Shown: positions 1 to 55,665 of the stretch, piece after piece | Layout of the letters: the number at the start of each line of letters is the position of its first letter | Position numbering within the stretch: the first letter of the stretch is position 1 | The notes under the pieces: model-generated | Told to the model about the DNA's origin: nothing | Databases searched by the model: none | What the model saw: the letters and a program-made list of their open reading frames with translations, nothing else | IMG/VR virus record: IMGVR_UViG_3300045988_036843 | Span: 1 to 55,665 of that record | Origin: a virus | Length of the DNA: 55,665 nt | Direction: 5' to 3' (one strand) | Position numbers and translations under genes: made by a program

Positions 1-119
1 AGTGGTTAGAGAACATCTAGCCGCTGGCTTTTGTGTTTACGGAACTATGAATCGGCAATCAGTGAATTTGTTTCCATCAAAATCACCGACGAATGTAACG
101 GTCTGGCCGGGAGAAAGCC
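1..119. repeat. Direct terminal repeat, left copy (identical to 55547..55665)
   Basis: Read by eye: agtggttagagaac...ggccgggagaaagcc occurs at both contig ends. It contains the 3' end of CDS 37..747 and half of a terminator. Confidence 0.95.
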
Positions 120-747
120 TAGAAATTTTGTCTTTTTCGTTTTCCGGGAATCCAGCCATATAAACTGTATACCCGATGCTATGCGATGTAACAAAGTTAA
201 CGCTGAACATAACGGTATAGGGATTGTTCGTTTTAACCATCATATCAGAAACACTATTAACTTGATACGTTACCTTATATTGCTTTCCTGCATATTTGTC
301 TTTTACTTTTACAGCATTGTCCGCAGCTTGCTTCGCATAATCATCCAAATCGAGAATAGGAATATCATCGTCCGGGTTATGCGAAGAAGCACTGGATGCC
401 AACTTCTCACTGCTTGCAGGTTCAGAGCTTACAGGCAGTTCAGTTTCGGACGTCGCTTCTTGAGATGCAGGAACGCTACTTACTGAGCTTTCGGCAATTT
501 CCTCAATAGAGCTGCCATCTGGTTCCGTTGCCGTAGACTCGACGGAAGAAGATGCAACACTAGAGCTTGTCTGTTCATCATGTGACGGTTCTGGTGTTAC
601 AGCCAAACATATAACAAGAACTGCAAACGATACAAAGAAAGCAATTAGTATCCGATTGTTTTTTCTATGCGTTGCTTTGTTATAAAGGCACAGTGCTCCA
701 AACACAGGCGTTGCAACAAGAGCAATCATTCCAAATAAGGCATACAT
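37..747 (-). CDS. Membrane-anchored protein with C-terminal OB-fold (tRNA_anti-like) domain
   Basis: ORF track 37..822. Start moved to ATG 747 (MYALFGM) behind a GAGAGGCGG RBS. N-terminal TM helices, a Ser/Glu-rich linker, and a C-terminus (KYAGKQYKVTYQV...GQTVTFVGDFDG) that resembles tRNA_anti-like OB-fold lipoproteins. Confidence 0.6.
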   Translation of the reverse strand: MYALFGMIALVATPVFGALCLYNKATHRKNNRILIAFFVSFAVLVICLAVTPEPSHDEQTSSSVASSSVESTATEPDGSSIEEIAESSVSSVPASQEATSETELPVSSEPASSEKLASSASSHNPDDDIPILDLDDYAKQAADNAVKVKDKYAGKQYKVTYQVNSVSDMMVKTNNPYTVMFSVNFVTSHSIGYTVYMAGFPENEKDKISRLSPGQTVTFVGDFDGNKFTDCRFIVP

Positions 748-763
748 TTTATAATTCCGCCTC

Positions 764-1372
764 TCATTCAACAGGAGTAAACAAGACTTGCGTTTCAAGT
801 GACAGCTGAATATTGTAACCATCCTCTACAGTTACTCTTTGTTTTTCGCCTGTTTTTGAAAACCTCAACACAGATTTTACATCATCCGAGTTATCATTAT
901 TCACCACAAAAACAGTAGCCATCTTCTCTCCACCCTTGTTTTCTACGGTGTATTCACCAGCAGGAATCAAATAACGTGTGTAGGTATATTGTCCATAAGT
1001 CTGGCTTGGAATAGTAACCTCTTCACCATATTTTCCAAGTGCTCCATCAACCAGCATAAAAGAATTATCTTCTTTTACAGTTTCAGAAGAAGCAACAACA
1101 GACCATGCGGCTGTTTCACTCTGGCTTTCCACAGAGGATGTAACAGAAGATGTCGGTTCTTCACTTTCAGGATTAGCCGTAACATTCGTTCTTTCTCGTG
1201 GATTCATAAGGTCTTGGATAAAAGATATAACAATCAAGGCTATAAGGGTTTTGAACCACAGCCGCTTATAAGCTGGCTTTGGCGGTGTATTCTCTCCACC
1301 ACACTGCGGACAGGTTTTAGCGGTAGCCGCTATCCTTGCGCCGCAGTGTTTACACTTTACGAGTTTTGCCAT
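764..1372 (-). CDS. Zinc-ribbon / TM-anchored protein with beta-rich C-terminal domain
   Basis: ORF track 764..1408. Start at ATG 1372 (MAKLVKCKHCG...CPQCG) behind an AAAGGGG RBS. CxxC...CxxC motif, one TM helix, Ser/Thr-rich linker. Confidence 0.6.
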   Translation of the reverse strand: MAKLVKCKHCGARIAATAKTCPQCGGENTPPKPAYKRLWFKTLIALIVISFIQDLMNPRERTNVTANPESEEPTSSVTSSVESQSETAAWSVVASSETVKEDNSFMLVDGALGKYGEEVTIPSQTYGQYTYTRYLIPAGEYTVENKGGEKMATVFVVNNDNSDDVKSVLRFSKTGEKQRVTVEDGYNIQLSLETQVLFTPVE

Positions 1373-1788
1373 TTTACAACGCCCCTTTCTTACGGTCAAG
1401 TATAGCACAGATTAGACCGGGAGAGGGGTCTTTTTGTATTTTTCGGAAAATTTGGAGACTTGCACAATCGGATGGGTGCCGTTTTGTGAAGGTGGGGCGG
1501 GTGTTGGCAAAGAAAGTGCCTTTTTTATTTTGGTCGGAGAAGACGAGGCTCACCACCCCCACCCGGGCCTCCGGCCCCATTCCCCCCAGGTGGAGACCCC
1601 AGCCCCAGCGCACCCGGACAGACTGCACATCACAGGCAGCAGGGCAGGCCGTGCCAGAAGCAAGGCAGACCATGCAAGGCAAGGCGCGCACGCTGCACCG
1701 GGTAGATCGTACCAGCGGCGGACGCTGGAGTCTGGCAACGTGTCCGAAACTGTGCAGATTTGGACACAGCACAACAGCGCATAAACGC

Positions 1789-1885
1789 AAACACTAAAAA
1801 GTGTGTAATGTTGCGTGTGCAACTTGACATGAACACTAAAAAGTGCTATTATAATGTCAGAAACAAACGAACACTAAAAAGTGTT
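1789..1885 (+). promoter_or_regulatory. Three copies of operator AACACTAAAAAGTG(T/C) (inverted repeat AACACT-N4-AGTGTT)
   Basis: Copies at 1789-1805, 1832-1846 and 1870-1885. The same motif occurs twice at 53636-53674 on the other strand. Confidence 0.7.
1824..1852 (+). promoter_or_regulatory. Sigma-70-type promoter, TTGACA-17 nt-TATTAT, with an operator in the spacer
   Basis: TTGACA 1824-1829, 17-nt spacer tgAACACTAAAAAGTgc, TATTAT 1847-1852. Sits 64 nt upstream of ATG 1916. Confidence 0.65.
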
Positions 1886-1915
1886 ACACCACCACAAAAC
1901 AGGAGGACAAAAACC

Positions 1916-2239
1916 ATGAAAAGAACCTCTAATATGACTTACCACGAAACAGACGAGAGTAGAGAGCTTGAATTGTACACCACTAACAACGGCGATCTGT
2001 ACCGCCAAATGATAACACCCATTATTAACAGCTTGCGCAAAAAGTACCAGCGCGAAACCTATGACTCAGACAAGGCTGTTAACCTCTGGTATAACGTAGC
2101 TACTGAGGGGGCAAAACGATATAACAAAGAGTTTGGCAGCGACAGCCAATGGAACCGCCTGTTTAACGTCCAGTGCCGCTATACTGTGGCGGTCAACCTT
2201 GAGAGCTACTATAAAGAGGAGGTTAAGTATAATGCTTGA
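1916..2239 (+). CDS. Hypothetical protein (107 aa)
   Basis: ORF track 1760..2239. Start at ATG 1916 behind an AGGAGG RBS (1901-1906). No family recognised. Confidence 0.65.
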   Translation: MKRTSNMTYHETDESRELELYTTNNGDLYRQMITPIINSLRKKYQRETYDSDKAVNLWYNVATEGAKRYNKEFGSDSQWNRLFNVQCRYTVAVNLESYYKEEVKYNA

Positions 2240-2321
2240 TGCAACTCAAATTTACGCCCTCTGGTACGTGGGCGGCATGATCTCCGGTGCACTGGTTATG
2301 ATTGCATTTCTCAACAGCTAA
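2232..2321 (+). CDS. Small hydrophobic peptide (29 aa, one TM)
   Basis: ORF track 2133..2321. ATG 2232 behind a GAGGAGG RBS, overlapping the upstream stop. Sequence MLDATQIYALWYVGGMISGALVMIAFLNS. Confidence 0.4.
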   Translation: MLDATQIYALWYVGGMISGALVMIAFLNS

Positions 2322-2337
2322 TAAGGAGGGCGAATCG

Positions 2338-2670
2338 ATGAAATATCATAAAATCAGAGGGGTGGACAAATCCACCTGCACAGCGGAGCAGAAAATCGCC
2401 TATAACTGTGCATTCCTTATTTTTGAGGACTGCCGTTATAACTGGCCGGAAAATAAGGATAAAGCCCGAAGCGTCCTTGCATATCACGAAACAAGGGCCA
2501 TTACAGAACAGATTGAACGGCTTGCAAAATCTGGATGTAAGTATAACCTAGACGCTGTGCAGTGCGCGTTAAACGCTGGCCTGCATAATTATATCTTTGG
2601 CAAGTATCACATCCTAACAAGCTATCACGATATTGGGGCAGCGTTCCCCGCAAATTATATGGAGGGCTAA
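2338..2670 (+). CDS. Hypothetical protein (110 aa)
   Basis: ORF track 2302..2670. ATG 2338 behind an AAGGAGGG RBS. Confidence 0.6.
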   Translation: MKYHKIRGVDKSTCTAEQKIAYNCAFLIFEDCRYNWPENKDKARSVLAYHETRAITEQIERLAKSGCKYNLDAVQCALNAGLHNYIFGKYHILTSYHDIGAAFPANYMEG

Positions 2671-2674
2671 AAAA

Positions 2675-2938
2675 ATGACGACGTTTGAAGAAAAAGTGAA
2701 CGCATACCGCGAAAACAAGCGGCTCATTGAAGAGCTTGAAGCAATGAACGACGCTGTAAAGGCTGAAATTATTGACATGATGCACGGCGCGCCCGAAATG
2801 GTACAGGGCACTGCAAAGGCCATTTACAAGGACGTTTCTTCTGTCCGACTTGATAGCAAGCTTTTACAGGCCGCGCACCCGGATATCTATGCTGAGTGCA
2901 GCAAGCGCACCACATACAAGCGGTTTAGCGTGGTATGA
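2675..2938 (+). CDS. Hypothetical coiled-coil protein (87 aa)
   Basis: ORF track 2633..2938. ATG 2675 behind a GGAGGG RBS. The N-terminal coiled coil and C-terminal KRTTYKRFSVV resemble small proteins common in Firmicutes mobile elements. Confidence 0.6.
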   Translation: MTTFEEKVNAYRENKRLIEELEAMNDAVKAEIIDMMHGAPEMVQGTAKAIYKDVSSVRLDSKLLQAAHPDIYAECSKRTTYKRFSVV

Positions 2939-3028
2939 GGGGGTGCGACAAGTGATATTTTCTTGCATTCTGTTCTTCTTCTGGTTCTTCTCTGCGCTCT
3001 TTAAGGCCAGCAAATAAGAATCATTCCA

Positions 3029-3058
3029 CCCGGTCAGAAATGGCCGGGCTTTTCTTTT
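3029..3058 (+). terminator. Rho-independent terminator of the 1916-2938 operon
   Basis: CCCGGTCA-GAAA-TGGCCGGG hairpin (one mismatch) followed by CTTTTCTTTT. Confidence 0.6.
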
Positions 3059-3841
3059 GCCTTGCATCTGCTGAGGGTGCAGGGCTTTTATTTTTGTCCT
3101 GCTACAATACAGCCCAATACAAGCGTTTACGGCACGTTTTACGCCGTTAATGCAGTTATACATCCCCGCCACAAAACAGCACACAGGGCTTTACAGGCGC
3201 TTTTCCGGCTATTTGCCGCATTTTACCGACACTATTATATATATGTGTATCCGACTGGACTGCACCACCTGCCCCACGTTGGAGCGTATCACAGCGCCGC
3301 AGCACCTCCAGCACATACAAGATACCAGCACCACGCCGGACACTGTACAGGTCAACGCAGCCGCCTATTATAATAAGGTATATAAGGGTGCAGCGGTGCG
3401 CCGCTATTATAGATCCATGCCAGACAGTGCAGCACATCGCAGACCATGCAAGCCCGGCGGCTTGCAGTCTGGCAGCGGAGCAGTCCAGCGTCATGGGCGC
3501 GGCGGGCGGCGCGGAACCATTGACGGCTACCGCCGTATCTCTTTTCGGGCTTTCGCCCGATAGCTAATAGATGTCAGCAATAGTCGCAGCGTTCCGGCTG
3601 GAATAGTCGTAATATCTTCTGGAATAGTCGTAGTTTCTCCGATAAAATAGTCGTAGAATAGTCGTAAAGTCGTCAGACGGCTAGCTTTTGAAAGTCCTAT
3701 ATATAGTATAGTAGCGAACAGTCCGCTGATAGTCGTAAAGTAATAGTCGTAGCGTTTTCTTGCGAACCATCGTCAAATAGTCGTGTGTTTTTTGTGTGAA
3801 ATAGTCGTTCGCCTTTTAGGAAAAGAGAGGTGCGATAGTCG

Positions 3842-4140
3842 CTAAGTCATCCAACCATTCCAAAAATCACCTCTCGTTCCAATTTCGCATAATATATTCT
3901 TCCGCTAGTTATATCTATTTCGTATAATAACCGTACTTATTATAGTATACAGATATAGTTGCTCCCGATAATTACAGATTATTTCGTATAATAACTCGCA
4001 CCATCCAATTCGGTCTGCTCCTCCTCGATTTAATTCCCAGTAATGCACTATGGTATCTTGCTCAATTCATAGTATTATACCAGGAATAGCCAATGCAACA
4101 TTTGTGCATATTCAACCGACAACAAAACAAAGTCAATTCT
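3842..4140. other. AT-rich block inside the iteron field (possible DNA unwinding element)
   Basis: Visibly AT-rich. Contains a direct repeat ATTTCGTATAATAAC x2 (about 3917 and 3981) and TATAGTATA-like motifs. Confidence 0.45.
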
Positions 4141-4348
4141 CCATGTGAAATAGTCGTAGACCGTCCACCAGTCCGAATCTCACGCCAGTTCTTGCCTTCG
4201 GCCTGCTCTGCTGGCTAACGGTGTAGCTTTTGGAGATAGAGGGTTGTAGGGGGAAAGAACCTTTGCGAAAGCATTTTGTTGTAATTTTCAGTTGTTGCAG
4301 TTGTCGCACCATTTTGGCGTGGGGGCCTCAAACAATTTATTTGTTTGA

Positions 4349-4416
4349 GGGGGGAGTTAGGGGGATTATAGGGGGTAATAGGGGTTGTAGGGGAAAGAGG
4401 GGGAAGAAAAGGGGGG
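4349..4416 (+). repeat. Array of seven G4-G6 tracts with 5-7 nt loops (G-quadruplex-prone; TAGGGG-type repeats)
   Basis: G tracts at 4349-54, 4360-64, 4371-75, 4381-84, 4390-93, 4399-4403 and 4411-16. A further GTAGGGGG lies at 4246-4253. Confidence 0.8.
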
Positions 4417-4423
4417 AAGATTG

Positions 4424-4466
4424 GATGCAAACGCATCATGTGCATCCATTTGCATGCAAACGCATC
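4424..4466. repeat. Two copies of palindromic (G)ATGCAAACGCATC
   Basis: Copies at 4424-4437 and 4454-4466. Each is GATGC-AAAC-GCATC, with TGCATCC/TGCATGC motifs between them. Confidence 0.75.
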
Positions 4467-4981
4467 TTGCCGATAGTCGCAGTCATTCTTTGCTTCCGTC
4501 TCACTTTGCCCTCCGATTGGACGAATAGTCGTTGGCATCTGTGCATCTGGCTGCTATCATCGCTGGAAAGGCGCGTAGGAGCCTGTCTGCCGCGTTTTTC
4601 TGATTGACCCAATAACTTTCACGTCTGACCTTGAAAAGCCGTTCTCCACGCTCCTGCATCGGGCTGATTGCGCGGTCTGGTTTGAGATATACCATCAGCA
4701 TCAACGGAGAGCCGCCTACGAGCGTCTGTGGCGCGTTTTTGCAATGAAACAGATAAAGTTATCGTCCAGTACCTAAAACGCCTTAAAACAGGCTTTCTCT
4801 CGGAGTTGGCGAAAAAACGAAAAGAGCCACTATCGCCGGTAGCCCTTTTACGTCCGTTATTTCATTGATGAAAAATATTTGCGAGGTTCAGGCGGTAACT
4901 TTATCGCCCAGACCCTGTTATCTGTTTTTCTTGCCTATTCTACTGTGACGATACGAACACAGAAGAGATGCTAGGCTACTA

Positions 4982-5257
4982 TCACTCAATCGCTTCGTAT
5001 GTTTTCTCGAAAATGTCAGGTTTACACGGGTAGATTTCGCCATTTACGCCACGAATGATATAATCGCCAGCCCTCGCAACCATAGTCCCTTCAAGCGTTT
5101 TAATCTCGCACCACGCAGGGTCATTGTAAAACTTTCCGAAGTTATGCGTGATAATATCATTGCTACTTACTGCATCCCAGAACCAATCCGCTCCAACAAG
5201 TCCTCGTGCATTGATCTTGAATGCTTCGATAACAACTGGCTTCTTTCTGTATTTCAT
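4982..5257 (-). CDS. PGDYG-domain-like phage protein (91 aa)
   Basis: ORF track 4982..5368. ATG 5257 ([13 protein letters not shown]) behind a GAGGAG RBS. C-terminal [26 protein letters not shown]. Confidence 0.6.
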
Positions 5258-5273
5258 GTTTATTCTCCTCTCG

Positions 5274-6497
5274 TTACATCCACACACATTCTTTGAACTG
5301 CTGCGTTTCCATCTGGAACGTGATGTCCAGTGACCCCACGTTGCCCTCTTTGTTCTTCTCAAGCGCAAAGTGATAATGCTGCTCTGGTCGCTTTTTCGTG
5401 GTCACGTTCTGCGCCAGCAGGATGATTGCATCTGCGTCCTGCTCAATCTGTCCGCTCTCTCGTAGGTCTGCGGCAGTCGGTGGAATACCTGCTCTTGCAG
5501 TCTCTCGATTGAGCTGTGCAAGTGCTACCACCAGCGTTCCTGTGGACTGCGCGAACTCATGCAGTGCCATGCTGATCTCCGTGACAGCACTGTATCGGTC
5601 TTTCGCTCCGGCTTGATGGATAAGCTGCAAATAGTCGATGAACACTACTTTGGCTTGCATCCTGATAGACTGCGTTCTAATCCACCCAACGCTCTTACCA
5701 GCGGCAGAGCGGACAAACAGAGGATATTTCTTGATGGCTGCCAGCCGGTCAAGTTCGTCAATGCTGACAGTCTTGTTTTTGACCGTGTGCAGCGGTACGC
5801 CTAGCTGGTTTGCGATAATACGGGCATAGAGTGTGTCCGGGTCGGTCTCTAGGCTGAAATACGCCACTTTGCGTCCGTTCTTGGCTATTTCACAGGCAAG
5901 TTGCAGGGACAGAGCGGTTTTACCCGCAGACGGTCTGCCGCCGATCACAACGAAGTTGCCCGGCACAAGATGCAAGTTGTTATCCAGAACTCTAAGCCCT
6001 GTACTGATATACTCCGGCTTATCATCCAGCTTGCGAATGTAGTTGTCTATGCCATCGCACATTGGGATGAAATCGCTTCTCTCGTTGTGCAGGTTGATAG
6101 CTTCGCCTAGCTGCTCATAGATGCCTGTCAAGTCTGCGTATCTGGTCGAGTTATCAACGATTTTGAACGCAATCTCTCTGGCTCTAGACAACGCTGCCTG
6201 TTCTTTGACGATTCTAGCCCATCCAAGCATCATGTCATGGGTGACGTTGCGGATGAACTCTGCACCAAAGGCATCCAGGCATTCACCCATTGCTTTCTTG
6301 CAGTTATCGTACCGCCCCATGACTTCTACCGGGTTCCACTTGTCATTGTGTTCCCAATATCCGAGAATGGCAGCGAATGTATCATGCAGTTCAGGGCAGA
6401 AATCGTCGATTTTAAGGTCTTGCAGCACATCGGCGTATTCCGAGAACGTGAGGACTGCCCCCAGCAGGATGTATTGGGTCTGATTTTCAATATTCAC
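5274..6497 (-). CDS. dnaB: Replicative DNA helicase, DnaB family
   Basis: 407 aa. Walker [25 protein letters not shown], and a RecA-like C-terminal domain with LAQLNRE and [10 protein letters not shown]. Confidence 0.85.
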
Positions 6498-7174
6498 CGC
6501 AGAAAGTCTCCCTCGTCAGGCAATTCAGCCATCGTCTGCTGATAGCCGCCGTTCCAGTCCTTCACGTTACGCATCCAGTTCCGTGCAGCAGCTTTCCAGT
6601 CCTTCATAGGCGACTTGCCGACCTTCCAACCATTTGCCGTAAAGTGGTCAACAAACCGCTCTGCTTCTGATTCCATGTAGCCCTTCTCGGAAAAGTATTC
6701 TTTGGCTTGTTCGATAGTCGGAGCTTTGAAGCGTTTGACTTCGTTGGTATTTTTCTTTTCACATTTTTCTTTTTTATCAGATTCAGATACAGAATCAGAT
6801 ACAGATAAGCTACCATTCGTATCAGTTGGTATGTTTGGTATACCATTTATACCATTCGTATCTTGTGATACTATTGGTATGCTTTCGTATTTTTTATCGT
6901 TCCAACGCTTATTTATATTTTTCTTGTTTGCTTCTCGTCTACGCTTATCACGTTCTTCCATCTTCTGCACGTTCATATCATCAAACGCCTTAACAACTTT
7001 CCAGAGCATCCGCATAGCACGGTCGTTGTCGTATGATGGCTCAAGTCCAGTCTCAACATACTGTGCATAGTTGCGGATGAATGCTCCAAATTCCTCGTCT
7101 GTCAGCTCGTCCATCGCATGGACGTGTTCCAGCAGAAGAATCATTGATGTTCTCGGCTTGTGTTCCTGCTCCAT
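6494..7174 (-). CDS. Phage replisome organizer / replication initiation-like protein
   Basis: ORF track 6494..7204. ATG 7174. The N-terminal helical domain and the C-terminal EQAKEYFSEKGY...FVDHFTANGWKVGKSPMKDWKAAARNW are typical of phage DnaD/organizer-like proteins. Overlaps the helicase start. Confidence 0.5.
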   Translation of the reverse strand: MEQEHKPRTSMILLLEHVHAMDELTDEEFGAFIRNYAQYVETGLEPSYDNDRAMRMLWKVVKAFDDMNVQKMEERDKRRREANKKNINKRWNDKKYESIPIVSQDTNGINGIPNIPTDTNGSLSVSDSVSESDKKEKCEKKNTNEVKRFKAPTIEQAKEYFSEKGYMESEAERFVDHFTANGWKVGKSPMKDWKAAARNWMRNVKDWNGGYQQTMAELPDEGDFLR

Positions 7175-7176
7175 AC

Positions 7177-7422
7177 TTAATCCTCTTTGTAGCGTTTGTT
7201 CCACGCTTCGATAGCGTCTTTGCGTCCATCGTGGATAATTTCAATCTCTCCACTATCGTTCATTTTGAACTCGATTTGATAGCATCTATCAGGAATTGTG
7301 GCTTTGCATTTAGAGCATCGGATATTAAATTCATACCCTCGCAGAAGGTTGCATGAAGATGCGGTATTAATGGAAAATACAGCTTTTCCACCGCAGAACG
7401 GACATCTCTTAAGTTCTTCCAT
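7177..7422 (-). CDS. lar: Lar-family restriction alleviation-like protein
   Basis: 81 aa. LKRCPFCGG...CSKC...AIEAWNKR matches the Lar_restr_allev pattern. Confidence 0.55.
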   Translation of the reverse strand: MEELKRCPFCGGKAVFSINTASSCNLLRGYEFNIRCSKCKATIPDRCYQIEFKMNDSGEIEIIHDGRKDAIEAWNKRYKED

Positions 7423-7434
7423 CTTTAATTCTCC

Positions 7435-7710
7435 TCAAAACTGGCACTTAGATTCACGCAGCCAGCCTTCGCCCGGAATGTTGACTATCTCATAATACTG
7501 CCGTGCAACGTAGATTGTTTTCTGCCCATCCTCAGCAATCAGGCCTACGATCAGATAGTTGCCAGCAGCCATAAAGAACCAAGGGTTGCTCTTGTAGGTC
7601 TCGCCCTTCATCCAGTTCTTCATCCTGTTTACGGCTTTTTCAATATCCTTATCAGGGCAGTCCGGGTTTTCGTATGCAAAGAAATCCTCAGGAAATTTAA
7701 GCTTTTTCAC
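7435..7710 (-). CDS. Hypothetical protein (91 aa)
   Basis: ORF in the operon, tightly packed with its neighbours. Confidence 0.55.
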   Translation of the reverse strand: MKKLKFPEDFFAYENPDCPDKDIEKAVNRMKNWMKGETYKSNPWFFMAAGNYLIVGLIAEDGQKTIYVARQYYEIVNIPGEGWLRESKCQF

Positions 7711-7883
7711 TTTCTAAATCCCTCTCTCGTTCTCGTGATTCGCTTATGCGCCTTTACAGATCTTTCGCCTTTGCCATACGCTGGGCGAATATGTTTTGCC
7801 TTGATGTACCCGCAAGGTGGCTTCGGCCCAAAATCAAAAAAGCTCAAGTCCATAATGATGATACCAAACTTCTTGTTCGTCAT
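7707..7883 (-). CDS. Hypothetical protein (58 aa)
   Basis: ORF track 7707..7976. ATG 7883 (MTNKKFG) behind an AAAGGAGG RBS. Confidence 0.45.
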   Translation of the reverse strand: MTNKKFGIIIMDLSFFDFGPKPPCGYIKAKHIRPAYGKGERSVKAHKRITRTREGFRK

Positions 7884-7885
7884 AC

Positions 7886-8092
7886 TCAAGCCTCCTTTGG
7901 CGGTTGAGGAAGGGGCATCCAGTGCGTAATTTTGAATGCACTGGCGTAAGGCTCCATAGTCGGATAGCACCAGCATCCTCCATCAAAGTTCATTACTCGC
8001 ATAACACCCATAGAATTTATTGTCAGCACATCTTTAGATTCGCCGTATTCAGCATTGGGAAGTTTATTTTTTACGCTAATCCATTCATTCAT
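7886..8092 (-). CDS. DUF551-like protein (intact paralog)
   Basis: MNEWISVKNKLP...ITHWMPLPQPPKEA has the typical DUF551 N- and C-terminal signatures. Confidence 0.7.
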   Translation of the reverse strand: MNEWISVKNKLPNAEYGESKDVLTINSMGVMRVMNFDGGCWCYPTMEPYASAFKITHWMPLPQPPKEA

Positions 8093-8101
8093 AACATCAC
8101 C

Positions 8102-8335
8102 TCATACCATCGGGAACGCCATCCAATGCGTTACCGTAACATCTTTCGGCAGTCTCTCACCTATCTCATCCCAGAACTGACCGTCTGCATAACAGCCAAG
8201 AAAGTACGCTGTCGGCGAGAATCATTGCAACATTTTTCCATCTTTATCACACCACGTTGTCTTAGTCACAAGTAACAAAGGCCGCGTCCTCTCTAGCGGC
8301 GGTTCACTTGATGGATGCCAAAGTGTGTTACTCAT
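8102..8335 (-). pseudogene. DUF551-like gene interrupted by an in-frame TGA (8222..8224)
   Basis: MSNTLWHPSSEPP...DKDGKMLQ-TGA-FSPTAYFLGCYADGQFWDEIGERLPKDVTVTHWMAFPMV. Both halves are in the same frame and together make one DUF551-like domain. Confidence 0.6.
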
Positions 8336-8622
8336 AACCTGTTCTCCATCAAAGAACCACAGTTCGGGCAGTAGTTGTAGCGGTCTCGGTTGTTTCTCGC
8401 ATGGCAATTACTGCACATGAACCTCGTCTTATCTTCGTCTTGCACAATCCATTCAGCGGTACGCTCTAAGGCTGTCGGGGCATCTTCCACAACGTCAATG
8501 GCATCGCCAATACCGCAAGCACGGCATTTAACGCCATTGTAGTTCTCGCAGCCATCGCAATATGCTTTCTTGATTCTTTCAATAAGTGCGTTTCGTTCAA
8601 GGTATTCTGGATAATTAGTCAT
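8332..8622 (-). CDS. Cys-rich (multi-CxxC) hypothetical protein
   Basis: 96 aa. Its stop overlaps the next start (ATGA). Confidence 0.6.
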   Translation of the reverse strand: MTNYPEYLERNALIERIKKAYCDGCENYNGVKCRACGIGDAIDVVEDAPTALERTAEWIVQDEDKTRFMCSNCHARNNRDRYNYCPNCGSLMENRL

Positions 8623-8785
8623 TGCCTTTCACCTCGATTGTTGGCGCAGCGTCGATATAGTCAAGCACATCGTCTAGCGCATAGCCCATGTAGGCGTACT
8701 CGACAGTAAACTCTTGCTCTAATTCCTGCATCCATTCTTCGATGCGTTTCCGTAGTGCATTAGCATCAATCGGTCGAGTGCTCAT
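8615..8785 (-). CDS. Hypothetical protein (56 aa)
   Basis: ORF track 8615..8836. ATG 8785 (MSTRPIDANAL). Confidence 0.45.
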   Translation of the reverse strand: MSTRPIDANALRKRIEEWMQELEQEFTVEYAYMGYALDDVLDYIDAAPTIEVKGND

Positions 8786-9011
8786 CTTTCTTCTCCCATT
8801 CCTTGCATCCACGTTCGTCCCACACGAAGTCTGCAACGTGTTCTGACTGGTCGTTCACACACACACCCTCAGGCTCTGCGTACCATTTGCAAGAGCCGCA
8901 GGACGGCTCAGATTTGTTCTCACAGGATTCTGCTGTGCATCGGATAGCTTTGCCAGCAGAGAACTGCTTGATTCCCATGCAAGAGCAATGTTCGGTGGTG
9001 CAGTAAATCAT
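8766..9011 (-). CDS. Cys-rich hypothetical protein
   Basis: ORF track 8766..9026. ATG 9011 behind a GGAGGAAG RBS. Confidence 0.5.
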   Translation of the reverse strand: MIYCTTEHCSCMGIKQFSAGKAIRCTAESCENKSEPSCGSCKWYAEPEGVCVNDQSEHVADFVWDERGCKEWEKKDEHSTD

Positions 9012-9229
9012 TCTTGCTTCCTCCAACCGATAAACTCACACAGGCCGATGGTCTGCGCGTCGCATCTGTGCGTGTATTTGACGGTCGGCAAATTAAACCC
9101 TTTTAAGTTATTGCAAACGGTTTCAAGGCTAAAAAGTTCGTCAAACGCATTGTCAGGAATTTTCGCATCTTCGGTGTTGTAGATAACCATACCGCATTGT
9201 TTGCAACGCCATATAGAACATCTCTTCAT
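9008..9229 (-). CDS. Zn-ribbon hypothetical protein
   Basis: 73 aa with CKQCG...C...C. Stop/start overlaps in the operon. Confidence 0.55.
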   Translation of the reverse strand: MKRCSIWRCKQCGMVIYNTEDAKIPDNAFDELFSLETVCNNLKGFNLPTVKYTHRCDAQTIGLCEFIGWRKQE

Positions 9230-9429
9230 TTTTTCTGCCCTCTCTTTTCCTTATTGAACCGTCCGATCACTCGCCTATACTCTGCATAGCACTCCGGGCA
9301 CAGGTCGCCTGTGTCCCTGCGCCACGCCCAGTCCTTGAAGTATTCGTCAGGGTTCATTATCCTGCCGCCAAGAACCGCTCCGCAGCGGTCGCATACTCGC
9401 TTGTGGTAGATTCCTTTATCAGTTTGCAT
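9226..9429 (-). CDS. Zn-ribbon hypothetical protein
   Basis: 67 aa with CDRCG...CPEC. Confidence 0.55.
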   Translation of the reverse strand: MQTDKGIYHKRVCDRCGAVLGGRIMNPDEYFKDWAWRRDTGDLCPECYAEYRRVIGRFNKEKRGQKK

Positions 9430-9995
9430 TAGCGCTCCTTTTCATCAAATTTCTTCTGCATCTTGGCTCTCAACGCTTCGATACGTTCTTTGTCGTCAGT
9501 GATAATCTCATACTTGTCGCCAGACCAGCCAAGCGGAACATCTTCCGTGTATTCGATATAGATTTTTTCCGGGTGCGTAGGTGGCTCATAAGGGAACGTC
9601 ACGTTTTTGCGAAAGCGGCTACTTGTAAACCACGTAAGGCCACCGTTGTCGGAATAAGCGATTGCGTCAATGTCGTGCACTTCAATCGTGTTACCTTGTG
9701 CATCAGTGGTCTTGAACACGCTTGAGCATCGTTTATTTTGGAAGTATCTTTGCCCCATTTCGTCCGACACTTCTGTCCATTCATCATCTTCGCCAGTCAG
9801 CGGAGTAATAGGTTTGAAGCGCAAAAGTCGCTCCAGAATAGACATTGCATATCCAGCGGTAAATCCACTATGGCCTTGACTTGCAAAAAGTTCAATAATG
9901 TCAAGGATGTTCTTGTTGATTACATCCTGCAATCCGTCTCCGTCTTTCGTAATACGTGCAAGTTCTGATTTTGCATATTCTACGGAATCACTCAT
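9429..9995 (-). CDS. Hypothetical protein (188 aa)
   Basis: ORF track 9429..10016. ATG 9995 behind a GGGGAGGA RBS. Confidence 0.6.
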   Translation of the reverse strand: MSDSVEYAKSELARITKDGDGLQDVINKNILDIIELFASQGHSGFTAGYAMSILERLLRFKPITPLTGEDDEWTEVSDEMGQRYFQNKRCSSVFKTTDAQGNTIEVHDIDAIAYSDNGGLTWFTSSRFRKNVTFPYEPPTHPEKIYIEYTEDVPLGWSGDKYEIITDDKERIEALRAKMQKKFDEKER

Positions 9996-9996
9996 T

Positions 9997-10779
9997 TTAT
10001 TTGTCCTCCCCAACATCCTTAAACAGGATTTCTTTGTCAGCTTTCCAGTCTTTGATTTTGCACGGAATGTCCGTTCCGGGCACTGTCTTTTTCAGCCCAT
10101 CCATCTGCCAGACGTTCCATGAGACGGTATCTGCGATGCAGTCAAGAAACATAGGCATACAGCCGATTTCCAGCCTTTTAGCATCAAACCGATACCTAAA
10201 ATTTTCGATCAGCGTCAGGAACAGGTTGCATCTTGCCAGCAAGAGATTGTCCCCCTGCCACTCATAGCCGTATGTCGATGCGTAGGCGTCGATTGCCCAG
10301 CACATCCACATATCGTAGTCATGGAACTGCTCTGCCAGAACATTCAGCTTCCTATCCAGCAAACCGATTCTGTCCGGCACGGCAATCATCTGCCCTGTTG
10401 TAGTATCGTATCGGCTTGTCAGAAACGGCGCTTCTCCACAGGTGACTTCAAGACAAGTCTTGTTGATGTACTCCTTCCAGTCCTCGCCCTTCAGGTCGTT
10501 TTCGGCAACGTCTGCCATCTTCTTGCAAACCCAAGTCGGCGTAAACACCTCTGCTTTCTTGCTGGTTCTCTTTTTCTGGTCTGCAAGCCGTTTCTGCACA
10601 CGAGGGACAAGCTGAACCTTGTCCAACTGTTCCAGCGTGATTTCATCTGCAAAGCCCACGCCTAGTTCAGGCGGCGGGTCTGTCGCCCAGATGATGTTCT
10701 TTCCTGTCGTGTGGTCTTGCAAGAGGACAGGAAGGAACGTGCGTAGGCAGGGGTCGGAGAAGTTAATCAAAGTTTCCAT
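9997..10779 (-). CDS. DNA methyltransferase-like protein (restriction subunit M-like)
   Basis: 260 aa. KKAEVFTPTWV and LEVTCGEAPFL resemble N6-MTase AdoMet-binding motifs. I did not find a clear (D/N)PP(Y/F) motif. Confidence 0.4.
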   Translation of the reverse strand: METLINFSDPCLRTFLPVLLQDHTTGKNIIWATDPPPELGVGFADEITLEQLDKVQLVPRVQKRLADQKKRTSKKAEVFTPTWVCKKMADVAENDLKGEDWKEYINKTCLEVTCGEAPFLTSRYDTTTGQMIAVPDRIGLLDRKLNVLAEQFHDYDMWMCWAIDAYASTYGYEWQGDNLLLARCNLFLTLIENFRYRFDAKRLEIGCMPMFLDCIADTVSWNVWQMDGLKKTVPGTDIPCKIKDWKADKEILFKDVGEDK

Positions 10780-10961
10780 TGGTCAGCCCTCACCATAATT
10801 GTGTTCTTTTCTTTCAGCCAATCCTTGACGCAATGAAAGCAATGCTCACGGTTCTGGCAACGCTCTGGGTCACGATGCTTAATAAGCTCGCAGATGCCCC
10901 GCGTAAAGTTTTCTGTAATATCTTCGTCCGTCATGGAGCGGATAAAATCGCCGTTAGTCAT
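10767..10961 (-). CDS. Hypothetical protein (64 aa)
   Basis: ORF in the operon, overlapping both neighbours. Confidence 0.5.
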   Translation of the reverse strand: MTNGDFIRSMTDEDITENFTRGICELIKHRDPERCQNREHCFHCVKDWLKEKNTIMVRADQWKL

Positions 10962-11721
10962 CCTCGACCACCTCTTCTGCTACCTCTTTGTACTCCACGT
11001 CAATCCCTTTCGGCAAAGCCGTCTGGTACTTCTGAGCCAACTGTTCTGCGCTCTGGGCATCGCCCAACGGCTGTTCAGGCGGCGCAACGGTGACTTCCAC
11101 GTTGTCACGCATACCAAAGTAATTCTTGGCTCGGAAAATCCACTCTGCCGGGTTCTCCTGACCGTACATACCGTTATATGCCCACATGGACTGCATTTGC
11201 AGAATCAGCTTGAGGATGTACTTCTGCTGCAAGCTGTCGTCACGGCGTTTTCCCGCCATAATCTGCTTCAGGCTCACCCATTCGATGCCAAGCACCAGTG
11301 CAATCCATTCCACCACAGGGGAGATTCTGGCTTCGATGCAAGCGTCAAAGAAGAAGTCAAGACGCTGCTGCACTTCAATCGGATTGTTCATGTCCACGCT
11401 CGGAAGGTCGCCAAAATACTTTGCTGCAATCATGCCGATGACCTTTTTGTCCTCTTCATCGCCAATTCTCGACTGCAAATCGCCTGTGTTCAGCATCTTA
11501 GACCTTGTGATTGCTAACTCCTGTTGTTCTTTCACCTTTTTACTCACCTGTGAGCGGATAGATTTCCGCTTGTTAAGCATCTGCTGTTTCTTCTTCTCTC
11601 GCTCTTTCTCACGCTTCGCAGCGGCTTCTTCTTTCGCCTTTTGCGCCCGTTTCTCACGCTTTTTCTTCTCAGCTTCGGTCAGTGGCGGTCTGCCACGACC
11701 ACGCTTCGGGGGTGTTGCCAT
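10954..11721 (-). CDS. terS: Terminase small subunit-like protein with N-terminal AT-hook
   Basis: 255 aa. KRGRGRPP AT-hook, Lys/Glu-rich linker, then VEWIALVLGIEWVSLKQI...AEWIFRAKNYFGMRD, resembling the HTH core of Firmicutes-phage TerS (GP3_package-like). Confidence 0.5.
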   Translation of the reverse strand: MATPPKRGRGRPPLTEAEKKKREKRAQKAKEEAAAKREKEREKKKQQMLNKRKSIRSQVSKKVKEQQELAITRSKMLNTGDLQSRIGDEEDKKVIGMIAAKYFGDLPSVDMNNPIEVQQRLDFFFDACIEARISPVVEWIALVLGIEWVSLKQIMAGKRRDDSLQQKYILKLILQMQSMWAYNGMYGQENPAEWIFRAKNYFGMRDNVEVTVAPPEQPLGDAQSAEQLAQKYQTALPKGIDVEYKEVAEEVVEDD

Positions 11722-11724
11722 GTA

Positions 11725-11912
11725 TCAGACCTCCTTTGGCGGTTCAGGAACAGGCATCCAATGTGTAACGGTATACGGGATTTCGCTTCCAAGTTCGACC
11801 CAATAGCCATCAGATGTCATAAAACCGAAAATCATATCCGCATTATCGCAATACGCAATTACAGTTTCAAACGATTCTGGAAGTTGTTTTTTACGCTAAT
11901 CCACTCGTTCAT
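11725..11912 (-). pseudogene. DUF551-like gene with a frameshift at an A6 run (plus-strand T6, 11887..11892)
   Basis: MNEWISVK stops after 17 aa. One extra A would give ...KKQLPESFETVIAYCDNADMIFGFMTSDGYWVELGSEIPYTVTHWMPVPEPPKEV. Confidence 0.6.
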
Positions 11913-11916
11913 ACTC

Positions 11917-12081
11917 TCACCTCTTCATCTTTGTTTCAATGCTGTCCAGCTTCCGTGCAATCCACCAGACGGAACAGCAGTTGCCCAACTGCCGCCACCA
12001 AGCGCACTTCTCTTTTTCGCAGATGCACCGACCAAGCGGATTGCTCGTCATCTTCATCGGACAGTAAAGTTCGTTGTCCAT
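11917..12081 (-). CDS. Small Cys-rich protein (54 aa)
   Basis: ORF track 11917..12123. ATG 12081 (MDNELYCPMK...C.C....CAWW...CC) overlaps the upstream stop (TAATG). Confidence 0.5.
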   Translation of the reverse strand: MDNELYCPMKMTSNPLGRCICEKEKCAWWRQLGNCCSVWWIARKLDSIETKMKR

Positions 12082-12545
12082 TATTTCCACCCCATCACAA
12101 CTGCCGTACAAACGGCCAGACACACGTTAATGAACAGCCAGACGAGCATTGCCTGCCGTTCCTCAAACAGGCTGTTCGCCATGCCCTTGATTGTCCGTTC
12201 GGACTGAACCACCACCGCCAGCAGGACTAGGCAGACAGGCCAGCCCAGTACGGCAACATTCTTGCGCTCCGCAAGACGTTTCTTCCAGCGTGGGTATTTT
12301 TCCTGTGCCTTCTCCCAGCATTCTTCGTAAAACTCCTGCATGGCAAAGCCGTTCACAGGCTCGCCCAGCAGGGCATAGATGCTGTTCAGGACATCCCCGA
12401 ACTCCTCTTTCAGATTCTCCCAGCACTCTTCGATGGTCTTGGGAGTAGGGTTCGTGCCATCCAGAGCGCGGCGCAGCTTCAACGCAGCCTGTGCCAGTTC
12501 AGATGCTTCTTCTGCCAACTGCGCTAAGATTTCCGTCTTAGGCAA
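12081..12545 (-). CDS. MazG-like nucleotide pyrophosphohydrolase domain fused to two C-terminal TM helices
   Basis: EEASELAQA...(spacer)...EEFGDVL fits the MazG EExxE...ExxD pattern. The C-terminus (VLGWPVCLVLLAVVV...LVWLFINVCLAVCTAVV) is hydrophobic. TTG start, weak RBS. Confidence 0.45.
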   Translation of the reverse strand: MPKTEILAQLAEEASELAQAALKLRRALDGTNPTPKTIEECWENLKEEFGDVLNSIYALLGEPVNGFAMQEFYEECWEKAQEKYPRWKKRLAERKNVAVLGWPVCLVLLAVVVQSERTIKGMANSLFEERQAMLVWLFINVCLAVCTAVVMGWK

Positions 12546-12581
12546 GATGTCTGAAACTTTTTTCTCACTTCTGTTCTCCTT

Positions 12582-12965
12582 TCAATCGATGTATCTCCAT
12601 GCAACGATTTTGACATCACTTGAAACCCATTCACCACTACTTTGAAACCAGCGTTTATCGTTATATCTACGGTACGCAATGTCGAGGTTTCCATTTTCAA
12701 GCTTTATTTCGACAGCCACGCCACATTGCGGTTGAGTAGTCATGTTGTTCCATTCGTTCTTGTTCCCGTTGTCTAGTTTTTCTTTGTTTGGCTCTAACCA
12801 GTCATTCAATTCTTTCATGCAAGACGGACAAAGTTGAATCGGTTCTTCGCCAGCGATTATGTTTGCTCCGTTTTTTTCTGTCTTGATTTTTGCGATGCCA
12901 TTGAAGCCATCTACTTTGTACCCGTCAAAGACTTCTCCGCATCGGTCACACTTAAAACAAATCAT
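12582..12965 (-). CDS. Zn-ribbon protein with a DUF551-like C-terminus
   Basis: 127 aa. CFKCDRCG...CPSC, and a C-terminal NEWNNM...KIVAWRYID. Confidence 0.5.
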   Translation of the reverse strand: MICFKCDRCGEVFDGYKVDGFNGIAKIKTEKNGANIIAGEEPIQLCPSCMKELNDWLEPNKEKLDNGNKNEWNNMTTQPQCGVAVEIKLENGNLDIAYRRYNDKRWFQSSGEWVSSDVKIVAWRYID

Positions 12966-13480
12966 GTTCTCTCCAATCTCTTTAGCAGCCCATCAACGTC
13001 ATACCGCCAATGGACACGCAGCCTTTTCGCTTTGACCTCTATCCCTTCTTGCTCTGCCCACTGCCAAGGGATGCTCTTTCGGCTTTCGTTGTAACGAAAC
13101 GCCAGAACCTTGCTGGCAGGAATTGCAAAGGTGCGGTTGACCGCTCTGTAATTGACTATCACATGGGCGGTCTGACCGCCGTACCCCATTGCTTCCACCA
13201 TATCAGTGATGTGTTTTTCCTTGCGGTATTTGCACTTTGCCTTGTCGTACTTGCCGAACACTTTTTCCAGAGGGATAGAGGGCGTTTCGATGGTTTTCAG
13301 CTCAAACAAGTGGTTCATCGGGTATCGGTACACAAGGAAGTCGCAGATGTTGTCGATGGAAAAGGACAGGTTCTCGTTGCCGCCGTAGTAGGTGGTAGCA
13401 CTGTCTTTCAGCCGGTAGCACCACGCATCGGACGGGACGGATGCTTTGAAGTCTGCTTCAAACTGCTTTCCGGTGTTCAT
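12962..13480 (-). CDS. recU: RecU-like Holliday junction resolvase
   Basis: 172 aa. ICDFLVY...LFELKTIE fits the PD-(D/E)xK RecU core (DFxx...FEAKET). Confidence 0.6.
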   Translation of the reverse strand: MNTGKQFEADFKASVPSDAWCYRLKDSATTYYGGNENLSFSIDNICDFLVYRYPMNHLFELKTIETPSIPLEKVFGKYDKAKCKYRKEKHITDMVEAMGYGGQTAHVIVNYRAVNRTFAIPASKVLAFRYNESRKSIPWQWAEQEGIEVKAKRLRVHWRYDVDGLLKRLERT

Positions 13481-13483
13481 AAA

Positions 13484-13852
13484 TCAACCCGTCCATCGTT
13501 TTCTTCTCCATGTGTATGGGTAAACATAAAGCATTCCTCTCTTAATCATTCTTTCTGTCATCTGTTTTGCCAGCTCAAGGGATGACGCTCTGGGTGCGAA
13601 AATCTGTTCCGGGTATTTGATTTCCACCATCAATCCGTTTCGGATAATAGATTTTTCGCACGGATACTTGTAACCGTCTTTCAGGATATAGCCGACCACC
13701 TTCTTACCGCTATGTGGCTTGAACCCATACCAAATGCAAGAAAGCGGGCTACTTTCAAACGGAACCAAAATCCGTTTATCCGAATCGAACCTGCAATGGC
13801 TATCTAAGACGGATGCGATGTGCTTCATCGTTTTCTTCGATGGATTTCTCAT
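13484..13852 (-). CDS. Hypothetical protein (122 aa)
   Basis: ORF in the operon. The start is uncertain (M1 or M9). Confidence 0.55.
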   Translation of the reverse strand: MRNPSKKTMKHIASVLDSHCRFDSDKRILVPFESSPLSCIWYGFKPHSGKKVVGYILKDGYKYPCEKSIIRNGLMVEIKYPEQIFAPRASSLELAKQMTERMIKRGMLYVYPYTWRRKRWTG

Positions 13853-13870
13853 CCTCGTTCACCTCTAAAT

Positions 13871-14146
13871 TTATGGAATATGAGTTGCTTTGTCAGCGGG
13901 CTTTTCCATTTCCTTCATAATCCGCTTGTGTTCTTCGATTGTCATGTTGTTCGGGAAGAAACACCTGTCAACCATTTCAAACGGCTCAATATAATGGTCA
14001 AGAACATCTCGTGCTTCTTTTCGTGCTTTTTCTGCACACATTTCGATGTATTCATCTTCGGTCATGTTGTAATCGGTAATGCAATCGACCACCGAAGAAA
14101 ACCGGCACAGCAGACCATTAGGTTGTCTTGCAATGAAAGCTCCCAT
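13871..14146 (-). CDS. Hypothetical protein (91 aa)
   Basis: ORF in the operon. Confidence 0.55.
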   Translation of the reverse strand: MGAFIARQPNGLLCRFSSVVDCITDYNMTEDEYIEMCAEKARKEARDVLDHYIEPFEMVDRCFFPNNMTIEEHKRIMKEMEKPADKATHIP

Positions 14147-14362
14147 TTATCGTTCACCTCTAAATTCACTTCCGAGAAACCGTTTCTTCCCACGCTCCCG
14201 GTGCTTGTCCTCATAATCACGGTGGTACATGCTCTGGCTGTGGTTCAGCTCATACACGAATGCCTTGCGCCCCTCGAAGTCTTTCTTCTCTGCCTTGTAC
14301 TTCTCGCAGGCGTCGTGGCAGGCTTGGTGGCGTGATGTGCAGTTGAGACAACAGGTAATCAT
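14147..14362 (-). CDS. Small Cys-rich protein (71 aa)
   Basis: ORF track 14147..14467. ATG 14362 (MITCCLNCTSRHQACHDAC). Confidence 0.45.
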   Translation of the reverse strand: MITCCLNCTSRHQACHDACEKYKAEKKDFEGRKAFVYELNHSQSMYHRDYEDKHRERGKKRFLGSEFRGER

Positions 14363-14366
14363 TCTA

Positions 14367-15018
14367 TTAACCCCACTGTTCAGACATGGCTTTTGCAATG
14401 CCCGGAAATGTTTTTGCTCGATTTTTAGCGCGATCGGTGGTAAACATACCCTTGTTGCGCTTATCATGCTTATGTGCGTAAGAGCCAGACGGACACCATG
14501 TCGCGGTAGGTTCTACGATGTTTGTCGGGTGCAGCGGCGGTACACCGCGCTCCCACAGTAGCGTTTTCTTGCTGTACGGATGTCCGTATTCGTAGGGCTG
14601 GATTGCCTGCGTAGGCTTTGGGTAATCAAAAATCTTGCTGGGGGTAGGATTCTCAATCACCACTTTTTCGCAATCTGCCGCCCACACGGCAAGAAAAAGC
14701 GCCTTGCCGCACAATCCCTCATAATACCGAGAAAGATTGAGCTTTCCTCCTTTGTACAGGTGTCTTGCTCCCGCGTTGCTCGTCTTTGTGCAGGGGACAA
14801 ATGCGATAATCATATCCCAGCGGGGCACATCATGCGCGATTCCGTCCATGGTCACGACCTGCCCCCCCCTCAATAGCCTTTAGGCAGTCACCAAGAATAT
14901 GCCATTCTGGATTCCCGCCGGACGGCTCAATCAGGTCGCAGGAATAGGCTTCGTGACCTTTCGCCCGGAATGCTTTGCAGACTTCCTGCGATTCCTCACA
15001 GGCAACTAAAACTTTCAT
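14367..15018 (-). pseudogene. Phage small DNA cytosine methyltransferase-like gene split by a G8 homopolymer (plus-strand C8, 14862..14869)
   Basis: ORFs 14830..15018 (MKVLVACEESQEVCKAFRAKGHEAYSCDL) and 14367..14873 (...WDMIIAFVPCT...VIENP...) overlap at the tract. Removing one G joins them as ...KAIEGGQVVTMDG... Confidence 0.55.
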
Positions 15019-15086
15019 CTTTCCAAACGCCCGTCCAGCCAGATAGCGCAGCTCTTATATAAAGTAGGCGGTCGATGCCTTACAGG

Positions 15087-15656
15087 TCAAAACGGTATCG
15101 AACCATCGTCTTCAATCACAGAAAAGTCATCGTTCCCGCCCTGCGAGTAGCCGGAGCCAGACCCACCAGCCAGCGTTTTCTTCGGCCTGACCTCATAATC
15201 GCCGGAACGAATCTTGTCCACGCTGGTAAAGCGGTCAACGACCAGTTTCGTCTTGATGTTGCCATCGTTGCCCATGTACTCTTCCTCACGGAGAACCACG
15301 CCGACCAGCTTGCCACGCAGGGTCTTTTCATCGTTGTTGAACTTGTAGCCGGGATTGGACTGCTCCACAGCGGTGATAAAGCCCTTGAAGAAGGGCAGTG
15401 CCTTCTCCTTGTAGCTCTTAATGGTTTTTCCGCCCCATGCCCATTCGCCCGGATTCAGCTTGCCACGCTCAATAAGGGAAGCAGTCTGCTCACGCCAGTA
15501 GCCCTTGAACTCGCCCTCTGCGACTTCCCACTCGATGTTCAGGCGTTCCTTTGCGGGTTCGTCAATCGCCTTGCAGATACCGGCAACATAGCCGCCAACA
15601 GGCAGGTCACGGCGTTCGGTGGCTTCCTGTACGTCATTCCAGTTGATGTTCTTCAT
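15087..15656 (-). CDS. DUF669-like phage ssDNA-binding protein candidate
   Basis: 189 aa. The N-terminal DLPVGGYVAGI pattern, Gly/Ser-rich linker and acidic SSB-like tip DDGSIPF fit this call, as does its position next to the Sak4-like ATPase. Confidence 0.55.
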   Translation of the reverse strand: MKNINWNDVQEATERRDLPVGGYVAGICKAIDEPAKERLNIEWEVAEGEFKGYWREQTASLIERGKLNPGEWAWGGKTIKSYKEKALPFFKGFITAVEQSNPGYKFNNDEKTLRGKLVGVVLREEEYMGNDGNIKTKLVVDRFTSVDKIRSGDYEVRPKKTLAGGSGSGYSQGGNDDFSVIEDDGSIPF

Positions 15657-15659
15657 CTC

Positions 15660-16292
15660 TCATTCTCCTTTGTTATCCGGCTGAACCGGGATGTTGTAAT
15701 ACTCACGGATGGTCTTGTCTACGGCGGCGAGGTCGTTCTCGATCAGCGCATCGTTGAACATCCCAAGAGGGGTTTTCACGGTGTCCATCCCATCGTTACG
15801 AGTGCTAAACAGGTATCGCCCGTCCTGCACAACGGTTTTCAGAACGATGGTGAAGTACCCTTCGATGCAAACTTTTTCGTCCAGCATCTTTCCTACCGTC
15901 TTGAATTTTTCTCCACCGTTTTCTCCGAATTCGCTGTGCCCGAAAAAGTAGACAACCACATCATCCGGCAGTTCCTTTGCCCGCATCAGCAGAGTGTTGA
16001 AGTTGGCTGCCATGTCGGTAAACTTCTGGTATCCAGCGACCTTTGCGTTCCGCATGAACTCGCCGGTCATAAGGTATGTGGCATCGTCAATGACGATAGA
16101 CTTACGCTTGGTGCTGTGGATTGCGACATCAATCTTGTCGTAGTTGTTGGTGATATAGGTTTTCATGTTGCTGCGGAACGGCAGCGGTTTGCCAAGAACG
16201 TTGATAACCGCAACCTGTTCGGGGTCAAAGTTCCGAAGCGAAGCGGATTTACCGCTGCCGGAGTGACCGTAGACCATTACTAATACTGCCAT
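15660..16292 (-). CDS. Sak4-like (AAA_24) RecA-fold ssDNA-annealing ATPase
   Basis: 210 aa. Walker A GHSGSGKS at the N-terminus and Walker B IVIDD. Confidence 0.7.
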   Translation of the reverse strand: MAVLVMVYGHSGSGKSASLRNFDPEQVAVINVLGKPLPFRSNMKTYITNNYDKIDVAIHSTKRKSIVIDDATYLMTGEFMRNAKVAGYQKFTDMAANFNTLLMRAKELPDDVVVYFFGHSEFGENGGEKFKTVGKMLDEKVCIEGYFTIVLKTVVQDGRYLFSTRNDGMDTVKTPLGMFNDALIENDLAAVDKTIREYYNIPVQPDNKGE

Positions 16293-16309
16293 TTTTCTTT
16301 CCTTTCTTC

Positions 16310-16359
16310 GGCTTCATTAGGCTTCATTGTTATTACTTTGGCTTAATACGGCTTCACAA
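16310..16359 (-). repeat. Five-slot 10-bp phased array of GGCTT(C/A)A units (reverse complement T(G/T)AAGCC)
   Basis: GGCTT starts at 16310, 16320, 16340 and 16350, in exact 10-bp register. The 16330 slot is degenerate. The array lies 18-67 nt upstream of the Sak4-like start. Confidence 0.8.
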
Positions 16360-16361
16360 AA

Positions 16362-16574
16362 TCAGCCAGCCATCAGTTCTGCCATCTGGTGATACAAATC
16401 TCTCAATTCGGATTCCCTGCTGTCGATTTCAGCCTGCAATTCTTCGATTTGCTCCAAACGCTCCGATTCTCTTTCTGCCAAGACATCACATCTGTCCATG
16501 TAAAGCTCTCGATCGTCAGGTTCTTCTCCGCCAAAACGGTCATACTTGCCGGAGCAGTCAAACATTTCGTTCAT
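16362..16574 (-). CDS. Acidic coiled-coil hypothetical protein (70 aa)
   Basis: ORF track 16362..16589. ATG 16574 behind a GGAGGG RBS. Confidence 0.5.
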   Translation of the reverse strand: MNEMFDCSGKYDRFGGEEPDDRELYMDRCDVLAERESERLEQIEELQAEIDSRESELRDLYHQMAELMAG

Positions 16575-16831
16575 TCTGCATCCCTCCATTTGCTGGTGTG
16601 ATGTGTTACACGGCTGATTTTCTTGCTTTTACGGTTTCCATATTCGTTTTCCGCATTAACGCCAAGTGCGCACATGACAAGTGCCACAGCCAAAAGCGAA
16701 ACTGAGAGAAAAGTGTAAAATAGTCCAGCTCCAAGCGTTGTTGCGTTTTCAATTGAGCTTCCGCAGCCAACAGACCAGATCGAGAACAAAATCCCAACTG
16801 TAACCAATATCGTCCCTTTTACGCTTTTCAT
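16571..16831 (-). CDS. Small membrane protein (possible lipoprotein)
   Basis: 86 aa with two or three hydrophobic helices and an SVGCGSS lipobox-like motif. Confidence 0.5.
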   Translation of the reverse strand: MKSVKGTILVTVGILFSIWSVGCGSSIENATTLGAGLFYTFLSVSLLAVALVMCALGVNAENEYGNRKSKKISRVTHHTSKWRDAE

Positions 16832-17064
16832 TTTTTCACCTTTTTCAACACGACATCGAAGTAATCCGGGTTTGAGCTATCAACGATTGCGTATGCGTTC
16901 AAAACATCGCATATCTTCAAAAGTGTCCCTGTTCTGATTCCTTCTTTGTGTCTGGCTCTTCTTCTCCCGAGGATGCTGTCTAGTGTCGGCCTTGACACTG
17001 TGCTTTTGCGGCAAAGCTCATTCACACGAATGCCGCGCGCTTTCATGGCATCTTCGAGCTTCAT
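16828..17064 (-). CDS. HTH DNA-binding protein
   Basis: 78 aa. VNELCRKSTVSRPTLDSIL is a helix-turn-helix-like segment. Confidence 0.5.
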   Translation of the reverse strand: MKLEDAMKARGIRVNELCRKSTVSRPTLDSILGRRRARHKEGIRTGTLLKICDVLNAYAIVDSSNPDYFDVVLKKVKK

Positions 17065-17255
17065 TTTTTCTCACCCTTGTGCCCGAATACCCAAGCCGAT
17101 GCGGCGATGACTGCGGCTGCAATAGTGTATTTCGCAGCTTCAATGCCAACCATCACACCGATCTCGTTCATCAGCCACATATTCACAAGGAGGAATGCCA
17201 GGACGATTGCCAACGTCCCAGCCCAAATCAAGATAAGTTCAACCAACGTCTTCAT
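17061..17255 (-). CDS. Small membrane protein (64 aa)
   Basis: ORF track 17061..17285. ATG 17255 behind a GGGAGGA RBS. Two TM helices. Confidence 0.5.
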   Translation of the reverse strand: MKTLVELILIWAGTLAIVLAFLLVNMWLMNEIGVMVGIEAAKYTIAAAVIAASAWVFGHKGEKK

Positions 17256-17257
17256 AC

Positions 17258-17458
17258 TCAGTCCTCCCGTCCACCAACGGCGCATTCTGCAACCGTGTCT
17301 TCGATTTTCTTACGTAGCATTACACAAACCATGCGGATTTCTTTGAATTTCAAGCCGGAACTAATGACCATGCCATACATATCATTTACGAGCTCGTACG
17401 CTTTGGGGGACAGGTCATCCTGTGCAAGCTTTCGCTTGTATCTTTTGCTTTTGTACAT
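17258..17458 (-). CDS. Hypothetical protein (66 aa)
   Basis: ORF in the operon. Confidence 0.45.
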   Translation of the reverse strand: MYKSKRYKRKLAQDDLSPKAYELVNDMYGMVISSGLKFKEIRMVCVMLRKKIEDTVAECAVGGRED

Positions 17459-17552
17459 TTCTTGCAGTCCTTTCTGTGGATATGTTCTAGGCGGTCAGCT
17501 TCTCGGCTTTGCCATCGAACTTCCCGCTTTCCATAATATTTGCCGTTCATCT

Positions 17553-17996
17553 TTACCACCTATCAATCGTTCCAAGCTGTAGCCCAAGCACTACCTTTCC
17601 GTATGTTGTGCCAAGCTCCTTTGCTTTTGCTTCGATTTCCTCGATGGTATAGTCCTTGCTCTTCGGCTTCGGCTTTTTGGGCTTTTGTTTCTCGCATTGG
17701 TCGCTTCTGCCGTTTTCCAGGTACTTCTCGCGAAGCTTTTTTTGCAAGTCTGCGTAAGCTGCTTTCGTGCACTCTTTGTGATACTTCTGGCAAAGGTTTC
17801 TCCGCACAAGCGGTTTTCCGCACCAAGCGCAAGGAACTGGTTTTGCAGTTTCATTGCGCCTGGCTTCTGTTTCTTTCCGTTTGCGTTCTCTGTCTCGCTC
17901 CAAACTCACGATTCTATAGCAGTCAGCGCAATATTTTCTGTTCGCGGGAGCTAGTCCAAGAAAAGCTCCACAGCGCTCACAGTATTTAATCTCCAC
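17553..17996 (-). CDS. Zn-finger / basic hypothetical protein
   Basis: ORF track 17553..18041. A GTG start at 17996 (VEIKYCERCG) behind an AGGAGAG RBS is preferred. Two CxxC pairs and a Lys/Arg-rich centre. Confidence 0.5.
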   Translation of the reverse strand: MEIKYCERCGAFLGLAPANRKYCADCYRIVSLERDRERKRKETEARRNETAKPVPCAWCGKPLVRRNLCQKYHKECTKAAYADLQKKLREKYLENGRSDQCEKQKPKKPKPKSKDYTIEEIEAKAKELGTTYGKVVLGLQLGTIDRW

Positions 17997-18111
17997 GCTG
18001 CTCTCCTGCTTTCTTCTTGGCTTCCCGGTTGTGGCGTTCAAAGCACTGGTTCAGCGTCTTTTCCATCCACAGTGCCTTGTTGGCATCGTTCCGGGACACG
18101 CCCGCTACCAT
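17986..18111 (-). CDS. Small ORF (41 aa), not in the ORF track
   Basis: ATG 18111, MVAGVSRNDANKALWMEKTLNQCFERHNREAKKKAGEQRGD. Fills an otherwise empty gap and overlaps the next start. Confidence 0.3.
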   Translation of the reverse strand: MVAGVSRNDANKALWMEKTLNQCFERHNREAKKKAGEQRGD

Positions 18112-18155
18112 TGCCAGTTTCAATCTGCGCTTACGGCTTTGCGCTTTACAGAATT

Positions 18156-18539
18156 TCACCAGCACTCACCAGCCTTTTTGATGATGAACTCAGGTACATC
18201 CCTGCCGGTAGCCCGGCACAGGCATACGCACTTGGCAATCCAAACATCCCACTTGGATGAGCCGATATAGCAAGTGCGGTTCGTCATTTTTTTCTCTTCC
18301 GATTCAAGCCACAGGCTAATCGAATGAAGCTCGCAGCTTTCAACTTTGTACCAACTGATGCCGTATCCATCCAAGCACAGCTGCTCCATAATCCGCATCG
18401 CCAGGCATTTCGCTTCGGCGAGTTCCTCTGCCGTCCACTTAAGCTTGTCCGCTTCGTAGGCCTCCACCGCCTTGTTAATGGCGTGGTGCGCTTCGTTCGG
18501 GTGTTCAAGGTCTACCTTTAAGGTGATAATCTGCTCCAT
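18156..18539 (-). CDS. Hypothetical protein (127 aa)
   Basis: ORF in the operon. Confidence 0.55.
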   Translation of the reverse strand: MEQIITLKVDLEHPNEAHHAINKAVEAYEADKLKWTAEELAEAKCLAMRIMEQLCLDGYGISWYKVESCELHSISLWLESEEKKMTNRTCYIGSSKWDVWIAKCVCLCRATGRDVPEFIIKKAGECW

Positions 18540-18551
18540 GTTCAGCCCTCC

Positions 18552-19040
18552 TTATACCGCACCGTCAAACGCCTTATCCATAGCGTCCATGACAGGCTTT
18601 AAGCGTTCCAGCATGTTGTACTTCTGCTTGAAGCTCTGTGCATCCCGGAAAGCGTCTGCCATCATCTGACTGTGCAAATCCGGGTGTTCCAGAACCTCTT
18701 TCATCGGCATATAAGACCGAACAGGCGGTTCTTCCGGCGCAACCACGGTAACGTTGACGTAGGCTCTGACAGGCTCCTGCGTATCCTCGCTGGTGATGCG
18801 AATTGCTCCAATCATGTGCCGTGCCTGACCCTGACGGTACTTCTCTGCGGCAACTTCGTCTCTCCACTCGAAGTCGTTATGCAGAACCGATTCCTTCGTT
18901 CTAGCATAATCGACAACCAGTTCCGGCGTGAGCTTACCGCTGTTCTGCCGGATTTCTTCAAACGCACCAGCGGCTTCATCGGCAGTTGCCTTGTAACAGC
19001 ACTTGTCGCTCTTCCACTGATAACCAGTTTTAATGTTCAT
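18552..19040 (-). CDS. Conserved phage hypothetical protein (162 aa)
   Basis: AAAGGAG RBS. LTPELVVDYARTKESVLHNDFEWRDEVAAEKYRQGQARHMI looks like a conserved phage motif, but I cannot name the family. Confidence 0.6.
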   Translation of the reverse strand: MNIKTGYQWKSDKCCYKATADEAAGAFEEIRQNSGKLTPELVVDYARTKESVLHNDFEWRDEVAAEKYRQGQARHMIGAIRITSEDTQEPVRAYVNVTVVAPEEPPVRSYMPMKEVLEHPDLHSQMMADAFRDAQSFKQKYNMLERLKPVMDAMDKAFDGAV

Positions 19041-19456
19041 TTTTTTGCTCCTTTCTTAATTTTTGGCTCCATGCCAGCCAAAACAGGCCGCTCCTTACGG
19101 TAACGCACCGTGACTAAACGTGCCGAAACTCACCTTACCAGCCCTACCACATCGCAACTCAACGCACCAAACCAGATTGCACCTTACCGGGCCTGCCAGA
19201 CCGTTCCATACATATCCGCAACGTGACTAACCACGCCAGCCGTTCCCTGCCTTTCCTGAGCTTAACTTGCCATACCTTAACAGCCTAACCTCGCCGGAAC
19301 CCAACATAAACCGCCTAGCCTAACCAGCCTTAACGGACCTATCGCTAACATTCCTAAACAAGCCGAACCCCGACTGCCTTGCCAAGCCTCAACGCACAGC
19401 GCCTTAACTCGCCAAAACGCTCCTAGCCTCGCCTCTCCGCAACAGCCAAAAGAGCG

Positions 19457-20146
19457 TTATTCGCTCAGTTCAACATGGAATGCGCCCCAGCTACCGCCCT
19501 TTTCGATGCGCCACTCACCAAGACCGCACTGGCCACCGCCAGCATTCAGCATATTCACGATGTCGGACAAGCTGAAGTTGCCGTTCTCGTTGAAGGAGAT
19601 GGTAACATCCATGTACCAGTTGGCGAACTCAGGACGATAGCGCAGGTCTGCGGTTCCCATGCCGATACGAACAGAATCCTCACGACCTACGAACTTCGGC
19701 TCGCCTTCCGGCTTGAAGGACTTAATTTCGATGAACTCAGAACCGTTGTCACCGAAAATCATAAATGCGCCACGAGCGGAAACCTTATCCTTCGTCCAGC
19801 CCAGACGGAATGCAGCGGAAACGGCAGCAGCCTTAACAGCGCAAGCAGGGAAACCGAACTGCTCAGATGCTGCGTACTTGTCCAGCAGCTCTTCTGTCCA
19901 GTCAGCGTAGGCAACGTCCGGCTTGCCGTTCATCCAGTAAAGGGCTTCAGCGATTTCGCCGTAGACGTTCTTAGCCTGCTTCTTATCCTTCTTGAGCTTC
20001 GTACCCTGCTGAGATGCAAGCAGCTCCTTCTTCGCCTTCTCGCTCCATGCGTGGACAATCAGCGGAGAATCGCCAATAATGCGGATTTTGGCGGTTTTCT
20101 TGACAATGGGCTTGATGCAGACAACGGTAGCTTCTTTCTTAGTCAT
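19457..20146 (-). CDS. Conserved phage hypothetical protein (229 aa)
   Basis: ORF track 19457..20182. ATG 20146 preferred. C-terminal GLGEWRIEKGGSWGAFHV motif; family not recognised. Confidence 0.6.
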   Translation of the reverse strand: MTKKEATVVCIKPIVKKTAKIRIIGDSPLIVHAWSEKAKKELLASQQGTKLKKDKKQAKNVYGEIAEALYWMNGKPDVAYADWTEELLDKYAASEQFGFPACAVKAAAVSAAFRLGWTKDKVSARGAFMIFGDNGSEFIEIKSFKPEGEPKFVGREDSVRIGMGTADLRYRPEFANWYMDVTISFNENGNFSLSDIVNMLNAGGGQCGLGEWRIEKGGSWGAFHVELSE

Positions 20147-20194
20147 TTTAGTTCTCTCTTTCTTTTTTTGTTGTTTGCTCAAATGCGTTTGCAG

Positions 20195-20428
20195 TCACAT
20201 CTGAGGTTCGTTTTCGGTATTCTGCTTGATTTCAAGAATCTTGCAGATGCTCTGGATAATCTTCTCCGGCTTTCGCTCGCCACGAAGAATCTTGTAGAGG
20301 TACGAATCGTCAAGGAACAATCCAGTATCGCTTTGAACCGCCTGAATCAGCTCCGTTTGCTTCATACCTCGCTGCAACAGCTTCATCTTCACTTCTAGCT
20401 CAAAGCCAGAACGGAAGTTTTCTTTCAA
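20195..20428 (-). CDS. Cro-like HTH regulator
   Basis: 77 aa. TTG start behind a GGAGGTGG RBS. GMKQTELIQAVQSDTGLFLDDSYLYKIL is HTH-like. First gene of the leftward early operon. Confidence 0.55.
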   Translation of the reverse strand: MKENFRSGFELEVKMKLLQRGMKQTELIQAVQSDTGLFLDDSYLYKILRGERKPEKIIQSICKILEIKQNTENEPQM

Positions 20429-20455
20429 AATTCCACCTCCATTTGCTAAAATCTA

Positions 20456-20588
20456 TTGACAAGTACGGAAAACTGTACTAATATAAGGGTGTAGAGAGTT
20501 TATATTGTACAGCGTTCTGTACTGCCCATGTCTGTATTATAGTACAAGCTTCTGTACAAGTCAACTCTTTTGTACAAAATTCTGTGCA
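20456..20588. promoter_or_regulatory. Genetic switch: four 18-bp operators (WGTAC-N8-GTRCW) and two consensus promoters that cross each other
   Basis: Operators at 20462-79, 20506-23, 20541-58 and 20571-88. Plus-strand promoter TTGACA (20456-61)-17-TAATAT (20479-84). Minus-strand promoter TTGACT (20559-64)-17-TATAAT (20536-41). Each spacer is an operator. Confidence 0.65.
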
Positions 20589-20621
20589 TTTGTATACTTG
20601 CACAAATATGGGAGCATTCTT

Positions 20622-20951
20622 ATGTCGGACTTGTACAGCAACATCCACGCACTCTGCGAAAAAGAGGGCATCAAAGACGGAACCCTTTGCAGCAACATTG
20701 GGATTCGCCGCAGTTTTCTTTCCGAATTGAAAGCCGGAAGAACCAAAAGCCTGTCCACAGAGGTTCTTTCTAAGATTGCAGCTTATTTCAACGTATCGGT
20801 GGACTACCTTCTCACTGGCGACCAAAAAGAAAACCCGACCCAGCAGCCGCAAAGTGAGGCCGATGCAGCGTTGGAGCGGATTAGAAAAAAGCTTGAATCT
20901 ATGCCGAAAGCGCAGCGTGAAGCGCTGATGAACCTAATCGAGAAGATGTAA
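20622..20951 (+). CDS. XRE-family HTH repressor (CI-like, 109 aa)
   Basis: ORF track 20505..20951. ATG 20622 behind a GGGAG RBS. LCSNIGIRRSFLSELKAGRTKSLSTEVLSKIAAYFNVSVDYLL is a classic XRE HTH. Confidence 0.75.
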   Translation: MSDLYSNIHALCEKEGIKDGTLCSNIGIRRSFLSELKAGRTKSLSTEVLSKIAAYFNVSVDYLLTGDQKENPTQQPQSEADAALERIRKKLESMPKAQREALMNLIEKM

Positions 20952-20976
20952 CGTTCATGCCCGGTAAAATAAAAGA

Positions 20977-21019
20977 ATCCCTTGTGCCGGGCTGGTGTAG
21001 CTCTGCGCAAGGGATTTTC
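20977..21019. terminator. Bidirectional rho-independent terminator
   Basis: ATCCCTTGTGC...GCGCAAGGGAT stem flanked by an A-run and a T-run, between convergent genes. Confidence 0.55.
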
Positions 21020-21021
21020 TA

Positions 21022-21123
21022 TTATTCCAAGTCTAGTGCTTGCTCTGCTGCCGGAATCTTTTCAGGATGTTCCAGTAGCCATGCAATAAATCGGTCAATC
21101 TTAGCTCTTTCCTGTTCACTCAT
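21022..21123 (-). CDS. Small ORF (33 aa), a stand-alone transcription unit
   Basis: ATG 21123 behind a GGGAGGA RBS, MSEQERAKIDRFIAWLLEHPEKIPAAEQALDLE. Has its own promoter upstream and a terminator downstream. Not in the ORF track. Confidence 0.35.
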   Translation of the reverse strand: MSEQERAKIDRFIAWLLEHPEKIPAAEQALDLE

Positions 21124-21170
21124 TGTGGCATATCCTCCCGATCTGTAAGTACGGATGTTCATTTGATATG

Positions 21171-21198
21171 ATTATACATCTTTCAGTTGTGTAGTCAA
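21171..21198 (-). promoter_or_regulatory. Sigma-70-type promoter, TTGACT-16 nt-TATAAT
   Basis: -35 is the reverse complement of 21193-98; -10 is the reverse complement of 21171-76. Confidence 0.45.
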
Positions 21199-21309
21199 TA
21201 CTATTTTAACAACTTCGCAAAAATCGAACATTTTCTTTACATCCATTACTTTACATCAGGGAAGCCCAAAATTGCAATGAGCGTCCAATAAAGCCACGAT
21301 GGGACTCGA

Positions 21310-21555
21310 TTATCCTTTATTTTGCAATACGTCTTTGAGCATGGAACGAAAGGGGTTTTCAGGTAACTTGTCCAGTACATCTGCTTTGACAAGCGCGTTT
21401 GTGCTAATGCTATGCGAAACATTGTTTAGCTGCACAATGGCATCGTCCAAGTCTTTTACGGTTGCTCCACGCCGTTCCATTGACTGGAGAAAAGTTTTCA
21501 CTTCTTCAAGAACGACAGGGTTCTCGGCTTTATAGAATCCATTCGTAAAGTCCAT
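21310..21555 (-). CDS. Hypothetical protein (81 aa)
   Basis: ORF with an upstream RBS (AAAGGAGAAGAAG). Confidence 0.55.
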   Translation of the reverse strand: MDFTNGFYKAENPVVLEEVKTFLQSMERRGATVKDLDDAIVQLNNVSHSISTNALVKADVLDKLPENPFRSMLKDVLQNKG

Positions 21556-21567
21556 CTTCTTCTCCTT

Positions 21568-21774
21568 TCACAGTTCCACAAGCTGTCCGTCAATGCGTTC
21601 GATGTTGTCTGCCGGGTCGCGTCCATCGTCCAAGGCGGCTACGGCGCGTTCCAGGATGCCTTTTGCTTCGAGGTAAGCATCTTTATCAGCTTCGTACCCA
21701 GAAAGGCTCAGGACAAGCTCCAGCGTCCGTCTGCGAGCGTATGGGACAATCAGAGCGTCTACAGTTCGGTTCAT
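21568..21774 (-). CDS. Hypothetical protein (68 aa)
   Basis: ORF track 21568..21789. ATG 21774 (MNRTVDAL) is coupled to the upstream small ORF by TAATG. Confidence 0.5.
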   Translation of the reverse strand: MNRTVDALIVPYARRRTLELVLSLSGYEADKDAYLEAKGILERAVAALDDGRDPADNIERIDGQLVEL

Positions 21775-21884
21775 TAGCTTTCCTCCCACGGTTCAGGTGT
21801 GTGCGGCTTCCCATCGGGGACGCTAGCGGGCATCCCGTCGATGATTGGCATACGTTCATGGTTCCAGATTACAGTTTCTTTCAT
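21774..21884 (-). CDS. Small ORF (36 aa), not in the ORF track
   Basis: ATG 21884 behind an AAAGGAA RBS, MKETVIWNHERMPIIDGMPASVPDGKPHTPEPWEES. Confidence 0.35.
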   Translation of the reverse strand: MKETVIWNHERMPIIDGMPASVPDGKPHTPEPWEES

Positions 21885-22046
21885 TTTGCGTTTCCTTTCT
21901 CTTTGGGATTTTTTGACAATACTGTTATAACATATCTCGCTGTTTCAATGGAACAGCGACTTTTTTCAATTATTGTTTCACATTTTGAACAATATATCAG
22001 TTAAATTTCTTTGTTTTTGTATCGTTTTGTCGAAAGAGGGGTATTT

Positions 22047-22640
22047 ATGGATGATTATAGAATACGAGTGGCAAAAGCGTTAGAGATGGCAAGAGCGGAA
22101 TCTGGACTTAGCCAACAGAAGCTTGCGGACAAAATGGGTGTAGGCCGGACATCCATTTTTCGTTATGAGCAAGGAACAATGACCCCAGATGCTCCTACTA
22201 TCATAAAGTGGTTTGTATGCTGCGGTGTTGCGGCCAAGCCGTACATAGATACCTGTTTGCATCCTGGCTTGTTGGAAAGCCTGGCTAGCGATGCCAACAC
22301 CGAAAGAAAGAGGGATGCGCTGATAGAGCATATCAAAGAAGCCCATCCACAGGAAATTGACCTGCTGTGCTATCTGATCTATGGCAATCACGGCTCAGAT
22401 TACCTTGCCGTTCTGTGCGAAATGGTAGCCAACCTTCACACGACTTTGCGTGATCGTGTGTCCGTCTGTCGCACCGTCACAGGTCATTATGAGATGGCGC
22501 AGGCCACCAAAACCGACCCAGACCCAGACGGAACACAACCTAATATGCATATTTTGTATCAGGCACAAGACTGTGGAGAAGCTGCGGCCATGAAGCGAAA
22601 CGATTCTTATACCATCAATGAAGAAAACATTTTGCGCTGA
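22047..22640 (+). CDS. XRE-family HTH regulator with a ~130-aa C-terminal domain
   Basis: ORF track 22011..22640. ATG 22047. SGLSQQKLADKMGVGRTSIFRYEQG is an HTH. First gene of the plus-strand maintenance module. Confidence 0.7.
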   Translation: MDDYRIRVAKALEMARAESGLSQQKLADKMGVGRTSIFRYEQGTMTPDAPTIIKWFVCCGVAAKPYIDTCLHPGLLESLASDANTERKRDALIEHIKEAHPQEIDLLCYLIYGNHGSDYLAVLCEMVANLHTTLRDRVSVCRTVTGHYEMAQATKTDPDPDGTQPNMHILYQAQDCGEAAAMKRNDSYTINEENILR

Positions 22641-22953
22641 TTGTCGAATTATCGCAGTTTTTGAAGAACATCTTGTACACCTTTCAACGAATTGATTTCT
22701 ACTTGTGATGCATATATTTCTCTTGTTGCGTAGATAAATAACGTTAATATGTTATGTTTTTGCTCGCCCTAGCAAAATTATAACTTGATTATCAAAACTA
22801 AAACCTGTGCACATTAAGTACACCATTGTGTAAAATTGACTTTCATTTTGATAAAATAAGAAAAAAATAGAGATTATGGAGCTTCTTCTTTTGTTTAGTA
22901 GAAGATTATTTAACTCTTGTTTATAATCTTGTTTATATATAATGTAAGAATGG

Positions 22954-23044
22954 GTACGAGATGTGCATGATTGGGTACGAGATGTGCATAAGCGTGTACG
23001 AGATGTGCATCAAATAAGGGGGTCTATGTGTACAAGATGTGCAT
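22954..23044 (+). repeat. Four iterons GTAC(G/A)AGATGTGCAT upstream of rep
   Basis: Copies at 22954-68, 22975-89 and 22996-23010 (21-bp spacing) and at 23030-44. An AT-rich region precedes them. Additional GTACAC(C) motifs lie nearby. Confidence 0.8.
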
Positions 23045-23100
23045 GAATCAATGTAAGTGAATAAAACTATTGACGTGTACACCTTTATGTGATAAAATGA

Positions 23101-24201
23101 GTGTACAGAGAAAGGAGATGTACACTATTGGCAGAACTTTACGAAAATAACCTGATTGAAAAAAGCAAGGCGCTTGTTTGGGCAGAGTTTAATGATTACA
23201 CTGTTGGAGAACTGCGGCTTTTGGAAGTATATCTTAGCCGTATCAATCCTAGAGATGAAAAATCTAGCGAAGTCAAGTTTACCCTTTCGGAATATTGCGA
23301 TTTGCTTGGGCTGCGTGTTAATAGCAGGAACATCGAGAAACAAATTGAACATTTTCTTGGAAACGTTGTGACGCTTCCCCTTAATGATGATGGAAGCGAG
23401 TACAATATGTATACGCTTTTTACGAAAGCAAGTGTTACGATTGATAAAAACTTAGGAATGTACGTCGTTACCCTCTGCTGCAATCCTGAATTGAGAAGTG
23501 TTTTCTTCGATATTGCTAAGAGCGGTTATATCAAGTATAGACTTCGCTATACGGTTAAAATGAAATCGCAGTATAGCATTCTGCTCTATTCGATGCTGCG
23601 AGATATGATGAATCGTGGTGGAGACCATTTTGATATCAGCATCAATCGGCTCCGTTCACATCTCGGCGCAAATGCAGGATGCTATGAGAGTTTCAAAAAC
23701 TTTAGACGGAGAGTTTTGGATGCAGCAGTTGAAGAAATCAATGATGTGTCAGACATTTATGTTACTTACGAAAAAATCTCGTTTGGAAACAAGGCTGTTG
23801 CCGTTTCTTTTGTCGCCAAGAAAAAAGACGAAAAGCCTGTCGCTGAATTAAAGGCGAAAGAATATAAAGAGGAACTTCCGTTCAATGACAACATTCTTGT
23901 CAGCCGACCGAATAAAAAGGCTTACAGTGATGTAGATTGGGAGAATATAGCGCCAGACCTTGAGAAATCAGAGTGCATCGGCATTGCAAGAATGGTTGGG
24001 AAAAGGATGATCGAGAGCTTCCCTGCTATTAAGGCTCATAAGAAGAAAGCTGCCGTTGTAAATATTGTGAGTAATGCGTACAATAAAATCTTGAAAGACA
24101 AGAAGGAATGGCCTGATAACCCCGCTGGCTATCTTTACAGAGTTATCGAAAACTCCGACTTGGATGAGTTTGCGACTTTTGACGATAGCTTCTTGAAGTA
24201 G
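23101..24201 (+). CDS. rep: Plasmid-type replication initiator (Rep_3/RepB-like winged-helix)
   Basis: 366 aa. The layout NNLIEKSKALVWA...ELRLLEVYLSRI...YIKYRLRYTVKMKSQYSILLYSML...FKNFRRRVLDAAVEEIN, plus upstream iterons, resembles theta-plasmid initiators. Start is GTG 23101 or TTG 23128. Confidence 0.65.
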   Translation: MYRERRCTLLAELYENNLIEKSKALVWAEFNDYTVGELRLLEVYLSRINPRDEKSSEVKFTLSEYCDLLGLRVNSRNIEKQIEHFLGNVVTLPLNDDGSEYNMYTLFTKASVTIDKNLGMYVVTLCCNPELRSVFFDIAKSGYIKYRLRYTVKMKSQYSILLYSMLRDMMNRGGDHFDISINRLRSHLGANAGCYESFKNFRRRVLDAAVEEINDVSDIYVTYEKISFGNKAVAVSFVAKKKDEKPVAELKAKEYKEELPFNDNILVSRPNKKAYSDVDWENIAPDLEKSECIGIARMVGKRMIESFPAIKAHKKKAAVVNIVSNAYNKILKDKKEWPDNPAGYLYRVIENSDLDEFATFDDSFLK

Positions 24202-24255
24202 TCAGATGCAGCGCATTAAACAGAATGAGCAGACAATGCAGAAAGGAGAAAGAGT

Positions 24256-24537
24256 ATGATTCCGATGTTTCCGAAAGGATATGACAAGGACAAGTGGTAC
24301 ATGACCAAAGATGTTATGCCGGATAAAAGCCTAGAAAGATGGCCGCATGGGCTTTTACTTCGTGTCGAAGATGAGAAAACAGGAGAAAAAAGTTTCATAA
24401 CCGGCGAGTACGATACAATCAATGGCAAATGGTTTGATTCCGATAGTAATGAAATCAAAGGAGCTGTAATTGCATGGCACGTCACGCCTGTGTTGTGGGT
24501 CGGAGACGAGATAAAAGCAGCATATCCGTTCTACTAA
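24256..24537 (+). CDS. DUF551-like hypothetical protein (93 aa)
   Basis: AAAGGAG RBS. KWYMTKDVMPD...GAVIAWHVTP. Confidence 0.5.
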   Translation: MIPMFPKGYDKDKWYMTKDVMPDKSLERWPHGLLLRVEDEKTGEKSFITGEYDTINGKWFDSDSNEIKGAVIAWHVTPVLWVGDEIKAAYPFY

Positions 24538-24574
24538 AAAGAAAAAGTGGCCAGAACGACGAGGAGGTTGACTC

Positions 24575-25111
24575 ATGGCAGCAAACGCTGGGTATTTGCT
24601 ATCTGATCGTTCAAAAAATGGGGATGAACAGTATACGCCAAGTTATGCTGTAAAACCTCTTTTGGAATTTATTCCGAACGACAAAATTATTTGGTGTCCG
24701 TTTGATAAAGAGTGGTCTGCATTCGTGAATGTTTTCAAAAAAGCAGGACATAACGTGATGTATAGCCATATTGACTATGGGCAGGATTTCTTTTGCTACG
24801 AGCCAAAAAAATGGGACATAATGGTTTCAAACCCACCATTCAGCAAAAAAGATGCTGTGCTCTGCAGAGCGTATAAACTAGAAAAACCGTTTGCACTGCT
24901 TCTTCCGGTAAACTGCATTCAAGGGGAAGAGAGATATAAAATTTTCAAGAATGACATTCAAATGCTTTGTTTTGACAAAAGAATAGGTTTTATAAATCAA
25001 AACAATATGGGCAAGCCGGTGGAGAGGGCGGCTTTTGGAAGTGCATATTTTTGCCGAAATCTACTTCCAACTAAACTTGAATTACGCAGTCTGAGCAAAG
25101 AAAACGCATAA
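24575..25111 (+). CDS. Small N6-adenine DNA methyltransferase-like protein
   Basis: 178 aa. GAGGAGG RBS. EQYTPSYAVKPL and IMVSNPPFSKKD (NPPF motif IV). Confidence 0.55.
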   Translation: MAANAGYLLSDRSKNGDEQYTPSYAVKPLLEFIPNDKIIWCPFDKEWSAFVNVFKKAGHNVMYSHIDYGQDFFCYEPKKWDIMVSNPPFSKKDAVLCRAYKLEKPFALLLPVNCIQGEERYKIFKNDIQMLCFDKRIGFINQNNMGKPVERAAFGSAYFCRNLLPTKLELRSLSKENA

Positions 25112-25175
25112 TATTGATTTCATGCTTTAATATAAAACAGTTAAACTATATTTTTAAGTAAGAAAGAGTGATAAA

Positions 25176-25955
25176 ATGGCAAAAATCATAGCTGTCGCCA
25201 ATCAGAAGGGCGGCACAGGAAAGACCACAACAAGCACCTGTTTGGCTGGTGCGTTGCAGTTACTTGGCGAGAAGGTCTTGCTAGTGGACTGCGATGCCCA
25301 GTGCAACGCAACGGACACCTACGGCGCACAGACAGAGGACGTATGCACCCTGTTTGATGTGATGACCAGGCAGGGCACGGTCGAAGAAGGAATCCAGCAC
25401 TGTGAAGCTGGTGACATTCTTCCGTCTGATAACGCATTGAAGGACATTGACGAACAGCTTGTGCGGGACATAGGCAAGAACTTCCGGCTGCGAGAAGCCC
25501 TTGAAAGCGTGTCTGAGCAGTATGATTACATTGTGTTGGACACTCCCCCGCAGCTTGGTCTTGCGCTTGTGAACGCTCTGATCGCCGCCAACAGCATCAT
25601 CGTGCCCATCACAGCAGACCGATATGCACTGGCTGGTTTGAGCCAGCTTTCGCAGACCATCGGCGATGTTCGCAGATATTTCAATCCGACTTTGAAGATT
25701 GAAGGATTGCTTCTGAATCAGTACAAGAGCCGTGAGAACCTGTCCAAAGAGGTTGTGGAGCAGCTTCCTGTGATTGCACAGAGCATGGGAACAACCCTGC
25801 TGGATGTGAAGATTAGACCATCTATGGGCGTCCGTAAGGCGCAGGCAGAGCGTCACAGCCTGTTTAGCGGAGACACGGCAAAGAGCACCAGCGCAGAGGA
25901 TTTCAAGGCGTTGGCGCAGATGATTGTGGAGGGAGATAACAATGCGACTGATTGA
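25176..25955 (+). CDS. parA: ParA/Soj-family partition ATPase
   Basis: 259 aa. Deviant Walker A ANQKGGTGKTTT, DCDAQ, IVLDTPP. Confidence 0.85.
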   Translation: MAKIIAVANQKGGTGKTTTSTCLAGALQLLGEKVLLVDCDAQCNATDTYGAQTEDVCTLFDVMTRQGTVEEGIQHCEAGDILPSDNALKDIDEQLVRDIGKNFRLREALESVSEQYDYIVLDTPPQLGLALVNALIAANSIIVPITADRYALAGLSQLSQTIGDVRRYFNPTLKIEGLLLNQYKSRENLSKEVVEQLPVIAQSMGTTLLDVKIRPSMGVRKAQAERHSLFSGDTAKSTSAEDFKALAQMIVEGDNNATD

Positions 25956-26277
25956 CGGCGAAATCGTTCAGAGTGAGATTTCTGGTTATTGGGCTGGAGC
26001 TAAAAGCAAGGAAGAAAAAGACGCATATATGGACGCTCTTGTGGCAGTTATGGACACAGCAGAGTTTCAAAAATGGACACCAACAAACTATGAATGGGAT
26101 TTGCCAAAAGAGAAGAAAGAAGTTTTGTTGGCTGACAAAGATGGAAGCATTTATATTGGATATTATTGGAAAGGGCTTTGGTGGAATAATCGGGGAATTG
26201 TAAAACAGTTCAATCCGGGAGAAATTGAATATTGGATGCCAATTCGTGAACTTCCGAAGAAAGTAGAGGAAATGTAA
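25942..26277 (+). CDS. DUF551-like protein (111 aa) between parA and the RHH gene
   Basis: ORF track 25924..26277. ATG 25942 behind a GGAGGGAG RBS. ...EIEYWMPIRELPKK. Confidence 0.5.
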   Translation: MRLIDGEIVQSEISGYWAGAKSKEEKDAYMDALVAVMDTAEFQKWTPTNYEWDLPKEKKEVLLADKDGSIYIGYYWKGLWWNNRGIVKQFNPGEIEYWMPIRELPKKVEEM

Positions 26278-26278
26278 A

Positions 26279-26851
26279 ATGAAATCAACCAGCAAAAAAT
26301 CCTCAGGCTTGCTTGGCGGGTTTGATTTCCGGCCTATTTTTTCGGAGCAGGCATTAAGCCGAAGTGAGCCAAAGGAAGAAGAAGTAAGCCAAGCAAAGCC
26401 GAACGAAGCTGAACAAGCACCGATTAAGCCCAGTGAAGCCACAGACAGCCATGCACAGCCCAATGAAGCACAGTTAAGCAGTATTAAGCCGAAGCATGCC
26501 AAAGACAGCGAAATACAGCCAAACAATGCCGTAGTAAGCGAAAGTAAGCCAAAGAAGTTGAAACAGGCGAGGGAAGTTCAACGTCTTATCGAACAGGGCG
26601 ATGTTCCCGGCGCACTAGCCGAAGCTGGTTTGACAAAGAAAAAAATCCCGATGCCAGTATCGCATCAGGGCGTTGCAAGTGGCGATGGCAAGCGTTCAAA
26701 GCGCATTACCATCCTTATGAGCGAGGAAGAGCGCAAGTACATCAACCGTGAAGCCAGACGGCATGGAATGACGATTGGGCAGTTCGTGTACGCTCTGGCG
26801 GTTGCAGCGGCAGAGGGAAAGATTGAGTTGGAGGATTTCTTGGAGGATTGA
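26279..26851 (+). CDS. Ribbon-helix-helix protein with 10-aa tandem repeats (candidate centromere-binding protein/regulator)
   Basis: 190 aa. C-terminal KRITILMSEEERKYINREARRHGMTIGQFVYALAV is an RHH fold. The N-terminal half has (xxxKPxEAxx)n repeats. Confidence 0.6.
   Translation: MKSTSKKSSGLLGGFDFRPIFSEQALSRSEPKEEEVSQAKPNEAEQAPIKPSEATDSHAQPNEAQLSSIKPKHAKDSEIQPNNAVVSESKPKKLKQAREVQRLIEQGDVPGALAEAGLTKKKIPMPVSHQGVASGDGKRSKRITILMSEEERKYINREARRHGMTIGQFVYALAVAAAEGKIELEDFLED
26351..26550 (+). repeat. 20 tandem 10-bp units (NNNNWRAGCC) in perfect register inside CDS 26279..26851
   Basis: Eleven units end exactly in AGCC and most others differ by 1-2 bases. There are no indels over 200 bp. Confidence 0.9.
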
Positions 26852-26854
26852 CGT

Positions 26855-27412
26855 ATGATTGTTTATAGACCTCATCGTGGCTCTTTGGAAGATGCCATGA
26901 AAGAAGTAAAAACATTTGACAACTGGTATCAGATGACACATTATATTGCAAATAATTGGAATTTGGCGGTTGGCAAGAAAGTGATAGACCCTGATGATAT
27001 TGTTATGGACGATAAACCGGTCAATGATGACCGTGTTGGTTGGAAAGACGTTCACATGGTTTTGGCAACTCGTATTGGGAACGACAATTTTATGGAGAAA
27101 TACGGAAACCCGCAGTGTATCGGGTATTGCACTTACGATGTCTCAAGTGTCAAAAAACACTTAACACCGAAAGAAGTAGTTGGTGAAAACTTTTATTGGG
27201 TCAAAATCCAGTACGATGATGACGAAAAATGCAGACACTTTCAAACTCCGTTCGTTTTGTTTGCGAATGACAAGGATGAAGCAAAGAAGAAAATCGAGCG
27301 AGAAGTTCCCGGCAAGTTTTCCATTGTCGGAGTGGTGGAACTTGACAAGAGCCTTGTATTCCATCCGCAAGACCTATTTGACATAAAAGCCGAATCCGTA
27401 CTTTGGGAATAA
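26855..27412 (+). CDS. Hypothetical protein (185 aa)
   Basis: GGAGGA RBS. No family recognised. Confidence 0.6.
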   Translation: MIVYRPHRGSLEDAMKEVKTFDNWYQMTHYIANNWNLAVGKKVIDPDDIVMDDKPVNDDRVGWKDVHMVLATRIGNDNFMEKYGNPQCIGYCTYDVSSVKKHLTPKEVVGENFYWVKIQYDDDEKCRHFQTPFVLFANDKDEAKKKIEREVPGKFSIVGVVELDKSLVFHPQDLFDIKAESVLWE

Positions 27413-27546
27413 GGAAAACGCTAGAGGATAGAACAGGCAGCTATCACCCATCGTTAGGAGATGTGGGAATCGTCACCCCACCTAGCTTTTTCAATAGTAA
27501 ACCCCTGTGTAGTCGCAATGACCGCACAGGGGAGAAAGGAAACGAC

Positions 27547-27720
27547 ATGAACAAGAAACCGATTGATAAAGAAAAGAAATCAAACATCAAATGCGAACAT
27601 TGCGAATATTGGACAGGGCTATTGTGGGACGAAGCAAGATGTAAACTGAACAGCCAGCCGAAACAATATTATCAAAGATGCAAAAACTTTTCGTGGAAAG
27701 AAACTTTGCTTTATAAATGA
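27547..27720 (+). CDS. Small Cys-rich protein (57 aa)
   Basis: ORF track 27403..27720. ATG 27547 behind a GAGAAAGGAAA RBS and after an 8-bp hairpin. Confidence 0.45.
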   Translation: MNKKPIDKEKKSNIKCEHCEYWTGLLWDEARCKLNSQPKQYYQRCKNFSWKETLLYK

Positions 27721-27721
27721 G

Positions 27722-27767
27722 AAAAACCCCCTGTACGGAATTATAACCGTACAGGGGGTTCTGTTTT
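27722..27767. terminator. Bidirectional rho-independent terminator
   Basis: Perfect 12-bp stem CCCCCTGTACGG/CCGTACAGGGGG (27727-38 / 27747-58) flanked by an A-run and a T-run. Confidence 0.8.
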
Positions 27768-28311
27768 ACTTATCAGCAATGCAATCCCAGTAGAGATATG
27801 CCTTGCCATATGCGGCATCTGCGTCCTCAAGGAACGCCTTTGCCATGTCAGCGTAGAAGCCCGGAGTATCAACGGACTGACGCTTTGCGACCTGACAATA
27901 ATCCGAGTACATCATGTTCATGACAGCCCAGAAATCGTTCGGGTCACAGGTAATATTGCGCTGCTTGGCCACGTCCTGCGTCTGCTCTAGCGTCCAGTGA
28001 CAGCCCTTCGTGCCGTCAGCGTTTACCATACTGTCGCACCATTCCTCTGCTTCATCGTGGGTGAGGTGCTGGCGTGGCATCTTGATCGAGCGGCTGTCTG
28101 CACCGCCTTGACCGGTTGCGCCAGTGCCGACCAGATAGGGGATGTAGGCGTTCATGCCGTTGTCACCGCCGTTGCGGCCATAGCCGTTTGCGCCCCAGCC
28201 GAAGATGATGGCAAGGATAATAACAGCCCACAGACCTTCGTTGCCGAAGAATCCGCCGTTGTTATTGCCGCCGTCCTGTCCGGCCAGATAGCCAGTTGCA
28301 AAATCGTCCAT
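27766..28311 (-). CDS. Gly-rich N-terminus/TM protein with a conserved C-terminal domain
   Basis: 181 aa. GGNNNGGFFGNEGLWAVIILAIIFGWG (YjcZ-like Gly-rich TM), then HWTLEQT...MNMMYSDY. Confidence 0.55.
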   Translation of the reverse strand: MDDFATGYLAGQDGGNNNGGFFGNEGLWAVIILAIIFGWGANGYGRNGGDNGMNAYIPYLVGTGATGQGGADSRSIKMPRQHLTHDEAEEWCDSMVNADGTKGCHWTLEQTQDVAKQRNITCDPNDFWAVMNMMYSDYCQVAKRQSVDTPGFYADMAKAFLEDADAAYGKAYLYWDCIADK

Positions 28312-28433
28312 AACAAAACTCCTTTCAGTTTTGCGTTATGCTATCCCACCGCCGTGTGCGATGGGCGAAGCCAAACAAAAGCGGTTTTTTTCAAGTCCGC
28401 AAAACTGAGAAGCGTTTCGCTTAGAGGGATGCT

Positions 28434-28685
28434 TTATCGGGGCAGCGTCAGATTCAGGACGCTTGCCAGCTGGTTCAGGTCGATACCACGCTCTTTGGCG
28501 AGGTTCTGCGCCATCGTTCGGAGCTGTGCTTCGTTCTTGCCCTGAATCAGGTTCAGCCCCTGCATGATGGGCGCGCTCTGCCCGCCCAACTGCTGGATAA
28601 GCCCCATCGGGTTTTGTCCGGCGCGAGCCAGATTTGCAAGCTGCATGATAGGGCTGTGAGTAATCATGTCAAACGGAGAGGACAT
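28434..28685 (-). CDS. Hypothetical protein (83 aa)
   Basis: ORF in a three-gene cargo unit. Confidence 0.5.
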   Translation of the reverse strand: MSSPFDMITHSPIMQLANLARAGQNPMGLIQQLGGQSAPIMQGLNLIQGKNEAQLRTMAQNLAKERGIDLNQLASVLNLTLPR

Positions 28686-28688
28686 TAT

Positions 28689-29207
28689 TTATTCTCCTTT
28701 CTTCGCTGCGGCAGTGGGCTTAGAAAAGCTCTTCTGCCACTTTTCCAGTTCATCCAGTCGGTGCACGAGGGCATTGTACTGCTCAATAGGCACATACTGC
28801 TGTGTCGGTGCAGCGGCCTGCTGTGCCTGTTGTGCTTGCATCTGTCTCCACGCTTCCGGGCTGTAAAACTCCTGCACATAGGATTCACAGGTGTCCGGGT
28901 TGAGCCGCTTGCAGTAGATCACGCCACTGCGCAAGTCCGGGCAGTAGGTCGGTCTGCCGTACAGGTCGGATGGTATTGCCAAAAATTCTTCCCTGCTGGA
29001 GACAGGTCTGCCAAGCAACCAGCCGCCATCTTGTGCCGACTGCTGAACAGGCTGCTGCCCATTCATCGGCTGTGGACGCTGCGGCTGTGCCTGTTGCATC
29101 TGCGTGTTGGGTAGGGGAGTGGCAAGCCCAACTGTGCCCATGCCACCGTAAGGATTGACAGGCTGTTGCGGAACGTAGGGCGCTCCGGGTGTCGGATAAT
29201 AGCTCAT
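28689..29207 (-). CDS. Gln/Pro-rich hypothetical protein (172 aa)
   Basis: ORF track 28689..29300. ATG 29207 behind an AAGGAGGGG RBS. Confidence 0.55.
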   Translation of the reverse strand: MSYYPTPGAPYVPQQPVNPYGGMGTVGLATPLPNTQMQQAQPQRPQPMNGQQPVQQSAQDGGWLLGRPVSSREEFLAIPSDLYGRPTYCPDLRSGVIYCKRLNPDTCESYVQEFYSPEAWRQMQAQQAQQAAAPTQQYVPIEQYNALVHRLDELEKWQKSFSKPTAAAKKGE

Positions 29208-29410
29208 AAAACACCCCTCCTTGTGCATCCAGTGTACCGCATCGGCAAAAAGCGAAGGACAACGAAGGTATAACGAAGGACAAAAAAGAAAAGCGCCCAC
29301 ACGGAAAAAACCGCATGAGCGCTTAACTATTAAAGGTGCACACTTTGAAGTGCAATACTAAAATATCACGTTTTGACTTGCAAGACAAGAGTTTCGACAA
29401 AACTAGTGTA

Positions 29411-29490
29411 AATAAAACAAAATCCCCCACTTTGCCTACAAAGTACCCCGCGTGGCACGCAGGGCTTCGGCAAAGCAGGGGATTTTTTTG
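29411..29490. terminator. Long compound hairpin, bidirectional terminator-like
   Basis: AATCCCCCACTTTGCC (29421-36) pairs with GGCAAAGCAGGGGATT (29469-84). There is an inner CCCCGCG/CGCAGGG stem, and T-runs follow on both strands. Confidence 0.6.
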
Positions 29491-29623
29491 CAAAATCAAG
29501 AGCGGAACCGCCCACAGGCAATGCCGCTCTCTACAAAGGCCATGGCCTTTCAAATATCCACCCTAATGCGCTTCTCCGAGAGGCCGGGAGGATTTGTTGA
29601 GATAATTATACCACAATTCGTGC

Positions 29624-29660
29624 AAAAAGAAAAGCGGCAGACCCGAAAGCCTGCCGCTTC
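29624..29660 (-). terminator. Rho-independent terminator after the late operon
   Basis: AGCGGCAG/CTGCCGCT stem, followed on the minus strand by TTTTCTTTTT. Confidence 0.65.
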
Positions 29661-29702
29661 AACGCGCTTCACAAGAAAACGCGCCCAATTAAAGGTATAG
29701 TA

Positions 29703-30026
29703 TCACACATTCAGTATTTTGTCAATAATTTTCAGCCTATTGCCGATTGATGTCCGACAATACGGCACACGCGCTGCAATATCAACTTGGCATAGCTGGT
29801 CAACGTACCGCAACCGGGCGATTTTCCGGTCATACCTCCCAAGCGGCGCACGTTTTATCACAGCTTTTATCTGTTCTGCATTAAGCCCTTGCAACGCTGG
29901 CGGAAAGACTATGCGAGCCGCCGCCACAGGTAGCACCGAGCCAGAAAGGCTGCGGCAGCTGCCCGGCGTTTCGCTTAGATACGCATTTTGCCATATTAAA
30001 ACCGCAAATTTGCATTTTTTTCTCAA
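29703..30026 (-). CDS. Sigma-70 region-4-like / HTH transcription regulator
   Basis: 107 aa. LNAEQIKAVIKRAPLGRYDRKIARLRYVDQLCQVDIAARVPYCRTSIGNRLKIIDKIL resembles phage sigma/ArpU-like C-termini. Overlaps ORF 29881..30159. Confidence 0.4.
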   Translation of the reverse strand: MRKKCKFAVLIWQNAYLSETPGSCRSLSGSVLPVAAARIVFPPALQGLNAEQIKAVIKRAPLGRYDRKIARLRYVDQLCQVDIAARVPYCRTSIGNRLKIIDKILNV

Positions 30027-30159
30027 ATTTGAGCCTTAATACCCCGATTTTGTTGGCCTTAACAAAATCGCAGACCATTTTCGTGACGCCACGAAATTGC
30101 TCTTGTGCGGCGTACATATCGGTGACGCCACCGGGATGCTCGTATGTAATGCTTGCCAT
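29881..30159 (-). CDS. Hypothetical ORF (92 aa), possibly the N-terminal part of the regulator gene
   Basis: Overlaps 29703..30026 by 146 nt in another frame. An A7 run (plus-strand T7, 30015-30021) sits at the start of the overlap. Confidence 0.3.
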   Translation of the reverse strand: MASITYEHPGGVTDMYAAQEQFRGVTKMVCDFVKANKIGVLRLKFEKKMQICGFNMAKCVSKRNAGQLPQPFWLGATCGGGSHSLSASVARA

Positions 30160-30169
30160 GATATCCTCC

Positions 30170-30508
30170 TTACTCCTTTTCCAGCGCCGCTTTCATGCGG
30201 TCAAAGAAAAACTGGATAATGGTGCCGATGGTCTCATCGGTGATGGCCCACGAGATGAATCTGCCCCACTTGCTGGCGTTGAGGGCCATGCGGAGCATCT
30301 GCGCCACCCACGCCTTGCGCTCTGTGCCTCTCTTGGTGCCCTGGATCTCGTGCTCTGCCTGCTCGATGAGGTCGAGCACAGTGCCCTTGACAGCCGCGCC
30401 ATAGCCCAGCCGGATGCAGCCCAGTGCGTAAAACACAAAGCCGCCCAGCATAAGCACAAGGGCCGCAGGGGCGGGAATGACGCCCAAAATGTTATTGATC
30501 GTTGCCAT
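30170..30508 (-). CDS. Holin, LL-H-like family
   Basis: 112 aa. N-terminal TM (APAALVLMLGGFVFYALG) plus a charged helical C-terminal domain. Confidence 0.55.
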   Translation of the reverse strand: MATINNILGVIPAPAALVLMLGGFVFYALGCIRLGYGAAVKGTVLDLIEQAEHEIQGTKRGTERKAWVAQMLRMALNASKWGRFISWAITDETIGTIIQFFFDRMKAALEKE

Positions 30509-30511
30509 GTA

Positions 30512-30769
30512 TTACTCTCCTCTCTCTTTTTCGAGGTCTGCAATGCGGTGGTTTGCCACCTTCATCTGTTCTTCCAGCACCGGGATGCGCTGGGCGAAGT
30601 TGTTGTGTGTCCGAACTTCCCGGGTCAGCTCGTCCAGCTTAGTGTCGGTAATGGCCTGCTGTTTTTCCAGCTTGGCGTCCATGTTTTGAGCGGCCCTGCT
30701 GTTAGAGATAAGCACGCCGATCAGGCTCAGGCCGCCAGTGATGAGTGCTACGATGATCGCGTCGCTCAT
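30512..30769 (-). CDS. Membrane-anchored coiled-coil lysis-associated protein (XhlA-like)
   Basis: 85 aa. N-terminal TM (IIVALITGGLSLIGVLI) plus a coiled coil ending VANHRIADLEK. Confidence 0.45.
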   Translation of the reverse strand: MSDAIIVALITGGLSLIGVLISNSRAAQNMDAKLEKQQAITDTKLDELTREVRTHNNFAQRIPVLEEQMKVANHRIADLEKERGE

Positions 30770-31569
30770 GCGTCCTCCCGGAGACGGGTCAGACCCTTCT
30801 TGCGGATGATACGGGGGTAGTTGAGAGTGGTCACGTTGAGGTCAACGTTGCCGGAGATGCCCGGCACGCGGCCCTCGCTGGTGTGCTGGTGGGCGTTGTA
30901 GTGGTAGCCAACGGCGGGGGTGTGCCCGGTTGTATCGGACAGCCAGACGTCCCAGCGGCTTGCCAGACGGCCCATGTCCAGCTCCATGTTGGAGTAGTGG
31001 GTGTAGGTGTACAGCTGGGCGTAAAATCCCATCTTTTCCACCTGTTCCAGCGCGTAGGCGGTGAGATTGGTGAGGTCGAGGGTGCTCATGGGTTTGAGCT
31101 TGTTTTCCTCTACGTCCACCGCGAGGGGCATGGTCAACTCCTTGCCGTAGACCGCCTGCCGCACAAGGGCAAGCTCTGCATCGGCCATCGCTTCGCTGGT
31201 GGCGTAGGTGTAGTAATAGACGCCCACGTCCAGCCCGGCAGCCCGGGCGTTGCGGTAGTTGGTCTCAAAGGTCGGGTCGATGTACAGGCCATCTGTCCGC
31301 TTGGAAAGCTTGTGGTTGGTGGATACCGTCTTGAGCATGGCCCCCTTGTAACCCGCCGCCTTGACCTGCTTCCAGCCGTCGAGGGTGATTTTGCCCTGAT
31401 AGCGGCTCACGTCGAGATAGCGGTAGGGCGGCTCACCCGTCCAGCCCGGCACGGTGTCCACTGTGGACACTTTTTCAGGAGCGGGGGCGTCCGGCTCCTC
31501 TGCCTTGTCTCCGGCCGCGTGAGAGAGCGCCGCCAGAAGCTTGGAAATAAACTCGAAAAATGCTTTCAT
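30766..31569 (-). CDS. Endolysin, GH25 muramidase
   Basis: 267 aa. YLDVSRYQGKI...AAGYKGAMLK...AAGLDVGVYYYTYA is typical of GH25. Confidence 0.75.
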   Translation of the reverse strand: MKAFFEFISKLLAALSHAAGDKAEEPDAPAPEKVSTVDTVPGWTGEPPYRYLDVSRYQGKITLDGWKQVKAAGYKGAMLKTVSTNHKLSKRTDGLYIDPTFETNYRNARAAGLDVGVYYYTYATSEAMADAELALVRQAVYGKELTMPLAVDVEENKLKPMSTLDLTNLTAYALEQVEKMGFYAQLYTYTHYSNMELDMGRLASRWDVWLSDTTGHTPAVGYHYNAHQHTSEGRVPGISGNVDLNVTTLNYPRIIRKKGLTRLREDA

Positions 31570-31580
31570 TCCACGCCGCC

Positions 31581-31733
31581 TTACTGCCCGAGGGCTTCTT
31601 TGATGGCTTCCAGGTCGTCGGTGGTCAGGGCCGGGTAATCCGCAGCGATATCCTCAAAGGTCTCACCAGCGGTCAGCCGGATGCGGAATGCCCGCACCAT
31701 GATTCGGGTTTTTAATGCGTTCAAAGTCTTCAT
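31581..31733 (-). CDS. XkdX-like small protein (50 aa), not in the ORF track
   Basis: ATG 31733 behind a GGAGG RBS, MKTLNALKTRIMVRAFRIRLTAGETFEDIAADYPALTTDDLEAIKEALGQ. Confidence 0.45.
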   Translation of the reverse strand: MKTLNALKTRIMVRAFRIRLTAGETFEDIAADYPALTTDDLEAIKEALGQ

Positions 31734-31737
31734 AGTT

Positions 31738-32079
31738 TTAACCTCCAATCAAATCAGCCATCATCAGGATCATATCGTTGTTTGCCGCTTCCAGAGCGTC
31801 CATGCGGCCCGGCACGGCTTCCAGCTCTGCCTTTTTCTTTGCTTCGGCAGCGGCGGCTTCCTTTGTCTCTTCCTGCGTGGCCAGCTCCTCAGCGGTCGGG
31901 GGCGGTACAGCGGCCACCGTGTAGCAGTTCTCGCCGTCCTCAATCATCCACCGGGTGTCTCCGTCCCCACAGGCAGCATTGTGCTCGTTCACGGCCTGCG
32001 CCATCGCAGCGTAAGCGGTGCACTCGTCCTGTGTCGCCACAGGCTTTGCGAGGGTGTAGCCCAAAACAATTTCTTCCAT
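31738..32079 (-). CDS. Hypothetical tail-associated protein (113 aa)
   Basis: ORF track 31738..32178. ATG 32079 behind an AAGGAGG RBS. Ala/Glu-rich coiled coil. Confidence 0.5.
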   Translation of the reverse strand: MEEIVLGYTLAKPVATQDECTAYAAMAQAVNEHNAACGDGDTRWMIEDGENCYTVAAVPPPTAEELATQEETKEAAAAEAKKKAELEAVPGRMDALEAANNDMILMMADLIGG

Positions 32080-32089
32080 GTGTACCTCC

Positions 32090-32857
32090 TTACTTCCAAC
32101 GACCAATAGCAATACAATCGTGTCCAACGCCAGCGTTGTTGGGATTGCTTTTGCTGTTGTATACTGACACATTTGCACCTGTAGTGGTTTTATCGACGAG
32201 GTTTATCGCAAGAAAATTTGTTCCGCCTACATCATGAGTTTGAAGCGACATAATCGCATAACCCGTATCCGCAAAAGGCACCGCAAAAGTGAACGTACTA
32301 TATGTTGCCGAAGAGGGATTCATCTGCCCAAAAGTGATATATCCCCAGCAAATCTGTGTCCCGTCGCCAAAGCGGACGTAGCCAGCGCCGGAGGCGACGA
32401 CGCCGTTGTCTGCGGGGCCCCTAAAACGAGTGGCACTTACTATGCCGCTTCGACAATCAATACCGACAGCAGTCTTCCCGGTATAGGTTTGGTCTGGGCA
32501 ATCTGTTGTAAAAGATACGCCTCCCCAGGATTTGATTACCAAATTAGCTAAGGCGTCTCCAGGTTGTGGGCTAGCTGAATCGGATCCGCCTAAAATCGAA
32601 CCATAGTAACTGTTTAAAAATATTAGTTCGCCGCTCATCGCCCCGCCCGTCAAATCGAGTTTTCCCGCCAGTAGCTTGTCCACAACATCCTTGCTGTAGA
32701 AAATCACGTTGCCCTCTTCGTCGAGGATGACGTCTTTGTTCGCCTTTTCGTCAAGCGCTTTGCCCACGGCAGCAGCGTCGGCGGGGGCGCCGGAGACGGT
32801 GAGGGTTTTGTCGATCACATCCACCGTGCTATTGGTGGTCATAGAACCAATTGCCAT
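32090..32857 (-). CDS. Tail fiber / receptor-binding protein
   Basis: 255 aa. SGAPADAAAVGKAL is a motif common in tail fibers. Beta-rich C-terminus. Confidence 0.55.
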   Translation of the reverse strand: MAIGSMTTNSTVDVIDKTLTVSGAPADAAAVGKALDEKANKDVILDEEGNVIFYSKDVVDKLLAGKLDLTGGAMSGELIFLNSYYGSILGGSDSASPQPGDALANLVIKSWGGVSFTTDCPDQTYTGKTAVGIDCRSGIVSATRFRGPADNGVVASGAGYVRFGDGTQICWGYITFGQMNPSSATYSTFTFAVPFADTGYAIMSLQTHDVGGTNFLAINLVDKTTTGANVSVYNSKSNPNNAGVGHDCIAIGRWK

Positions 32858-33814
32858 TCAGTTCACCTCATTCTTTGCCAGCAGGACCACCACAATGTTG
32901 ATGTCTACTGCCGGCCTGTTCTTTGCATACACGCGGATGTACCCGTCAAAGGTCTCCATCGTTGCGCTCAGGCCCGGAGCGGAGAGGGCTTCGGTGGTGT
33001 TTTCCAGTGCGGCCATACCCATTGGTACTTTTTCAACAGAAGAGTCTTCCAGCGTCAAATCGCATTGCCACTGGTTGGCCCCCACAGTGTTTTCTGCCTG
33101 TACCCACCCATTGGCAGGTACCGTCAGGCTGTAAGTGCGGGAACCTACCGCAAACACTGAGAGAGTAAACTTCACATCTCCCTCCGGCGCGTTCACCGCA
33201 TACAGACGTACGCTGCCATCCTGCGTTTCAATGATATTCGCCACCCGCGCCACAAAGGCCGTCATGGCGCTCTCCGGCAAAACCGCCGCAAAGGCGTTCC
33301 ACTTGGCGGTGCAGTCCGTGAGGGGCACGTCCACATAATAGCGGTAAATGCCGATGGGCGTTTCCAGCGCCGTCCACTCGGCCTGCGGGGCCGTCAAGGT
33401 AAAGGTGCGAGAGTACCCGCCGCCGTATCCTTTAGCATTCTGTGTTACCACTTCTTTGGCAGCTTCCGAGTAAAGCTTGGAGCTTGCTTCAGACGCAGCG
33501 GCAGCTTCTTTGCTGGCAAGAGCGCTGTCTGTGTAACCTTTGATAAGCTTCGTTGCTTCGTTGACGGCGTTTCCTGCGGCAGCTTCCGCTTTCTTGCTGT
33601 CTTCCTCCGACTTCTTTGCGGCAGCTTCCGCCTGTATACGCGCAACGTCTGCGCCTGCAACATCACTTAAAGTATTCAGCGTCTCCGCGTTCATCGGAGT
33701 GCCTTCAATCTCAGGCTCATCATTGCGAACCAGCGTGACAACTTCCGATGTGCCGTCAGATTTTCTCATCGTCCACCGGCCAGGGTACTTTGCCTTGCGG
33801 TCAACAAATACCAT
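32858..33814 (-). CDS. Tail fiber-like structural protein
   Basis: ORF track 32858..33847. ATG 33814 behind a GGAGGTGA RBS. The N-terminal VDRKAKYPGRW...TPMNAETLN is typical of phage fiber N-termini. Confidence 0.5.
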   Translation of the reverse strand: MVFVDRKAKYPGRWTMRKSDGTSEVVTLVRNDEPEIEGTPMNAETLNTLSDVAGADVARIQAEAAAKKSEEDSKKAEAAAGNAVNEATKLIKGYTDSALASKEAAAASEASSKLYSEAAKEVVTQNAKGYGGGYSRTFTLTAPQAEWTALETPIGIYRYYVDVPLTDCTAKWNAFAAVLPESAMTAFVARVANIIETQDGSVRLYAVNAPEGDVKFTLSVFAVGSRTYSLTVPANGWVQAENTVGANQWQCDLTLEDSSVEKVPMGMAALENTTEALSAPGLSATMETFDGYIRVYAKNRPAVDINIVVVLLAKNEVN

Positions 33815-34265
33815 AGTAAGGTTCACCTCCACAGATTGGCTCGTCACAGTAAAGCAAATGGTCGTTTGCGATTCGCTCTATCTTAGCCAGGATTTCTTCG
33901 ATTTCATTCATGGTCTTGTACGCCAACTTATCCATGCTGGTTGGAGTGCTTGGCAGACCACCGGGGCCGCTGCACTTGGCCCGAATGTTGGATACGTTCG
34001 ATAGCCAGCGATTTGCGTCGCTTGTGGTCATATATCCTTCCGCCGTCCAGTTCGTTTTGATGGAAACGGACGCGCCAAGTGTAGCCGCAAGTTCGGACAC
34101 ACCGCTTTCGATGCGATTGTAGTCCATGTAACTCAACGCGCCCTTCATGCCAGCTGCCCATTCTATCTGCTCTTCTTCTGTCCACGTTCCAACGTTGGCT
34201 TTATCATGCAGTTCGTTCACGCGGTCAACATCTGACTGCGTGCGGTCTGTAATCCATATTGCCAT
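33801..34265 (-). CDS. Tail-associated hypothetical protein (154 aa)
   Basis: ORF in the tail module. WITDRTQSDVDRV...DYNRIE pattern. Confidence 0.5.
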   Translation of the reverse strand: MAIWITDRTQSDVDRVNELHDKANVGTWTEEEQIEWAAGMKGALSYMDYNRIESGVSELAATLGASVSIKTNWTAEGYMTTSDANRWLSNVSNIRAKCSGPGGLPSTPTSMDKLAYKTMNEIEEILAKIERIANDHLLYCDEPICGGEPYYGIC

Positions 34266-34274
34266 AAAGCCTCC

Positions 34275-37094
34275 TTACAACATAATGCGCCCATTGGCAT
34301 CAACTTCAACGTCGTTGGGGAAGGTAAAGGCGGGAATGACATATTCCTTTTCTGTAACAATCTGAACGTCAGCAGAAATTCCGTAGGAAGTTCCTCTGGC
34401 CCAAAAAACAATGTTTCTATACGGGGTTCCACTTATCGTATAGTTTAAGTCCCAGCCATCATAGGCATTAGAAAGTTTGTAATCAAGCCTTGTTCTTGTC
34501 CAGGCAAATTTACCATTAAGGATTGTATAATAGAGAGAATCAATATTAGAAAGGCCACTGCCCTCATGTGGGACGTCAGGCGTGCTTGTATACTCGCCTA
34601 ACTCCGTCGTCGACAAAACGAAAGCTTTCCGTCGTATTGTTTTATAATGGTCATAGTGATACGCCTCATGTTCATCATCATCATAGCTAAATGTAGTGAA
34701 ATAAGTTGTAATCGCTGTATCGCCCATTTTGCTACGGATGGAATCAGAAAAGTTGGTTGGCCATGTGCCATTTACCCAACTATCAAGTTCGCTGCCATCA
34801 TAGTTATCGGAAACATCATTTCTGTCAGTATACGACTTTCCTTTATCTTCGTTCCATCTGCGAACGCTTTCAAGCCCCATCTGCAACATCAAATTGCGTC
34901 CGTTACCGTTCAAGCCGCTTTCGTAGTTGTGCTTGACAAGAGCGATGCGCACAGTTCCGTTGCCTTTTGCAAGCGTAAGAATCGTGCCTTCGGGAATAGT
35001 GTCCAGAGTAGATGCATAGGCTGTAACGGCACAGGTGAGGCGTTCTTCGGCGGATGTGACAGTAATGGTAGCGTTTCCTTTTTTAAGCCAGGTCACGCGA
35101 CAGGTCGAAGAACCGTTGCTCTTGGCTACGATATCCAGTCGAACGACGTCAGAAGGAGACGCAGACCAGTTGATTTCAGGAGCCCCGTAGTTGTTGGGTG
35201 TAAACGTTGCGGTGATATCCTGCGGGGCACCCCAACGAACGCCAAGAGCGCGTGTGCTCAAGTACAAAGAAGGGGAGTTGTTGATGACCGGGATTGATGA
35301 ACTGACAGAGCCAACGTATGCCGAAACGGTAGCGTTTCCCTTGCGGTTATACTTGACCTCACAGGTGGATTTGCCGGATTCGTTTGTAAGAACACGAAGC
35401 GTGACGATTCCTTCCGGCGAAGCACGCCAGCTGACAGTAGGCAAGTCGGGGTCATAAGGCAGAAGTTCTGCGGTCAACACCTTTGACTCATTGTAAATCA
35501 ACGACAGAGAAGACGGAGACAAAGACACGGACGAAACGTCTGCCAGGACATAGCCGGAAAGCGTGCCTTTGAAGCAACCCGTATACTGGTATTTGCTTTC
35601 CGTTACGAAAACGCTGGATGCGTAGCCAAAGTTGTGATTGAATTTTACATGGTCAAACGCATCGATGTGCGGACTGGCGCGATACTCAAGCTCGACCTTT
35701 TTGCGGTTTGCCAGCATAGCATAAGCTTCGGTGATGGAGTTTTTGCTCTTAACAAGCATTGCTTCGGTCAGAAGTTCATTGCTGACAGTCTGCGTAACAC
35801 CTTCCGCGTTGGAGCCTTCCGGGTACAGATGCTCTTTGCCATTGACGTTGCAAGACACATTCTTGACGCGGGACGCAAAGGAGATTTCGGGCCACTGGAA
35901 GTTATTGATAACAGGAATCTCATAAACTTCTGTACCTTCTTCTGCGGTCAAGTTGACTCGTTCGATACGAATGTGACCATCTCGCGTCTGGTACAAAGCC
36001 ATACCCGCTGCGTTTGCGGCCAATTGTAAGATGTCTGAATTTTTGTACGAAGTTTTTTCGGAAGAAATGTCGGTGCTGTATTCTTTTAGCTCTTCGGAAA
36101 TGTAGAACGAAGGAACGTTGGAGGGCAACGTCTCTAGTGCGTCGTAGCACATCTGATAGAGCGTGCCCGTCTTTCGACCCGTGTAGTTTGAGGTCATCAT
36201 GAACTCAAGAGCATCACGAGCCGTGAAAGACGCTTCCAAACCATTAGAAGGAACGCTCCATTCCGAAAGATAGAATTTGCCGCCATTAATCCATTGCGTT
36301 TCTCCATCCACGTCCATGCCGTAACGGACGTCCACTTCCTGTCGTTCATACAGATATCGGAACATACCGCGAGGGTTGATAGCATCCCACGTTTTTTGGC
36401 TGTTGTCCAAAGAAAATTCGATGCTGTCTTTCGGTAGCTGCGCCGAGATCGGGTCTCGGCTGGATGTGTGCGTGTACGAAACAAGGTCTTTTTTGTTATA
36501 CACCTCGTGAAAGCCGACCATGATCCATTCAATGCGAGCACGACGATTTGGAATGCTCCATTCCAGAATGTCAATGGCAATGGAGTCGTAGCCGTAAATT
36601 TCCCATTCGGTCTCAGAATAAACGCTTTTGTTATTTGATACAGTGATGGTACTCACAACGGCGGTTCCCTTATAGGTCGTGAGCTTGAATTTAGTTGCCC
36701 ATTCGTTCATCATGGACGACCAAACAATTGTCAAACCGGGAACGGCACGTGTGTGCACGCTGCCAAACGAAAGGATAATGCGCGGGTGGTTGGAATCGCT
36801 CACGAGCGTCTGACTGATAAAACCAGCATCCGCATAGGGGACAGAATCCGGCAACAATCTGAAACTACCGTCCAGAACGTGCAGATTTGTTTCCCCTGTT
36901 GCATATTTCGTCAATGCACGGTCAAGTTCCTTCGTGGTATTTTCGATATTACCAAAAGGAACCTGCGCAGTTGCGCTTGCGGTGGCGTCCTCTTGAACGC
37001 CAGGTTCGGTGCTATCGTAAGAAATCTCAACAAACTCTTCCGGCACAAGCGTGTCATTGAACTTGTTAAGCCATGCTTGAGATGGATGTTCCAT
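34275..37094 (-). CDS. Large tail/baseplate protein with Big_2 (Ig-like) domains
   Basis: 939 aa. Tandem Ig-like repeats (SWRASPEGIVTL...GNATVSA; NWSASPSDVVRL...GNATITV). Confidence 0.6.
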   Translation of the reverse strand: MEHPSQAWLNKFNDTLVPEEFVEISYDSTEPGVQEDATASATAQVPFGNIENTTKELDRALTKYATGETNLHVLDGSFRLLPDSVPYADAGFISQTLVSDSNHPRIILSFGSVHTRAVPGLTIVWSSMMNEWATKFKLTTYKGTAVVSTITVSNNKSVYSETEWEIYGYDSIAIDILEWSIPNRRARIEWIMVGFHEVYNKKDLVSYTHTSSRDPISAQLPKDSIEFSLDNSQKTWDAINPRGMFRYLYERQEVDVRYGMDVDGETQWINGGKFYLSEWSVPSNGLEASFTARDALEFMMTSNYTGRKTGTLYQMCYDALETLPSNVPSFYISEELKEYSTDISSEKTSYKNSDILQLAANAAGMALYQTRDGHIRIERVNLTAEEGTEVYEIPVINNFQWPEISFASRVKNVSCNVNGKEHLYPEGSNAEGVTQTVSNELLTEAMLVKSKNSITEAYAMLANRKKVELEYRASPHIDAFDHVKFNHNFGYASSVFVTESKYQYTGCFKGTLSGYVLADVSSVSLSPSSLSLIYNESKVLTAELLPYDPDLPTVSWRASPEGIVTLRVLTNESGKSTCEVKYNRKGNATVSAYVGSVSSSIPVINNSPSLYLSTRALGVRWGAPQDITATFTPNNYGAPEINWSASPSDVVRLDIVAKSNGSSTCRVTWLKKGNATITVTSAEERLTCAVTAYASTLDTIPEGTILTLAKGNGTVRIALVKHNYESGLNGNGRNLMLQMGLESVRRWNEDKGKSYTDRNDVSDNYDGSELDSWVNGTWPTNFSDSIRSKMGDTAITTYFTTFSYDDDEHEAYHYDHYKTIRRKAFVLSTTELGEYTSTPDVPHEGSGLSNIDSLYYTILNGKFAWTRTRLDYKLSNAYDGWDLNYTISGTPYRNIVFWARGTSYGISADVQIVTEKEYVIPAFTFPNDVEVDANGRIML

Positions 37095-37097
37095 ACG

Positions 37098-37472
37098 TCA
37101 GACCTCCACAAGCGCAAGTGCGCAATTAGTCCAGCCCATTATCTTGCCGGTTTTAGGCCCTCTACGCCACATACCAGCCGTTCGGTCGGAAACGTACATC
37201 TGACGCGTTTCATACGCGTTAGTAGCTTGATTCAAAAACCGAACGGAGCAATAAAACTTGGTAGTAAATGGGCCAATGGCAGCGGCCCATTGTTCGGCGG
37301 TAAGGTAGTTCCATTTCACGGAAACTTTCGCCACGTCATGCCGAACAACGGAGCCGACCACCTTACCCTGCACATTACGGCCAGAGTCAACGATCGTGCT
37401 GGTCGTCGCTTCATAAGAAGACGGCTCCGGCATTTCTCTGCCGTCAATCGTAATGAGCGCCGGAATTGCCAA
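37098..37472 (-). CDS. Distal tail protein-like
   Basis: 124 aa, immediately downstream of the tape measure gene. Confidence 0.45.
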   Translation of the reverse strand: MAIPALITIDGREMPEPSSYEATTSTIVDSGRNVQGKVVGSVVRHDVAKVSVKWNYLTAEQWAAAIGPFTTKFYCSVRFLNQATNAYETRQMYVSDRTAGMWRRGPKTGKIMGWTNCALALVEV

Positions 37473-37486
37473 AGTGAGCCACCTCC

Positions 37487-40400
37487 TTAATAACTGTATG
37501 CTTCGTTGCCCATGATGGTGCGTCCACGGTCACTCTGCGTCTTTTCGACTGCGGCAGTGACCTGCTTGCCATCAATAAACAGCTTGATGATATTGTTCTT
37601 ATCTTCTTTGCCGTAGCGCTGCTTATAATCTAACAGTGCGTTATAAGCGCCGTTGTACACAGCTTCTTTGATTTCCGATGCGCTGAGTTGCTGTGTTGCG
37701 CTTGCAGTGTAGCTGCTCTGGACACCACTGTTAGCATCGTTGTACTGAGAGGTGCCAGGAACGTTGCTATAGTCAATCTGGCTCAAGTCGGATTCATCGT
37801 AGCCAGTAGAGCCATAGGAGCTACTGGAAGAGCTCTTTTTGCCGCCCATTCCACCAACGATGCTGGCAATGGAAACAGCCAGGACAGCCGCAGCGCCCAG
37901 GGCAACCAGTCCGGCGGGAATGCCGAAAATGGTGGCAGACAAAGCCGCGCCAATGGCGTGAAGCATCGCCACAAACGATGCGCCGATGGTAGAAATCAGA
38001 GTGCCCATAGACGCATAGATGGTCGGGAAAGCACTTGCGAGACCGCCAGAAAGAGCCGCGCTAATTGCCGTAGCGACAGATTTCAACGGCCCTCTCACAG
38101 CCTGGAACGTTGAGCTGAGGGAACCGCCAAGCTGTTTGGTCTTCTGCAAAATCTCGCCGAATTTTGAGGTAATGCCGTTCAGAAGCTCGCCGCCAATTTG
38201 ATACGCCTGTGCGGACAACGTAGACAACGCATTGGTCAGTTGCGTGCTCAAGTCGGTAATCATGTTGGTTGCGATCGTCTTGATTTGAGTGCGCTGCTCT
38301 TCGCCCATTGCGTGCCACAACACGGCAGCAATCGTCGTGCCAATGGTCTTCACATCGCCACTCTGAGCGGCTTCCAAAAGGTTCTGAATAGTACCAAAGA
38401 AATCGTTCTGCAAATTGGTATCGAGCTGCTGCCAAGTGCTAGTGAGAGTCTGGTCAAGGCTGTTCACAAAGCCAATACCAGTCTGCTTGCCCTGTTCGAT
38501 GAACTGGTTTCCAGCATTGGTCACACCATTGATAAGGCCCTGCATGGCCTCATCAACATAGCCTTGAGCAGCGGCGATACCGTTTGCAAGGCCCTGGTCG
38601 ATGTAGATGCCGAACTGTTCAAAGAGCTTGGAAGGAGAGTGGATTTCGGTTTCAGTAGTAAACTTATCAATGATGGCTTTTGCAAGACCGCTAACAGTTT
38701 TCTTCGCATTTTCGATGCCTTGATTGATTCCGTTAATCAACCCTTGGACAATATTCTTGCCGAAATCAAGCATTTTCTTAGGAATTGCAGCAACCGTCTG
38801 AACCATGCTGTCCCAAGATTTATCCCAATTTTCCTTAAAGCCAGTCCACTTTTGGTTCCACCACTCGCCAACGCCAACGAACCATTGCTTCAAATCGGCG
38901 CTTGCTTGATCTAATCCATCTTTTGCAGAACTGACAGCATTTTTTAAGCTATCCCAAGATTTGCCAAAGTTTTCTTTAAATCCTTCCCACTTTTGGTTCC
39001 ACCACTCGTTAAGCGCTTTAAGCTTTTCGTTGAACGTGTATCGGAAAATCTCAAAAGTAGAATCAATCCCTTGTTCTGCCATGTTGATTTCATTATCCGA
39101 AAAGCCGAGATTCTTTAAGCGATAATGAATCGCAAGGGTTGTATAACCGGCATCTTCGTAACGCTTGATATAATCTTCAACGTCTTTGATGCGGTCTTTT
39201 TCGCCAAAGGTAATGCCAAGCTGCTCCAAAACAACGCCAACGCCAACACCAAGAATAAGCGCTGCGCCAGCAATCGGAGCGGAAGCGCCAGCAGCCAAAG
39301 CGAGCGTAACACCAGCGAGACCGCCAGCAGCGGCAGTTAATGCGGTCAATAAGGCATCAATGGAATCACCCGGTTTAATGGAGCCGCCTTTTGTGCCACC
39401 ATAAGTGATGGCAGACAAGGCGAGAACAGCGCCAACGGAAAGACCGAGCGAGAATCCTGTAGCAGTTTTGGTAAATACCGCACCAGCGATTCCAGTTGTT
39501 ACGGCGGCGCTAATGCCTTGAATCCAAACGGATGCGTCGGTAGCTTTTACAACGCCTTCAGACAAGTTTGTCTTGATGGACTCAAGCTGTACGACTGCGT
39601 TTACAATAAGAGCAAGAGATGCGCCTTCCGGCCCCAACAAAGCATATCCGCCAATCGCTGCGGCTGCGGCGGTGAGCCATTCGCCAAACAATTTTGTCGT
39701 GTCGCCGGTTTTCAGGAAACTATCGGAGAGCTTTTGTGTAATGGCCCACTCCACAACAAGAATGGCAATCATGGCGGCGGCTTTTTGAATGCCGTTCATG
39801 CCTTTGATAACTTCACCAATTTGTTTGATGAATTTTCCAAGCTCCCAAAGAGCAAATGCAGCCGCAATAGATTCAATCAGAGGAAGCATACTTTTGATTT
39901 TTTGCTTCATCTCATCAATAGATGTGCCAACATAGTTCTTGAACATATCGTAGCCGGACAAGTCTACATCGCCCAAGATGTTGCCAGCAGATGCACCGCC
40001 GCCAGAGCCGGAGCTTCCCTGCGTTGGGTCAATGATGTTCAGTTCATCAAAACCCATCGTATAGTCCTTGAGGGCTTTGGCAGCTTTCTTTGTCGAATCT
40101 GCCGTGTCATCCATTGCATCACCGATGCCGCCAACACTGTCAGCGCTCTTGGTGAAATCAGTAAACACAACCTTTACACCCATCAGCTTTGCCACCCACT
40201 CAACAAATTCTCGAATGAGCTGTACGGCGGCAATCAGCGGGGGAAGAATGGATTTCATGGCAGGGTAGAGCAGAGAGCCAACAGACTTCGCCAGCATATC
40301 CAACTGAGCTTTCAGAATCTTAATCTGATTTGCAGGGCTCTGGATAGTCTGTGCGAGGTTGCCCTGCACGTTGGCAGTCTGCTTCATAATGGCAATGTAG

Positions 40401-41482
40401 CGCAGAACCGCCTTATCTGCCTGAGACAGACTAGAAACCTGCTTGTTAAAGCCCAAGGCAAGAAGCTCCTGCTGTAACCGTGCCTGAGACAGGTCGACGC
40501 CCAAACGGCGGATAGGCTCAATCTCGCCAGAGATTGCGGAGGACATTGCTGTAAAGGTCTCTGCAACGTCCTTATTCCAATAGGAACCTTCGTCATAGGC
40601 AAGCTGAGTCAGGTTCTTGGACAGAATGTATGCTTTGTCGCTGGTCAGACCAAACGAAGTACCCAAGCTCTGGATGGTAGCCATGTAGGTCATCGCTTTG
40701 GTCGGGTCAACGCCAAGCAAGCCCTGCATCTTACGAATGAGCGTATCGGCTTCACCGCTCAAATTGCCCATAGCATTATGAAACAGGTCTGTTGCTTCAT
40801 AGAAGTCGTTAAACTTTGCAACAGCGTTACCAAGATACTCAGCAATGGCTTTCAGCGAAACCAGCTTTGCCATGTTCCGCATAAAGCCGTTCATCTGATT
40901 GGACAGACTGAGATAGCTCTTGCGCTGCTTTTCGTTGGCAGCGGTCACACGGTTAGCCTGTGTAACCACCTTGCTCAACTGCGGAGGGAGCTTCGCAAAA
41001 GCGTTTCCTACCTTATCCAGTTGAGATGCAAGGGGAGTGAGCGAGGTGGAGATGCTATCACAAGCAGTCTTGAACTTATTAAGCGTGTCTGCATCCAACT
41101 TATCATTGATAGATGGGATTTTAGCAATAGCGTTCATTGCACTGCCAACCGCTTTTAATCCAGAAGCATCAAGGTTCTGCAAGGGCCGTAATTCGCTTTT
41201 CAACGATTCCAGCTTTGCGCTTAAACCAGTAAAATCAATTCCAGAAACATCAATGTTTGACATCTTTTCGATGTTCTTAAAAATAGAACCAATGCCTTTG
41301 GATGCAGACTTCAGCCCAGCGATAGAACCAGCTAGTTTATCAAGGCCATCGCAGACGGCAGAAACATTGCCCTTAGAACGAAGATTGGCGATAGCGTTAG
41401 CCAATTTATTGATGTTAAGCTCTGCGCCCTGCGATTCCGCAGAAATCTCTACGGATAAGCTCGTAATATCAACATCAGCCAT
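37487..41482 (-). CDS. Tail tape measure protein
   Basis: ORF track 37487..41497. ATG 41482 overlaps the chaperone stop. 1331 aa, helical and Ala/Gly-rich with TM-like central segments. Confidence 0.85.
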   Translation of the reverse strand: MADVDITSLSVEISAESQGAELNINKLANAIANLRSKGNVSAVCDGLDKLAGSIAGLKSASKGIGSIFKNIEKMSNIDVSGIDFTGLSAKLESLKSELRPLQNLDASGLKAVGSAMNAIAKIPSINDKLDADTLNKFKTACDSISTSLTPLASQLDKVGNAFAKLPPQLSKVVTQANRVTAANEKQRKSYLSLSNQMNGFMRNMAKLVSLKAIAEYLGNAVAKFNDFYEATDLFHNAMGNLSGEADTLIRKMQGLLGVDPTKAMTYMATIQSLGTSFGLTSDKAYILSKNLTQLAYDEGSYWNKDVAETFTAMSSAISGEIEPIRRLGVDLSQARLQQELLALGFNKQVSSLSQADKAVLRYIAIMKQTANVQGNLAQTIQSPANQIKILKAQLDMLAKSVGSLLYPAMKSILPPLIAAVQLIREFVEWVAKLMGVKVVFTDFTKSADSVGGIGDAMDDTADSTKKAAKALKDYTMGFDELNIIDPTQGSSGSGGGASAGNILGDVDLSGYDMFKNYVGTSIDEMKQKIKSMLPLIESIAAAFALWELGKFIKQIGEVIKGMNGIQKAAAMIAILVVEWAITQKLSDSFLKTGDTTKLFGEWLTAAAAAIGGYALLGPEGASLALIVNAVVQLESIKTNLSEGVVKATDASVWIQGISAAVTTGIAGAVFTKTATGFSLGLSVGAVLALSAITYGGTKGGSIKPGDSIDALLTALTAAAGGLAGVTLALAAGASAPIAGAALILGVGVGVVLEQLGITFGEKDRIKDVEDYIKRYEDAGYTTLAIHYRLKNLGFSDNEINMAEQGIDSTFEIFRYTFNEKLKALNEWWNQKWEGFKENFGKSWDSLKNAVSSAKDGLDQASADLKQWFVGVGEWWNQKWTGFKENWDKSWDSMVQTVAAIPKKMLDFGKNIVQGLINGINQGIENAKKTVSGLAKAIIDKFTTETEIHSPSKLFEQFGIYIDQGLANGIAAAQGYVDEAMQGLINGVTNAGNQFIEQGKQTGIGFVNSLDQTLTSTWQQLDTNLQNDFFGTIQNLLEAAQSGDVKTIGTTIAAVLWHAMGEEQRTQIKTIATNMITDLSTQLTNALSTLSAQAYQIGGELLNGITSKFGEILQKTKQLGGSLSSTFQAVRGPLKSVATAISAALSGGLASAFPTIYASMGTLISTIGASFVAMLHAIGAALSATIFGIPAGLVALGAAAVLAVSIASIVGGMGGKKSSSSSSYGSTGYDESDLSQIDYSNVPGTSQYNDANSGVQSSYTASATQQLSASEIKEAVYNGAYNALLDYKQRYGKEDKNNIIKLFIDGKQVTAAVEKTQSDRGRTIMGNEAYSY

Positions 41483-41897
41483 CACTACCACCATCACTTT
41501 CCATCATAGAGAACATCATTCTCTTGATTCGCTCCTGCGCCTCAACTGCGCGTTGGTATTCATACTCGTCTTTCTCCTTTTGGGTAAGGGGAATCGGTCT
41601 ATCCATGTACTTGATGGGGCTAGACCCTTTCTTTCGGAACATATTGCCAACCGTAGAGGAAAGTGCAGATGCCATGTAAAAGCCGTTTCTCCACGCTTCT
41701 GCATTGGCTCTGCGTTCCCGCAGCTCCTCTGCGTCACGGTAAACTTTCGCCAGCCAGACATCGCCGTACCAAAACTGGTCGTAGGTCATGCCGATGGAGA
41801 TGTAATAGGCTTCTACATCGTGGAACAGCTTAGAGAAGGAGAATGGCTCTCCCTCTCCGTCTGTTTCCTGAGATTGTGCAGTTACACAATCTCCCAC
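41475..41897 (-). CDS. Tail assembly chaperone, -1 frame extension (gpT-like)
   Basis: The frame is open from just downstream of the slippery site. It would be expressed as a fusion with 41882..42229. Confidence 0.6.
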   Translation of the reverse strand: MGDCVTAQSQETDGEGEPFSFSKLFHDVEAYYISIGMTYDQFWYGDVWLAKVYRDAEELRERRANAEAWRNGFYMASALSSTVGNMFRKKGSSPIKYMDRPIPLTQKEKDEYEYQRAVEAQERIKRMMFSMMESDGGSDG

Positions 41898-42229
41898 GTT
41901 GCGTTTTTTGCGGTCTTGTCCTCAGTGTCAGTTGCCAACAGAGACTTGGAAGCATCCATGAACATCTCAAGCAGAATGCCCATCAGGTCTTCCTTCTCCT
42001 CGATGTGCTGGAACATCTCGTCAGTGACCTTGCGCCTGATGCCCTTGTTCCGAGCAATGAAAGCGCCGTAGAACAGGGCACGAGAGTTGGACAGCAGATT
42101 GGTCATCTGGGTGTACTGGCCAATCTGAAAACCTGCACGCTCAGCAGCTTCCACGCTGTCACGGGTGAAAGTCAGCTCATAAGTGTTCTTGCCATCGGGG
42201 GAATGAAAGTTGATAACCTTAGCAGCCAT
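41882..42229 (-). CDS. Tail assembly chaperone (gpG-like)
   Basis: 115 aa, between the major tail and tape measure genes. Confidence 0.65.
   Translation of the reverse strand: MAAKVINFHSPDGKNTYELTFTRDSVEAAERAGFQIGQYTQMTNLLSNSRALFYGAFIARNKGIRRKVTDEMFQHIEEKEDLMGILLEMFMDASKSLLATDTEDKTAKNATWEIV
41903..41909 (-). promoter_or_regulatory. Programmed -1 frameshift slippery heptamer A AAA AAC
   Basis: Minus-strand GCA AAA AAC lies 6 codons before the chaperone stop. A -1 slip reads AKKRNVGDCVTAQ..., which is the 41475..41897 frame. Confidence 0.65.
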
Positions 42230-42313
42230 AATAAATGCTCTCCTTTATAAATAGGGGCAGAACCAAATCCGATGTTCAGTTCTGCCCAGTTTGATTGATT
42301 CGATTTTTGCGGT

Positions 42314-42751
42314 TTAGCCGCCATTGACAGTCAGGGCCTCGCTGAACTCAGGCTTCTTGGTGAAGATGCAGTTGATGGTCATTTCCACAACCTCGTCCAC
42401 GCCAAAGCCGGACAGGCCAACCTGATGCATACCCTGCCAAGTGAAGCCGGAGCCGTCCTGCATCTTCAGGGCGTAATACTTCACGGTGTTGCTCTCGGAA
42501 GTCTCATCATAGCCAGCCTCCTTGACCTTCTTGTAGTCAGTCTTGTTGTAGTTGGCAGTAAAGGACTTGGTGTCACTCTGGATAATGCCAAAGATGTTGA
42601 CCTGCATAGGGTCAGACAGAGTAGTGGCATCCAGAAGGTTAGGTTCGGAGATTAGGTCGGGTACATCCTTGATGTCGCACAGCTTCGTCAGAGCGGTTGC
42701 GCTGTCGCCACAATACAGGGTGGTATTCAGACCGGAGATAGCAGTACTCAT
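42314..42751 (-). CDS. Major tail (tube) protein
   Basis: 145 aa. Assigned from its position upstream of the chaperones and its beta-rich sequence. Confidence 0.6.
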   Translation of the reverse strand: MSTAISGLNTTLYCGDSATALTKLCDIKDVPDLISEPNLLDATTLSDPMQVNIFGIIQSDTKSFTANYNKTDYKKVKEAGYDETSESNTVKYYALKMQDGSGFTWQGMHQVGLSGFGVDEVVEMTINCIFTKKPEFSEALTVNGG

Positions 42752-42766
42752 AGAATGTTTACCTCC

Positions 42767-43168
42767 TTAGTTTCGGTAAATCATTCCGTCCTCTCCGATT
42801 GTTGCCCCGTAGCTGCAATCAATCCGATAGACGGAATTGTTGTACAGCCCATTCAACGGGGCAAACGACTTGCGATAAAATTTAAGCGGTTCAAGAACAG
42901 AATCCACGATGCCAACAATGGAACGTGCTTCTGCAATGCGTCCGGTGTTCTTGTTAGAGTAGACCCGCACACGCAGGGAAACGGCGGCGTACTTGCTGTG
43001 ACCAGCAGAATCAATGTGCACAGGAAGATTGTTGTTTTCCTCTATCTGCACACACGGAAACTTCTTGACATTGCTGTCATTGATTTCACCAGTAACAAAG
43101 ATGCCGGGAACTTGCTTTCGCAGCTCCTTAGCAACGGCCGTGAAGATAGAATTGAAATAATCAATCAA
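42767..43168 (-). CDS. Tail completion/terminator protein
   Basis: 133 aa. Assigned by synteny. Confidence 0.5.
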   Translation of the reverse strand: MIDYFNSIFTAVAKELRKQVPGIFVTGEINDSNVKKFPCVQIEENNNLPVHIDSAGHSKYAAVSLRVRVYSNKNTGRIAEARSIVGIVDSVLEPLKFYRKSFAPLNGLYNNSVYRIDCSYGATIGEDGMIYRN

Positions 43169-43686
43169 CTATTCCAAACCTCCCTCCACGTTGCTTCGAC
43201 CTGAGAAGCCATTTCCTCAACAGCCCCCCACATAGCCATAGCTGGCTCGTTGCCGTCGGTGTAATTCAACTGACCTTTGCCGTCCACTTCCTTAACAGGA
43301 GTGCCAGCATTGCCGGATTCTCCGTAGTAATACCATCTGCGGTTTGCACCTTGCCCTTTGCCGTAGGAGCCATGCGCCCCAACGCCGGGCGGTAGTTCGC
43401 CGCCATATCCGTTGTGATGCGCGCCAGTGCCAAACTCGATAAAGGCAACTGCTTTGCCCTCTGCAATGATGGTGCAGGTGTTTCCGTTCTGCTCAACACG
43501 GCAAGAGACATCGTTGCTACCGGCATATTCTGCATTCGCAAAGCGAACTTTCGCCACATCAAGCCCTCTATCAGCCAACGCCCTCGCAAACTCCTGTGCT
43601 TTTTGATTCAGGGTGGTCTTGTACTCCTGTATCTGACGTTCCGCATCACGAAGTCCGGCATCGCTCAACCTCACTTTAATTTTCAC
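43165..43686 (-). CDS. HK97 gp10-like head-tail joining protein
   Basis: 173 aa. The N-terminal helical region plus FIEFGTG motif are typical of the gp10 family. Confidence 0.5.
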   Translation of the reverse strand: MKIKVRLSDAGLRDAERQIQEYKTTLNQKAQEFARALADRGLDVAKVRFANAEYAGSNDVSCRVEQNGNTCTIIAEGKAVAFIEFGTGAHHNGYGGELPPGVGAHGSYGKGQGANRRWYYYGESGNAGTPVKEVDGKGQLNYTDGNEPAMAMWGAVEEMASQVEATWREVWNS

Positions 43687-44050
43687 TTGCAGCCACCTCT
43701 TTCAGCGCATACAACGTGTCCGTGATATGCTCTGCGACCTTGACCACAATGTAGTTAAAAGGCTTTGAAACGTCCGTCTGAAACCAGACGTGCGTGCCCT
43801 CATAAAGTGGAGTGTTATGCTTTTTGCTGGATGAACTGACCACATAGCTGTAATCCGTGAACGCCCCAAAAGGGCTTGCTTCCGCAGAACCAGTAGGCGG
43901 GCTGACGTTCAGAATCAGCTTTGCAGGGTCACTCCACGTCTGCGATGTCTCGCCAGTTTCGTTTCCCCATTCGTCCACAACAGGCGTTTTCTCGCCAACA
44001 GGGTTCGAGTACCACAGCGGGCGCTTGTCCAGCGGGCTTCCATTGAACAT
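43676..44050 (-). CDS. Head closure / head-tail adaptor protein
   Basis: 124 aa. Assigned by synteny. Confidence 0.5.
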   Translation of the reverse strand: MFNGSPLDKRPLWYSNPVGEKTPVVDEWGNETGETSQTWSDPAKLILNVSPPTGSAEASPFGAFTDYSYVVSSSSKKHNTPLYEGTHVWFQTDVSKPFNYIVVKVAEHITDTLYALKEVAASEN

Positions 44051-44394
44051 CAGCCGATAACACCTACTCTCGGAACAACTTCATTCAGCAGAGACTGCGC
44101 CACATCGGAGCTTTCCCACACACGAGTGATGCCGTTGTTGGTATAGCTCGTCTGTCCATTTGCGCCGATGTGGTTATACAGTTCCGCTGCAATGCGTATC
44201 TGCAACGACTCATATTGCGAGGGCAGCTCGTCCGGTCTGTTACCAAAGGGGTAGCCCTGTGCAAATATCTTGTCTTTGGCGAAATCAAGCAGCAGGTCGA
44301 AGAGTGGGTAGTCCTCGTCCGTGATTTCACGGTCAAGTGCTGGGGCAATGTACTGCCCCAGCTTGACTGCCGATTCAGAATACTGGTCTCCCAT
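44050..44394 (-). CDS. Head-tail connector (gp6-like)
   Basis: 114 aa. Assigned from synteny after the major capsid gene and an acidic helical N-terminus. Confidence 0.5.
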   Translation of the reverse strand: MGDQYSESAVKLGQYIAPALDREITDEDYPLFDLLLDFAKDKIFAQGYPFGNRPDELPSQYESLQIRIAAELYNHIGANGQTSYTNNGITRVWESSDVAQSLLNEVVPRVGVIG

Positions 44395-44414
44395 GCTGCT
44401 TTCCTCCTTTCGCC

Positions 44415-45494
44415 TTAGTAAGCCTTGATGCAGTACACAGCGTCCATGCGCTCAAAGGACGGCAGGACGATTTCGGAAGCGTAGACGTTGGCGTTGACCG
44501 GATGAACGGTCAGCTCAGTGGTGATGGCAACGCCAGTGTTCACGATGGACACGGATGCGCCAGACTGACCAGACAGCAAGTCGGCCTCTTCAGGAGTAGT
44601 GCCGTACCAAGTGCTGCCCAGAGCGCCGGAAGGAGCAACCACCACCATGCCATCGGGCAGGTACTTCTCACTTGCGCTGTACTGGTCTGCCTTGAACATC
44701 TTGTCATAAAGATGGATGGTCAGACCGGTTGCAGATTCGATAATCTGCCGTGCTTCGGCATCCAGCAGAACAGCATTTGCCTTTGCGGTGACGGTCATGA
44801 ACCGGTTCTTCACCTCGTCCGCAGCAATCATGTTGCGGAAGGTTGCGGTGTTCATGTAAACCTCAGTCACGACCTCGCCCACGCTCGCCAGAACAGCATC
44901 CTTTGCGGCGTTCAGGTCGGCAATGGGGGTGGCGGTGGCAGCAGACCACTTAGACTTTGCGACACCACTGATATCCTTAAAGTTGGTGGACTTCCAGCCG
45001 CCGTCCGGGTCGTAGTTGTAGGTGTAGTTCACGCCGTTTGCCTTGATGGTGATGCCAGGAATGCCATTGGCGGGAGCCAGAAGCTGCCAGATCATGCGCT
45101 CAGGAACGATACGCGCACCAGTGATAAGCTGTGCGGTGTCATCGTACAGGCGGTTCATCACGTCACGAGCATAGGGGTCGTTGCTGTCAAGAACGCGCAG
45201 GATCTCCTGACGGTCTTTTTCACCCAGATGGTAGCCCTCACGGAAGAACGGCATCTCGGTCTCATCAAACTTGAAGCCCTCACGGGTGCGGAACGTAGCC
45301 TTTGCGTCAAATGCGCTGGGCATCAGAGAAACGCCAACGCCCTTGTGACCACGCAGCCACTTCAGGTCAAGGCCAGCCTTTTTCTTGGCAGGGAACAGTG
45401 CGTCAGATGCAAAGGGCATCGCATTGGTGGGGTCGTTCGTCCAATAGGCGGCAATCGCAGCCGGGGCAAAGACTTCCTTAAGATTCAGTGCCAT
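44415..45494 (-). CDS. Major capsid protein (lambda gpE-like family)
   Basis: 359 aa. N-terminal LKEVFAPAAIAAYW...ALFPAKKKAGLDLKWLRG and overall length fit the gpE-type MCP. Confidence 0.75.
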   Translation of the reverse strand: MALNLKEVFAPAAIAAYWTNDPTNAMPFASDALFPAKKKAGLDLKWLRGHKGVGVSLMPSAFDAKATFRTREGFKFDETEMPFFREGYHLGEKDRQEILRVLDSNDPYARDVMNRLYDDTAQLITGARIVPERMIWQLLAPANGIPGITIKANGVNYTYNYDPDGGWKSTNFKDISGVAKSKWSAATATPIADLNAAKDAVLASVGEVVTEVYMNTATFRNMIAADEVKNRFMTVTAKANAVLLDAEARQIIESATGLTIHLYDKMFKADQYSASEKYLPDGMVVVAPSGALGSTWYGTTPEEADLLSGQSGASVSIVNTGVAITTELTVHPVNANVYASEIVLPSFERMDAVYCIKAY

Positions 45495-45510
45495 GTTGTT
45501 TTACCTCCTA

Positions 45511-45855
45511 TTAAGCGTTTACGCTGATGTTGTCACGGCAGAAGATGCCAGGAATGGCAGTCTTAAGCGCAGTGACCGCATCAGAATCATAGGTAAAGCC
45601 GGAGCTTGCAGCGGCCTTCTTGGTGTCGATAACGCCACGAATCAGCAGAGCGGCATTGGGGTTTTCTGCCGGGTCAACGTCATACAGCAAAATGCCGTCT
45701 GCCGTGGCAGAGGTTGCTTTCTTGCCAGCTTTGGTCATGGGATAGCCAGCCTTAACCGCAGCAGTTTCGGTCACGGTAAAGGGAATGGCAGTGTAGTCAT
45801 TGGAAGCAAGGATGGTATCGTTGATTCCGTTGACCGTGTTTCGGGTAAACTTCAT
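45511..45855 (-). CDS. Head decoration protein-like
   Basis: ORF track 45511..45882. ATG 45855 behind an AAGGAGG RBS. Lies between scaffold and MCP, as lambda gpD does. Confidence 0.45.
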   Translation of the reverse strand: MKFTRNTVNGINDTILASNDYTAIPFTVTETAAVKAGYPMTKAGKKATSATADGILLYDVDPAENPNAALLIRGVIDTKKAAASSGFTYDSDAVTALKTAIPGIFCRDNISVNA

Positions 45856-45868
45856 GTTTTCCTCCTTG

Positions 45869-46450
45869 TTAATGGAAAGCACTCATTGCGTCACTCGATG
45901 CCTTAGAAGCATTTGCGTTCTGCTGTGCAAGGCTCTTGGCAAACGCCACGCCCTCACTGTCAGAGCCGCCCTTGCCATCCGCACCCGGAGGTGTGGGCAT
46001 ATCCTTCAGCAGAGAAGCCTTGTATGCGGTGTCGTGGGCGGTCATAAACTCCGACTGGAACTTAAACACCTTGTCCATGTCACCGTCAGCCAGTGCAGAT
46101 GCGGCTTTGTTGGCAAGTTCAGCGTCATAACCCTGTGCAACGAACTTCTCACGGTAAGATGCAAGGGTCTTTTCCTTAACGAGGTTCTCTTTGTCGGCAG
46201 TCAGGGCTTCAATCTGCTTCTGCATCTCTTCCAGCCTGTCAGCCTGTTCCTGTGCAGCATTCTCGTCATCGGTACGCTTTGCCTTGAGCTGCTTCTTGTA
46301 CTCAGCAGCTTCGCCGTTGGCTTTCGTCACGGCGTTGCGCAGCTTCTCGACCTCTGCGTTAGGGTCTGCAACCTTTTCAAGCGCAGAGATGATTTCATCG
46401 GCGGTCATGCCCTCTTTGTAGGCATCACCAAGCAACACATTGAGTTTCAT
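45869..46450 (-). CDS. Scaffolding protein
   Basis: ORF track 45869..46495. ATG 46450 behind an AGGAGG RBS. Helical, Ala/Lys/Glu-rich. Confidence 0.65.
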   Translation of the reverse strand: MKLNVLLGDAYKEGMTADEIISALEKVADPNAEVEKLRNAVTKANGEAAEYKKQLKAKRTDDENAAQEQADRLEEMQKQIEALTADKENLVKEKTLASYREKFVAQGYDAELANKAASALADGDMDKVFKFQSEFMTAHDTAYKASLLKDMPTPPGADGKGGSDSEGVAFAKSLAQQNANASKASSDAMSAFH

Positions 46451-46544
46451 ATCGTTAATTTCCTCCTGCGTTTTTTTACCGTTGCTTCCCTGCAACGCTG
46501 CGAAATTTATATCCCGGCTTCCCTGCCGTGTTTATGGCAAAGGA

Positions 46545-48059
46545 CTATTCGCCCTCTGTTTCTTTATTGGTATCGGTAGTCTGTTTGTCTTCCGTGTTCC
46601 CGACATTTGCGTCGGTAGCATTCTGTTTGGGCTGTTCCTGCGGCTTCGGTGCTTTCCCATCTTCGCCCAGCTTGCCAGCGGCAATCAGGAAGGGCTTGCT
46701 CATTTCGTAAGCAGCCTGCGGGTCAGGAAACAGACCGGGCGTGGTGAACGCCAACTGCGGGTCAATCGGCTGCTGAATCATCTGCGCAAAAATCTGAACC
46801 TTGCTCTGCTGGTTATCGTACTGACGGCGGGGCAGTTTGATGTTGATGTCACTCGCCATCAGCTTAGAACCAGCCGTGTCACGCAGGATTTTAAGCATTA
46901 CAGACAGGCTTTGGCGTTCCGAGAACTTGAACATATTCTCGTACTGCTGCGCCCTTGCTTCTGTGTGATTCCAGCCGTTGCGGACGATGACTGCGCCCAC
47001 GTTGTCGGACGTTGCGTTCTCGCTACCAGTAGCACTGGGCATGGCGGTCAGGCTGCGGTACACATTCAACATGGAATCAAGCAAAGTCTGGCTCTGCTGC
47101 TGGTCAAGCTCGTTTGCAATCTGCGAAACGGAGGCGGGCAAGCTGGTTGTAGATTTCAAGCACATTGCCCCAAGTTCTTTGACCTGTTTCAGTGCGTTAT
47201 CATCCACAAGACAGTTGGTAAATACCATGATGGACTGGATGAACTGCGCTACACCGTCCAGACGGTTGCTTTCAAGGTCGTTGATGGCATCCAGAACGGG
47301 AATAGCCGGTTCAAACAGACCCATTCGTTCCGGGTTCAGCTTGTATTCGACCATCGGCAACATTCCAAGAGAATGGTTCTCAGACTTTGTAACCTTGCCG
47401 TTGTCGATTTCAAAGTACTGGTTTGGCGTATACACACAAATCAGGTCGTTCAGGTCATTCTGATAATTGCGTGGGATGTGCAGCACGTTGGCAATAGGCT
47501 TGTGCCCGATGCCGGAGTTGTAAATCACATACGCCATGTCGGGGTCGGGAACGTCAACCAGCAGGGGCGTTTCGTCCGGGTAGTTGCCGCCATACCCCTT
47601 GTCAGGAAGAACAATCCGGTATCCCTGTCCGCATTCCAACATCCACTGCCAGAGCCGCCGATCAAGTGCATCTTTACCCTCATACTGCAAGGCGTTAGAC
47701 AGCCGGGCGATTTCCTCACCGTCACCTGTTGCCGTTTCAGACCGCACATAAGAGCAGGGAGTGCCGCTCATGTAGCCTGTGTAGAAGCCCACGCACTCAT
47801 TGGCGTGGTTCTCTACAATGCGGTTCGTGATTTCCGCGTGGTATTCCTTCGTGCGGTGGAGGACTGGCTGGCTACCCAAGTAGTAGTTGTGCAGAAAGCG
47901 AATCTCGTTCTTATTCAGCAGATGAATAGGCTCTGCCTTACCCATGACCACTTTCAGCACGTTCTCCCGATTGATTTCCGTCTCCGGTGTTTCAATCGGT
48001 CTGCGTCCGGTCAGCGGATTATTCAAAAAGCCGCAAACGACCATCTGATACTCAGCCAT
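46545..48059 (-). CDS. Portal protein (SPP1 gp6-like)
   Basis: ORF track 46545..48143. ATG 48059 behind an AAAGGAGGAA RBS. 504 aa, with the acidic/polar C-terminal tail typical of portals. Confidence 0.8.
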   Translation of the reverse strand: MAEYQMVVCGFLNNPLTGRRPIETPETEINRENVLKVVMGKAEPIHLLNKNEIRFLHNYYLGSQPVLHRTKEYHAEITNRIVENHANECVGFYTGYMSGTPCSYVRSETATGDGEEIARLSNALQYEGKDALDRRLWQWMLECGQGYRIVLPDKGYGGNYPDETPLLVDVPDPDMAYVIYNSGIGHKPIANVLHIPRNYQNDLNDLICVYTPNQYFEIDNGKVTKSENHSLGMLPMVEYKLNPERMGLFEPAIPVLDAINDLESNRLDGVAQFIQSIMVFTNCLVDDNALKQVKELGAMCLKSTTSLPASVSQIANELDQQQSQTLLDSMLNVYRSLTAMPSATGSENATSDNVGAVIVRNGWNHTEARAQQYENMFKFSERQSLSVMLKILRDTAGSKLMASDINIKLPRRQYDNQQSKVQIFAQMIQQPIDPQLAFTTPGLFPDPQAAYEMSKPFLIAAGKLGEDGKAPKPQEQPKQNATDANVGNTEDKQTTDTNKETEGE

Positions 48060-48150
48060 GTGTTCCTCCTTTCCGGAAAAATAAAAAGCGCAGCAAGAAA
48101 ACCTGTTAAGGTCTATCTCACTGCGCTTACAACTGCGCTTCAAAAGCTAT

Positions 48151-48339
48151 TCAGTTTTTAAACTTTGGTACGGAGACCCATGTATCTTTTGGAAGGTTGG
48201 AATCTCCAATTGTAATCCAATGGCAAAGAGGACACAGAAGGGAGAACTTACCTTCCACTTCGCCAAGATAACGTCCGCAATCACATGGATTGCCGTTTGC
48301 GTCTTTTCGAGGACGCTTGCATCTGACTTTTGCTACCAT
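48151..48339 (-). CDS. Zn-ribbon protein (Mu Com-like pattern)
   Basis: 62 aa. CDCGRYLGEVEGKFSLLCPLCH. AAAGGAG RBS. Confidence 0.45.
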   Translation of the reverse strand: MVAKVRCKRPRKDANGNPCDCGRYLGEVEGKFSLLCPLCHWITIGDSNLPKDTWVSVPKFKN

Positions 48340-48501
48340 CTGTGCTCCTTTCGTTGGATTCCTGGAAACAGGCTGTTGAGCACAGACCTGTCAGAAGCTG
48401 CTGGGAAACTGTTCGCACTTCCAGCTGTGCTATTCCTCTGCCCAGAGAAAGCCATTGCAGCTTTTTTGGTCTACTTGCGGACAGACGCTTGGCTGCAATT
48501 T

Positions 48502-48579
48502 TGGTGCTGCATAATGGATTTGAACCAGTGTATGCCCGGTTATGAGCCGGGTGCTCTAGCCATACTGAGCTAATGCAAC
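48502..48579 (-). tRNA. tRNA with anticodon CAT (Met or Ile2), CCA encoded
   Basis: Hand fold: acceptor GTTGCAT/ATGCAGC, D arm GCTC-AGTATGGCTA-GAGC, anticodon arm CCCGG-CTCATAA-CCGGG, T loop TTCAAAT (one T-stem mismatch), then ACCA. Confidence 0.75.
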
Positions 48580-48712
48580 ATAAAGACCCAGCTTGATTCA
48601 TCGTTGCTCTTTGAAATGGTAAAATGTCACAAAACCCATTTCATCGAGAGCCGGGAATAACGATTGGAGGTTGTAAAAGGAAAATTTCTATGAAAGCAAA
48701 AGTGAATCGTTG

Positions 48713-48796
48713 TGCTGCGTGACGGATTTGAACCGCCTTATTCTGGAAGTCAAGATTTGAAGGGCGAACCAGACCCCATCCAACACGGGACGCAAC
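48713..48796 (-). ncRNA. tRNA-like element (84 nt) with canonical acceptor and T arms but a non-canonical core
   Basis: Acceptor GTTGCGT/ACGCAGC (one base different from the neighbouring tRNA) and T arm GGCGG-TTCAAAT-CCGTC. The 52-nt core contains CTTCAAAT but I could not fold it into D and anticodon arms. No CCA is encoded. Confidence 0.4.
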
Positions 48797-48988
48797 TTAT
48801 ATATCCCAGCAATGGGAAAGAGTGTGGAAACCATTGCTGGGCAGAAAGGAGAACGCCTACAAAGCATTCAGCTCGGAGCCGTAAAGCGTGTAGCAGGCAT
48901 CATGCCGGAGCCGCCAACTCCTTACATACATTATACCAAAAACAACGCTGTAAAGTCAATAAATTAAATTATACGTTACAACTTTTTT

Positions 48989-50656
48989 TCAAAATGGCCT
49001 TTTTATAGGTTCAATTTTGCTGATTCCGTTGTAAAGTTCATCGGCAAGCTGTGCCAGACTGTCCGGCGCATCATCGTGCGGGACTTTGCCAAGCTGCGTA
49101 AACATCGTTAACTGTTCCATGAACGCCTTGTACTCTTTCGACTGGTGTTTTTCGTCAAGGAAATAGAACCGTTTGATGTCCGGCGCATACTGGATGATTC
49201 TTGACAGCTTGCTTTGGCCACTGGGCGCACGTTGACTGCGAACAGAGCAGTGATAGCCTTGCTGCCGAAGCATACTGTCTATACTATCGCAGTATTCATC
49301 GCCACCATTATTGGCTTCACCTCTGTATGTGTTCAATTTATGTTGAATAATTTTTCCGACCGTTTCAGGCTTGGTAACGGTTTTATCGCCATTATTGAAA
49401 ACAACATCGGGAATAAACACAGAACCATTATAAACATAGGCGATGGGGCCGGATGTAAAATCGCCGCCGCCCCAAGCAATATCTTCGACCATGAGCTTAC
49501 GATCAGGCTCTCCGTCAGGCAGAACGCCGTTGAAATACCGCAGTTCATCGGCAGGGAACAACAAGCCTTCACGCACATAGGGCTTGCCCATGTATTTTGC
49601 CCACCATGTTGCATCATCAATGCTGGCTTTCATATCGGCGTAGTAGGCATCGTCAAAGCCCACACCATAGTCATAATTGAAGTTGCTGTGTCCGTTCTCG
49701 TCCACCGCAGGAATCACCCGGAATCTGTACTTCGGATTGTCTGCATACTGGTTCTGAATACGCCCCAGAGGGTCAAGCACGTTCCAGCGTGTACCAACCA
49801 TCAGCTCCAATGCTCCCTGCTTTTTGCGGTCTTTCAGCTGGTTCAGGTAGGCATCGTACTTGTTGTTCAGACGCTCAACATTCAGGCTTTCCTCCAAGTC
49901 CTCAATCAAGTCATCACTGTACAGAACGCCGCCCTCGCCAATTTCAACAGCACCAGTCAACGTACCGCCGATCGAGCGGCAAGTCAGGGTAGGGAAACGC
50001 TTCTTTCGGCTCAGGTCAACGCTTTCATCCTTTGCGCTTTTGTCCACAAGCTGAACTTCAGGGAAGATTTTCCCCCAGTTGTAAGTCACAGGGTCGGTGA
50101 TGATGGACAGCACTTCGCCGTAGAAGCCGTTGGTCAGCTTGTCAGAATGCCCGCTCATAACCGATGCAACGTCAGGGCGGTTGCCCATTAGCCATGTGAT
50201 AAAAAATATACAGAGCGTACTTTTTCCAGTACGCGGGGGCTGACTTACCCCAAGAAATTCTACACGGTGGAAAAACAAGTCCTCTAGGTCACGAACCAAC
50301 GTCAGAAGCACCTTTCTGCGTGGCTGGTAGAACTTCTTCTCCGGCGCACGATTCCATTCAAGGTAGATGCAATAGCTGTCAAACACATCTTTTGCTTCAA
50401 ACAGGTACGTCCGGCCGATAATGTCATAGACCTTTGCCACATCCTCGCCTGTTTTCATCTTGCCCATCATGGCTGCGCAGACAGAACGCAGTTCACCAGA
50501 GTATTTGTAGGCATCGAACCGCTTGTCTTGCGGCAGAACATCTCTCAGGTTCACCACCGCCTGAAACCAGTCCTCGTAGACCTGTGCTTCGGTCGGATTC
50601 TGCTTTGCATACGCTTTGATGCTGTCAATGATAGCGATACACTGTTTTGGCTGCAT
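48989..50656 (-). CDS. terL: Terminase large subunit
   Basis: ORF track 48989..50710. ATG 50656 (MQPKQ). Walker A QPPRTGKST and a C-terminal nuclease-like domain. Confidence 0.85.
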   Translation of the reverse strand: MQPKQCIAIIDSIKAYAKQNPTEAQVYEDWFQAVVNLRDVLPQDKRFDAYKYSGELRSVCAAMMGKMKTGEDVAKVYDIIGRTYLFEAKDVFDSYCIYLEWNRAPEKKFYQPRRKVLLTLVRDLEDLFFHRVEFLGVSQPPRTGKSTLCIFFITWLMGNRPDVASVMSGHSDKLTNGFYGEVLSIITDPVTYNWGKIFPEVQLVDKSAKDESVDLSRKKRFPTLTCRSIGGTLTGAVEIGEGGVLYSDDLIEDLEESLNVERLNNKYDAYLNQLKDRKKQGALELMVGTRWNVLDPLGRIQNQYADNPKYRFRVIPAVDENGHSNFNYDYGVGFDDAYYADMKASIDDATWWAKYMGKPYVREGLLFPADELRYFNGVLPDGEPDRKLMVEDIAWGGGDFTSGPIAYVYNGSVFIPDVVFNNGDKTVTKPETVGKIIQHKLNTYRGEANNGGDEYCDSIDSMLRQQGYHCSVRSQRAPSGQSKLSRIIQYAPDIKRFYFLDEKHQSKEYKAFMEQLTMFTQLGKVPHDDAPDSLAQLADELYNGISKIEPIKRPF

Positions 50657-50768
50657 AAAAAAATAGGCACCCCCTACCTGAAAATGTAAAGAGTGCCTAC
50701 AACTGCACAAAAATCAAATATTCAGCTTTATAATGCTGCTTTAGAAATTTTCTTTATTGACTCGATTT

Positions 50769-50966
50769 TCAAATTCCTTCCGCTGCTTTGATGGCAGCAC
50801 GAACTAATTTATATACGCAAAACTCTCTGTTCTCCCAAGTGGACTTTCGACATTCTTCTGCACACTGAATAATATCCAAAAGGCTCCCTCCGTTCATCAT
50901 TTGAGTCAAAATACGAATATCTTCTTCACTCCACCACTCCGGGACTTTCACAGCTTTGTTGTCCAT
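50769..50966 (-). CDS. Hypothetical protein (65 aa)
   Basis: ORF track 50769..50984. ATG 50966 behind a GAAGGAG RBS. Confidence 0.5.
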   Translation of the reverse strand: MDNKAVKVPEWWSEEDIRILTQMMNGGSLLDIIQCAEECRKSTWENREFCVYKLVRAAIKAAEGI

Positions 50967-51001
50967 ATTTTCTCCTTCGCACAAAAATAAAATACTCGGT
51001 T

Positions 51002-52216
51002 TTATTCTCCAGCTTTGAAATTGTAAATCGGCTTAATATGCTTTACAATATCAACGGTTGGAGAGATTGCGTTGATAATTTCCTGCGCTGGCTTATATGC
51101 CATCGGGCATTCATCCAACGTGGATTCATCGGCTGACGTAGTATAAATGCCGTTCATTTGCTTTTGGTATTCCTCAACGCTGAATGCTTTTTTAGCCGCT
51201 GTTCTGCTATATAGTCTGCCAGCACCATGCGGAGCAGAGAAATTCCAATCAGGATTTCCCTTACCAACACAGATAAGGCTTCCATCTCTCATATTAAGAG
51301 GAATAATCAGCTTCTCGCCCTCTCTAGCGGATACAGAGCCTTTTCGGATAATATCATCCGATTCATCAATATAGTTATGAACGGTTTCAAAGAAGGACGC
51401 ATGGGTCAGCATAGAGTCAATTCCAACACCATCTAAAATAGTGTGCATAATTCTCGCTCGATTCATGCTCGCAAAAGCCTGACAAATCCGCATATCGTTA
51501 AGGTAAGAATCGCGTTCTTTACCTTCGAGATAGCAAAGCTCATTCGGAATATCAGGGAACCGAATATCCAGCTCTTTGATTTTTTGCGAAATTTCCTGTT
51601 CACGACCTTGCTCTTTCAGTTCCGCAATCAGACGTTCCGTAGCTTCTTTTCTTTTGTTCTTTCCTTTGATATTTGAGATAGCTACGCTTTGATGATACTC
51701 TGCAACTTGCTTGCCAAGATTTCGGCTTCCAGTATGGATAACAAGGTACTGGTTTCTTTCTTCGTCTTCGTCCAGCTCGATAAAATGATTGCCGCCGCCC
51801 AAAGTACCCATACTGCGAAGAATCCAGTCAACATTATGTAGACTATCTTTGCATTCAAGCTGGCTAAGGAAAGCATCCGACATTTTCTGCGATTCATGAA
51901 CATTCATTCCAGCCGGAACTCGTTCTCTAATCACTTTATCTAACTTTTTTGGGTCAATGTGTTCAATTCCAAGCTCAGCGACAAGCATTCCGCAACCAAT
52001 GTCCACGCCCACAATATTCGGGATGACTTTCTTGCCCAAATCTGCCGTAAAGCCAATTACGCACCCAGAACCGGCGTGAACGTCTGGCATAATACGAATC
52101 TTGCATCCGTCAACAAAGCTCTGATTGCAAAGCGTCAAAATCTGCTCAGCCGCTTTATCTTCAATATTGTCTGTAAACACCTTTGCGGACGCATATTTTC
52201 CTTCAATCGTTTTCAA
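51002..52216 (-). CDS. rtcB: RtcB-family RNA 3'-phosphate ligase
   Basis: ORF track 51002..52276. A TTG start at 52216 behind an AAAGGAG RBS is preferred. Motifs DVHAGSG, GGGNHFIELD, HTGSRNLG, APHGAGR. Confidence 0.85.
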   Translation of the reverse strand: MKTIEGKYASAKVFTDNIEDKAAEQILTLCNQSFVDGCKIRIMPDVHAGSGCVIGFTADLGKKVIPNIVGVDIGCGMLVAELGIEHIDPKKLDKVIRERVPAGMNVHESQKMSDAFLSQLECKDSLHNVDWILRSMGTLGGGNHFIELDEDEERNQYLVIHTGSRNLGKQVAEYHQSVAISNIKGKNKRKEATERLIAELKEQGREQEISQKIKELDIRFPDIPNELCYLEGKERDSYLNDMRICQAFASMNRARIMHTILDGVGIDSMLTHASFFETVHNYIDESDDIIRKGSVSAREGEKLIIPLNMRDGSLICVGKGNPDWNFSAPHGAGRLYSRTAAKKAFSVEEYQKQMNGIYTTSADESTLDECPMAYKPAQEIINAISPTVDIVKHIKPIYNFKAGE

Positions 52217-52262
52217 CTTGTTCTCCTTTCTTATTCGATTTTGTTTTAGGTTGCGAACAATG

Positions 52263-52583
52263 TCAATTGAAAACATTAGCTAGCACAATGCTAATCAGCC
52301 CTGCAACAACGCTGGTCAAAACGCCGCAAGCAAATCCTATCCCACGTTCTTTCCACTGTTCAATCTTTTCCAACTTATGAATTTTCTTATAGTTCCTTGC
52401 ACGTTCCAACAGCCAGAATGCTGTGTGCTGCGTGTCGCCCCAGCGTATCAGCCCATCGTTGGCAAGGGATTCAAGAACGAACTGTGCCGTAAAGTCCAGT
52501 TTGTCTTGCAGGGCTTTTACAGAATAAAATCCATTCGGAAGGTCTGGCTCATAGGTGTTCAGCGTGTCGATCAGGCGCTTCAT
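52263..52583 (-). CDS. Hypothetical protein with a C-terminal TM anchor (106 aa)
   Basis: ORF track 52263..52673. ATG 52583 (MKRLIDTL). Confidence 0.5.
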   Translation of the reverse strand: MKRLIDTLNTYEPDLPNGFYSVKALQDKLDFTAQFVLESLANDGLIRWGDTQHTAFWLLERARNYKKIHKLEKIEQWKERGIGFACGVLTSVVAGLISIVLANVFN

Positions 52584-52587
52584 GTTA

Positions 52588-52695
52588 TCACTAAGTATCA
52601 CAGAACGCACCTCGCAACCACAACTACGATGAAGAACCCGGTAAGCAGTCCAACGACCGCCCCAGCAAGCCAATCATACGAGTTCCTGTTGTTCC
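52588..52695 (-). CDS. Small hydrophobic peptide (35 aa), not in the ORF track
   Basis: ATG 52695 behind an AAAGGAG RBS, MDKWNNRNSYDWLAGAVVGLLTGFFIVVVVARCVL. Confidence 0.4.
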
Positions 52696-52720
52696 ACTTA
52701 TCCATAGGCTCTTACTCCTT

Positions 52721-53296
52721 TCACCTGTTCTGTTCAGCAATCCGATACCATGTCTGGCGGGTCACACCAAGCTGTTTGGCAGCGTCCGTGACCGTGAGAA
52801 TGCGCTTCTCCACCTGCTCGTGGAGAACGTCAAAGAGGTTGCGGTCATACTCGGTTGGCTTGCGGCCTTCCCTGTAATCGGGGCGCTGACTAGCAATCTT
52901 CTTGCCCTCTCTGGTGCGTTCAACAATCATGTCACGCTCAAACTCGGCGAATGCAAGCATCACCGTGCGAATGACCTTGCCGGTGGGGGAGTTATTCATA
53001 ACCCCCATGTTCAGGATGTTCACCGAAACGCCCTTATCAATAAACTGGTCTATCAGTTCAAGACCATTCTTAGCGGAACGGGCAATGCGGTCAAGCTTCG
53101 CCACGATCAGCGTATCTCCCGGCTGGATTTCAGCCATCAGCTTGTCCAATTCAGGTCGATGCAACTTCGTGCCGGTGTAAACATCCGAAAAGATTTTCTG
53201 TGCGCCGTTAACTTTCAGAAGTTCCGACTGTGCTTCAAGGCTGTTGCCGTCAATCGCTTGTCCAGCGGAACTAACACGAGCGTAACCGTAAATCAT
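52721..53296 (-). CDS. Small serine recombinase (resolvase/invertase family)
   Basis: 191 aa. [12 protein letters not shown] catalytic motif, resolvase core and C-terminal HTH ([16 protein letters not shown]). Confidence 0.9.
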
Positions 53297-53604
53297 TTTC
53301 CTTCACTCGCTTCCTTTGCTTTTCTTGTAAAGTATTCCGTCTTAAATTCATCTAGGCCATCGTCAAGAATATACCTTTCGTTGCAATTCGGGTCAACTGG
53401 TTCAAGAACGATGCGATAGCCTAAAAGCCAACAAAATCTTGCCAAAATTCTAACAGTGAGACCGTCGCCTCTTAAACGCTGCGTGACGAAAGAACTTGTT
53501 TTTTCCTTCCCGCCAATTTCGTGCGCCCAATAAGTCTTGGTTTTGCTTTTATCTCTTTTCTGTTCTTTTTCTATAAGTTCTCTGACCACTTCATTGCTCC
53601 GCAT
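53293..53604 (-). CDS. HTH DNA-binding protein (candidate binder of the AACACT operators)
   Basis: 103 aa. An XRE-like segment ...[33 protein letters not shown]. First gene behind the operator-bearing promoter. Confidence 0.5.
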
Positions 53605-53630
53605 AAGGCTCCCTCTCTTTCTTTAAGACA

Positions 53631-53674
53631 ATTATAAACTTTTTAGTGTTGGTTGTCAAGAACTTTTTAGTGTT
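53631..53674 (-). promoter_or_regulatory. Consensus promoter TTGACA-17 nt-TATAAT with two AACACTAAAAAGTT operators
   Basis: -10 is the reverse complement of 53631-36 and -35 the reverse complement of 53654-59. Operators at 53636-50 (in the spacer) and 53661-74. ATG 53604 lies about 27 nt downstream of the -10. Confidence 0.7.
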
Positions 53675-53837
53675 GGAATTTATTTTTTACTATCATTAGG
53701 GTGGTCAAACGGCTGTAAACTTTTTCGTTGCTTTACAAACTGTATACTTGAATAGTAGCCTTACGAATTATCGAAGAATAATTTTCAAGTTACTATCACT
53801 ATGGTAAACTAATCCGTTTACGAAAGTACTATCAAAT

Positions 53838-53853
53838 AACGTAAATTTACGTT
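53838..53853. repeat. Perfect 16-bp palindrome AACGTAAATTTACGTT
   Basis: Read directly. Related half-sites TTTACG lie at about 53817 and 53761. ACTATCA occurs three times nearby. Confidence 0.85.
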
Positions 53854-53904
53854 AGAATGAGTAAAAATAAGAAATATCTGATGCAAATTATACAAATTGG
53901 GCTG

Positions 53905-53933
53905 TTGACAACTATATACCAATCGTCTATAAT
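53905..53933 (+). promoter_or_regulatory. Perfect consensus promoter TTGACA-17 nt-TATAAT
   Basis: TTGACA 53905-10, TATAAT 53928-33. Followed by a ~210-nt structured leader. Confidence 0.7.
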
Positions 53934-54145
53934 CTAAGACAGCAGAACACACGATGAATCAGCCAACAACGACAGATTTATCCTTTGTGGCATAAAAAAT
54001 AGGCCGTCAGCCCCACCGACCAAAGTAGTACTGACGACCTATTCCACCACAAAACAGAAGCTGCGCAACCAAGGGCGCAGTCTCGGTTTCTGTTAATTAT
54101 TATAGCAGAAGCAGACAACTTCTGCAATAGAAAGGAGCAAAAAAC

Positions 54146-54298
54146 ATGAAATTCCCCACGACAACCGAAGAATTCCTGAAAACCCTTGCACACGGCAAAG
54201 AGCCGACCAGCGAGGACAGGGAGTACGCAGAAGCGCTGGGCAAGCTGTCCGAACTGAACTACCGGGCAGGGTACGAAGCGGGACGTAAAGAAAAGTAA
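54146..54298 (+). CDS. Small protein (50 aa), not in the ORF track
   Basis: ATG 54146 behind an AAAGGAG RBS, MKFPTTTEEFLKTLAHGKEPTSEDREYAEALGKLSELNYRAGYEAGRKEK. Confidence 0.45.
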   Translation: MKFPTTTEEFLKTLAHGKEPTSEDREYAEALGKLSELNYRAGYEAGRKEK

Positions 54299-54355
54299 CA
54301 TAATTTCGGCAATTCGTATGTATTATAAATTACATCGTAAAATCGTTTGAAATTA

Positions 54356-54383
54356 TTTACTTCACAAGGAAAAGTGGTATAAT
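54356..54383 (+). promoter_or_regulatory. Extended -10 promoter (TTTACT-16-TGgTATAAT)
   Basis: TGGTATAAT at 54375-83, upstream of the RHH gene. Confidence 0.45.
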
Positions 54384-54412
54384 ATAATTACGCCGAAAGG
54401 AGGTGAATGAGT

Positions 54413-54586
54413 ATGACGTACAACAACCCGAATGGTGCACAGTGCAACGCCAACGTCAGCAAGGAAATGCTGGCAGAGATCAATCACTACTGCACCGTAT
54501 GCGACCTTAATCGAAGTCAGTTTATGCGCAGAGCCATTTCAGAGTATCTGCAAAATCATCCGCTGCCCGATGAAAACGAAAAATGA
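54413..54586 (+). CDS. Ribbon-helix-helix (Arc/CopG-like) regulator (57 aa), not in the ORF track
   Basis: ATG 54413 sits 8 nt after an AAAGGAGG RBS. VSKEMLAEINHYCTVCDLNRSQFMRRAISEYL fits an RHH strand-helix-helix. Confidence 0.6.
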   Translation: MTYNNPNGAQCNANVSKEMLAEINHYCTVCDLNRSQFMRRAISEYLQNHPLPDENEK

Positions 54587-54704
54587 TACGCTCGCTAAAG
54601 TTACCAGCCACAGCGAACGTATCATGTAAACCCTGAGAGAAGCATTCTCTCGCCGTTATTATAGCAGAAAATCGCTTCTCTCACAAGTGAAAAGGAGATT
54701 TTTA

Positions 54705-55529
54705 ATGCAACTTTCTTTGTCTGAGAACATCAAAATCTTCAACAACGCCGAGTTTGGCGAAATTCGTGCCGCACTTATTGACAACGAACCGTGGTTTGTG
54801 CTGAAAGATGTATGTGTAGCGTTTGGAGAAACCAATTATCGACGCGTTGCCGCCAGATTAGATGATGAAGAAAAGGGTGTGTCACAAATCAACACCCCCG
54901 GCGGCACACAAAGCATGACTGTTGTGAATGAAGCTGGGCTTTATTCTGCGTTGTTTGCAATGCAGCCAGAGAAAGCTCGTGGTGTCAATGAGGAATATAT
55001 TTCCAATAGACAAGAGCAATTAAAGAAATTCAAGCACTGGGTCACTCACGAGGTTTTGCCATCCATCCGCAAGCATGGGATGTATATGACCGACAACCTG
55101 TTGGAGACAGCTATTGCCAACCCGGACTTCGTGATCGGTCTGATTCAGAACATGAAAGCCGAAAAGGAAAAGAACGCAGCATTACAGACGCAGAACAAGC
55201 AGCTCTGTGAGAAGAACGAGGAGATGCAGCCTAAAGCGGACTACTTCGATGACCTTGTGGCGTGGAACGTATCTACCAACTTCCGCTCGACCGCAAAGGA
55301 GCTGCGTATCCCTGAACGTCTGTTCATCAAGATGCTTATTTCTGACGGATACATCTACCGTGACAAGAGCAAGGGCATCCTGCCGAAAGCTGGCAAGGGT
55401 GACGGTCTCTTTGCCGTCAAGGAATACTGCAACCAGAAGAACAAGCACGGTGGCGTACAGACCAGAGTAACGCCGAAAGGCCGTGAGACATTCCGTTTGC
55501 TTTATGCAAGCATCCGTAAAAGCGTATAA
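54705..55529 (+). CDS. ant: Antirepressor (BRO-N domain plus KilAC/ANT C-terminal domain)
   Basis: ORF track 54687..55529. ATG 54705 behind an AAGGAG RBS. FGEIRAALIDNEPWFVLKDVCVAFG...EAGLYSALF...WVTHEVLPSIRKHGMY. Confidence 0.85.
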   Translation: MQLSLSENIKIFNNAEFGEIRAALIDNEPWFVLKDVCVAFGETNYRRVAARLDDEEKGVSQINTPGGTQSMTVVNEAGLYSALFAMQPEKARGVNEEYISNRQEQLKKFKHWVTHEVLPSIRKHGMYMTDNLLETAIANPDFVIGLIQNMKAEKEKNAALQTQNKQLCEKNEEMQPKADYFDDLVAWNVSTNFRSTAKELRIPERLFIKMLISDGYIYRDKSKGILPKAGKGDGLFAVKEYCNQKNKHGGVQTRVTPKGRETFRLLYASIRKSV

Positions 55530-55537
55530 CAACCTAT

Positions 55538-55584
55538 AAAAAAGCCAGTGGTTAGAGAACATCTAGCCGCTGGCTTTTGTGTTT
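55538..55584. terminator. Bidirectional terminator spanning the repeat junction
   Basis: AAAAGCCAGTGG...CCGCTGGCTTTT stem (one G-T pair) with an A-run and a T-run, between convergent ant (+) and CDS 37..747 (-). Confidence 0.65.
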
Positions 55585-55665
55585 ACGGAACTATGAATCG
55601 GCAATCAGTGAATTTGTTTCCATCAAAATCACCGACGAATGTAACGGTCTGGCCGGGAGAAAGCC
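55547..55665. repeat. Direct terminal repeat, right copy (identical to 1..119)
   Basis: See the left copy. Confidence 0.95.

Follow-up and report, generated by a model that had tools for sequence, protein, structure and literature searches.

The window analysed here, the whole 55,665-nucleotide stretch of IMG/VR record IMGVR_UViG_3300045988_036843, carries the same 119 bp, without mismatch, at its two ends as a direct repeat (1-119 and 55547-55665) and is therefore taken as a circular or terminally redundant complete genome of 55,546 bp. Two promoters, P1 on the plus strand (1824-1852) and P2 on the minus strand (53631-53659), fire outward from the two sides of a short island; the initial annotation had placed them ~3.7 kb apart on the circle, and the terminal repeat, together with two relatives that carry both promoter sites on one contig, supports the circular map and gives a distance of 3.66 kb.

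P2 drives an operon that runs along the minus strand through the HTH-recombinase-RtcB side of the map, as had been proposed. Its first gene encodes a 103-aa XRE-type HTH protein (53293-53604), the proposed repressor, whose stop codon overlaps the start codon of the co-transcribed small serine recombinase of the resolvase/invertase type (52721-53296; 191 aa; Pfam Resolvase PF00239, domain E = 6e-36; NCBIfam Mpi-invertase-like). The cargo that follows consists of a 106-aa membrane protein (52263-52583), an RtcB RNA ligase (51002-52276) and a 65-aa ORF (50769-50966), all on the same strand, and the operon ends at a minus-strand hairpin with a 15-bp stem and a T run (50663-50700) directly before the TerL ATG (50656). 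The stem of this hairpin contains a purine-rich stretch, AGGTAGGGGG, just upstream of the TerL ATG, and is conserved in relatives L003 and L122; the hairpin could be a terminator that needs antitermination, or it could serve translational control.

In the other direction P1 drives the unknown operon assigned to it earlier, four small plus-strand genes from 1917 to 2938 followed by two intrinsic-terminator-like hairpins (3029-3085). The first gene (1917-2239, 107 aa) and the third (2338-2670, 110 aa) are without a family match and occupy variable cargo slots; the second encodes a 29-aa membrane peptide (2232-2321) that is kept in 58 of 78 relatives, and the last a conserved 87-aa protein (2675-2938) that resembles the C-terminal part of PHROG 434, annotated as RecE-like, the sole match of the P1 genes in Pfam, PHROGs and NCBIfam. 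Among 78 genomes the cargo between P1 and the 87-aa gene comprises ~25 small-protein families in more than 45 arrangements, of which the membrane peptide and the 87-aa gene alone are constant; one of the families (in relative L011) is very acidic. Beyond the P1 terminators, and before the end of the minus-strand early genes, lies an ORF-poor stretch of 1.9 kb (3090-4985) with 20-33 stops per frame, perhaps an origin or else a long non-coding region; it gave no evidence of stop-codon recoding and contains short tandem repeats only.

Both promoters are built around copies of one operator. A pattern search of the whole window finds five exact copies of one 13-mer, AACACTAAAAAGT, and no more: three on the plus strand (1790, 1832 and 1870) and two on the minus strand (53638 and 53662); allowing up to two mismatches adds a single site, at 9125, and shuffled sequences give 1.7 matches at the same setting. 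At P1 the first copy, O1 (1790-1805; AACACTAAAAAGTGTG), is centred at about -62 from the predicted start site, and the second, O2 (1832-1847; AACACTAAAAAGTGCT), fills the 17-bp spacer between TTGACA (1824-1829) and TATTAT (1847-1852), the latter with a TG extended -10. The third, O3 (1870-1885; AACACTAAAAAGTGTT), lies in the 5' leader at about +11 to +26. At P2, a promoter that matches the consensus at 12 of 12 positions (TTGACA 53659-53654, 17-bp spacer, TATAAT 53636-53631), one operator (53635-53650; AACACTAAAAAGTTTA) fills the spacer and a second (53659-53674; AACACTAAAAAGTTCT) abuts the -35. The sequence thus confirms that at both sites one copy fills the 17-nt spacer of a near-consensus promoter. 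Two neighbouring claims stand in part: the palindrome AACACT-AAAA-AGTGTT had been counted three times at P1 and twice at P2, and the number and sites hold for the 13-mer, but only O3 among the five copies is a perfect 16-bp palindrome, the right half being degenerate in both P2 operators (AGTTTA and AGTTCT). Likewise, of the supposed duplicated promoter-operator cassette, the operator and the hexamers are common to P1 and P2, but no longer duplicated segment is present. Promoters with at least 11 of 12 consensus positions number 8 in the genome against 0.8 in shuffles, and half of the eight fall within the P2-P1 island. Chance as the origin of the repeats and promoters was rejected by these shuffle comparisons.

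A different palindrome, GTTGCGTGTGCAAC (1810-1823), abuts the P1 -35. It is present in operator types A, F, H, L, M and N and is independent of operator type, and since it is both a single copy in the genome and conserved across several operator types a further factor probably binds there. Upstream, between a membrane-protein gene and P1, a GC-rich non-coding block (1540-1780) is conserved across all operator types; its core, CCAGCGCACCCGGAC.GACTGCACA.CACAGGCAGCAGGGCAGGCCGTGCCAGA, is nearly invariant, and it has no Rfam match. A stem GTGTCCG...CGGACAC stands just upstream of O1 and is changed on both arms in one relative (L001). Rfam searches, at the gathering threshold over the whole window and at an E-value threshold over 1380-1920, found no RNA family at P1 or P2; elsewhere the matches at the gathering score were a skipping-rope RNA (27417-27489, plus strand), a DUF3800-VIII RNA (29421-29484, minus strand) and a tRNA (48505-48579, minus strand).

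The P2-P1 interval contains a perfect promoter (53905-53933), a 50-aa ORF, an RHH gene, an antirepressor gene and two membrane-protein genes on the opposite strand. The unit at 53905-55529, with its perfect promoter at 53905 and a strong promoter at 54361, encodes a 59-aa ribbon-helix-helix protein and a Bro-N/KilAC antirepressor, and in this it is like the immI region of P22; type-A operators, the type of the window, are not found within 53905-55529. Elsewhere a plasmid-type module (20505-26851) carries two XRE regulators, a replication initiator (PHROG 4402), a methyltransferase-like gene, ParA and an RHH/NikA-like protein. The module is mosaic within the phage family: the Rep of the window is common to only 12 IMG/VR loci, none of them among the typed genomes. 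The ORFs examined include no tyrosine integrase, and this together with the plasmid-type module suggests possible maintenance of the phage as a plasmid. Among public records, unannotated phage contigs from human faeces come nearest. A scan of GTDB genomes found no integrated copies and a single distant match, to an Oscillospiraceae MAG, so that the host is only hinted at.

The strongest evidence on what reads the operators comes from comparison with relatives. The set consisted of 80 IMG/VR loci of 55-60-kb phages, retrieved by the conserved 87-aa P1 gene, and P1 was anchored in each on the conserved GC-rich block upstream. All genomes keep the flanks of P1, namely the GC-rich block, TTGAC, TATAAT and the leader/RBS ACCACCACAAAACAGGAGGAC...ATG, and the ~100-bp operator cassette between these flanks is swapped for other palindromes at the same three positions, upstream, spacer and leader. 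Examples are TACGC-N6-GCGTA, AACAC-AAGAAT-GTGTT, GTAAAC-N6-RTTTAC, ATCCATATATATATGGAT, AACGTA-N4-TACGTT and GTCACA-N4-TGTGAC; the upstream copy equivalent to O1 is found in all operator types, and a copy fills the P2 spacer in all 13, so that the spacer site recurs in two different promoters throughout. The ORF that abuts the recombinase falls into 13 homologous clusters of ~20% identity, most different in the predicted recognition-helix region, and these 13 HTH clusters pair with the 13 operator types. In every one of the 51 genomes that hold both ends, P1 operator, P2 operator and HTH cluster are concordant, which bears out the proposal that one operator is common to the two outward promoters. 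Comparing P1 with P2 by shared 8-mers proved too noisy because of the conserved flanks; instead a matrix of each type's repeated P1 12-mer against the P2 regions of all types was used, which gave a clear diagonal that none of 200,000 permutations equalled (a cruder permutation test gave 2 in 100,000).

This match is kept per genome although the 3-4 kb of DNA between P1 and P2 is reshuffled independently. The window (type A) and L122 (type H) are near-identical in the intervening DNA and differ in both operator sets and in the P2-proximal gene. Strict co-inheritance of the HTH allele with both operator sets is evident from these alignments. Resemblances between types point the same way at the level of predicted DNA recognition, where related operator specificities go with related recognition-helix regions: types A and D have the common arms AACAC-N6-GTGTT and the helix regions SSFVTQR and SSYVTNR, and types B and J have in common GTAAAC-N6-RTTTAC, with SRQAVYQR and SRQALYQC.

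Two other proteins encoded nearby were considered as binders of the operators. The RHH protein was ruled out by its 98-100% identity across types E, F, G and H. The serine recombinase is the subject of a fuller alternative, in which the palindromes are its res-like or invertase sites and serve either Tn3-like autoregulation or inversion of the 3.7-kb island. The palindromes do lie directly upstream of a resolvase/invertase-type gene, P1 has three subsites, the two clusters are inverted relative to each other, and in types G and H the class of recombinase, encoded directly behind P2, covaries perfectly with the operator. However, covariation with the recombinase is lacking in the HTH-bearing types: recombinases at least 97% identical go with six operator types (A, C, D, F, I and N), within type C the identity of the recombinase to that of the window is 49-98%, and L003 has a recombinase whose DNA-binding end, the C-terminal HTH, is identical to that of the window, yet its operator and its HTH protein differ. 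These comparisons rule out the recombinase as binder in the window's type. Inversion is likewise unsupported, and was ruled out, because the orientation of ant relative to the conserved P1 gene is the same in 20 of 20 ant-carrying relatives and no long inverted repeats were found; the sequence common to the two clusters is, moreover, only 13-16 bp. Sites for the recombinase are accordingly a highly improbable account of the palindromes. The HTH protein does covary with the P1 and P2 operators and the recombinase and RHH protein do not, so that it is the best candidate repressor; the suggestion that the HTH gene behind the 53.6-kb promoter encodes an autoregulator is in this way strengthened by the covariation of 13 alleles with 13 operators.

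The predicted structure of the 103-aa protein agrees with such a function. Its AlphaFold2 (AF2) model, built with 34 family sequences, has a pLDDT of 92 and helices at residues 3-17, 23-31, 37-45 and 51-60, followed by a beta-hairpin and a C-terminal helix, a compact four-to-five-helix fold of the XRE or Cro-C1 kind. The best structural matches in BFVD are small phage regulators of the HTH/CI type (E = 7.6e-4), some of them named 'Repressor protein CI'; the best fold matches in the PDB, namely HigA2, HipB and the 434 repressor, are not significant (E > 0.5). The protein of the window has itself no match in Pfam, PHROG or NCBIfam, and aligned members of its family match Pfam HTH_37 (1.2e-8), HTH_26 and HTH_3. 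Members range from 73 to 103 aa and consist of the HTH and the beta-hairpin with or without one further helix. In human-gut viromes the family comprises 106 clusters, some present on at least 1000 contigs; a search for homologues of the type-A HTH protein returned one cluster only. A 78-aa XRE-type protein of the early gene block (16828-17064, minus strand) matches the HTH family profile weakly (E ~0.001-0.01).

The position of the operator, between the hexamers of a consensus promoter, suggests that the HTH protein acts as a repressor. An activator or dual regulator could also bind there, as MerR-type activators bind promoter spacers, and the location of the HTH gene upstream of the large terminase, in a genome where no small terminase was recognised, would allow the protein to be a small terminase or packaging protein. 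The near-consensus hexamers and the optimal 17-bp spacer mean, however, that neither P1 nor P2 needs an activator; family members as short as 73 aa, with the HTH and beta-strand, are too small for a terminase small subunit; and the recurrence of the spacer site in two different promoters of all 13 types speaks against both functions, which we regard as scarcely credible.

Repression by the HTH protein of both P1 and P2, the latter its own promoter, through the common 16-bp palindrome is very probable on this reading of the sequences. A dimer would probably bind AACAC-N6-GTGTT, in which the half-site centres are ~10 bp apart, and when bound in the -35/-10 spacer of these strong sigma-70-type promoters it would block RNA polymerase. 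At P2 the result would be negative autoregulation of the operon for the HTH protein, serine recombinase, membrane protein and RtcB, and at P1 repression in trans of the operon for four small proteins, which the putative auxiliary sites at about -62 (O1) and in the leader (O3) would strengthen. By analogy with other systems both promoters should fire at once in a naive cell that is without the HTH protein, and as the repressor accumulates their output would fall and stay low. On an incoming genome of the same type, P1 and P2 would be silenced by repressor made from a resident copy; this would supply a selective reason for diversification, escape from silencing having driven the family into at least 13 HTH/operator types. 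We infer here the binding by the HTH protein, its repressing in preference to activating action, the timing of the early burst and the role of the cargo. Points that count against this account are the degenerate right half of both P2 operators, the lack of any family match for the window's own HTH protein, and the existence of operator types G and H, in which the HTH gene is missing. The P1 cargo would fit an early accessory hotspot; ten of its families gave no match in Pfam, PHROG or NCBIfam, so that an early-burst or anti-defence role of the P1 genes is proposed by analogy only.

A repressor that acts at two outward promoters invites the question whether it is the primary immunity repressor of the phage, a CI/Cro analogue, with P1 and P2 in the place of PL and PR and the operator types as heteroimmunity groups. 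Two such promoters a few kb apart with clustered palindromic operators, specificities of repressor and operator that covary among close relatives as in lambdoid phages, and the 'Repressor protein CI' entries among the best BFVD matches would all agree with this. The transcription units do not: the P1 operon is just 1 kb long and stops at its two terminators, P2 leads to the recombinase and cargo and then to the hairpin, and neither promoter feeds the replication and early genes at 5-19 kb. Nor does the HTH protein have a cleavable or oligomerisation C-terminal domain, and a divergent PRM-like promoter was not found. There are, besides, two further XRE regulators, one (20505-20951) divergent from the minus-strand block at 5-20 kb and the other (22011-22640) ~1 kb downstream on the same strand. 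Primary immunity is on these grounds an unlikely function for the HTH protein, and its control of two accessory operons remains the preferred reading.

An unexpected feature lies on the island side of P2. Between P2 and the plus-strand promoter at 53905-53933 lies an array of operators of other specificity types (53687-53882): G-like operators in 2-3 copies, at 53687-53702 (strict match 53688-53699) and 53790-53805, and strict pattern matches to the B/J operator (53804-53821), the M operator (53838-53853) and the I operator (53867-53882). When the genome was scanned with the strict patterns of all types, five matches were obtained, namely its own perfect operator and four other-type sites, all four of the latter within 53688-53882, against an average of 0.8 matches anywhere in shuffled genomes. 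A search of the window with the family profile yields no second HTH protein of this family, and in the absence of an encoded cognate HTH protein these operators are orphans here. Relative to the start of the RHH-antirepressor operon, whose consensus promoter follows the array, they are placed at about -65, -94 and -127. The same array recurs in 100 loci, themselves of type A, D or H, and at the corresponding place in other types there is an A/D-type operator. The site proximal to the promoter undergoes a clean swap between I-type and N-type palindromes across loci, within DNA that is ~95% conserved, and which of the two alleles is present is independent of the phage's own type. The covariation supports the initial view that P1 and P2 belong to one regulon, but to call it self-contained was too strong, given the other-type operators that adjoin P2.

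The orphan operators could be fossils of earlier cassette swaps, an explanation that we disfavour: the palindromes are perfect, and the I/N exchange is a clean allelic one within conserved flanks. A more speculative suggestion, which we think possible but put forward with more doubt than confidence, is that the HTH/operator alleles make up a network of identity and cross-talk among relatives that circulate together, beyond 13 or more private circuits. The repressor of a relative of different type in the same cell would then be sensed at, or would control, the promoter of the antirepressor, the expression of which would be adjusted.

Types G and H show what may be another form of the circuit. 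No HTH gene is present in type G (at least five genomes) or in type H (13 genomes); the P2 spacer contains the operator of the type, and the gene that P2 drives directly encodes a serine recombinase specific to the type, 205 or 248-254 aa long. Type G has in addition many TGATAG motifs in P1. Covariation of recombinase and operator was seen only in these HTH-less types, and with the HTH gene absent another protein, either the recombinase or an unlinked factor, must read their operators. Types G and H may represent resolvase-type autoregulation, and they may be an older, Tn3-like state of the system.

The analysis provides an unannotated protein family of gut viromes with a testable function and target. 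Strong selection appears to keep HTH gene, P2 and P1 matched while the intervening DNA recombines freely, and the result is a set of at least 13 natural and probably orthogonal repressor/operator pairs on consensus promoters, possible parts for gene circuits in gut Firmicutes. The P1 hotspot, with its ~25 small-protein families under putatively tight control of an early type, is a sensible place to seek anti-defence or host-takeover functions, and the orphan operators, if functional, would be a rare instance in which one phage responds to the regulator of another.

Among known systems, phage lambda has clustered palindromic operators, OL and OR, at two outward promoters, read by CI and Cro. 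The locus described here shares with it two outward promoters a few kb apart, clustered palindromes and one small, here putative, HTH reader, as well as the exchange of repressor and operators together among close relatives. It lacks lambda's divergent maintenance promoter, a C-terminal domain of the CI type and a second protein that competes for the same sites; the HTH gene runs in the same direction as P2, and the regulated operons are short accessory units and not the main early operons. The KorA protein of RK2 and the C proteins of restriction-modification systems are small autoregulated HTH repressors whose palindromic operators overlap several promoters and which time expression after entry into a new cell. 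The plasmid-type Rep, ParA and RHH module of this genome adds to that likeness in design; here, however, there are two target promoters only, and we know of no many-allele specificity series as a feature of KorA or C-protein systems. Three sites beside a serine recombinase gene, overlapping promoters, recall the resolvases of Tn3 and gamma-delta at res, but in the window's type the sites do not covary with the recombinase, and a genuine likeness may be confined to types G and H. The invertase switches of Hin, Gin and Mpi differ in that the segment here is in one orientation in all 20 relatives that carry ant.

The closest parallel appears to be with the Aca repressors. These bind inverted repeats within the strong promoters from which small, variable genes are transcribed, and for several Aca families control of neighbouring operons besides their own is predicted or has been shown (PMC9410906; PMC13551039). 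The regulated genes of the window match no known Acr or anti-defence protein in Pfam, PHROG or NCBIfam, and solved Aca structures are absent among the 49 PDB fold matches of the HTH protein. The arrangement differs also in that the HTH gene is first behind P2, together with a recombinase, whereas an Aca gene stands at the end of its cargo operon, and in that the P1 cargo operon contains no HTH gene. Common to both is a small HTH protein, here a putative autoregulator, with an inverted repeat in the promoter of its own operon, here in the P2 spacer of all 13 types. The circuit is one of a known kind, and it would work most like the Aca repressors.

Follow-up and report, generated by a model that had tools for sequence, protein, structure and literature searches.

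A one-way heptamer array in a gut phage-plasmid looks more like a packaging signal than a second replication origin

Does a gene-free tract of short direct repeats, lying beside AT-rich DNA and close to a DnaB-type helicase gene, mark a second origin of replication, or does it serve some other function in cis? The question is raised by IMGVR_UViG_3300045988_036843, whose positions 1-55,665 make up the window analysed here (the whole stretch of DNA, 55,665 nucleotides, to which all coordinates refer unless said otherwise). The window represents a complete, circular phage-plasmid of ~55.5 kb that encodes Rep_3, ParA, DnaB, portal and TerL (the last matching PHROG 38), with a 119-bp end overlap pointing to a circular assembly; PLSDB has no near match to it. 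The original prediction took the repeats at 3580-4531 for the iterons of a second, perhaps lytic, origin, paralleling oriL of P1 and distinct from the plasmid origin next to rep. Our comparisons with relatives and with distant phages suggest that the array resembles a signal for DNA packaging (pac) more closely than it does a further origin of replication.

The heptamer array and its gene-free setting

Exact ATAGTCG occurs 16 times in the window, where 3.71 +/- 2.22 copies are expected and none of 100 shuffles gave more than 9, and all 16 lie on the plus strand. Thirteen of these fall within 3580-4531, where ~0.1 would be met by chance per 1-kb interval, starting at 3580, 3603, 3624, 3647, 3658, 3729, 3743, 3777, 3801, 3835, 4150, 4473 and 4525; the number, the single orientation, the group of ten within 3580-3841 and the three outlying copies were all correctly foreseen. 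The spacing, described as often 21-24 bp, is so for four of the nine start-to-start intervals among those ten copies (23, 21, 23, 11, 71, 14, 34, 24 and 34), and is otherwise irregular. The remaining three copies, at 5631, 6714 and 7956, sit inside genes to the right and amount to the chance level for the ~54 kb outside the locus, which argues against a Chi-like host signal; to our knowledge, the heptamer matches no DnaA box, Spo0A, parS or Chi consensus. The repeat unit extends to R-ATAGTCG-Y-A, and its two main clusters are separated by a core (Table 1) whose palindrome reads GTCGTCAGACGGC in the window and GTCGTCAGACGAC in relatives.

Table 1. Features of the heptamer locus and of other loci discussed in the text
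Feature	Position	Strand	Remarks
Left non-coding flank	3060-3563		G+C-rich, conserved; ends in terminator-like hairpin; ORFs low-complexity, in several frames
Terminator-like hairpin	3523-3550	+	left border
Left sub-array	3580-3664	+	5 copies of RATAGTCGYA; 2-7 copies in relatives
Conserved core between sub-arrays	3666-3728		degenerate unit AAAGTCG, short palindrome, TTGAAAGTCCTATATATAGTATAGTA
Right sub-array	3729-3841	+	5 heptamers; heptamers and spacers both highly conserved
AT-rich mosaic cassette	3842-4095		type 1 of 3 alternatives in relatives
Direct repeat TATTTCGTATAATAAC x2	3916-3931 and 3980-3995		inside the AT-rich cassette
Block kept in all variants	4096-4261		heptamer at 4150 and solitary G-tract unit GGGTTGTAGGGGGAAAGAACC (4241-4261)
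10-bp hairpin	4326-4350		directly before G-tract array
Phased G-tract array	4351-4420		~6 units of (T/A)AGGGG, ~10-bp spacing
Two ATGCAAACGCAT palindromes	4421-4469		candidate organizer-binding or origin element
Two distal heptamers (4473, 4525)	4473-4531	+	
Terminator-like hairpin	4849-4810	minus	closes helicase operon
Small gene	4982-5257	minus	91 aa from internal ATG; PHROG 419/4502/1810, no assigned function
DnaB-type replicative helicase (DnaB_C)	5274-6497	minus	one heptamer inside, at 5631
'Organizer'	6494-7204	minus	DUF6291 N-terminal domain and conserved C-terminal domain; one heptamer at 6714
Organizer-gene linker	6743-6899		AT-rich, 30% G+C; TTGGTAT/ATACCAA repeats; alternative origin candidate
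Small terminase (terS)	10954-11721	minus	assigned to P22 gp3 family; AT-hook-like N-terminus KRGRGRPP
Rep_3 iterons, GTACGAGATGTGCAT x4	22953-23045		
ParA	25176-25955		
RHH protein	26279-26851		
Par-locus repeat tract, AAGCC	26353-26554		10-bp-periodic
Large terminase (terL)	48989-50710	minus	
Small serine recombinase	52721-53296	minus	directly upstream of terL

No convincing gene could be placed anywhere between 3060 and 4980, so that the gene-free region, put at ~1 kb in the original prediction, is real and actually larger. Only two ORFs exceed 100 aa (4215-4538, minus; 4230-4607, plus), and both run through the G-tract and translate into low-complexity Pro- or Gly/Arg-rich strings, in agreement with the view that no credible ORF covers the repeats; tRNA scans of the region found none. 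The helicase and organizer genes lie to the right, as had been said, with the small gene at 4982-5257 intervening rather than directly adjoining. The array itself sits between convergent terminators, and it is this pair of hairpins that accounts for a long-range inverted repeat (3525-3557 / 4808-4844), which we considered, and rejected, as the ends of an element. An invertible segment for the serine recombinase was rejected as well, the G+C-rich flanks sharing only a 14-nt direct match and the orientation of the small operon being identical in 22/22 relatives.

Rightward of the two sub-arrays, the AT-rich block with its own duplicated direct repeat and the G-tract array are both present as claimed. 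By G+C content, the 150-nt windows at 3850-3900 are among the poorest 1-2.5% of the genome, and those at 3850-3950 among the poorest 1-7%, with the organizer linker and the Rep_3 origin both more AT-rich than the 3850-3950 block. Both palindromes are there too, but differ in full sequence (GATGCAAACGCATC, 4424-4437; cATGCAAACGCATC, 4453-4466) and have only the core ATGCAAACGCAT in common.

Conservation in relatives and recurrence at distant terS genes

The array is found in ~100 related gut phage genomes and is near-invariant in ~95 relatives, typically as five left, five right and two to four distal copies. Among 77 distinct relatives the heptamer columns are 97.5% conserved, versus 86% for other columns (p=7e-5), so the heptamers are under selection. 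The surrounding replication genes have been far less constant: at least four N-terminal or whole-protein types (a, b, c and L001-type) of the protein encoded upstream of DnaB occur among relatives, and the Rep gene has also been replaced, with the array unchanged throughout. The repeats therefore do not co-vary with any initiator, and the comparison with related phages, which had been proposed as a check on the origin, goes against it. The AT-rich block, for its part, is a mosaic of three unrelated cassettes, whose type showed no correlation with organizer type among the relatives.

The right-hand part of the interval behaves differently. The G-tract core TAGGGGGATTATAGGGGGTAATAGGGGTTGTAGGGG is nearly invariant in 51/78 relatives, whilst the right end of the G-tract array varies with organizer type, which marks it as a junction between modules; of three GenBank relative contigs that overlap the G-tract region, two break there, and GGGTTGTAGGGGGAAAGAACC is the junction at which MT836154-type genomes change to another replication module. 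The ATGCAAACGCAT palindromes accompany a- and c-type organizers only, and the a2 organizer variant carries 2-6 additional ATGCAAACGCAT copies within the organizer gene linker. In our reading the G-tract and palindromes (4326-4469) are part of the exchangeable DnaB/organizer module, and are a better candidate than the heptamers for the origin of that module; an origin may lie in this right-hand part of the interval or in the organizer gene linker. We propose that 3580-4531 as a whole is a composite cis-acting region, whose left two-thirds (3580-4261) would be a conserved protein-binding array.

In distant phages the heptamer sits at the stop codon of P22-gp3-family terS genes. A motif-only scan of IMG/VR (two matches from which, L071 and L057, were discarded as giant-virus tandem repeats) located a distant family (L041/L113) with TerL 55%, portal 32% and recombinase 43% identical to those of the window. 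This family has the same heptamer, has CCTATATAT at the array centre as in the window's core, is likewise G+C-rich to the left of the array and keeps the gene order leading to recombinase and terL; its array begins at the terS 3' end. In a TerS-seeded search, whose hits were clustered at 70% identity into 24 TerS lineages, an array (at least four same-strand copies of a 7-mer, from -60 to +440 of the terS stop) was present in 10/24 lineages versus 8.8% of 396 control windows, a figure scored on TerS-chosen loci and so also compatible with adjacency to other conserved neighbours. The recombinase is one such neighbour, being present in 9/9 sampled CGACTAT lineages and four others, and its placement upstream of terL is kept in many lineages of the window's TerS/TerL group.

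The motifs of these terS-end arrays are CGACTAT, CGACTTT, GTAACTT and CGTGTAGTT, with the heptads directly abutting in some lineages (CGACTATCGACTAT). In CGACTAT lineages, nearly all copies lie on the terS/terL coding strand, with at most one opposite per locus, and the polarity in the window is the same, CGACTAT reading on the terS/terL strand. Lineages with a Cch/SaPI-Rep-like helicase have their own lineage-specific iterons (GGTTAC, CTACTTA or TGTACAA) and an AT-rich site immediately 3' of the helicase gene, and those with another large helicase-type gene (not annotated) have TTACCCCC as a separate site. The presence of these helicase-linked sites argues that the terS-proximal array is not the origin of those lineages and, since it follows terS where the replication genes checked comprise an unrelated helicase with its own site, that the array travels with the packaging rather than the replication module.

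The window TerS is, judging by profile on close homologues and by the best fold match, a member of the P22 gp3 family. It is homologous to TerS of Clostridium phage Maintenon; a homologue of 37% identity scores above the Pfam GP3_package threshold (42.3 vs 29.4 bits), and the top fold match of the AF2 model is the P22 gp3 nonamer 3P9A (TM 0.54-0.58, probability 0.72, weak E-value). A profile search with TerS against PDB sequences gave weak matches only.

Packaging signal, protein-binding array or origin

Synthesising these findings, we put forward, as a plausible reading that still falls somewhat short of probable, that the array is a multi-heptamer pac site recognised by the small terminase, with a layout resembling that of P1 pac. 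Two clusters of the RATAGTCGYA unit (7-10 bp) flank a conserved AT-rich core, with a few extra copies trailing rightward, and several TerS subunits, or a TerS ring, could bind the same-orientation heptamers; the large terminase might then cut first within the core or close to it, from where headful packaging would run in one direction. TerS binding, cleavage and packaging direction are what we infer here, and the circular assembly fits a permuted headful genome. Against the pac reading, terS in the window's own family lies 6-7 kb from the array and has no array after it, relative L333 has the same array though its TerS core is only 37% identical, and an array neighbouring AT-rich DNA is also compatible with an origin. 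Neither the TerS helix-turn-helix nor its core showed simple co-variation with motif class, and contig ends of a TerS-related family, which cluster upstream of terS, have no terminal sequence in common and are therefore uninformative.

We also consider, as the more doubtful proposal, that RATAGTCGYA-type arrays constitute an undescribed, portable class of multi-copy packaging signal in many gut Firmicutes phages and phage-plasmids that are otherwise unrelated, the same array being kept across small-terminase alleles <40% identical. Were this so, recognition would depend less on a single specific site than on something conserved, for instance the AT-hook-like N-terminus of TerS or a ring-wrapping geometry, and elements sharing the array could package, or pirate, each other's DNA.

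Some other conserved phage or host protein might bind the array, which could then act as a partition centromere (for ParA/RHH), as an operator or in silencing, or as a polar barrier to forks or nucleases; this strikes us as fairly unlikely. Short heptads with variable or abutting spacing do recall the targets bound by small RHH-type proteins, both ParA and an RHH protein are encoded in the genome, and no single protein was found to co-vary with the heptamer motif; the strict one-way polarity, with copies thinning out like a 'comet' to one side alone, would be in keeping with a polar element, and the position between convergent terminators with a barrier. The array is, however, not adjacent to the parA operon (ParA/RHH at 25.2-26.9 kb), the par locus ~21 kb off having its own AAGCC repeats, and neither a centromere nor a barrier predicts that the array should, in many lineages, lie so close to the stop codon of terS.

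The original proposal of a second, lytic origin, taken here as theta-type, in which an initiator would bind the ATAGTCG iterons, the AT-rich block melt and the neighbouring DnaB be loaded, we now regard as fairly unlikely too. It has in its favour the single orientation of the repeats, spacings partly near multiples of 11 bp, the low G+C of the adjoining block and a location where the DnaB/organizer operon ends; origins in which iterons lie on either side of an AT-rich core are, moreover, common in these phages, and an unrelated small contig (L030) carries ATAGTCG, pointing both ways, about an AT-rich tract that follows immediately on a primase-helicase gene, a SaPI-like layout. No protein is common to that contig and the window, so that the heptamer in both may be the coincidence of a pattern-selected match; we found no DNA-binding domain common to the L030/L041 helicase C-termini and any window protein, and a search of the literature for this heptamer in the role of an iteron returned nothing relevant. 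The points against an origin are those set out above: an identical array beside four organizer types and a swapped Rep, an AT-rich block exchanged for unrelated cassettes, the same array where the helicase of a phage comes with an origin-like site of its own, and better candidates in the organizer-type-linked palindromes and the organizer linker. GC and AT skew across the window track gene orientation and nothing else. What survives of the prediction is that the locus is real, under selection, free of genes and cis-acting, that it is distinct from the Rep_3 origin, and that its repeats are indeed unrelated to the rep iterons; what finds no support is the role of the heptamers as helicase-linked iterons.

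Least convincing is a transcribed non-coding RNA in which the repeats act as RNA, named beforehand as an outcome that would count against an origin: the long gene-free stretch bounded by terminators, minus-strand C-tracts that would resemble anti-Shine-Dalgarno motifs and a marginal minus-strand fold z-score of -1.77 are outweighed by a plus strand that folds worse than shuffles (z +1.59), by an Rfam search of the region with nothing at gathering score and only noise at a permissive E<=5, by the lack of a clear promoter there, and by mosaic cassettes and repeat copy-number variation that suit DNA sites better, making this very improbable. A pattern scan of genome contigs gave chance single matches only, and identified neither a relative nor a host.

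If the array is a pac site, its interest goes beyond this genome. Small-terminase recognition of viral DNA is still unclear even for model phages, specific TerS-pac binding in vitro having been described as weak or not measurable in a 2022 review (PMC9611059), and a site of 10-19 identical heptamers would offer a simple substrate for tests of multi-site or ring-wrapping recognition. Such arrays occur in ~100 genomes from a phage-plasmid family abundant in the human gut, as well as in many distant phages, and under the pac reading packaging sites, and hence transduction potential, might become predictable in gut phages that have not been cultured. A practical point for annotators is that iterons and AT-rich DNA beside a helicase gene are insufficient to call an origin; here, co-variation among the genomes compared points elsewhere.

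Comparison with known systems

Direct repeats beside AT-rich DNA, downstream of replication genes, are shared with iteron origins such as the lambda ori in the O gene, P1 oriR and the SaPI ori, in the last of which iterons enclose AT-rich DNA immediately past the rep gene. Initiator-iteron specificity, which defines such origins, is absent here, the array being the same across swapped organizers and beside unrelated replication systems with such sites of their own. In inc18 plasmids the omega protein binds 7-bp heptad centromeres/operators, and pAD1 has 8-bp iterons; units of 7-8 bp, variable or abutting spacing and an encoded RHH protein with ParA are points of likeness, but our array lies away from the par genes, is tied to terS in distant relatives and coexists with a par locus that has its own repeats.

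The pac site of P22 is gaagatttatctgaagtcgtta (PMC5261728); it is asymmetric, 22 bp long and present once, inside gene 3 (PMC9611059). The likeness lies in the TerS family (Pfam PF16677), in the circular assembly expected of headful packaging and, for the arrays of the window's distant relatives, in the proximity to terS; unlike the one copy inside terS of P22, the window family has many copies outside terS, 6-7 kb away. P22 pac and the repeat unit share AGTCGT(T), which we treat as a lead only: P22 pac carries AGTCG as written 5'-3' and, should this strand be the coding one for gene 3, the orientation in the window would be opposite.

P1 provides a parallel too, though not through the element originally invoked. 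A P1-like division of labour is reasonable in a phage-plasmid with Rep_3, ParA and a full virion module, and the nearer counterpart of the array would be pac rather than oriL. P1 pac (~162 bp) has TGATCA/G hexamers, four plus three, flanking the cleavage region and recognised by PacA/PacB. The window differs in having a heptamer, 10-19 copies in one orientation and an array of up to 1 kb, in lacking GATC or a Dam link, in a TerS of the P22 gp3 family instead of PacA and in an array that lies outside the terminase gene, with cleavage only proposed here. It resembles P1 in its two short-motif clusters flanking a central core, in belonging to a phage-plasmid with a separate plasmid origin and partition system, and in the cis-acting role, independent of the replication genes, that we propose for it.

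The repeat region in a phage-plasmid genome

The repeats noted in the original prediction are real: the heptamer ATAGTCG occurs 16 times in the window against 3.7 expected, every copy lies on the + strand (a single orientation had been claimed), and 13 of them fall within the array, with an extended unit of R-ATAGTCG-Y-A. The other elements described for the region, namely the TATTTCGTATAATAAC pair, the AT-rich block, the (phased) G-tract array and two ATGCAAACGCAT palindromes, are likewise present, and the absence of a credible ORF was borne out, with ORFs inside the gene-free stretch giving low-complexity translations. That stretch is longer than first proposed.

With ends identical over 119 bp, the window represents a complete assembly that is circular or circularly permuted (~55,546 bp, ~55.5 kb; 48% G+C). 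It combines a virion module with a plasmid-type module, and is therefore a phage-plasmid; judged by TerL (large terminase), its nearest cultured relative is Clostridium phage Maintenon (52% identity).

Features of the window, in order of position
Feature	Position	Strand	Remark
Identical ends	1-119; 55547-55665		
T-poor stretch	1540-1760		10% T
Direct repeat GCAGACCATGCAAG	1665-1678; 3439-3452		14 nt, exact
Palindrome AACACTAAAAAGTGTT x3	1783-1885		
Small operon	1916-2938	+	
Gene-free stretch	~3060-4980		
Hairpin	3523-3550	+	left bound of gene-free stretch
Heptamer array	3580-4531	+	13 copies
Terminator of helicase operon	4849-4810	-	right bound of gene-free stretch
Organizer gene	6494-7204	-	linker at 6743-6899
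Tad3 (anti-Thoeris) homologue	9429-10016		E=1.6e-35
TerS (small terminase)	10954-11721	-	
Rep_3 iterons	22953-23045		four GTACGAGATGTGCAT copies
Rep_3 initiator	23101-24201		plasmid-type module
ParA	25176-25955		RHH protein comes next
RHH (NikA-like) gene	26279-26851		
xAAGCCxAAG repeat	26353-26554		~20 units
Rfam RNAs skipping-rope (58.9 bits) and DUF3800-VIII (82.2 bits)	27417-27489; 29421-29484		
Major head protein	44415-45494		virion module
Portal	46545-48143		virion module
TerL	48989-50710	-	virion module
Stretch with TerL, a tRNA-Met gene region and an RtcB-type RNA ligase gene	48502-52276		tRNA region and ligase upstream of TerL; ligase 51002-52276
Serine recombinase	52721-53296		small, invertase/resolvase type

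The three AACACTAAAAAGTGTT palindromes overlap a TTGACA / TATAAT-like promoter before the small + strand operon, in what looks like an operator-controlled promoter, and the copies of GCAGACCATGCAAG lie in two G+C-rich non-coding stretches flanking this operon. Long non-coding stretches, rich in C, A and G and strongly depleted of T on one strand, border the small convergent operon beside the arrays, both here and in a compared locus, L280 (5740-6170; 4% T over 430 nt).

Conservation of the array and the replication module

An IMG/VR pattern scan with two spaced units as query returned more than 120 loci, ~95 of them 55-60 kb relatives of the window genome, and three GenBank faecal virome contigs overlap the array region. 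In these relatives a left cluster, mostly of 5 units but ranging over 2-7, and a right cluster of 5 enclose a conserved core of ~65 bp that includes a short palindrome and TTGAAAGTCCTATATATAGTATAGTA; the AT-rich stretch is a mosaic of three unrelated cassettes, and a conserved block with one more unit precedes a nearly invariant G-tract core. Conservation is 97.5% in heptamer columns vs 86% in the remaining columns (77 distinct sequences, p=7e-5): the heptamers are under selection as DNA sites. Two independent virome contigs end inside the G-tract array from opposite sides (one ending at window ~4362, the other starting at ~4405); the G-runs may have been hard to sequence or assemble, or there may be a genuine discontinuity.

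The region had been read as a second, perhaps lytic, origin. Co-variation with the initiator is expected of an iteron origin, and comparison with related phages goes against this for the heptamers: the array is identical in relatives that carry the window's type a organizer (a DUF6291 N-terminal domain and a conserved C-terminal domain, encoded upstream of the DnaB helicase), a type b differing at both termini, a type c whose N-terminus is of a third sort, or a fourth kind at a different place, as in the GenBank relative MT836154, whose Rep gene is also different. It is possible that the array is nonetheless an origin bound by some conserved factor. The earlier reading has only partial support, in that the right-hand part of the interval, or the organizer gene itself, may contain an origin. 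The ATGCAAACGCAT palindromes and the G-tract array's right end segregate with organizer type: they accompany types a and c, and with type b they are always absent from that position. The organizer linker (30% G+C, one of the AT-richest sites in the genome) bears TTGGTAT/ATACCAA direct and inverted repeats; in the a2 variant the palindromes recur in this linker, where 2-6 ATGCAAACG units replace those repeats. In lambda the origin lies within the O gene, and the linker resembles this arrangement of an origin-like site embedded in an initiator gene. Both are better candidates than the array for the helicase module's origin; saying this, the correlation between palindromes and organizer could partly be simple linkage, since the G-tract is a recombination junction.

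It is also possible that the array is a partition centromere or some other binding array, but the par locus possesses 10-bp-periodic repeats of its own, and outside the array locus the heptamer shows no enrichment in the window genome. The par repeats (xAAGCCxAAG) sit inside the N-terminal part of the RHH gene, just after ParA; as their period is not a multiple of 3 the repetition is at the DNA level, and they are a candidate centromere. A non-coding RNA locus is unlikely, given that Rfam and tRNA scans of the gene-free region gave no match and RNA folding of the region no significant signal.

The heptamer and the packaging genes of distant phages

The motif scan also found a distant family (L041/L113; TerL 55%, portal 32% and serine recombinase 43% identical to the window's) with the same heptamer, an AT-rich core containing CCTATATAT, a G+C-rich non-coding left flank, a small operon in the opposite orientation, and the window's gene order in the recombinase-terL-portal direction. 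Its replication gene encodes a Cch1/SaPI-Rep-like helicase. In this family the start of the array coincides with the 3' end of a gene whose product is homologous (E=3e-25) to Maintenon's small terminase; this gene is the counterpart of the window's terS. The typical synteny across lineages is terS, array, non-coding DNA, convergent small genes, serine recombinase, terL and portal; in the window's TerS/TerL group, terS and terL are regularly 2.5-4.5 kb apart, and in many lineages (L248-L313) the recombinase directly or nearly adjoins terL on the upstream side. At 884 aa against the window's 573 aa, the L113 TerL (4280-6934) contains a large internal insertion, by eye resembling an intein.

Lineages with Cch-like helicases have a second, different repeat set directly 3' of the helicase gene, in which lineage-specific iterons pointing both ways enclose an AT-rich segment (GGTTAC in L247, CTACTTA in L284, TGTACAA in L283/L287); L298/L302 show TTACCCCC in the same arrangement following a 701-aa gene. 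This arrangement matches a SaPI-type origin layout. Because L247 and L284 have the CGACTAT array (the heptamer's other strand) in common despite 32%-identical helicases and different helicase-proximal iterons, the array appears to follow the packaging genes, not replication.

The window's TerS belongs to the P22 gp3 type: a 37%-identical homologue passes Pfam GP3_package (42.3 bits vs a cut-off of 29.4), as does the L280 TerS, and the sole match above a TM of 0.5 for an AlphaFold model (pLDDT 78) is the P22 gp3 nonamer 3P9A, at a weak E-value. A search seeded with the TerS alignment gave 80 loci in 24 lineages (at 70% identity). If an array is defined as at least 4 copies of one 7-mer on a single strand, in the interval from -60 to +440 relative to the terS stop, 10 of the 24 lineages possess one, vs 8.8% of 396 control windows from the same loci, all chosen through TerS. 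CGACTAT is the motif of several lineages with TerS proteins that reach only 36-49% identity to the L041 query, and further terS-adjacent motifs are CGACTTT, GTAACTT and CGTGTAGTT. In every CGACTAT lineage nearly all copies are on the strand that codes for terS, with a thinner scatter of them further upstream, and the window heptamers have the same polarity relative to terS and terL.

A candidate pac site

The heptamers behave as an element of the packaging module, and we tentatively suggest that they are a multi-copy pac-like signal and the array a candidate small-terminase recognition site (pac). Our confidence in this pac reading falls somewhat short of even, because in the window family terS lies 6-7 kb from the array, with replication genes between and nothing array-like after terS; because no simple co-variation was seen between the TerS HTH and the motif; because one relative, L333, keeps the array with a TerS core only 37% identical to the window's; and because the adjacency statistic rests on TerS-selected loci. 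The L333 protein (P0033, 10001-10759) shares with the window's TerS only its first 20 residues (MATPPKRGRGRPPLTEAEKK, AT-hook-like) and its last ~35, the central GP3_package core being different; TerS is mosaic.

On the pac reading, the two clusters, with all their units pointing one way, would either bring in several TerS subunits or wrap around a TerS ring; TerL would make its cut within or close to the conserved AT-rich core, and packaging would proceed unidirectionally by the headful mode. The pac of P1 has repeat clusters of this kind, and the proposed two-cluster layout matches it. The P22 pac, gaagatttatctgaagtcgtta (PMC5261728), has AGTCGT(T) in common with the array unit, a match with a chance of roughly 1% that we regard as a lead, not a test. 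The pac reading would also fit the position of pac sites in general, which lie in or near terS (PMC9611059).

Follow-up and report, generated by a model that had tools for sequence, protein, structure and literature searches.

A conserved, phased 10-bp repeat array heading the recombination module of a gut phage-plasmid: a putative satellite binding array of a ribbon-helix-helix partition protein

Gene layout and the two phased type-A arrays

The window analysed here, a stretch of 55,665 nucleotides (IMGVR_UViG_3300045988_036843), comprises most of a tailed-phage genome of about 58 kb from human gut metagenomes, with relatives of 51-63 kb in IMG/VR and MT836154 and MT836051 as the nearest GenBank records. 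The lineage is very abundant and comprises 818 protein clusters, including one with 3,621 members. From about 20535 down to about 4980, the minus strand carries a tightly packed early operon, which includes genes for a Sak4-like ssDNA-annealing protein, a methyltransferase, a Holliday-junction resolvase and a DnaB-like helicase. On the plus strand, a plasmid-type block encodes two HTH regulators, iterons, a Rep3-family initiator, a methyltransferase, a small ParA, an ORF of 111 aa and a 190-aa protein with a predicted ribbon-helix-helix (RHH) domain (Table 1). Because the best plasmid match of the Rep protein is located on a Mediterraneibacter gnavus plasmid (40% identity), the host is probably a member of the Clostridia.

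Table 1. Features of the window that are relevant for the phased arrays
Feature	Position	Strand	Details
Sak4-like ssDNA-annealing protein gene	15660..16292	-	phrog_2872, E 3.5e-74; PF13479
Degenerate sixth unit GAAGAAAGGA and spacer to the Sak4 ATG	16293..16309	-	in register; includes the Shine-Dalgarno sequence
Type-A mini-array	16310..16359	-	five 10-bp units, in sense TTGTGAAGCC, GTATTAAGCC, AAAGTAATAA (degenerate), CAATGAAGCC, TAATGAAGCC
Small ORF upstream of the mini-array	16362..16589	-	70-75 aa; stop codon 2 nt from the array
Near-consensus promoter	20564-20536		TTGACT-17-TATAAT
Plasmid-type replication module	22951..24201	+	iterons 22951-23010; promoter-like site 23070-23098; Rep3-family initiator gene 23101..24201
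Type-B mini-array	24205..24240	+	four 9-bp units GATGCAGCG, CATTAAACA, GAATGAGCA, GACAATGCA
Small Walker-type ParA gene	25176..25955	+	259 aa; phrog_164, E 5.8e-58; PF13614 (residues 2-175), PF01656
Candidate ParB-like centromere-binding protein gene	26279..26851	+	190 aa; conserved N-terminal peptide, predicted disordered linker, predicted C-terminal RHH domain
Type-A long array	26351..26550	+	twenty 10-bp units without indels, consensus GAAGTAAGCC
Near-consensus promoter	28672-28645		found by sigma-70 scan

The Sak4 gene is the first gene of the recombination module in the window and is separated from the co-directional small ORF by a gap of 69 nt, which is filled by the mini-array. On the plus strand, positions 16310-16359 read GGCTTCATTA GGCTTCATTG TTATTACTTT GGCTTAATAC GGCTTCACAA. 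The units stand in exact 10-bp register, four of the five ending with AAGCC in the sense direction and one being degenerate. Read on the minus strand, which is the sense strand for the Sak4 gene and its local neighbours, the gap consists of the TGA stop codon of the small ORF, TT, the units TTGTGAAGCC to TAATGAAGCC, the unit GAAGAAAGGA, AAGAAAA and the ATG. The unit GAAGAAAGGA agrees with the type-A consensus GAAGTAAGCC at seven of ten positions, which gives a layout of two strong, one degenerate and two strong units followed by a degenerate sixth. GTATTAAGCC has the same sequence as the intragenic unit 26481-26490, and a single nucleotide distinguishes CAATGAAGCC from the unit 26461-26470. 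Sequence, coordinates and these two unit comparisons had been given by the first-pass annotation of this DNA and proved exact on re-reading; its assignment of the downstream gene as Sak4-like is likewise borne out by the phrog_2872 match. Its description of the mini-array as inverted applies only with respect to the plus strand, since both arrays carry the motif on the sense strand when viewed relative to transcription.

The long type-A array is located in the coding sequence for the disordered linker of the RHH protein. Its 20 units keep a perfect 10-bp register over 200 bp, hence the motif passes through all three reading frames. Among 30 distinct relatives, the column entropy followed the phase of the units, with 0.69 for the first position compared to 0.14-0.19 for the G and C positions, and the entropy per codon position was nearly flat within the array (0.31/0.26/0.40) compared to 0.10/0.06/0.57 in the RHH domain of the same gene. 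The sole length variant differs by 60 bp and preserves both the reading frame and the register. Judged from these profiles, the long array is under selection at the DNA level.

Iterated short repeats close to the par genes are a hallmark of type Ib partition loci and are found here as the twenty 10-bp units; as in that type, the ParA protein has no N-terminal HTH domain. The RHH gene is linked to this small ParA next to Rep3, with one uncharacterised ORF (25942..26277) separating the two genes in the window. The Pfam NikA-like RHH model matched the RHH protein with 25.2 bits, which is below its cutoff of 27. An AF2 model predicted a C-terminal strand-helix-helix fold with pLDDT values of 81-86 and a disordered linker at residues 24-91 (pLDDT <50). 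Foldseek returned 29 matches, nearly all of them RHH proteins (CopG, Arc, TacA, AmrZ, ParG, NikA), with non-significant E-values of at least 0.8; the better ones reached target-normalised TM-scores of about 0.5-0.9, again with non-significant E-values. A search of PDB sequences with the profile of the RHH family gave no match. An exhaustive HMM search around the RHH protein recovered only a small, diverged family, all members of which share the N-terminal peptide (MK.TSKK.SGLLGGFDF in the family alignment) and the RHH domain, with a linker of variable length. As a side observation, the protein P0129 has an RHH domain that shares the KRSKRITILM strand with the window protein but is fused to a different N-terminal region of about 240 aa, which looks Bro-N/antirepressor-like by eye; this fusion suggests domain shuffling of the DNA-binding module.

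The pattern GGCTTN5GGCTT was found four times in the window, always at the two arrays, against 0.16 occurrences expected from dinucleotide-preserving shuffles. T[GT]AAGCC occurs 21 times on both strands, comprising four copies in the mini-array, four in the intragenic array and 13 scattered ones, the latter number being near the approximately 14 copies estimated from uniform base frequencies. A position weight matrix (PWM) was trained on the 20 intragenic units alone and used to scan the window for phased 10-bp runs; because no unit of the mini-array entered the training, the resulting score is independent of the finding. The mini-array scored 37.3 for five units and 31.9 for four, with a shuffle maximum of 24-25 (100-200 shuffles), and was the best site outside the RHH gene, where the runner-up real site reached 22.2. 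The view that members of the same phased motif family occur at this non-coding site is thus upheld by a matrix built from intragenic units only, and background composition does not explain the phased array. Apart from these two type-A arrays, which lie 10 kb from each other, the PWM scan revealed no further one in the window, including the region upstream of parA. Two other sources of the motif were considered and rejected. The mini-array is not a transposed copy of the linker array, because the likeness between units is confined to motif positions and does not extend over contiguous sequence, and the Rep iterons represent unrelated 21-mers.

Conservation in relatives and covariation with the RHH type

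The mini-array was present in all 13 relatives that were first collected via DNA or Rep homology, and the scan of related genomes found it kept in every syntenic relative examined. In its exact form, TTAAGCC-N13-TGAAGCC-N3-TGAAGCC, it occurs as one copy each in at least 120 IMG/VR contigs; this pattern is a practical marker for the phage group. An unbiased set of 75 loci, collected via Rep or RHH homology and not via the motif, was reduced to 62 unique sequences. Among these, the entropy of the mini-array was 0.54, 0.33 and 0.39 at unit positions 1-3 and 0.00-0.18 at positions 4-10. The conservation is 10-bp periodic, follows the unit and not the flanks, and shows a profile resembling that of the long array. 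On the basis of this alignment, the mini-array is under purifying selection with 10-bp periodicity.

The genes on both sides of the array vary among the relatives. At least four kinds of downstream genes were found (Sak4, Erf, HNH, Zn-finger), and the array was retained with all of them. Among relatives such as L016, L017 and L024, the recombination module contains either Sak4 together with a 190-aa partner or Erf together with SSB, and sometimes an HNH endonuclease or Zn-finger gene is inserted between the array and the gene for the annealing protein. The upstream small gene exists in two unrelated alternative versions. The array therefore outlasts the replacement of its neighbours and always heads the recombination module, whichever annealing protein is encoded.

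Besides type A with its AAGCC code of 10 bp, three further types of the RHH gene were recovered at the DNA level, the loci of the P0131 family and of P0126 via Logan contigs. P0131 was not found in IMG/VR, P0126 and P0132 were not found in JGI metagenomes, and searches of genome contigs with the RHH protein and with P0132 gave no match. In type B (P0125-like, L135-L139), the linker is encoded by about 18 units of 9 bp with the consensus GAwTGAGCA, and these 9-bp units recur as a short array after rep, in the space from its stop codon to the Shine-Dalgarno sequence of the following gene. Type C (P0131/P0145-like, L215 and L216) has a linker of 10-bp TACAGCG units and the gene order Rep3-ParA-RHH without an extra ORF, the RHH start overlapping the parA stop. 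Its remote array comprises five 10-bp TACAGCG units 3 kb away on the other strand (L215 5333-5382, minus strand), inside a gene (4963..5478) in the region coding for a Q-rich N-terminus; the gene product is 48% identical to that of 28689..29207 in the window. Here, too, an array of the binding type coincides with low-complexity coding sequence, as it does in the RHH gene. Finally, in type D (P0126, L217) the linker is made of 10-bp GTCAG/ACCAG units, six of which also fill the rep-parA gap with a score of 38.8 compared to a shuffle maximum of 23.5, and an ORF is situated between parA and the RHH gene at the same position as in the window.

For each type, the matrix built from the long array only scored the remote short array above every other site of the locus outside the long array, and the matrix of PWM scores across types is diagonal. 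The short arrays of types B and D are found between the rep and par genes and abut Shine-Dalgarno sequences in gaps that appeared promoter-less by inspection. All eight arrays carry the motif on the local sense strand. Motif and spacing thus change together at two loci and along with the RHH/par module, as would be expected if the DNA-binding protein of that module recognises both arrays. This covariation suggests that the binder is a product of the par module, and we infer that the RHH protein encoded beside ParA probably binds the array. The earlier suggestion of a phased array of DNA sites tied to the partition module hence gains support from the conservation, the 10-bp periodicity, the covariation across four types and the RHH-ParA linkage.

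The correspondence between satellite and resident RHH gene is looser in genomes that combine types A and B. The window itself contains a type-B mini-array, which is placed after the stop codon of rep and before the Shine-Dalgarno sequence of orf 24256..24537, its units being followed by GAAAGGAGAAAGAGT and the ATG. The type-B PWM, derived from long arrays of other genomes, scored this site with 29.7 compared to a shuffle maximum of 24.2; in motif and period, it agrees with the long array that type-B relatives carry in their RHH gene and not with the type-A array of the window's own RHH gene. According to a PWM survey, many type-A relatives harbour 2-5 type-B units at the same junction, flanked by varied genes. 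The reverse is also seen, in that the type-A mini-array is intact in genomes whose RHH gene is of type B; these include L137 and L139, in which only a type-B RHH gene is present within the 16-20 kb covered. In L135 (10001-11215) and L136 (10001-11185), the type-B RHH gene is complete, and directly behind it lies a type-A RHH gene that has lost its N-terminal part; residues 72-190 of the latter remain with 84% identity and with the last four A units included. Such a remnant beside the type-B gene suggests a recent replacement of the par type by recombination in these two genomes, which leaves part of the mismatched retention unexplained. In the sequences compared, retention of the mini-array does not strictly track the resident RHH type. 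The mismatched retention weakens a strict reading of one protein and one satellite and has lowered our confidence accordingly. Types A, B and C have an AGC core in common, and the strand residues predicted to face the DNA are similar when the alignment is read by eye (R-T-L, R-S-P and R-T-I, respectively); cross-recognition between RHH types is therefore conceivable.

Transcriptional context, known systems and alternative explanations

No sigma-70-like promoter was detected in the region 16293-16361, neither by scans over two ranges nor by hand inspection that included a consensus of 98 variants. The best hand-found pairing in this population consensus, TTGTAC-18-TAAGAA, agrees at 6 of 12 positions, compared to 10-11 of 12 matches that the same scan gave where control regions are expected, at 20564-20536, 21198-21171, 20456-20484 and 23070-23098. 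The gap also contains no terminator in the form of a hairpin followed by a T-run. The expectation of the first-pass annotation that a promoter would be situated at the mini-array is not confirmed, and the element is intra-operonic. With no promoter in the gap and the gap lying within a long minus-strand operon, an omega-like operator overlapping -35 and -10 elements is unlikely. Of the two models initially put forward, the promoter-overlapping operator has thus lost ground, whereas the N15-like dispersed centromere is still plausible.

Collectively, our data are best accommodated by the assumption that the mini-array represents a satellite binding array of the ParB-like RHH protein, which may act as an intra-operon roadblock operator, the role that we favour, and/or as an accessory centromere; we assign this reading a probability of about 0.5. 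In a partition system of type Ib (ParA/RHH), the RHH protein would take the place of ParB, as also suggested by the overlap of its gene with the parA stop in type C, and its main binding array of 20 units would be written into the linker-coding part of its own gene. RHH dimers might occupy consecutive 10-bp direct repeats in a cooperative manner, all on the same face of the helix, the mode of binding known from pCXC100 ParB and its 9-bp repeats. When bound, the satellite could function as an operator or roadblock inside the operon, so that less transcription would run on into the recombination and replication genes as long as the element persists as a plasmid, and it might provide a second anchoring point for the partition complex. 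The roadblock is inferred from the position of the array inside a long early operon, immediately next to the Shine-Dalgarno sequence of the gene that opens the recombination module; for this role in particular, we regard the chances as even or slightly below. The promoter-less short arrays of types B and D, which abut Shine-Dalgarno sequences between rep and par, fit such a control of read-through. The sense orientation of all eight arrays would also fit an orientation-dependent block, but it can also be explained by coding constraints on disordered linkers and by purine-rich sense strands. To our knowledge, an RHH protein acting as a roadblock against elongating RNA polymerase is not an established mechanism.

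Several known systems share parts of this arrangement. In pCXC100, RHH dimers of ParB bind cooperatively to nine unspaced, non-palindromic 9-bp direct repeats (PMC3074162). This geometry is that of the type-B arrays and close to the 10-bp type-A arrays; however, pCXC100 has a single centromere upstream of parA and not inside a gene, and no satellite array has been described. The parS sites of omega from pSM19035 double as operators, and at least four contiguous repeats activate ParA while two give tight binding (PMC9499535). Features that appear to be shared comprise an RHH centromere-binding protein with a flexible N-terminus, a small Walker-type ParA (delta), a Firmicutes host and several separate arrays of short, contiguous, non-palindromic repeats. 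The omega sites differ in being 7-bp heptads (WATCACW) over the promoter -35/-10 region, whereas 10-bp AAGCC units without a detectable promoter are found here, with the main array in the coding sequence of the binding protein itself and the satellite 10 kb off in a phage operon. For StbA of R388, a ten-repeat centromere (stbDR, repeats about one helical turn apart) is accompanied by operator arrays of 2, 3 or 5 repeats for unrelated genes (10.1101/2022.04.29.490116). The combination of a long array with satellites is alike, but StbA is an HTH protein without a ParA partner and its satellite arrays are situated in promoters.

Stoperators are asymmetric single sites of 13-14 bp, about 20-30 per genome, which lie in short intergenic gaps inside operons and in one orientation relative to transcription. 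These genome-wide repressor sites of Cluster A mycobacteriophages (L5 gp71) terminate transcription elongation where they are bound (PMC9283540). The layout at the mini-array is stoperator-like, with a 69-nt gap between co-directional genes, neither promoter nor terminator, and arrays that are all in sense orientation. Differences are that stoperators are bound by an HTH immunity repressor instead of a partition protein and occur as single sites instead of arrays. Some of the IR sites of the plasmid-prophage N15 are found near phage regulatory regions. Altogether, N15 has four separate inverted-repeat centromere sites (IR1-4) spread through the phage genome (PMC7205306). Here, too, copies of a centromere motif lie at separate places, namely as two type-A arrays; N15 uses a type Ia HTH ParB (SopB) and single palindromic sites, in contrast to the RHH-type protein and phased direct repeats of the present system.

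N15 also provides the precedent for a more restricted function, in which RHH binding to dispersed parS-like sites such as IR1-4 only builds or stabilises the partition complex and the expression of neighbouring genes is unaffected. We consider the satellite unlikely to be such a pure accessory centromere, even though its motif matches the main array and its gap has no promoter. The remote arrays stand at differing sites and in type C even within coding sequence, as if location were unimportant, and in this respect a position-tolerant centromere fits as well as, or better than, regulation. Against it, the arrays of types A, B and D invariably occupy the space from a stop codon to the Shine-Dalgarno sequence of the gene with which a module begins, the type-A mini-array is kept in genomes with type B only, and the two plus two strong units are at the lower limit if judged by the threshold of at least four contiguous repeats, which comes from the omega system. 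The mismatch between satellite and RHH type in A/B genomes would be easier to understand if a different phage or host factor bound both arrays and the RHH gene merely hosted the long one, the ORF between parA and the RHH gene in the window and in type D being an available candidate. We rate this as quite unlikely, because the long array invariably resides in the RHH gene, with a motif that varies along with the RHH type across four types, type C has only Rep, ParA and RHH in this order without the extra ORF, and a host factor would not be expected to yield four motif flavours within one phage group.

It is also conceivable that the element acts at the level of RNA or translation, as a purine-rich, unstructured 5' leader, an enhancer or a site for an RNA-binding protein, and that its likeness to the linker array results from purine composition. 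The sense orientation of the eight arrays, the contact of the three intergenic mini-arrays (A, B, D) with Shine-Dalgarno sequences and the unstructured leader agree with this possibility, which nevertheless appears improbable. Exact phasing of 9 or 10 nt over 40-200 nt with type-specific motifs is unexpected for a leader, the mini-array leader showed no stable RNA fold (z = -0.66) and no Rfam match, and the phased score of the mini-array is far above that of other purine-rich sense regions in the window; moreover, the orientation is explicable by the coding constraints and strand skew mentioned above. Alternative genes on both sides give the locus the appearance of a mosaic junction, and the array might have been conserved as a passive boundary for module-swapping homologous recombination with no binding function of its own. 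This explanation is very improbable, since it accounts neither for the 10-bp periodicity and the motif identity with the array in the RHH gene nor for the parallel pairs in types B, C and D; a crossover point would be a consequence of the conservation and not its cause.

Type Ib loci, in which ParA and an RHH protein use iterated repeats for partition and regulation, represent a known kind of system. New are a satellite without promoter that heads a phage recombination module, its pairing with a centromere-like array inside the coding sequence of the presumed binding protein, and the existence of at least four motif/spacing codes with satellites of two codes in one genome. If the RHH protein binds the satellite, one factor would link segregation in the plasmid state to the control of phage recombination and replication genes, in a lineage of gut phage-plasmids that is very common but uncultured and that comprises hundreds of protein clusters and at least 120 contigs carrying the exact site. 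Such a system could reveal how coding sequence accommodates binding arrays and whether partition proteins can serve as promoter-less elongation blocks. Furthermore, the four codes with their long and short arrays provide a natural experiment on the evolution of RHH specificity and of 9- versus 10-bp spacing. A wider generalisation, suggested by the sequence comparisons and in our view doubtful, is that this lineage of gut phage-plasmids uses RHH ParB-like proteins with centromeres written in 9- or 10-bp register into the linker-coding part of their own genes, that satellites are orientation-specific, promoter-less roadblocks gating the recombination and par modules, that the four or more codes (A-D) define incompatibility or cross-regulation groups, and that satellites of several codes let co-resident relatives regulate each other.

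Other repeat-rich and non-coding elements of the genome

Several further elements were observed in the window. The 21-bp iteron TGGGTACGAGATGTGCATAAG is present in about 2.9 copies and is followed by a TG-extended promoter-like site and then the Rep3 gene, i.e. a plasmid-type origin composed of iterons and Rep3 is located within a tailed-phage genome. On the minus strand, a non-coding stretch of 420 bp (19041-19460) separates a terminator-like hairpin (19466-19452) from the gene at the head of the early operon. It has 38% G on this strand and contains 9 of the 23 copies of G[GT]TA[AG]G[GC][CT] in the window; a search of this stretch against Rfam gave no match, and it could serve as a lytic origin or a further field of protein binding, or encode a non-coding RNA. 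Upstream of the gene 28689..29207 (minus strand), three tandem copies of about 10 bp (CGAAGGACAA) were found at 29253-29283. Similar repeats occur at the same place in type C (L215 5522-5556) and type D (L217 7470-7502); the sequence looks like a separate conserved operator-like set. Finally, a long perfect hairpin at 27723-27762, with a stem of 14-16 bp including 9 G-C pairs and a terminator score on both strands, closes the maintenance block on the plus strand.

Follow-up and report, generated by a model that had tools for sequence, protein, structure and literature searches.

Phage-Plasmids, Partition Systems and Episomal Gut Phages

Phage P1 joins the initiator RepA and the iterons of oriR to ParA-ParB-parS partition and Cre-lox dimer resolution, has a lytic replicon of its own (oriL/RepL), is governed by the C1 repressor together with Ant, and has no integrase. 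Partition of type Ib with ribbon-helix-helix (RHH) proteins is represented by ParF/ParG/parH of TP228, delta/omega of pSM19035 and ParA/ParB of pCXC100, and the centromere is an array of nine 9-bp repeats in pCXC100 and a tetramer-box array (parH) in TP228 (PMC3074162, PMC3130281). Among gut phages, an integrase-less branch of the 'Quimbyviridae' with a RepA-like wHTH protein has been inferred to be episomal (PMC8008677), and gut vOTUs that cluster with known phage-plasmids have been described (bioRxiv 10.1101/2025.02.07.636470).

Here we describe a phage genome in which an initial annotation had proposed a plasmid-type maintenance module. The follow-up supports that interpretation, with a plasmid replicon and partition genes recognized and neither an integrase nor a host junction seen. 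We consider it likely that the prophage does not integrate but is kept as a plasmid, which would make this a phage-plasmid with an iteron replicon, a partition system and a resolvase. The support for this reading is wholly genomic and statistical.

A Circular Genome from a Large Phage Family

The window (the whole stretch of 55,665 nucleotides that was analysed, GC 48.4%) carries an exact 119-bp direct repeat at its two ends (1-119 and 55547-55665), and because of this exact terminal overlap, which is an assembly overlap, it closes to a circle of 55,546 bp. Many contigs of relatives cross the position corresponding to the ends of the window and then lap round; their names are of the MEGAHIT style (k119/k141). 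Syntenic relatives comprise more than 490 IMG/VR contigs, together with metagenome assemblies standing for thousands of sequences; near-complete contigs measure 54-63 kb, and near-full-length IMG/VR contigs start at points scattered round the circle, in both orientations. The virion genes are of the siphovirus type (an SPP1 portal and a 1336-aa tape measure), and no sheath gene was found in the window. In our reading the window holds the entire circular genome of a temperate phage of siphovirus type from gut Clostridia, with a host that probably lies in the Oscillospiraceae or near Faecalibacterium. It is one of a large family of its kind that is so far undescribed, and a literature search of incomplete coverage found no paper that describes it.

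Table 1. Positions of the maintenance block and of the regulatory and recombinase genes in the window.
Feature	Position	Strand	Basis or remark
Cro-like small HTH	20195-20428	-	HTH_26 match among small ORFs; attribution to this ORF inferred
CI-like repressor, ~109 aa from internal ATG	20622-20951	+	HTH_26, HTH_3, Phage_CI_repr
XRE-family regulator, 197 aa	22047-22640	+	Pfam HTH_3, E 3.7e-10; N-terminal HTH and unassigned C-terminal domain
Plasmid-type origin	22641-23100	+	AT-rich stretch, iterons, rep promoter
Exchangeable rep-origin cassette	~22685-24156	+	Identity profile against relatives
Rep_3 initiator	23128-24201	+	WH1+WH2 and ~120-aa C-terminal extension
93-aa protein, no assigned function	24256-24537	+	In some relatives only
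Orphan DNA methyltransferase	24575-25111	+	NPPF motif; PHROG 799, E 2e-31; EcoRI_methylase below cut-off
ParA ATPase, 259 aa	25176-25955	+	AAA_31, E 1.3e-53; deviant Walker A KGGTGKT
Small variable ORF	25942-26277	+	Slot between parA and RHH gene; gene content differs among relatives
Candidate centromere-binding RHH protein	26279-26851	+	Pfam, homologues, AlphaFold2, Foldseek
~20 phased 10-bp repeats, nAAGCCrAAn	26355-26554	+	Within linker-coding part of RHH gene
185-aa protein, no assigned function	26855-27412	+	Last gene of rightward block; some relatives only
Terminator-like hairpin, strong, bidirectional	27723-27762	.	14-16 bp stem; closes maintenance block
Small serine recombinase, 191 aa	52721-53296	-	Resolvase catalytic domain and C-terminal HTH
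Bro-N/KilAC antirepressor (Bro-N/ANT)	54687-55529	+	Pfam

The Iteron Replicon and Its Exchange

By its sequence, the rightward block encodes an iteron-type theta replicon and a type Ib-like partition system. It had been described as a contiguous plus-strand module, and all of its elements were found (Table 1), but they are interspersed with the 93-aa ORF, the methyltransferase and the variable small ORF. The methyltransferase is a cargo gene that was inserted between rep and parA, and it is nearly confined to the present genome. At the upstream side, the XRE regulator, which the Pfam search bears out, is preceded by a terminator-like hairpin (21937-21959) and occurs in two allelic types that assort independently of the Rep type; at the downstream side, the strong hairpin separates the block from leftward late genes.

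The AT-rich region, at 28-32% GC across 22600-23000, and the four iterons, three of them at 21-bp spacing, are present as the initial annotation had them. The 15-bp iteron GTAC(G/A)AGATGTGCAT has exactly four copies (22954, 22975, 22996 and 23030, spaced by 21, 21 and 34 bp), and none of 100 shuffles reached at least five matches at two or fewer mismatches. Inverted, degenerate iteron-like copies lie at 22664-22678 and 22808-22823, and the rep promoter (TTGACG-17-TAAAAT, 23070-23098) overlaps the iteron half-site palindrome GTGTACAC, which is contained in its spacer. No cluster of DnaA boxes was found at the origin. The GC content of the rep-origin segment as a whole is about 40%, below that of its neighbours.

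The Rep_3-like initiator that had been placed at 23101-24201 is matched by both Pfam domains (Rep3_N, E 6e-21; Rep3_C, E 2.5e-14). The ORF is open from 23101, but translation probably starts at TTG 23128 (357 aa) and not at GTG 23101, because alignments with homologues begin at residue 10 and 23128 has an AAAGGAG ribosome-binding site in front of it. Similarity to plasmid initiators, which had been named as a test of the proposal, is strong: Rep matches RepE by sequence in the PDB, and its residues 1-229 match the initiators of 566 PLSDB plasmids. The nearest non-phage Reps are on mobilizable plasmids of about 5 kb, among them a 45%-identical Rep on plasmids with Rep and Mob_Pre, for which the assembly collection has 780 indexed blocks. 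The phage Rep shares 40-47% identity with plasmid Reps, as against 49-69% between phage Rep types.

Within a backbone otherwise 90-98% identical there are at least five Rep types that each have iterons of their own, and in every type iterons of 21-23 bp period, differing in sequence by type, lie upstream of rep. Against relatives of another Rep type, identity along the genome falls from about 93% to 66% or nothing across 22685-24156 and returns to 92%; the borders are sharp and enclose the iterons with rep, and the phage context outside is conserved. Rep and iterons are swapped as one cassette between otherwise near-identical genomes, and the expected outcome is a set of separate replicon specificities (incompatibility types).

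ParA, the RHH Protein and a Repeat Array

The ParA ATPase with a deviant Walker A motif, as first annotated, is confirmed by Pfam; it has no N-terminal HTH and is of type Ib size. Across about 95 relatives ParA is 85-98% identical (mostly 95-98%) and the RHH protein 81-95%. The latter is the weakest assignment in the block, with a NikA-like Pfam score of 25.2 bits, under the cut-off of 27, and the evidence, though its scores are below threshold or not significant, agrees with the RHH protein that had been proposed. Most homologues carry precomputed PF21983, AlphaFold2 gives confident helices at residues 149-161 and 166-178 after the strand segment RITILM, and the top Foldseek matches of the model in the PDB are all RHH proteins (CopG, Arc, NikA, AtaR, TacA and AmrZ), with no E-value significant. 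The predicted layout starts with the conserved peptide MKSTSKKSSGLLGGFDF at the N-terminus; a disordered linker (about residues 22-90) and two short helices follow, and the ribbon-helix-helix is C-terminal, the region before this domain being about 135 aa long. We regard the protein as an RHH protein and a candidate for centromere binding.

No repeats were found upstream of parA, the usual place of type Ib centromeres, and the candidate partition site is instead the array of 10-bp repeats within the RHH gene. Its lag-10 autocorrelation is 0.58, synonymous shuffles giving 0.34 (z 7.3; 0 of 2000), third-codon-position entropy is 0.11 at position 4 of the unit and 0.89 at position 7, and the array is conserved beyond coding needs. 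All 93 scanned phage relatives with the same RHH type have it, in copy numbers that vary by 30-bp steps, and in a divergent RHH type, with beta-strand RVSVPM, the array is a different one of 9-bp units (CAGAnT).

Lytic Growth, Integration or Plasmid Prophage

The repressor and antirepressor genes on which the proposal drew are both present, and CI, Cro and Ant argue for a temperate character. The CI-like gene is divergent from the leftward early (lytic) operon, the first gene of which is the Cro-like gene; the latter co-varies with CI type in relatives, and the CI-like homologues (109-111 aa) fall into identity classes of 93%, 55% and 45%, the gene occurring as several allelic immunity types. 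This bears on the possibility of an obligately lytic or pseudolysogenic phage, with Rep_3 and the iterons forming simply a replication origin, ParA and the RHH protein positioning DNA or regulating genes during infection, and no stable plasmid prophage existing. No lysogen has been observed, and some strictly lytic phages do have partition-like genes of the ParA kind, as has been cautioned for SPO1-like phages (PMC7969092). A divergent CI/Cro-type switch with several immunity alleles and antirepressors would be at odds with such a life style, as would a separate DnaB-helicase module (DnaB and DUF6291) in the early operon and a Rep/Par block oriented with the CI-like gene, opposite to the early lytic operon and away from lytic genes. 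The group is assembled very frequently from bulk metagenomes and is also binned in NCBI genome assemblies, which also speaks against it; yet frequent circular assembly alone is no proof of an episome (Benler et al., PMC8008677), and terminally redundant virion DNA would equally give closed circular assemblies of one length. A partition system of the active kind together with a resolvase and just four iterons suits low-copy inheritance and not a burst, and on balance we hold lytic or pseudolysogenic growth to be unlikely.

The initial annotation had noted neither a tyrosine nor a large serine integrase, and a six-frame Pfam search round the closed circle agrees: about 200 ORFs (50 larger ones and 149 more of roughly at least 45 aa, mostly at least 70 aa, on both strands) include no tyrosine integrase, large serine recombinase or transposase; besides these, the single ORF that spans the junction (126 aa) looks like a shadow ORF. 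The sole recombinase in the window is, as had been observed, the 191-aa Tn3-type resolvase, which aligns over its full length to the Tn3 and gamma-delta resolvases and has a best PHROGs family named 'DNA invertase'. It is also found in two sequenced relatives (L276, 90% identity; L108, only ~30%). No invertible segment was found near its gene and no res site was identified; we regard it as a candidate multimer-resolution enzyme.

Integration without a classical integrase, through this small serine recombinase, through host XerC/D at a dif-like site or through homologous recombination, with the plasmid module as a transient or alternative state, has in its favour that the catalytic domain also matches serine-integrase PHROG 95 (E 1.4e-27) and XisF, and that some phage-plasmids alternate between states (PMC7969092). 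The enzyme has, however, the resolvase layout, a catalytic domain followed by an HTH, without the large recombinase and zinc-ribbon domains that serine integrases have at the C-terminus. In about 90 clusters of portal homologues (at least 77% identity, several thousand members), with lengths taken from raw ENA, Logan, JGI and NCBI assemblies, the longest contig has 62,931 bp, and contig ends are not fixed. IMG/VR, unlike the raw assemblies, holds related contigs of 66-110 kb; of these only one, of 84.5 kb, was walked, to 59.6 kb, and over that length it contains only phage genes, begins a second lap of them and shows no host DNA, while the two largest hold 45-53 kb unread. The lack of long contigs is suggestive rather than decisive, because metagenome assemblers often break at prophage borders. 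When GTDB genomes were scanned with Rep, no chromosome was found to hold a phage copy, and no host junction was seen among the contigs of relatives examined. As far as the tools allowed, neither the search for a missed integrase nor that for chromosomal junctions spoke against an episome, and we think integration quite improbable. A plasmid that acquired a prophage, or a chimeric plasmid/phage assembly, would accord with the Rep relatives on small plasmids and the low GC of the rep-origin segment but is very improbable, given the same arrangement with conserved flanks in hundreds of independent assemblies, the sharp cassette borders within conserved phage context, and the exclusively phage character of all recognisable genes beyond the ~5-kb module, with no conjugation or mobilisation genes.

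Proposed Mechanism of Maintenance

Plasmid maintenance of the prophage might proceed as follows. After infection, CI would turn off the leftward lytic operon, and Rep monomers bound to the iterons would melt the AT-rich region and bring in the replication proteins of the host, while Rep dimers on the GTGTACAC palindrome would repress rep and so limit copy number. RHH dimers may coat the 200-bp array within their own gene, the conserved N-terminal peptide stimulating ParA so that copies are segregated over the nucleoid, and the Tn3-type resolvase would turn dimers into monomers. Upon induction via the antirepressors, the DnaB-based module would take over replication. We infer a low-copy state from the presence of an active-type partition system and of only four iterons. 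Hundreds of relatives have the maintenance module conserved and in synteny, so that it is under selection.

Comparison with Known Systems

The gut phages previously inferred to be episomal are likewise uncultured and from the human gut, and were called from the lack of an integrase, antirepressors and a plasmid-like initiator, but they have Bacteroidetes hosts or cluster with elements of Bacillus, Clostridium, Corynebacterium and Enterococcus, and none is reported with a module of Rep_3, iterons, ParA and RHH protein. With the Rep_3 iteron plasmids (RepE, pPS10 RepA, pi) and the ~5-kb Rep+Mob_Pre plasmids of gut Clostridia (for example P0039 and Mediterraneibacter gnavus plasmid NZ_CP084015.1) the locus shares the WH1+WH2 initiator, direct iterons of ~22 bp that lie next to an AT-rich stretch immediately before rep, and inverted iteron-related sequences at the promoter; it differs in the extra ~120-aa C-terminal region of the phage Reps, in the DnaA boxes, none of which were found here, and in that the replicon sits in a phage genome.

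As in type Ib systems, downstream of a small Walker-type ParA comes a protein whose N-terminal tail is flexible and whose RHH domain is C-terminal, and the candidate centromere consists of uninterrupted short direct repeats of about one helical turn. In TP228, pSM19035 and pCXC100, however, the centromere lies upstream of parA and is also an operator, whereas here the array is inside the linker coding sequence of the RHH gene and parA directly follows rep in most relatives; moreover, the region before the RHH domain is much longer than the flexible tail of 20-65 aa there, and a variable gene intervenes between parA and the RHH gene.

From P1 the present phage differs in being of siphovirus type with a probable gut Firmicute host, in its type Ib-like partition (small ParA and RHH protein) as against type Ia (HTH-ParA and ParB), and in its serine resolvase in place of the tyrosine recombinase Cre; there is no detectable sequence relationship except for family-level domains. 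The two are nevertheless alike in organization: each lacks an integrase and has an iteron-binding initiator, active ParA-type partition, a recombinase that can serve to resolve dimers, a separate module for lytic replication, and a repressor with an antirepressor, and the proposed division between Rep- and DnaB-based replication would parallel that between oriR and oriL of P1.

Circular Genome and Phage Gene Content

Identical stretches of 119 bases stand at both ends of the window (GC 48.4%), which indicates that a circular path was closed by the assembler and that the unique genome amounts to 55,546 bp; contig names among the relatives are of the MEGAHIT style (e.g., k119_, k141_). Since the circle is closed, the complete replicon is available for judging whether a gene is absent. 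The packaging, head, tail, lysis and lysogeny-switch functions by which the temperate phage side of a phage-plasmid is recognized are all encoded, and the genes present are those of a tailed phage whose tail is long and non-contractile (see the table of features). One small ORF contains a Lar restriction-alleviation domain (E 1.9e-10), and a PADLOC run on the window returned nothing relevant. Only one tRNA-Met and two Rfam sRNA motifs were found as non-coding RNA genes in the window, and the tRNA together with the RtcB RNA ligase may repair or replace tRNAs cleaved by host anticodon nucleases. The skipping-rope motif directly follows the final gene of the maintenance block, in a stretch kept in some relatives (loci L022 and L069), and the DUF3800-VIII motif belongs to the late region, close to small genes found upstream of those for lysis. 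A region with few ORFs and several short tandem repeats, which adjoins the DnaB gene on its downstream side, is a candidate lytic origin, judged from its sequence features.

Features of the window and of related replicons (coordinates refer to the window unless a locus of a relative is named)
Feature	Position	Strand	Remarks
Candidate lytic origin	3560-5270		Short tandem repeats, e.g., GGGGGATTATA x3.4 at 4350-4384
Early operon		leftward	DnaB, DUF6291, RecU-like protein, AAA_24, MazG, Tad3
Tad3 match (type I Thoeris inhibitor)	9429-10016	minus	Early operon; Pfam E 1.6e-35
CI/Cro-like HTH proteins and Ant			Lysogeny switch
XRE cassette	21933-22427		
Iterons, window type (Rep type 2)	22954, 22975, 22996, 23030		GTGTACGAGATGTGCAT
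Promoter-like sequence	23070-23098		TTGACG-17-TAAAAT
Orphan DNA methyltransferase	24575-25111	+	NPPF motif; PHROG 799; between rep and parA
RHH gene	26279-26851	+	
10-bp array	26355-26554		Consensus nAAGCCrAAn, inside the RHH gene
Rfam skipping-rope sRNA motif	27417-27489	+	58.9 bits, gathering score 36.7
Bidirectional hairpin	27723-27762		Strong; end of the block
Rfam DUF3800-VIII RNA motif	29421-29484	minus	82.2 bits, gathering score 40.2
GH25 lysin		minus	
Ig-domain tail proteins		minus	
Tape measure protein		minus	1336 aa
Major capsid protein E	44415-45494	minus	
SPP1-type portal	46545-48143	minus	
tRNA-Met	48502-48579	minus	Between portal and terminase
TerL	48989-50710	minus	
RtcB RNA ligase gene	51002-52276	minus	Adjoins terminase
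Resolvase-type recombinase	52721-53296		191 aa
AT-rich intergenic region	53605-54140		Direct repeat AACTTTTTAGTGTTGG x2 (53638, 53662)
Iteron, Rep type 1			AGGTGTACAAAAAATGGA
Iteron, Rep type 4			CGTGTACAAAAAGTGGAG
Iteron, Rep type 6			ACGTGGACAAAAAATGGAC
Iteron, Rep type 5			CATGGGGGACnnnnTGACAAG
Iteron, small plasmids			GGGTATACGACCAGAAAAAACC
Inverted iteron-like sites	L009:9447-9665, L037:9501-9615, L022:9444-9603		Between XRE and rep

Replication Initiator and Origin

All the elements listed in the initial annotation for the maintenance block (XRE, iterons, AT-rich region, Rep, ParA and RHH protein) are present, the RHH protein being the softest call. The four GTAC(G/A)AGATGTGCAT iterons occur nowhere else in the genome and their count was matched by no shuffle; spaced by 21/21/34 bp, they adjoin rep and follow the period of about two helical turns known of tandem iterons, and the DNA round them has 28-32% GC over ~400 bp. 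The claimed similarity of Rep to plasmid initiators was borne out, with both Rep_3 domains, the winged helices WH1 and WH2, exceeding their cut-offs (PF01051, 75.7 bits; PF21205, 53.7 bits), a match to RepE in the PDB (1rep, E 4e-6), and matches to the initiators of 566 PLSDB plasmids. The replication and partition functions by which the plasmid side of a phage-plasmid is recognized are thus present as Rep3_N, Rep3_C, ParA (AAA_31/CbiA) and iterons. The Rep_3 initiator stands as it had been called, but its start probably does not: instead of 23101, TTG at 23128, preceded by the ribosome-binding site AAAGGAG, is the most likely start.

No DnaA-box cluster was found at the origin, where a single one-mismatch site lies inside an iteron. 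The spacer of the promoter-like sequence contains a palindrome, GTGTACAC, identical to the half of the iteron that is conserved, and the rep start codon has GTGTAC half-sites on either side. In Rep_3 plasmids Rep represses its own gene, and by analogy the palindrome at the rep promoter would fit such autorepression. The closest non-phage Reps (P0039, 45% identity) reside on ~5-kb plasmids with Rep and Mob_Pre, indexed in 780 assembly-collection blocks, and a further related Rep is found on a 6.9-kb Mediterraneibacter gnavus plasmid. As a separate observation, a [Clostridium] leptum MAG (GCA_009741525.1, locus L001, 358-kb contig) carries, at 10001-14413, a pair of Rep_3 genes together with a Mob_Pre relaxase, a gene set typical of 5-kb plasmids, with a giant gene for an N_methyl-domain (prepilin-type signal) protein and several unannotated small genes on one side and glycosyltransferase genes on the other; this insert is either an integrated small plasmid or a mis-joined one.

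An Exchangeable Rep-Iteron Cassette

Within the phage family the backbone is strongly conserved, with identities of 85-98% for ParA (mostly 95-98%), 81-95% for the RHH protein, ~93% for DUF7841 and ~97% for the RecU-like protein. In these near-identical backbones sit Reps of at least five types, whose mutual identity is 49-69%. The iteron sequence differs by Rep type, and a period of 21-23 bp is kept in each of the six Rep types compared. When the window is aligned with relatives that share its flanks and carry another Rep type, nucleotide identity is 93% up to ~22680, falls to 66% or becomes undetectable up to 24156, and then returns to 92%. This drop (22685-24156) indicates that the AT-rich region, the iterons, the promoter and almost all of rep travel as one 1.5-kb cassette (loci L009, L022, L037, L045 and L028), and such joint movement is expected where a protein and its sites must match.

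The neighboring XRE gene might be thought to belong to the same specificity unit. However, its two alleles assort independently of Rep type, as do the several alleles of the CI/Cro pair, and cassette borders separate XRE from the replicon, so that XRE is placed outside replicon specificity. An unusual trait concerns most of the Rep types: genomes of types 1, 4, 5 and 6 conserve, upstream of the origin and whatever their own Rep type, inverted copies of two iteron classes, a GTCCCC(C/T)A-type and a CCACwTTTTGTACAC-type, hence non-cognate iteron-like repeats beside the origin. Both classes are absent from the window type.

Block Layout, Partition Genes and an In-Gene Array

The rightward block is ordered XRE, origin, rep, optional cargo, parA, variable ORF, RHH gene and one more ORF. 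It is co-directional with the CI-like repressor, runs away from the lytic operon and ends at the strong bidirectional hairpin. The initial annotation had described a contiguous plus-strand maintenance block; its elements hold, but the block is not purely one of maintenance, as three other genes lie inside it, namely a 93-aa ORF, the orphan DNA methyltransferase and the variable ORF that separates parA from the RHH gene. The methyltransferase is found in almost no relative and is therefore regarded as recent cargo of a prophage-expressed operon.

The ParA ATPase with a deviant Walker A was likewise recovered (259 aa, KGGTGKT, AAA_31 E 1e-53), and since its AAA_31 match begins at residue 2, with no N-terminal HTH, it is of the small type Ib kind. 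The canonical type Ib centromere lies upstream of parA (PMC3074162). In most relatives only a few bases separate parA from the preceding rep, and no repeats were detected upstream of parA, neither in the 64-bp leader of the window nor in relatives with parA 16 bp after rep. Unlike the type Ib systems ParF/ParG, delta/omega and pCXC100 ParAB, the window thus has no tandem-repeat centromere/operator upstream, and its partition system may work in a type Ib-like manner with a layout that departs from the canonical one.

The RHH protein scores 25.2 bits against Pfam NikA-like, below the cut-off of 27, and PF21983 is recorded for most of its homologues. In an AlphaFold2 model residues 1-90 are disordered and two C-terminal helices (pLDDT 82-87) follow a RITILM segment; the top Foldseek matches are all RHH proteins (CopG, Arc, NikA, AtaR, TacA and AmrZ), but with E of at least 0.58, and when the RHH domain was searched by sequence against the PDB, nothing but noise came back. 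The N-terminal peptide MKSTSKKSSGLLGGFDF is conserved even in a divergent relative that carries a different beta-strand, RVSVPM. N-terminal peptides of ParG, omega and ParB stimulate their partner ATPases.

Inside the RHH gene there are ~20 perfectly phased 10-bp units, which are read in all three frames and encode the disordered linker of the protein. At lags of 10, 20, 30 and 40 the autocorrelation of bases reaches 0.58, 0.52, 0.54 and 0.56, whereas other lags give ~0.2-0.36. An array of this kind could reflect a mere protein repeat; however, a 10-bp period does not fit a whole number of codons, and resynthesis with synonymous codons gave 0.34 at lag 10 against the 0.58 observed (z 7.3; 0 of 2000 reached it). 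Moreover, in 60 distinct 190-aa alleles conservation tracks the 10-bp phase and not the reading frame: constancy within the unit is 93% for G4 and 87% for C5, third codon positions have an entropy of 0.11 where they coincide with unit position 4 and of 0.89 where they coincide with position 7, and the codon-position contrast usual in the flanks is flattened within the array. A protein repeat is rejected on these grounds. The array occurs in all 93 scanned phage relatives with this RHH type, and of the 80 distinct gene variants recovered, 70 contain 11-19 units in phase; the other ten came out as truncated 66-aa ORFs only. Allele lengths of the RHH protein differ in multiples of 10 aa, that is, three units (30 bp). 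In the divergent RVSVPM relative the same place holds a different array, of 9-bp CAGAnT units, and no enrichment of the array motif was found elsewhere in the genome. The phased array, its conservation at the DNA level and the different array of the divergent relative led us to propose that RHH dimers would coat the array as the partition site. The array may then be parS and coding sequence in one DNA stretch, inside the gene of its own binding protein, and if it is indeed the centromere, this would be an unusual overlap of coding and cis-acting information.

Integration Functions and the Resolvase

That the genome lacks an integrase was upheld over the closed circle. Pfam scans covered 50 larger ORFs singly and 149 further ORFs on both strands (roughly at least 45 aa, mostly at least 70 aa), and ORFs crossing the circular junction were also sought; among these ~200 six-frame ORFs there was no Phage_integrase, large serine recombinase or rve/DDE transposase, and hence none of the tyrosine integrases, large serine integrases or DDE transposases by which an integrating temperate phage is recognized.

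The sole recombinase is the resolvase-type enzyme that had been noted before. A serine catalytic domain at the N-terminus (PF00239, E 6e-36) is followed by a C-terminal HTH, the layout and size (~180-200 aa) of small serine recombinases, and the protein aligns over its full length with Tn3 resolvase (5cy1, E 7e-26) and end to end with gamma-delta resolvase. The gene is present in both relatives in which the region was read (90% identical in L276, ~30% in L108). A tail-fibre invertase of the Gin/Cin kind is also a small serine recombinase to be considered, but it is less favored, as no inverted repeats bounding an invertible segment were found near the resolvase or in the tail-fibre region and the protein aligns better to resolvases. 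Given the end-to-end alignment and the lack of an invertible segment, dimer resolution is the more economical role. No recognizable res architecture adjoins the gene; upstream of the resolvase operon, the direct repeat in the AT-rich intergenic region could, by its sequence, be a res site or an operator.

Relatives and Contig Evidence

Rep homologues at ~50% identity lie on contigs of 55-62 kb that are syntenic with the window. A Rep relative is present on at least 491 IMG/VR contigs and the terminase on at least 595, and portal homologues of at least 77% identity form ~90 clusters with several thousand member sequences. These members come from raw assemblies of ENA, Logan, JGI and NCBI, and the longest of their contigs has 62,931 bp. 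A junction with a host chromosome, which would have spoken for integration, was accordingly not seen: no portal relative is on a longer raw-assembly contig.

Among 53 near-full-length IMG/VR contigs, rep stands anywhere from 4% to 92% of the contig, in both orientations, and there is no fixed contig end; a broad hotspot of breaks 4-16 kb downstream of rep corresponds to the strain-variable lysis/tail-fibre region. TerL-centred contigs of relatives continue straight through the termini of the window. Some IMG/VR contigs exceed one genome length (e.g., IMGVR_UViG_3300029466_000004, 84.5 kb; 3300045988_038389, 100.6 kb; 3300045988_097692, 110.2 kb; loci L200, L276, L225, L247, L367 and L413). The first, read to 59.6 kb, holds phage genes only, and past one full circle (~55 kb) it shows resolvase, RtcB and TerL again and no host genes. 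Such contigs could be exact concatemers or exact dimers, but unique 40-43-mers occur once in each long contig, by which this is rejected; the second lap of the 84.5-kb contig is therefore a non-identical copy, which suggests that two related variants were present in one sample. The 100.6- and 110.2-kb contigs have one collinear lap in the portion read, plus further sequence outside it.

A scan of GTDB genomes with the Rep profile returned eight plasmid-like contigs, mostly from MAGs, assigned to Faecalibacterium, Oscillospiraceae, Anaerotignum, Lachnospiraceae and Clostridium, and none of the eight holds a copy of the phage. Two NCBI assemblies contain phage contigs (GCA_001292545.1 and GCA_963645195.1). 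By megablast the module had no match in PLSDB and, among GenBank phages, only matched unannotated human-faecal fragments (MT836154.1 and MT836731.1), so that the sequence collections searched yielded no phage or plasmid relative with annotation by DNA similarity. The phage collection searched has no cultured or annotated relative of the family; the closest terminase from a cultured phage belongs to Clostridium phage Maintenon (52%). Faecalibacterium phages Aster and FP_Lugh share short DNA matches with the window in its lysis region, which may hint at the host.

Interpretation and Comparison with Known Systems

Phage-plasmids are well known from enterobacteria, Bacillus and mycobacteria, and to our knowledge the strictly anaerobic, gut-dominant Clostridia are hardly represented among them. 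Phages of Clostridia without an integrase are usually scored as virulent; once the present family is recognized as plasmid-borne, lifestyle calls in gut virome studies would change. Judging by the IMG/VR and portal-cluster counts, the family appears to be very common. The category of phage-plasmids is well established (Pfeifer et al. 2021, PMC7969092), an episomal state has been inferred for integrase-less gut phages that encode a RepA-like protein (PMC8008677), and one study placed ~6% of gut vOTUs in clusters with phage-plasmids already known (bioRxiv 10.1101/2025.02.07.636470). The searchable literature yielded no account of this family or module. The novelty is hence that of a very abundant new member of an established category, with the in-gene phased array, the series of Rep-iteron cassettes and the conserved non-cognate iteron-like inverted repeats as its unusual details.

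The phage is, on this genomic evidence, quite probably a phage-plasmid whose prophage would be kept extrachromosomally, as the initial annotation had suggested, and every test available supports this reading. The extrachromosomal state is supported indirectly by the closed circle, the lack of an integrase, several thousand raw-assembly relatives of at most 62.9 kb and the permuted contig starts. More tentatively, and with some doubt, we put forward that a centromere within the gene of its binding protein is combined with Rep-iteron cassettes that diversify incompatibility in a large family of gut phage-plasmids. If so, replicon incompatibility would have diversified as lambdoid phages diversify immunity, and related prophage-plasmids could share one cell or exclude each other. 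The family would also be a tractable case of the swapping of replicon specificity between small plasmids and phages, and its replicon and partition cassette, naturally available in several compatible versions, could be used to build genetic tools for gut anaerobes that are hard to engineer.

As for the division of labor, the plasmid replicon of Rep and iterons would serve the prophage, and the DnaB-based genes of the early operon would serve lytic replication. This parallels P1, where the prophage likewise relies on a plasmid replicon and lytic growth on another replicon.
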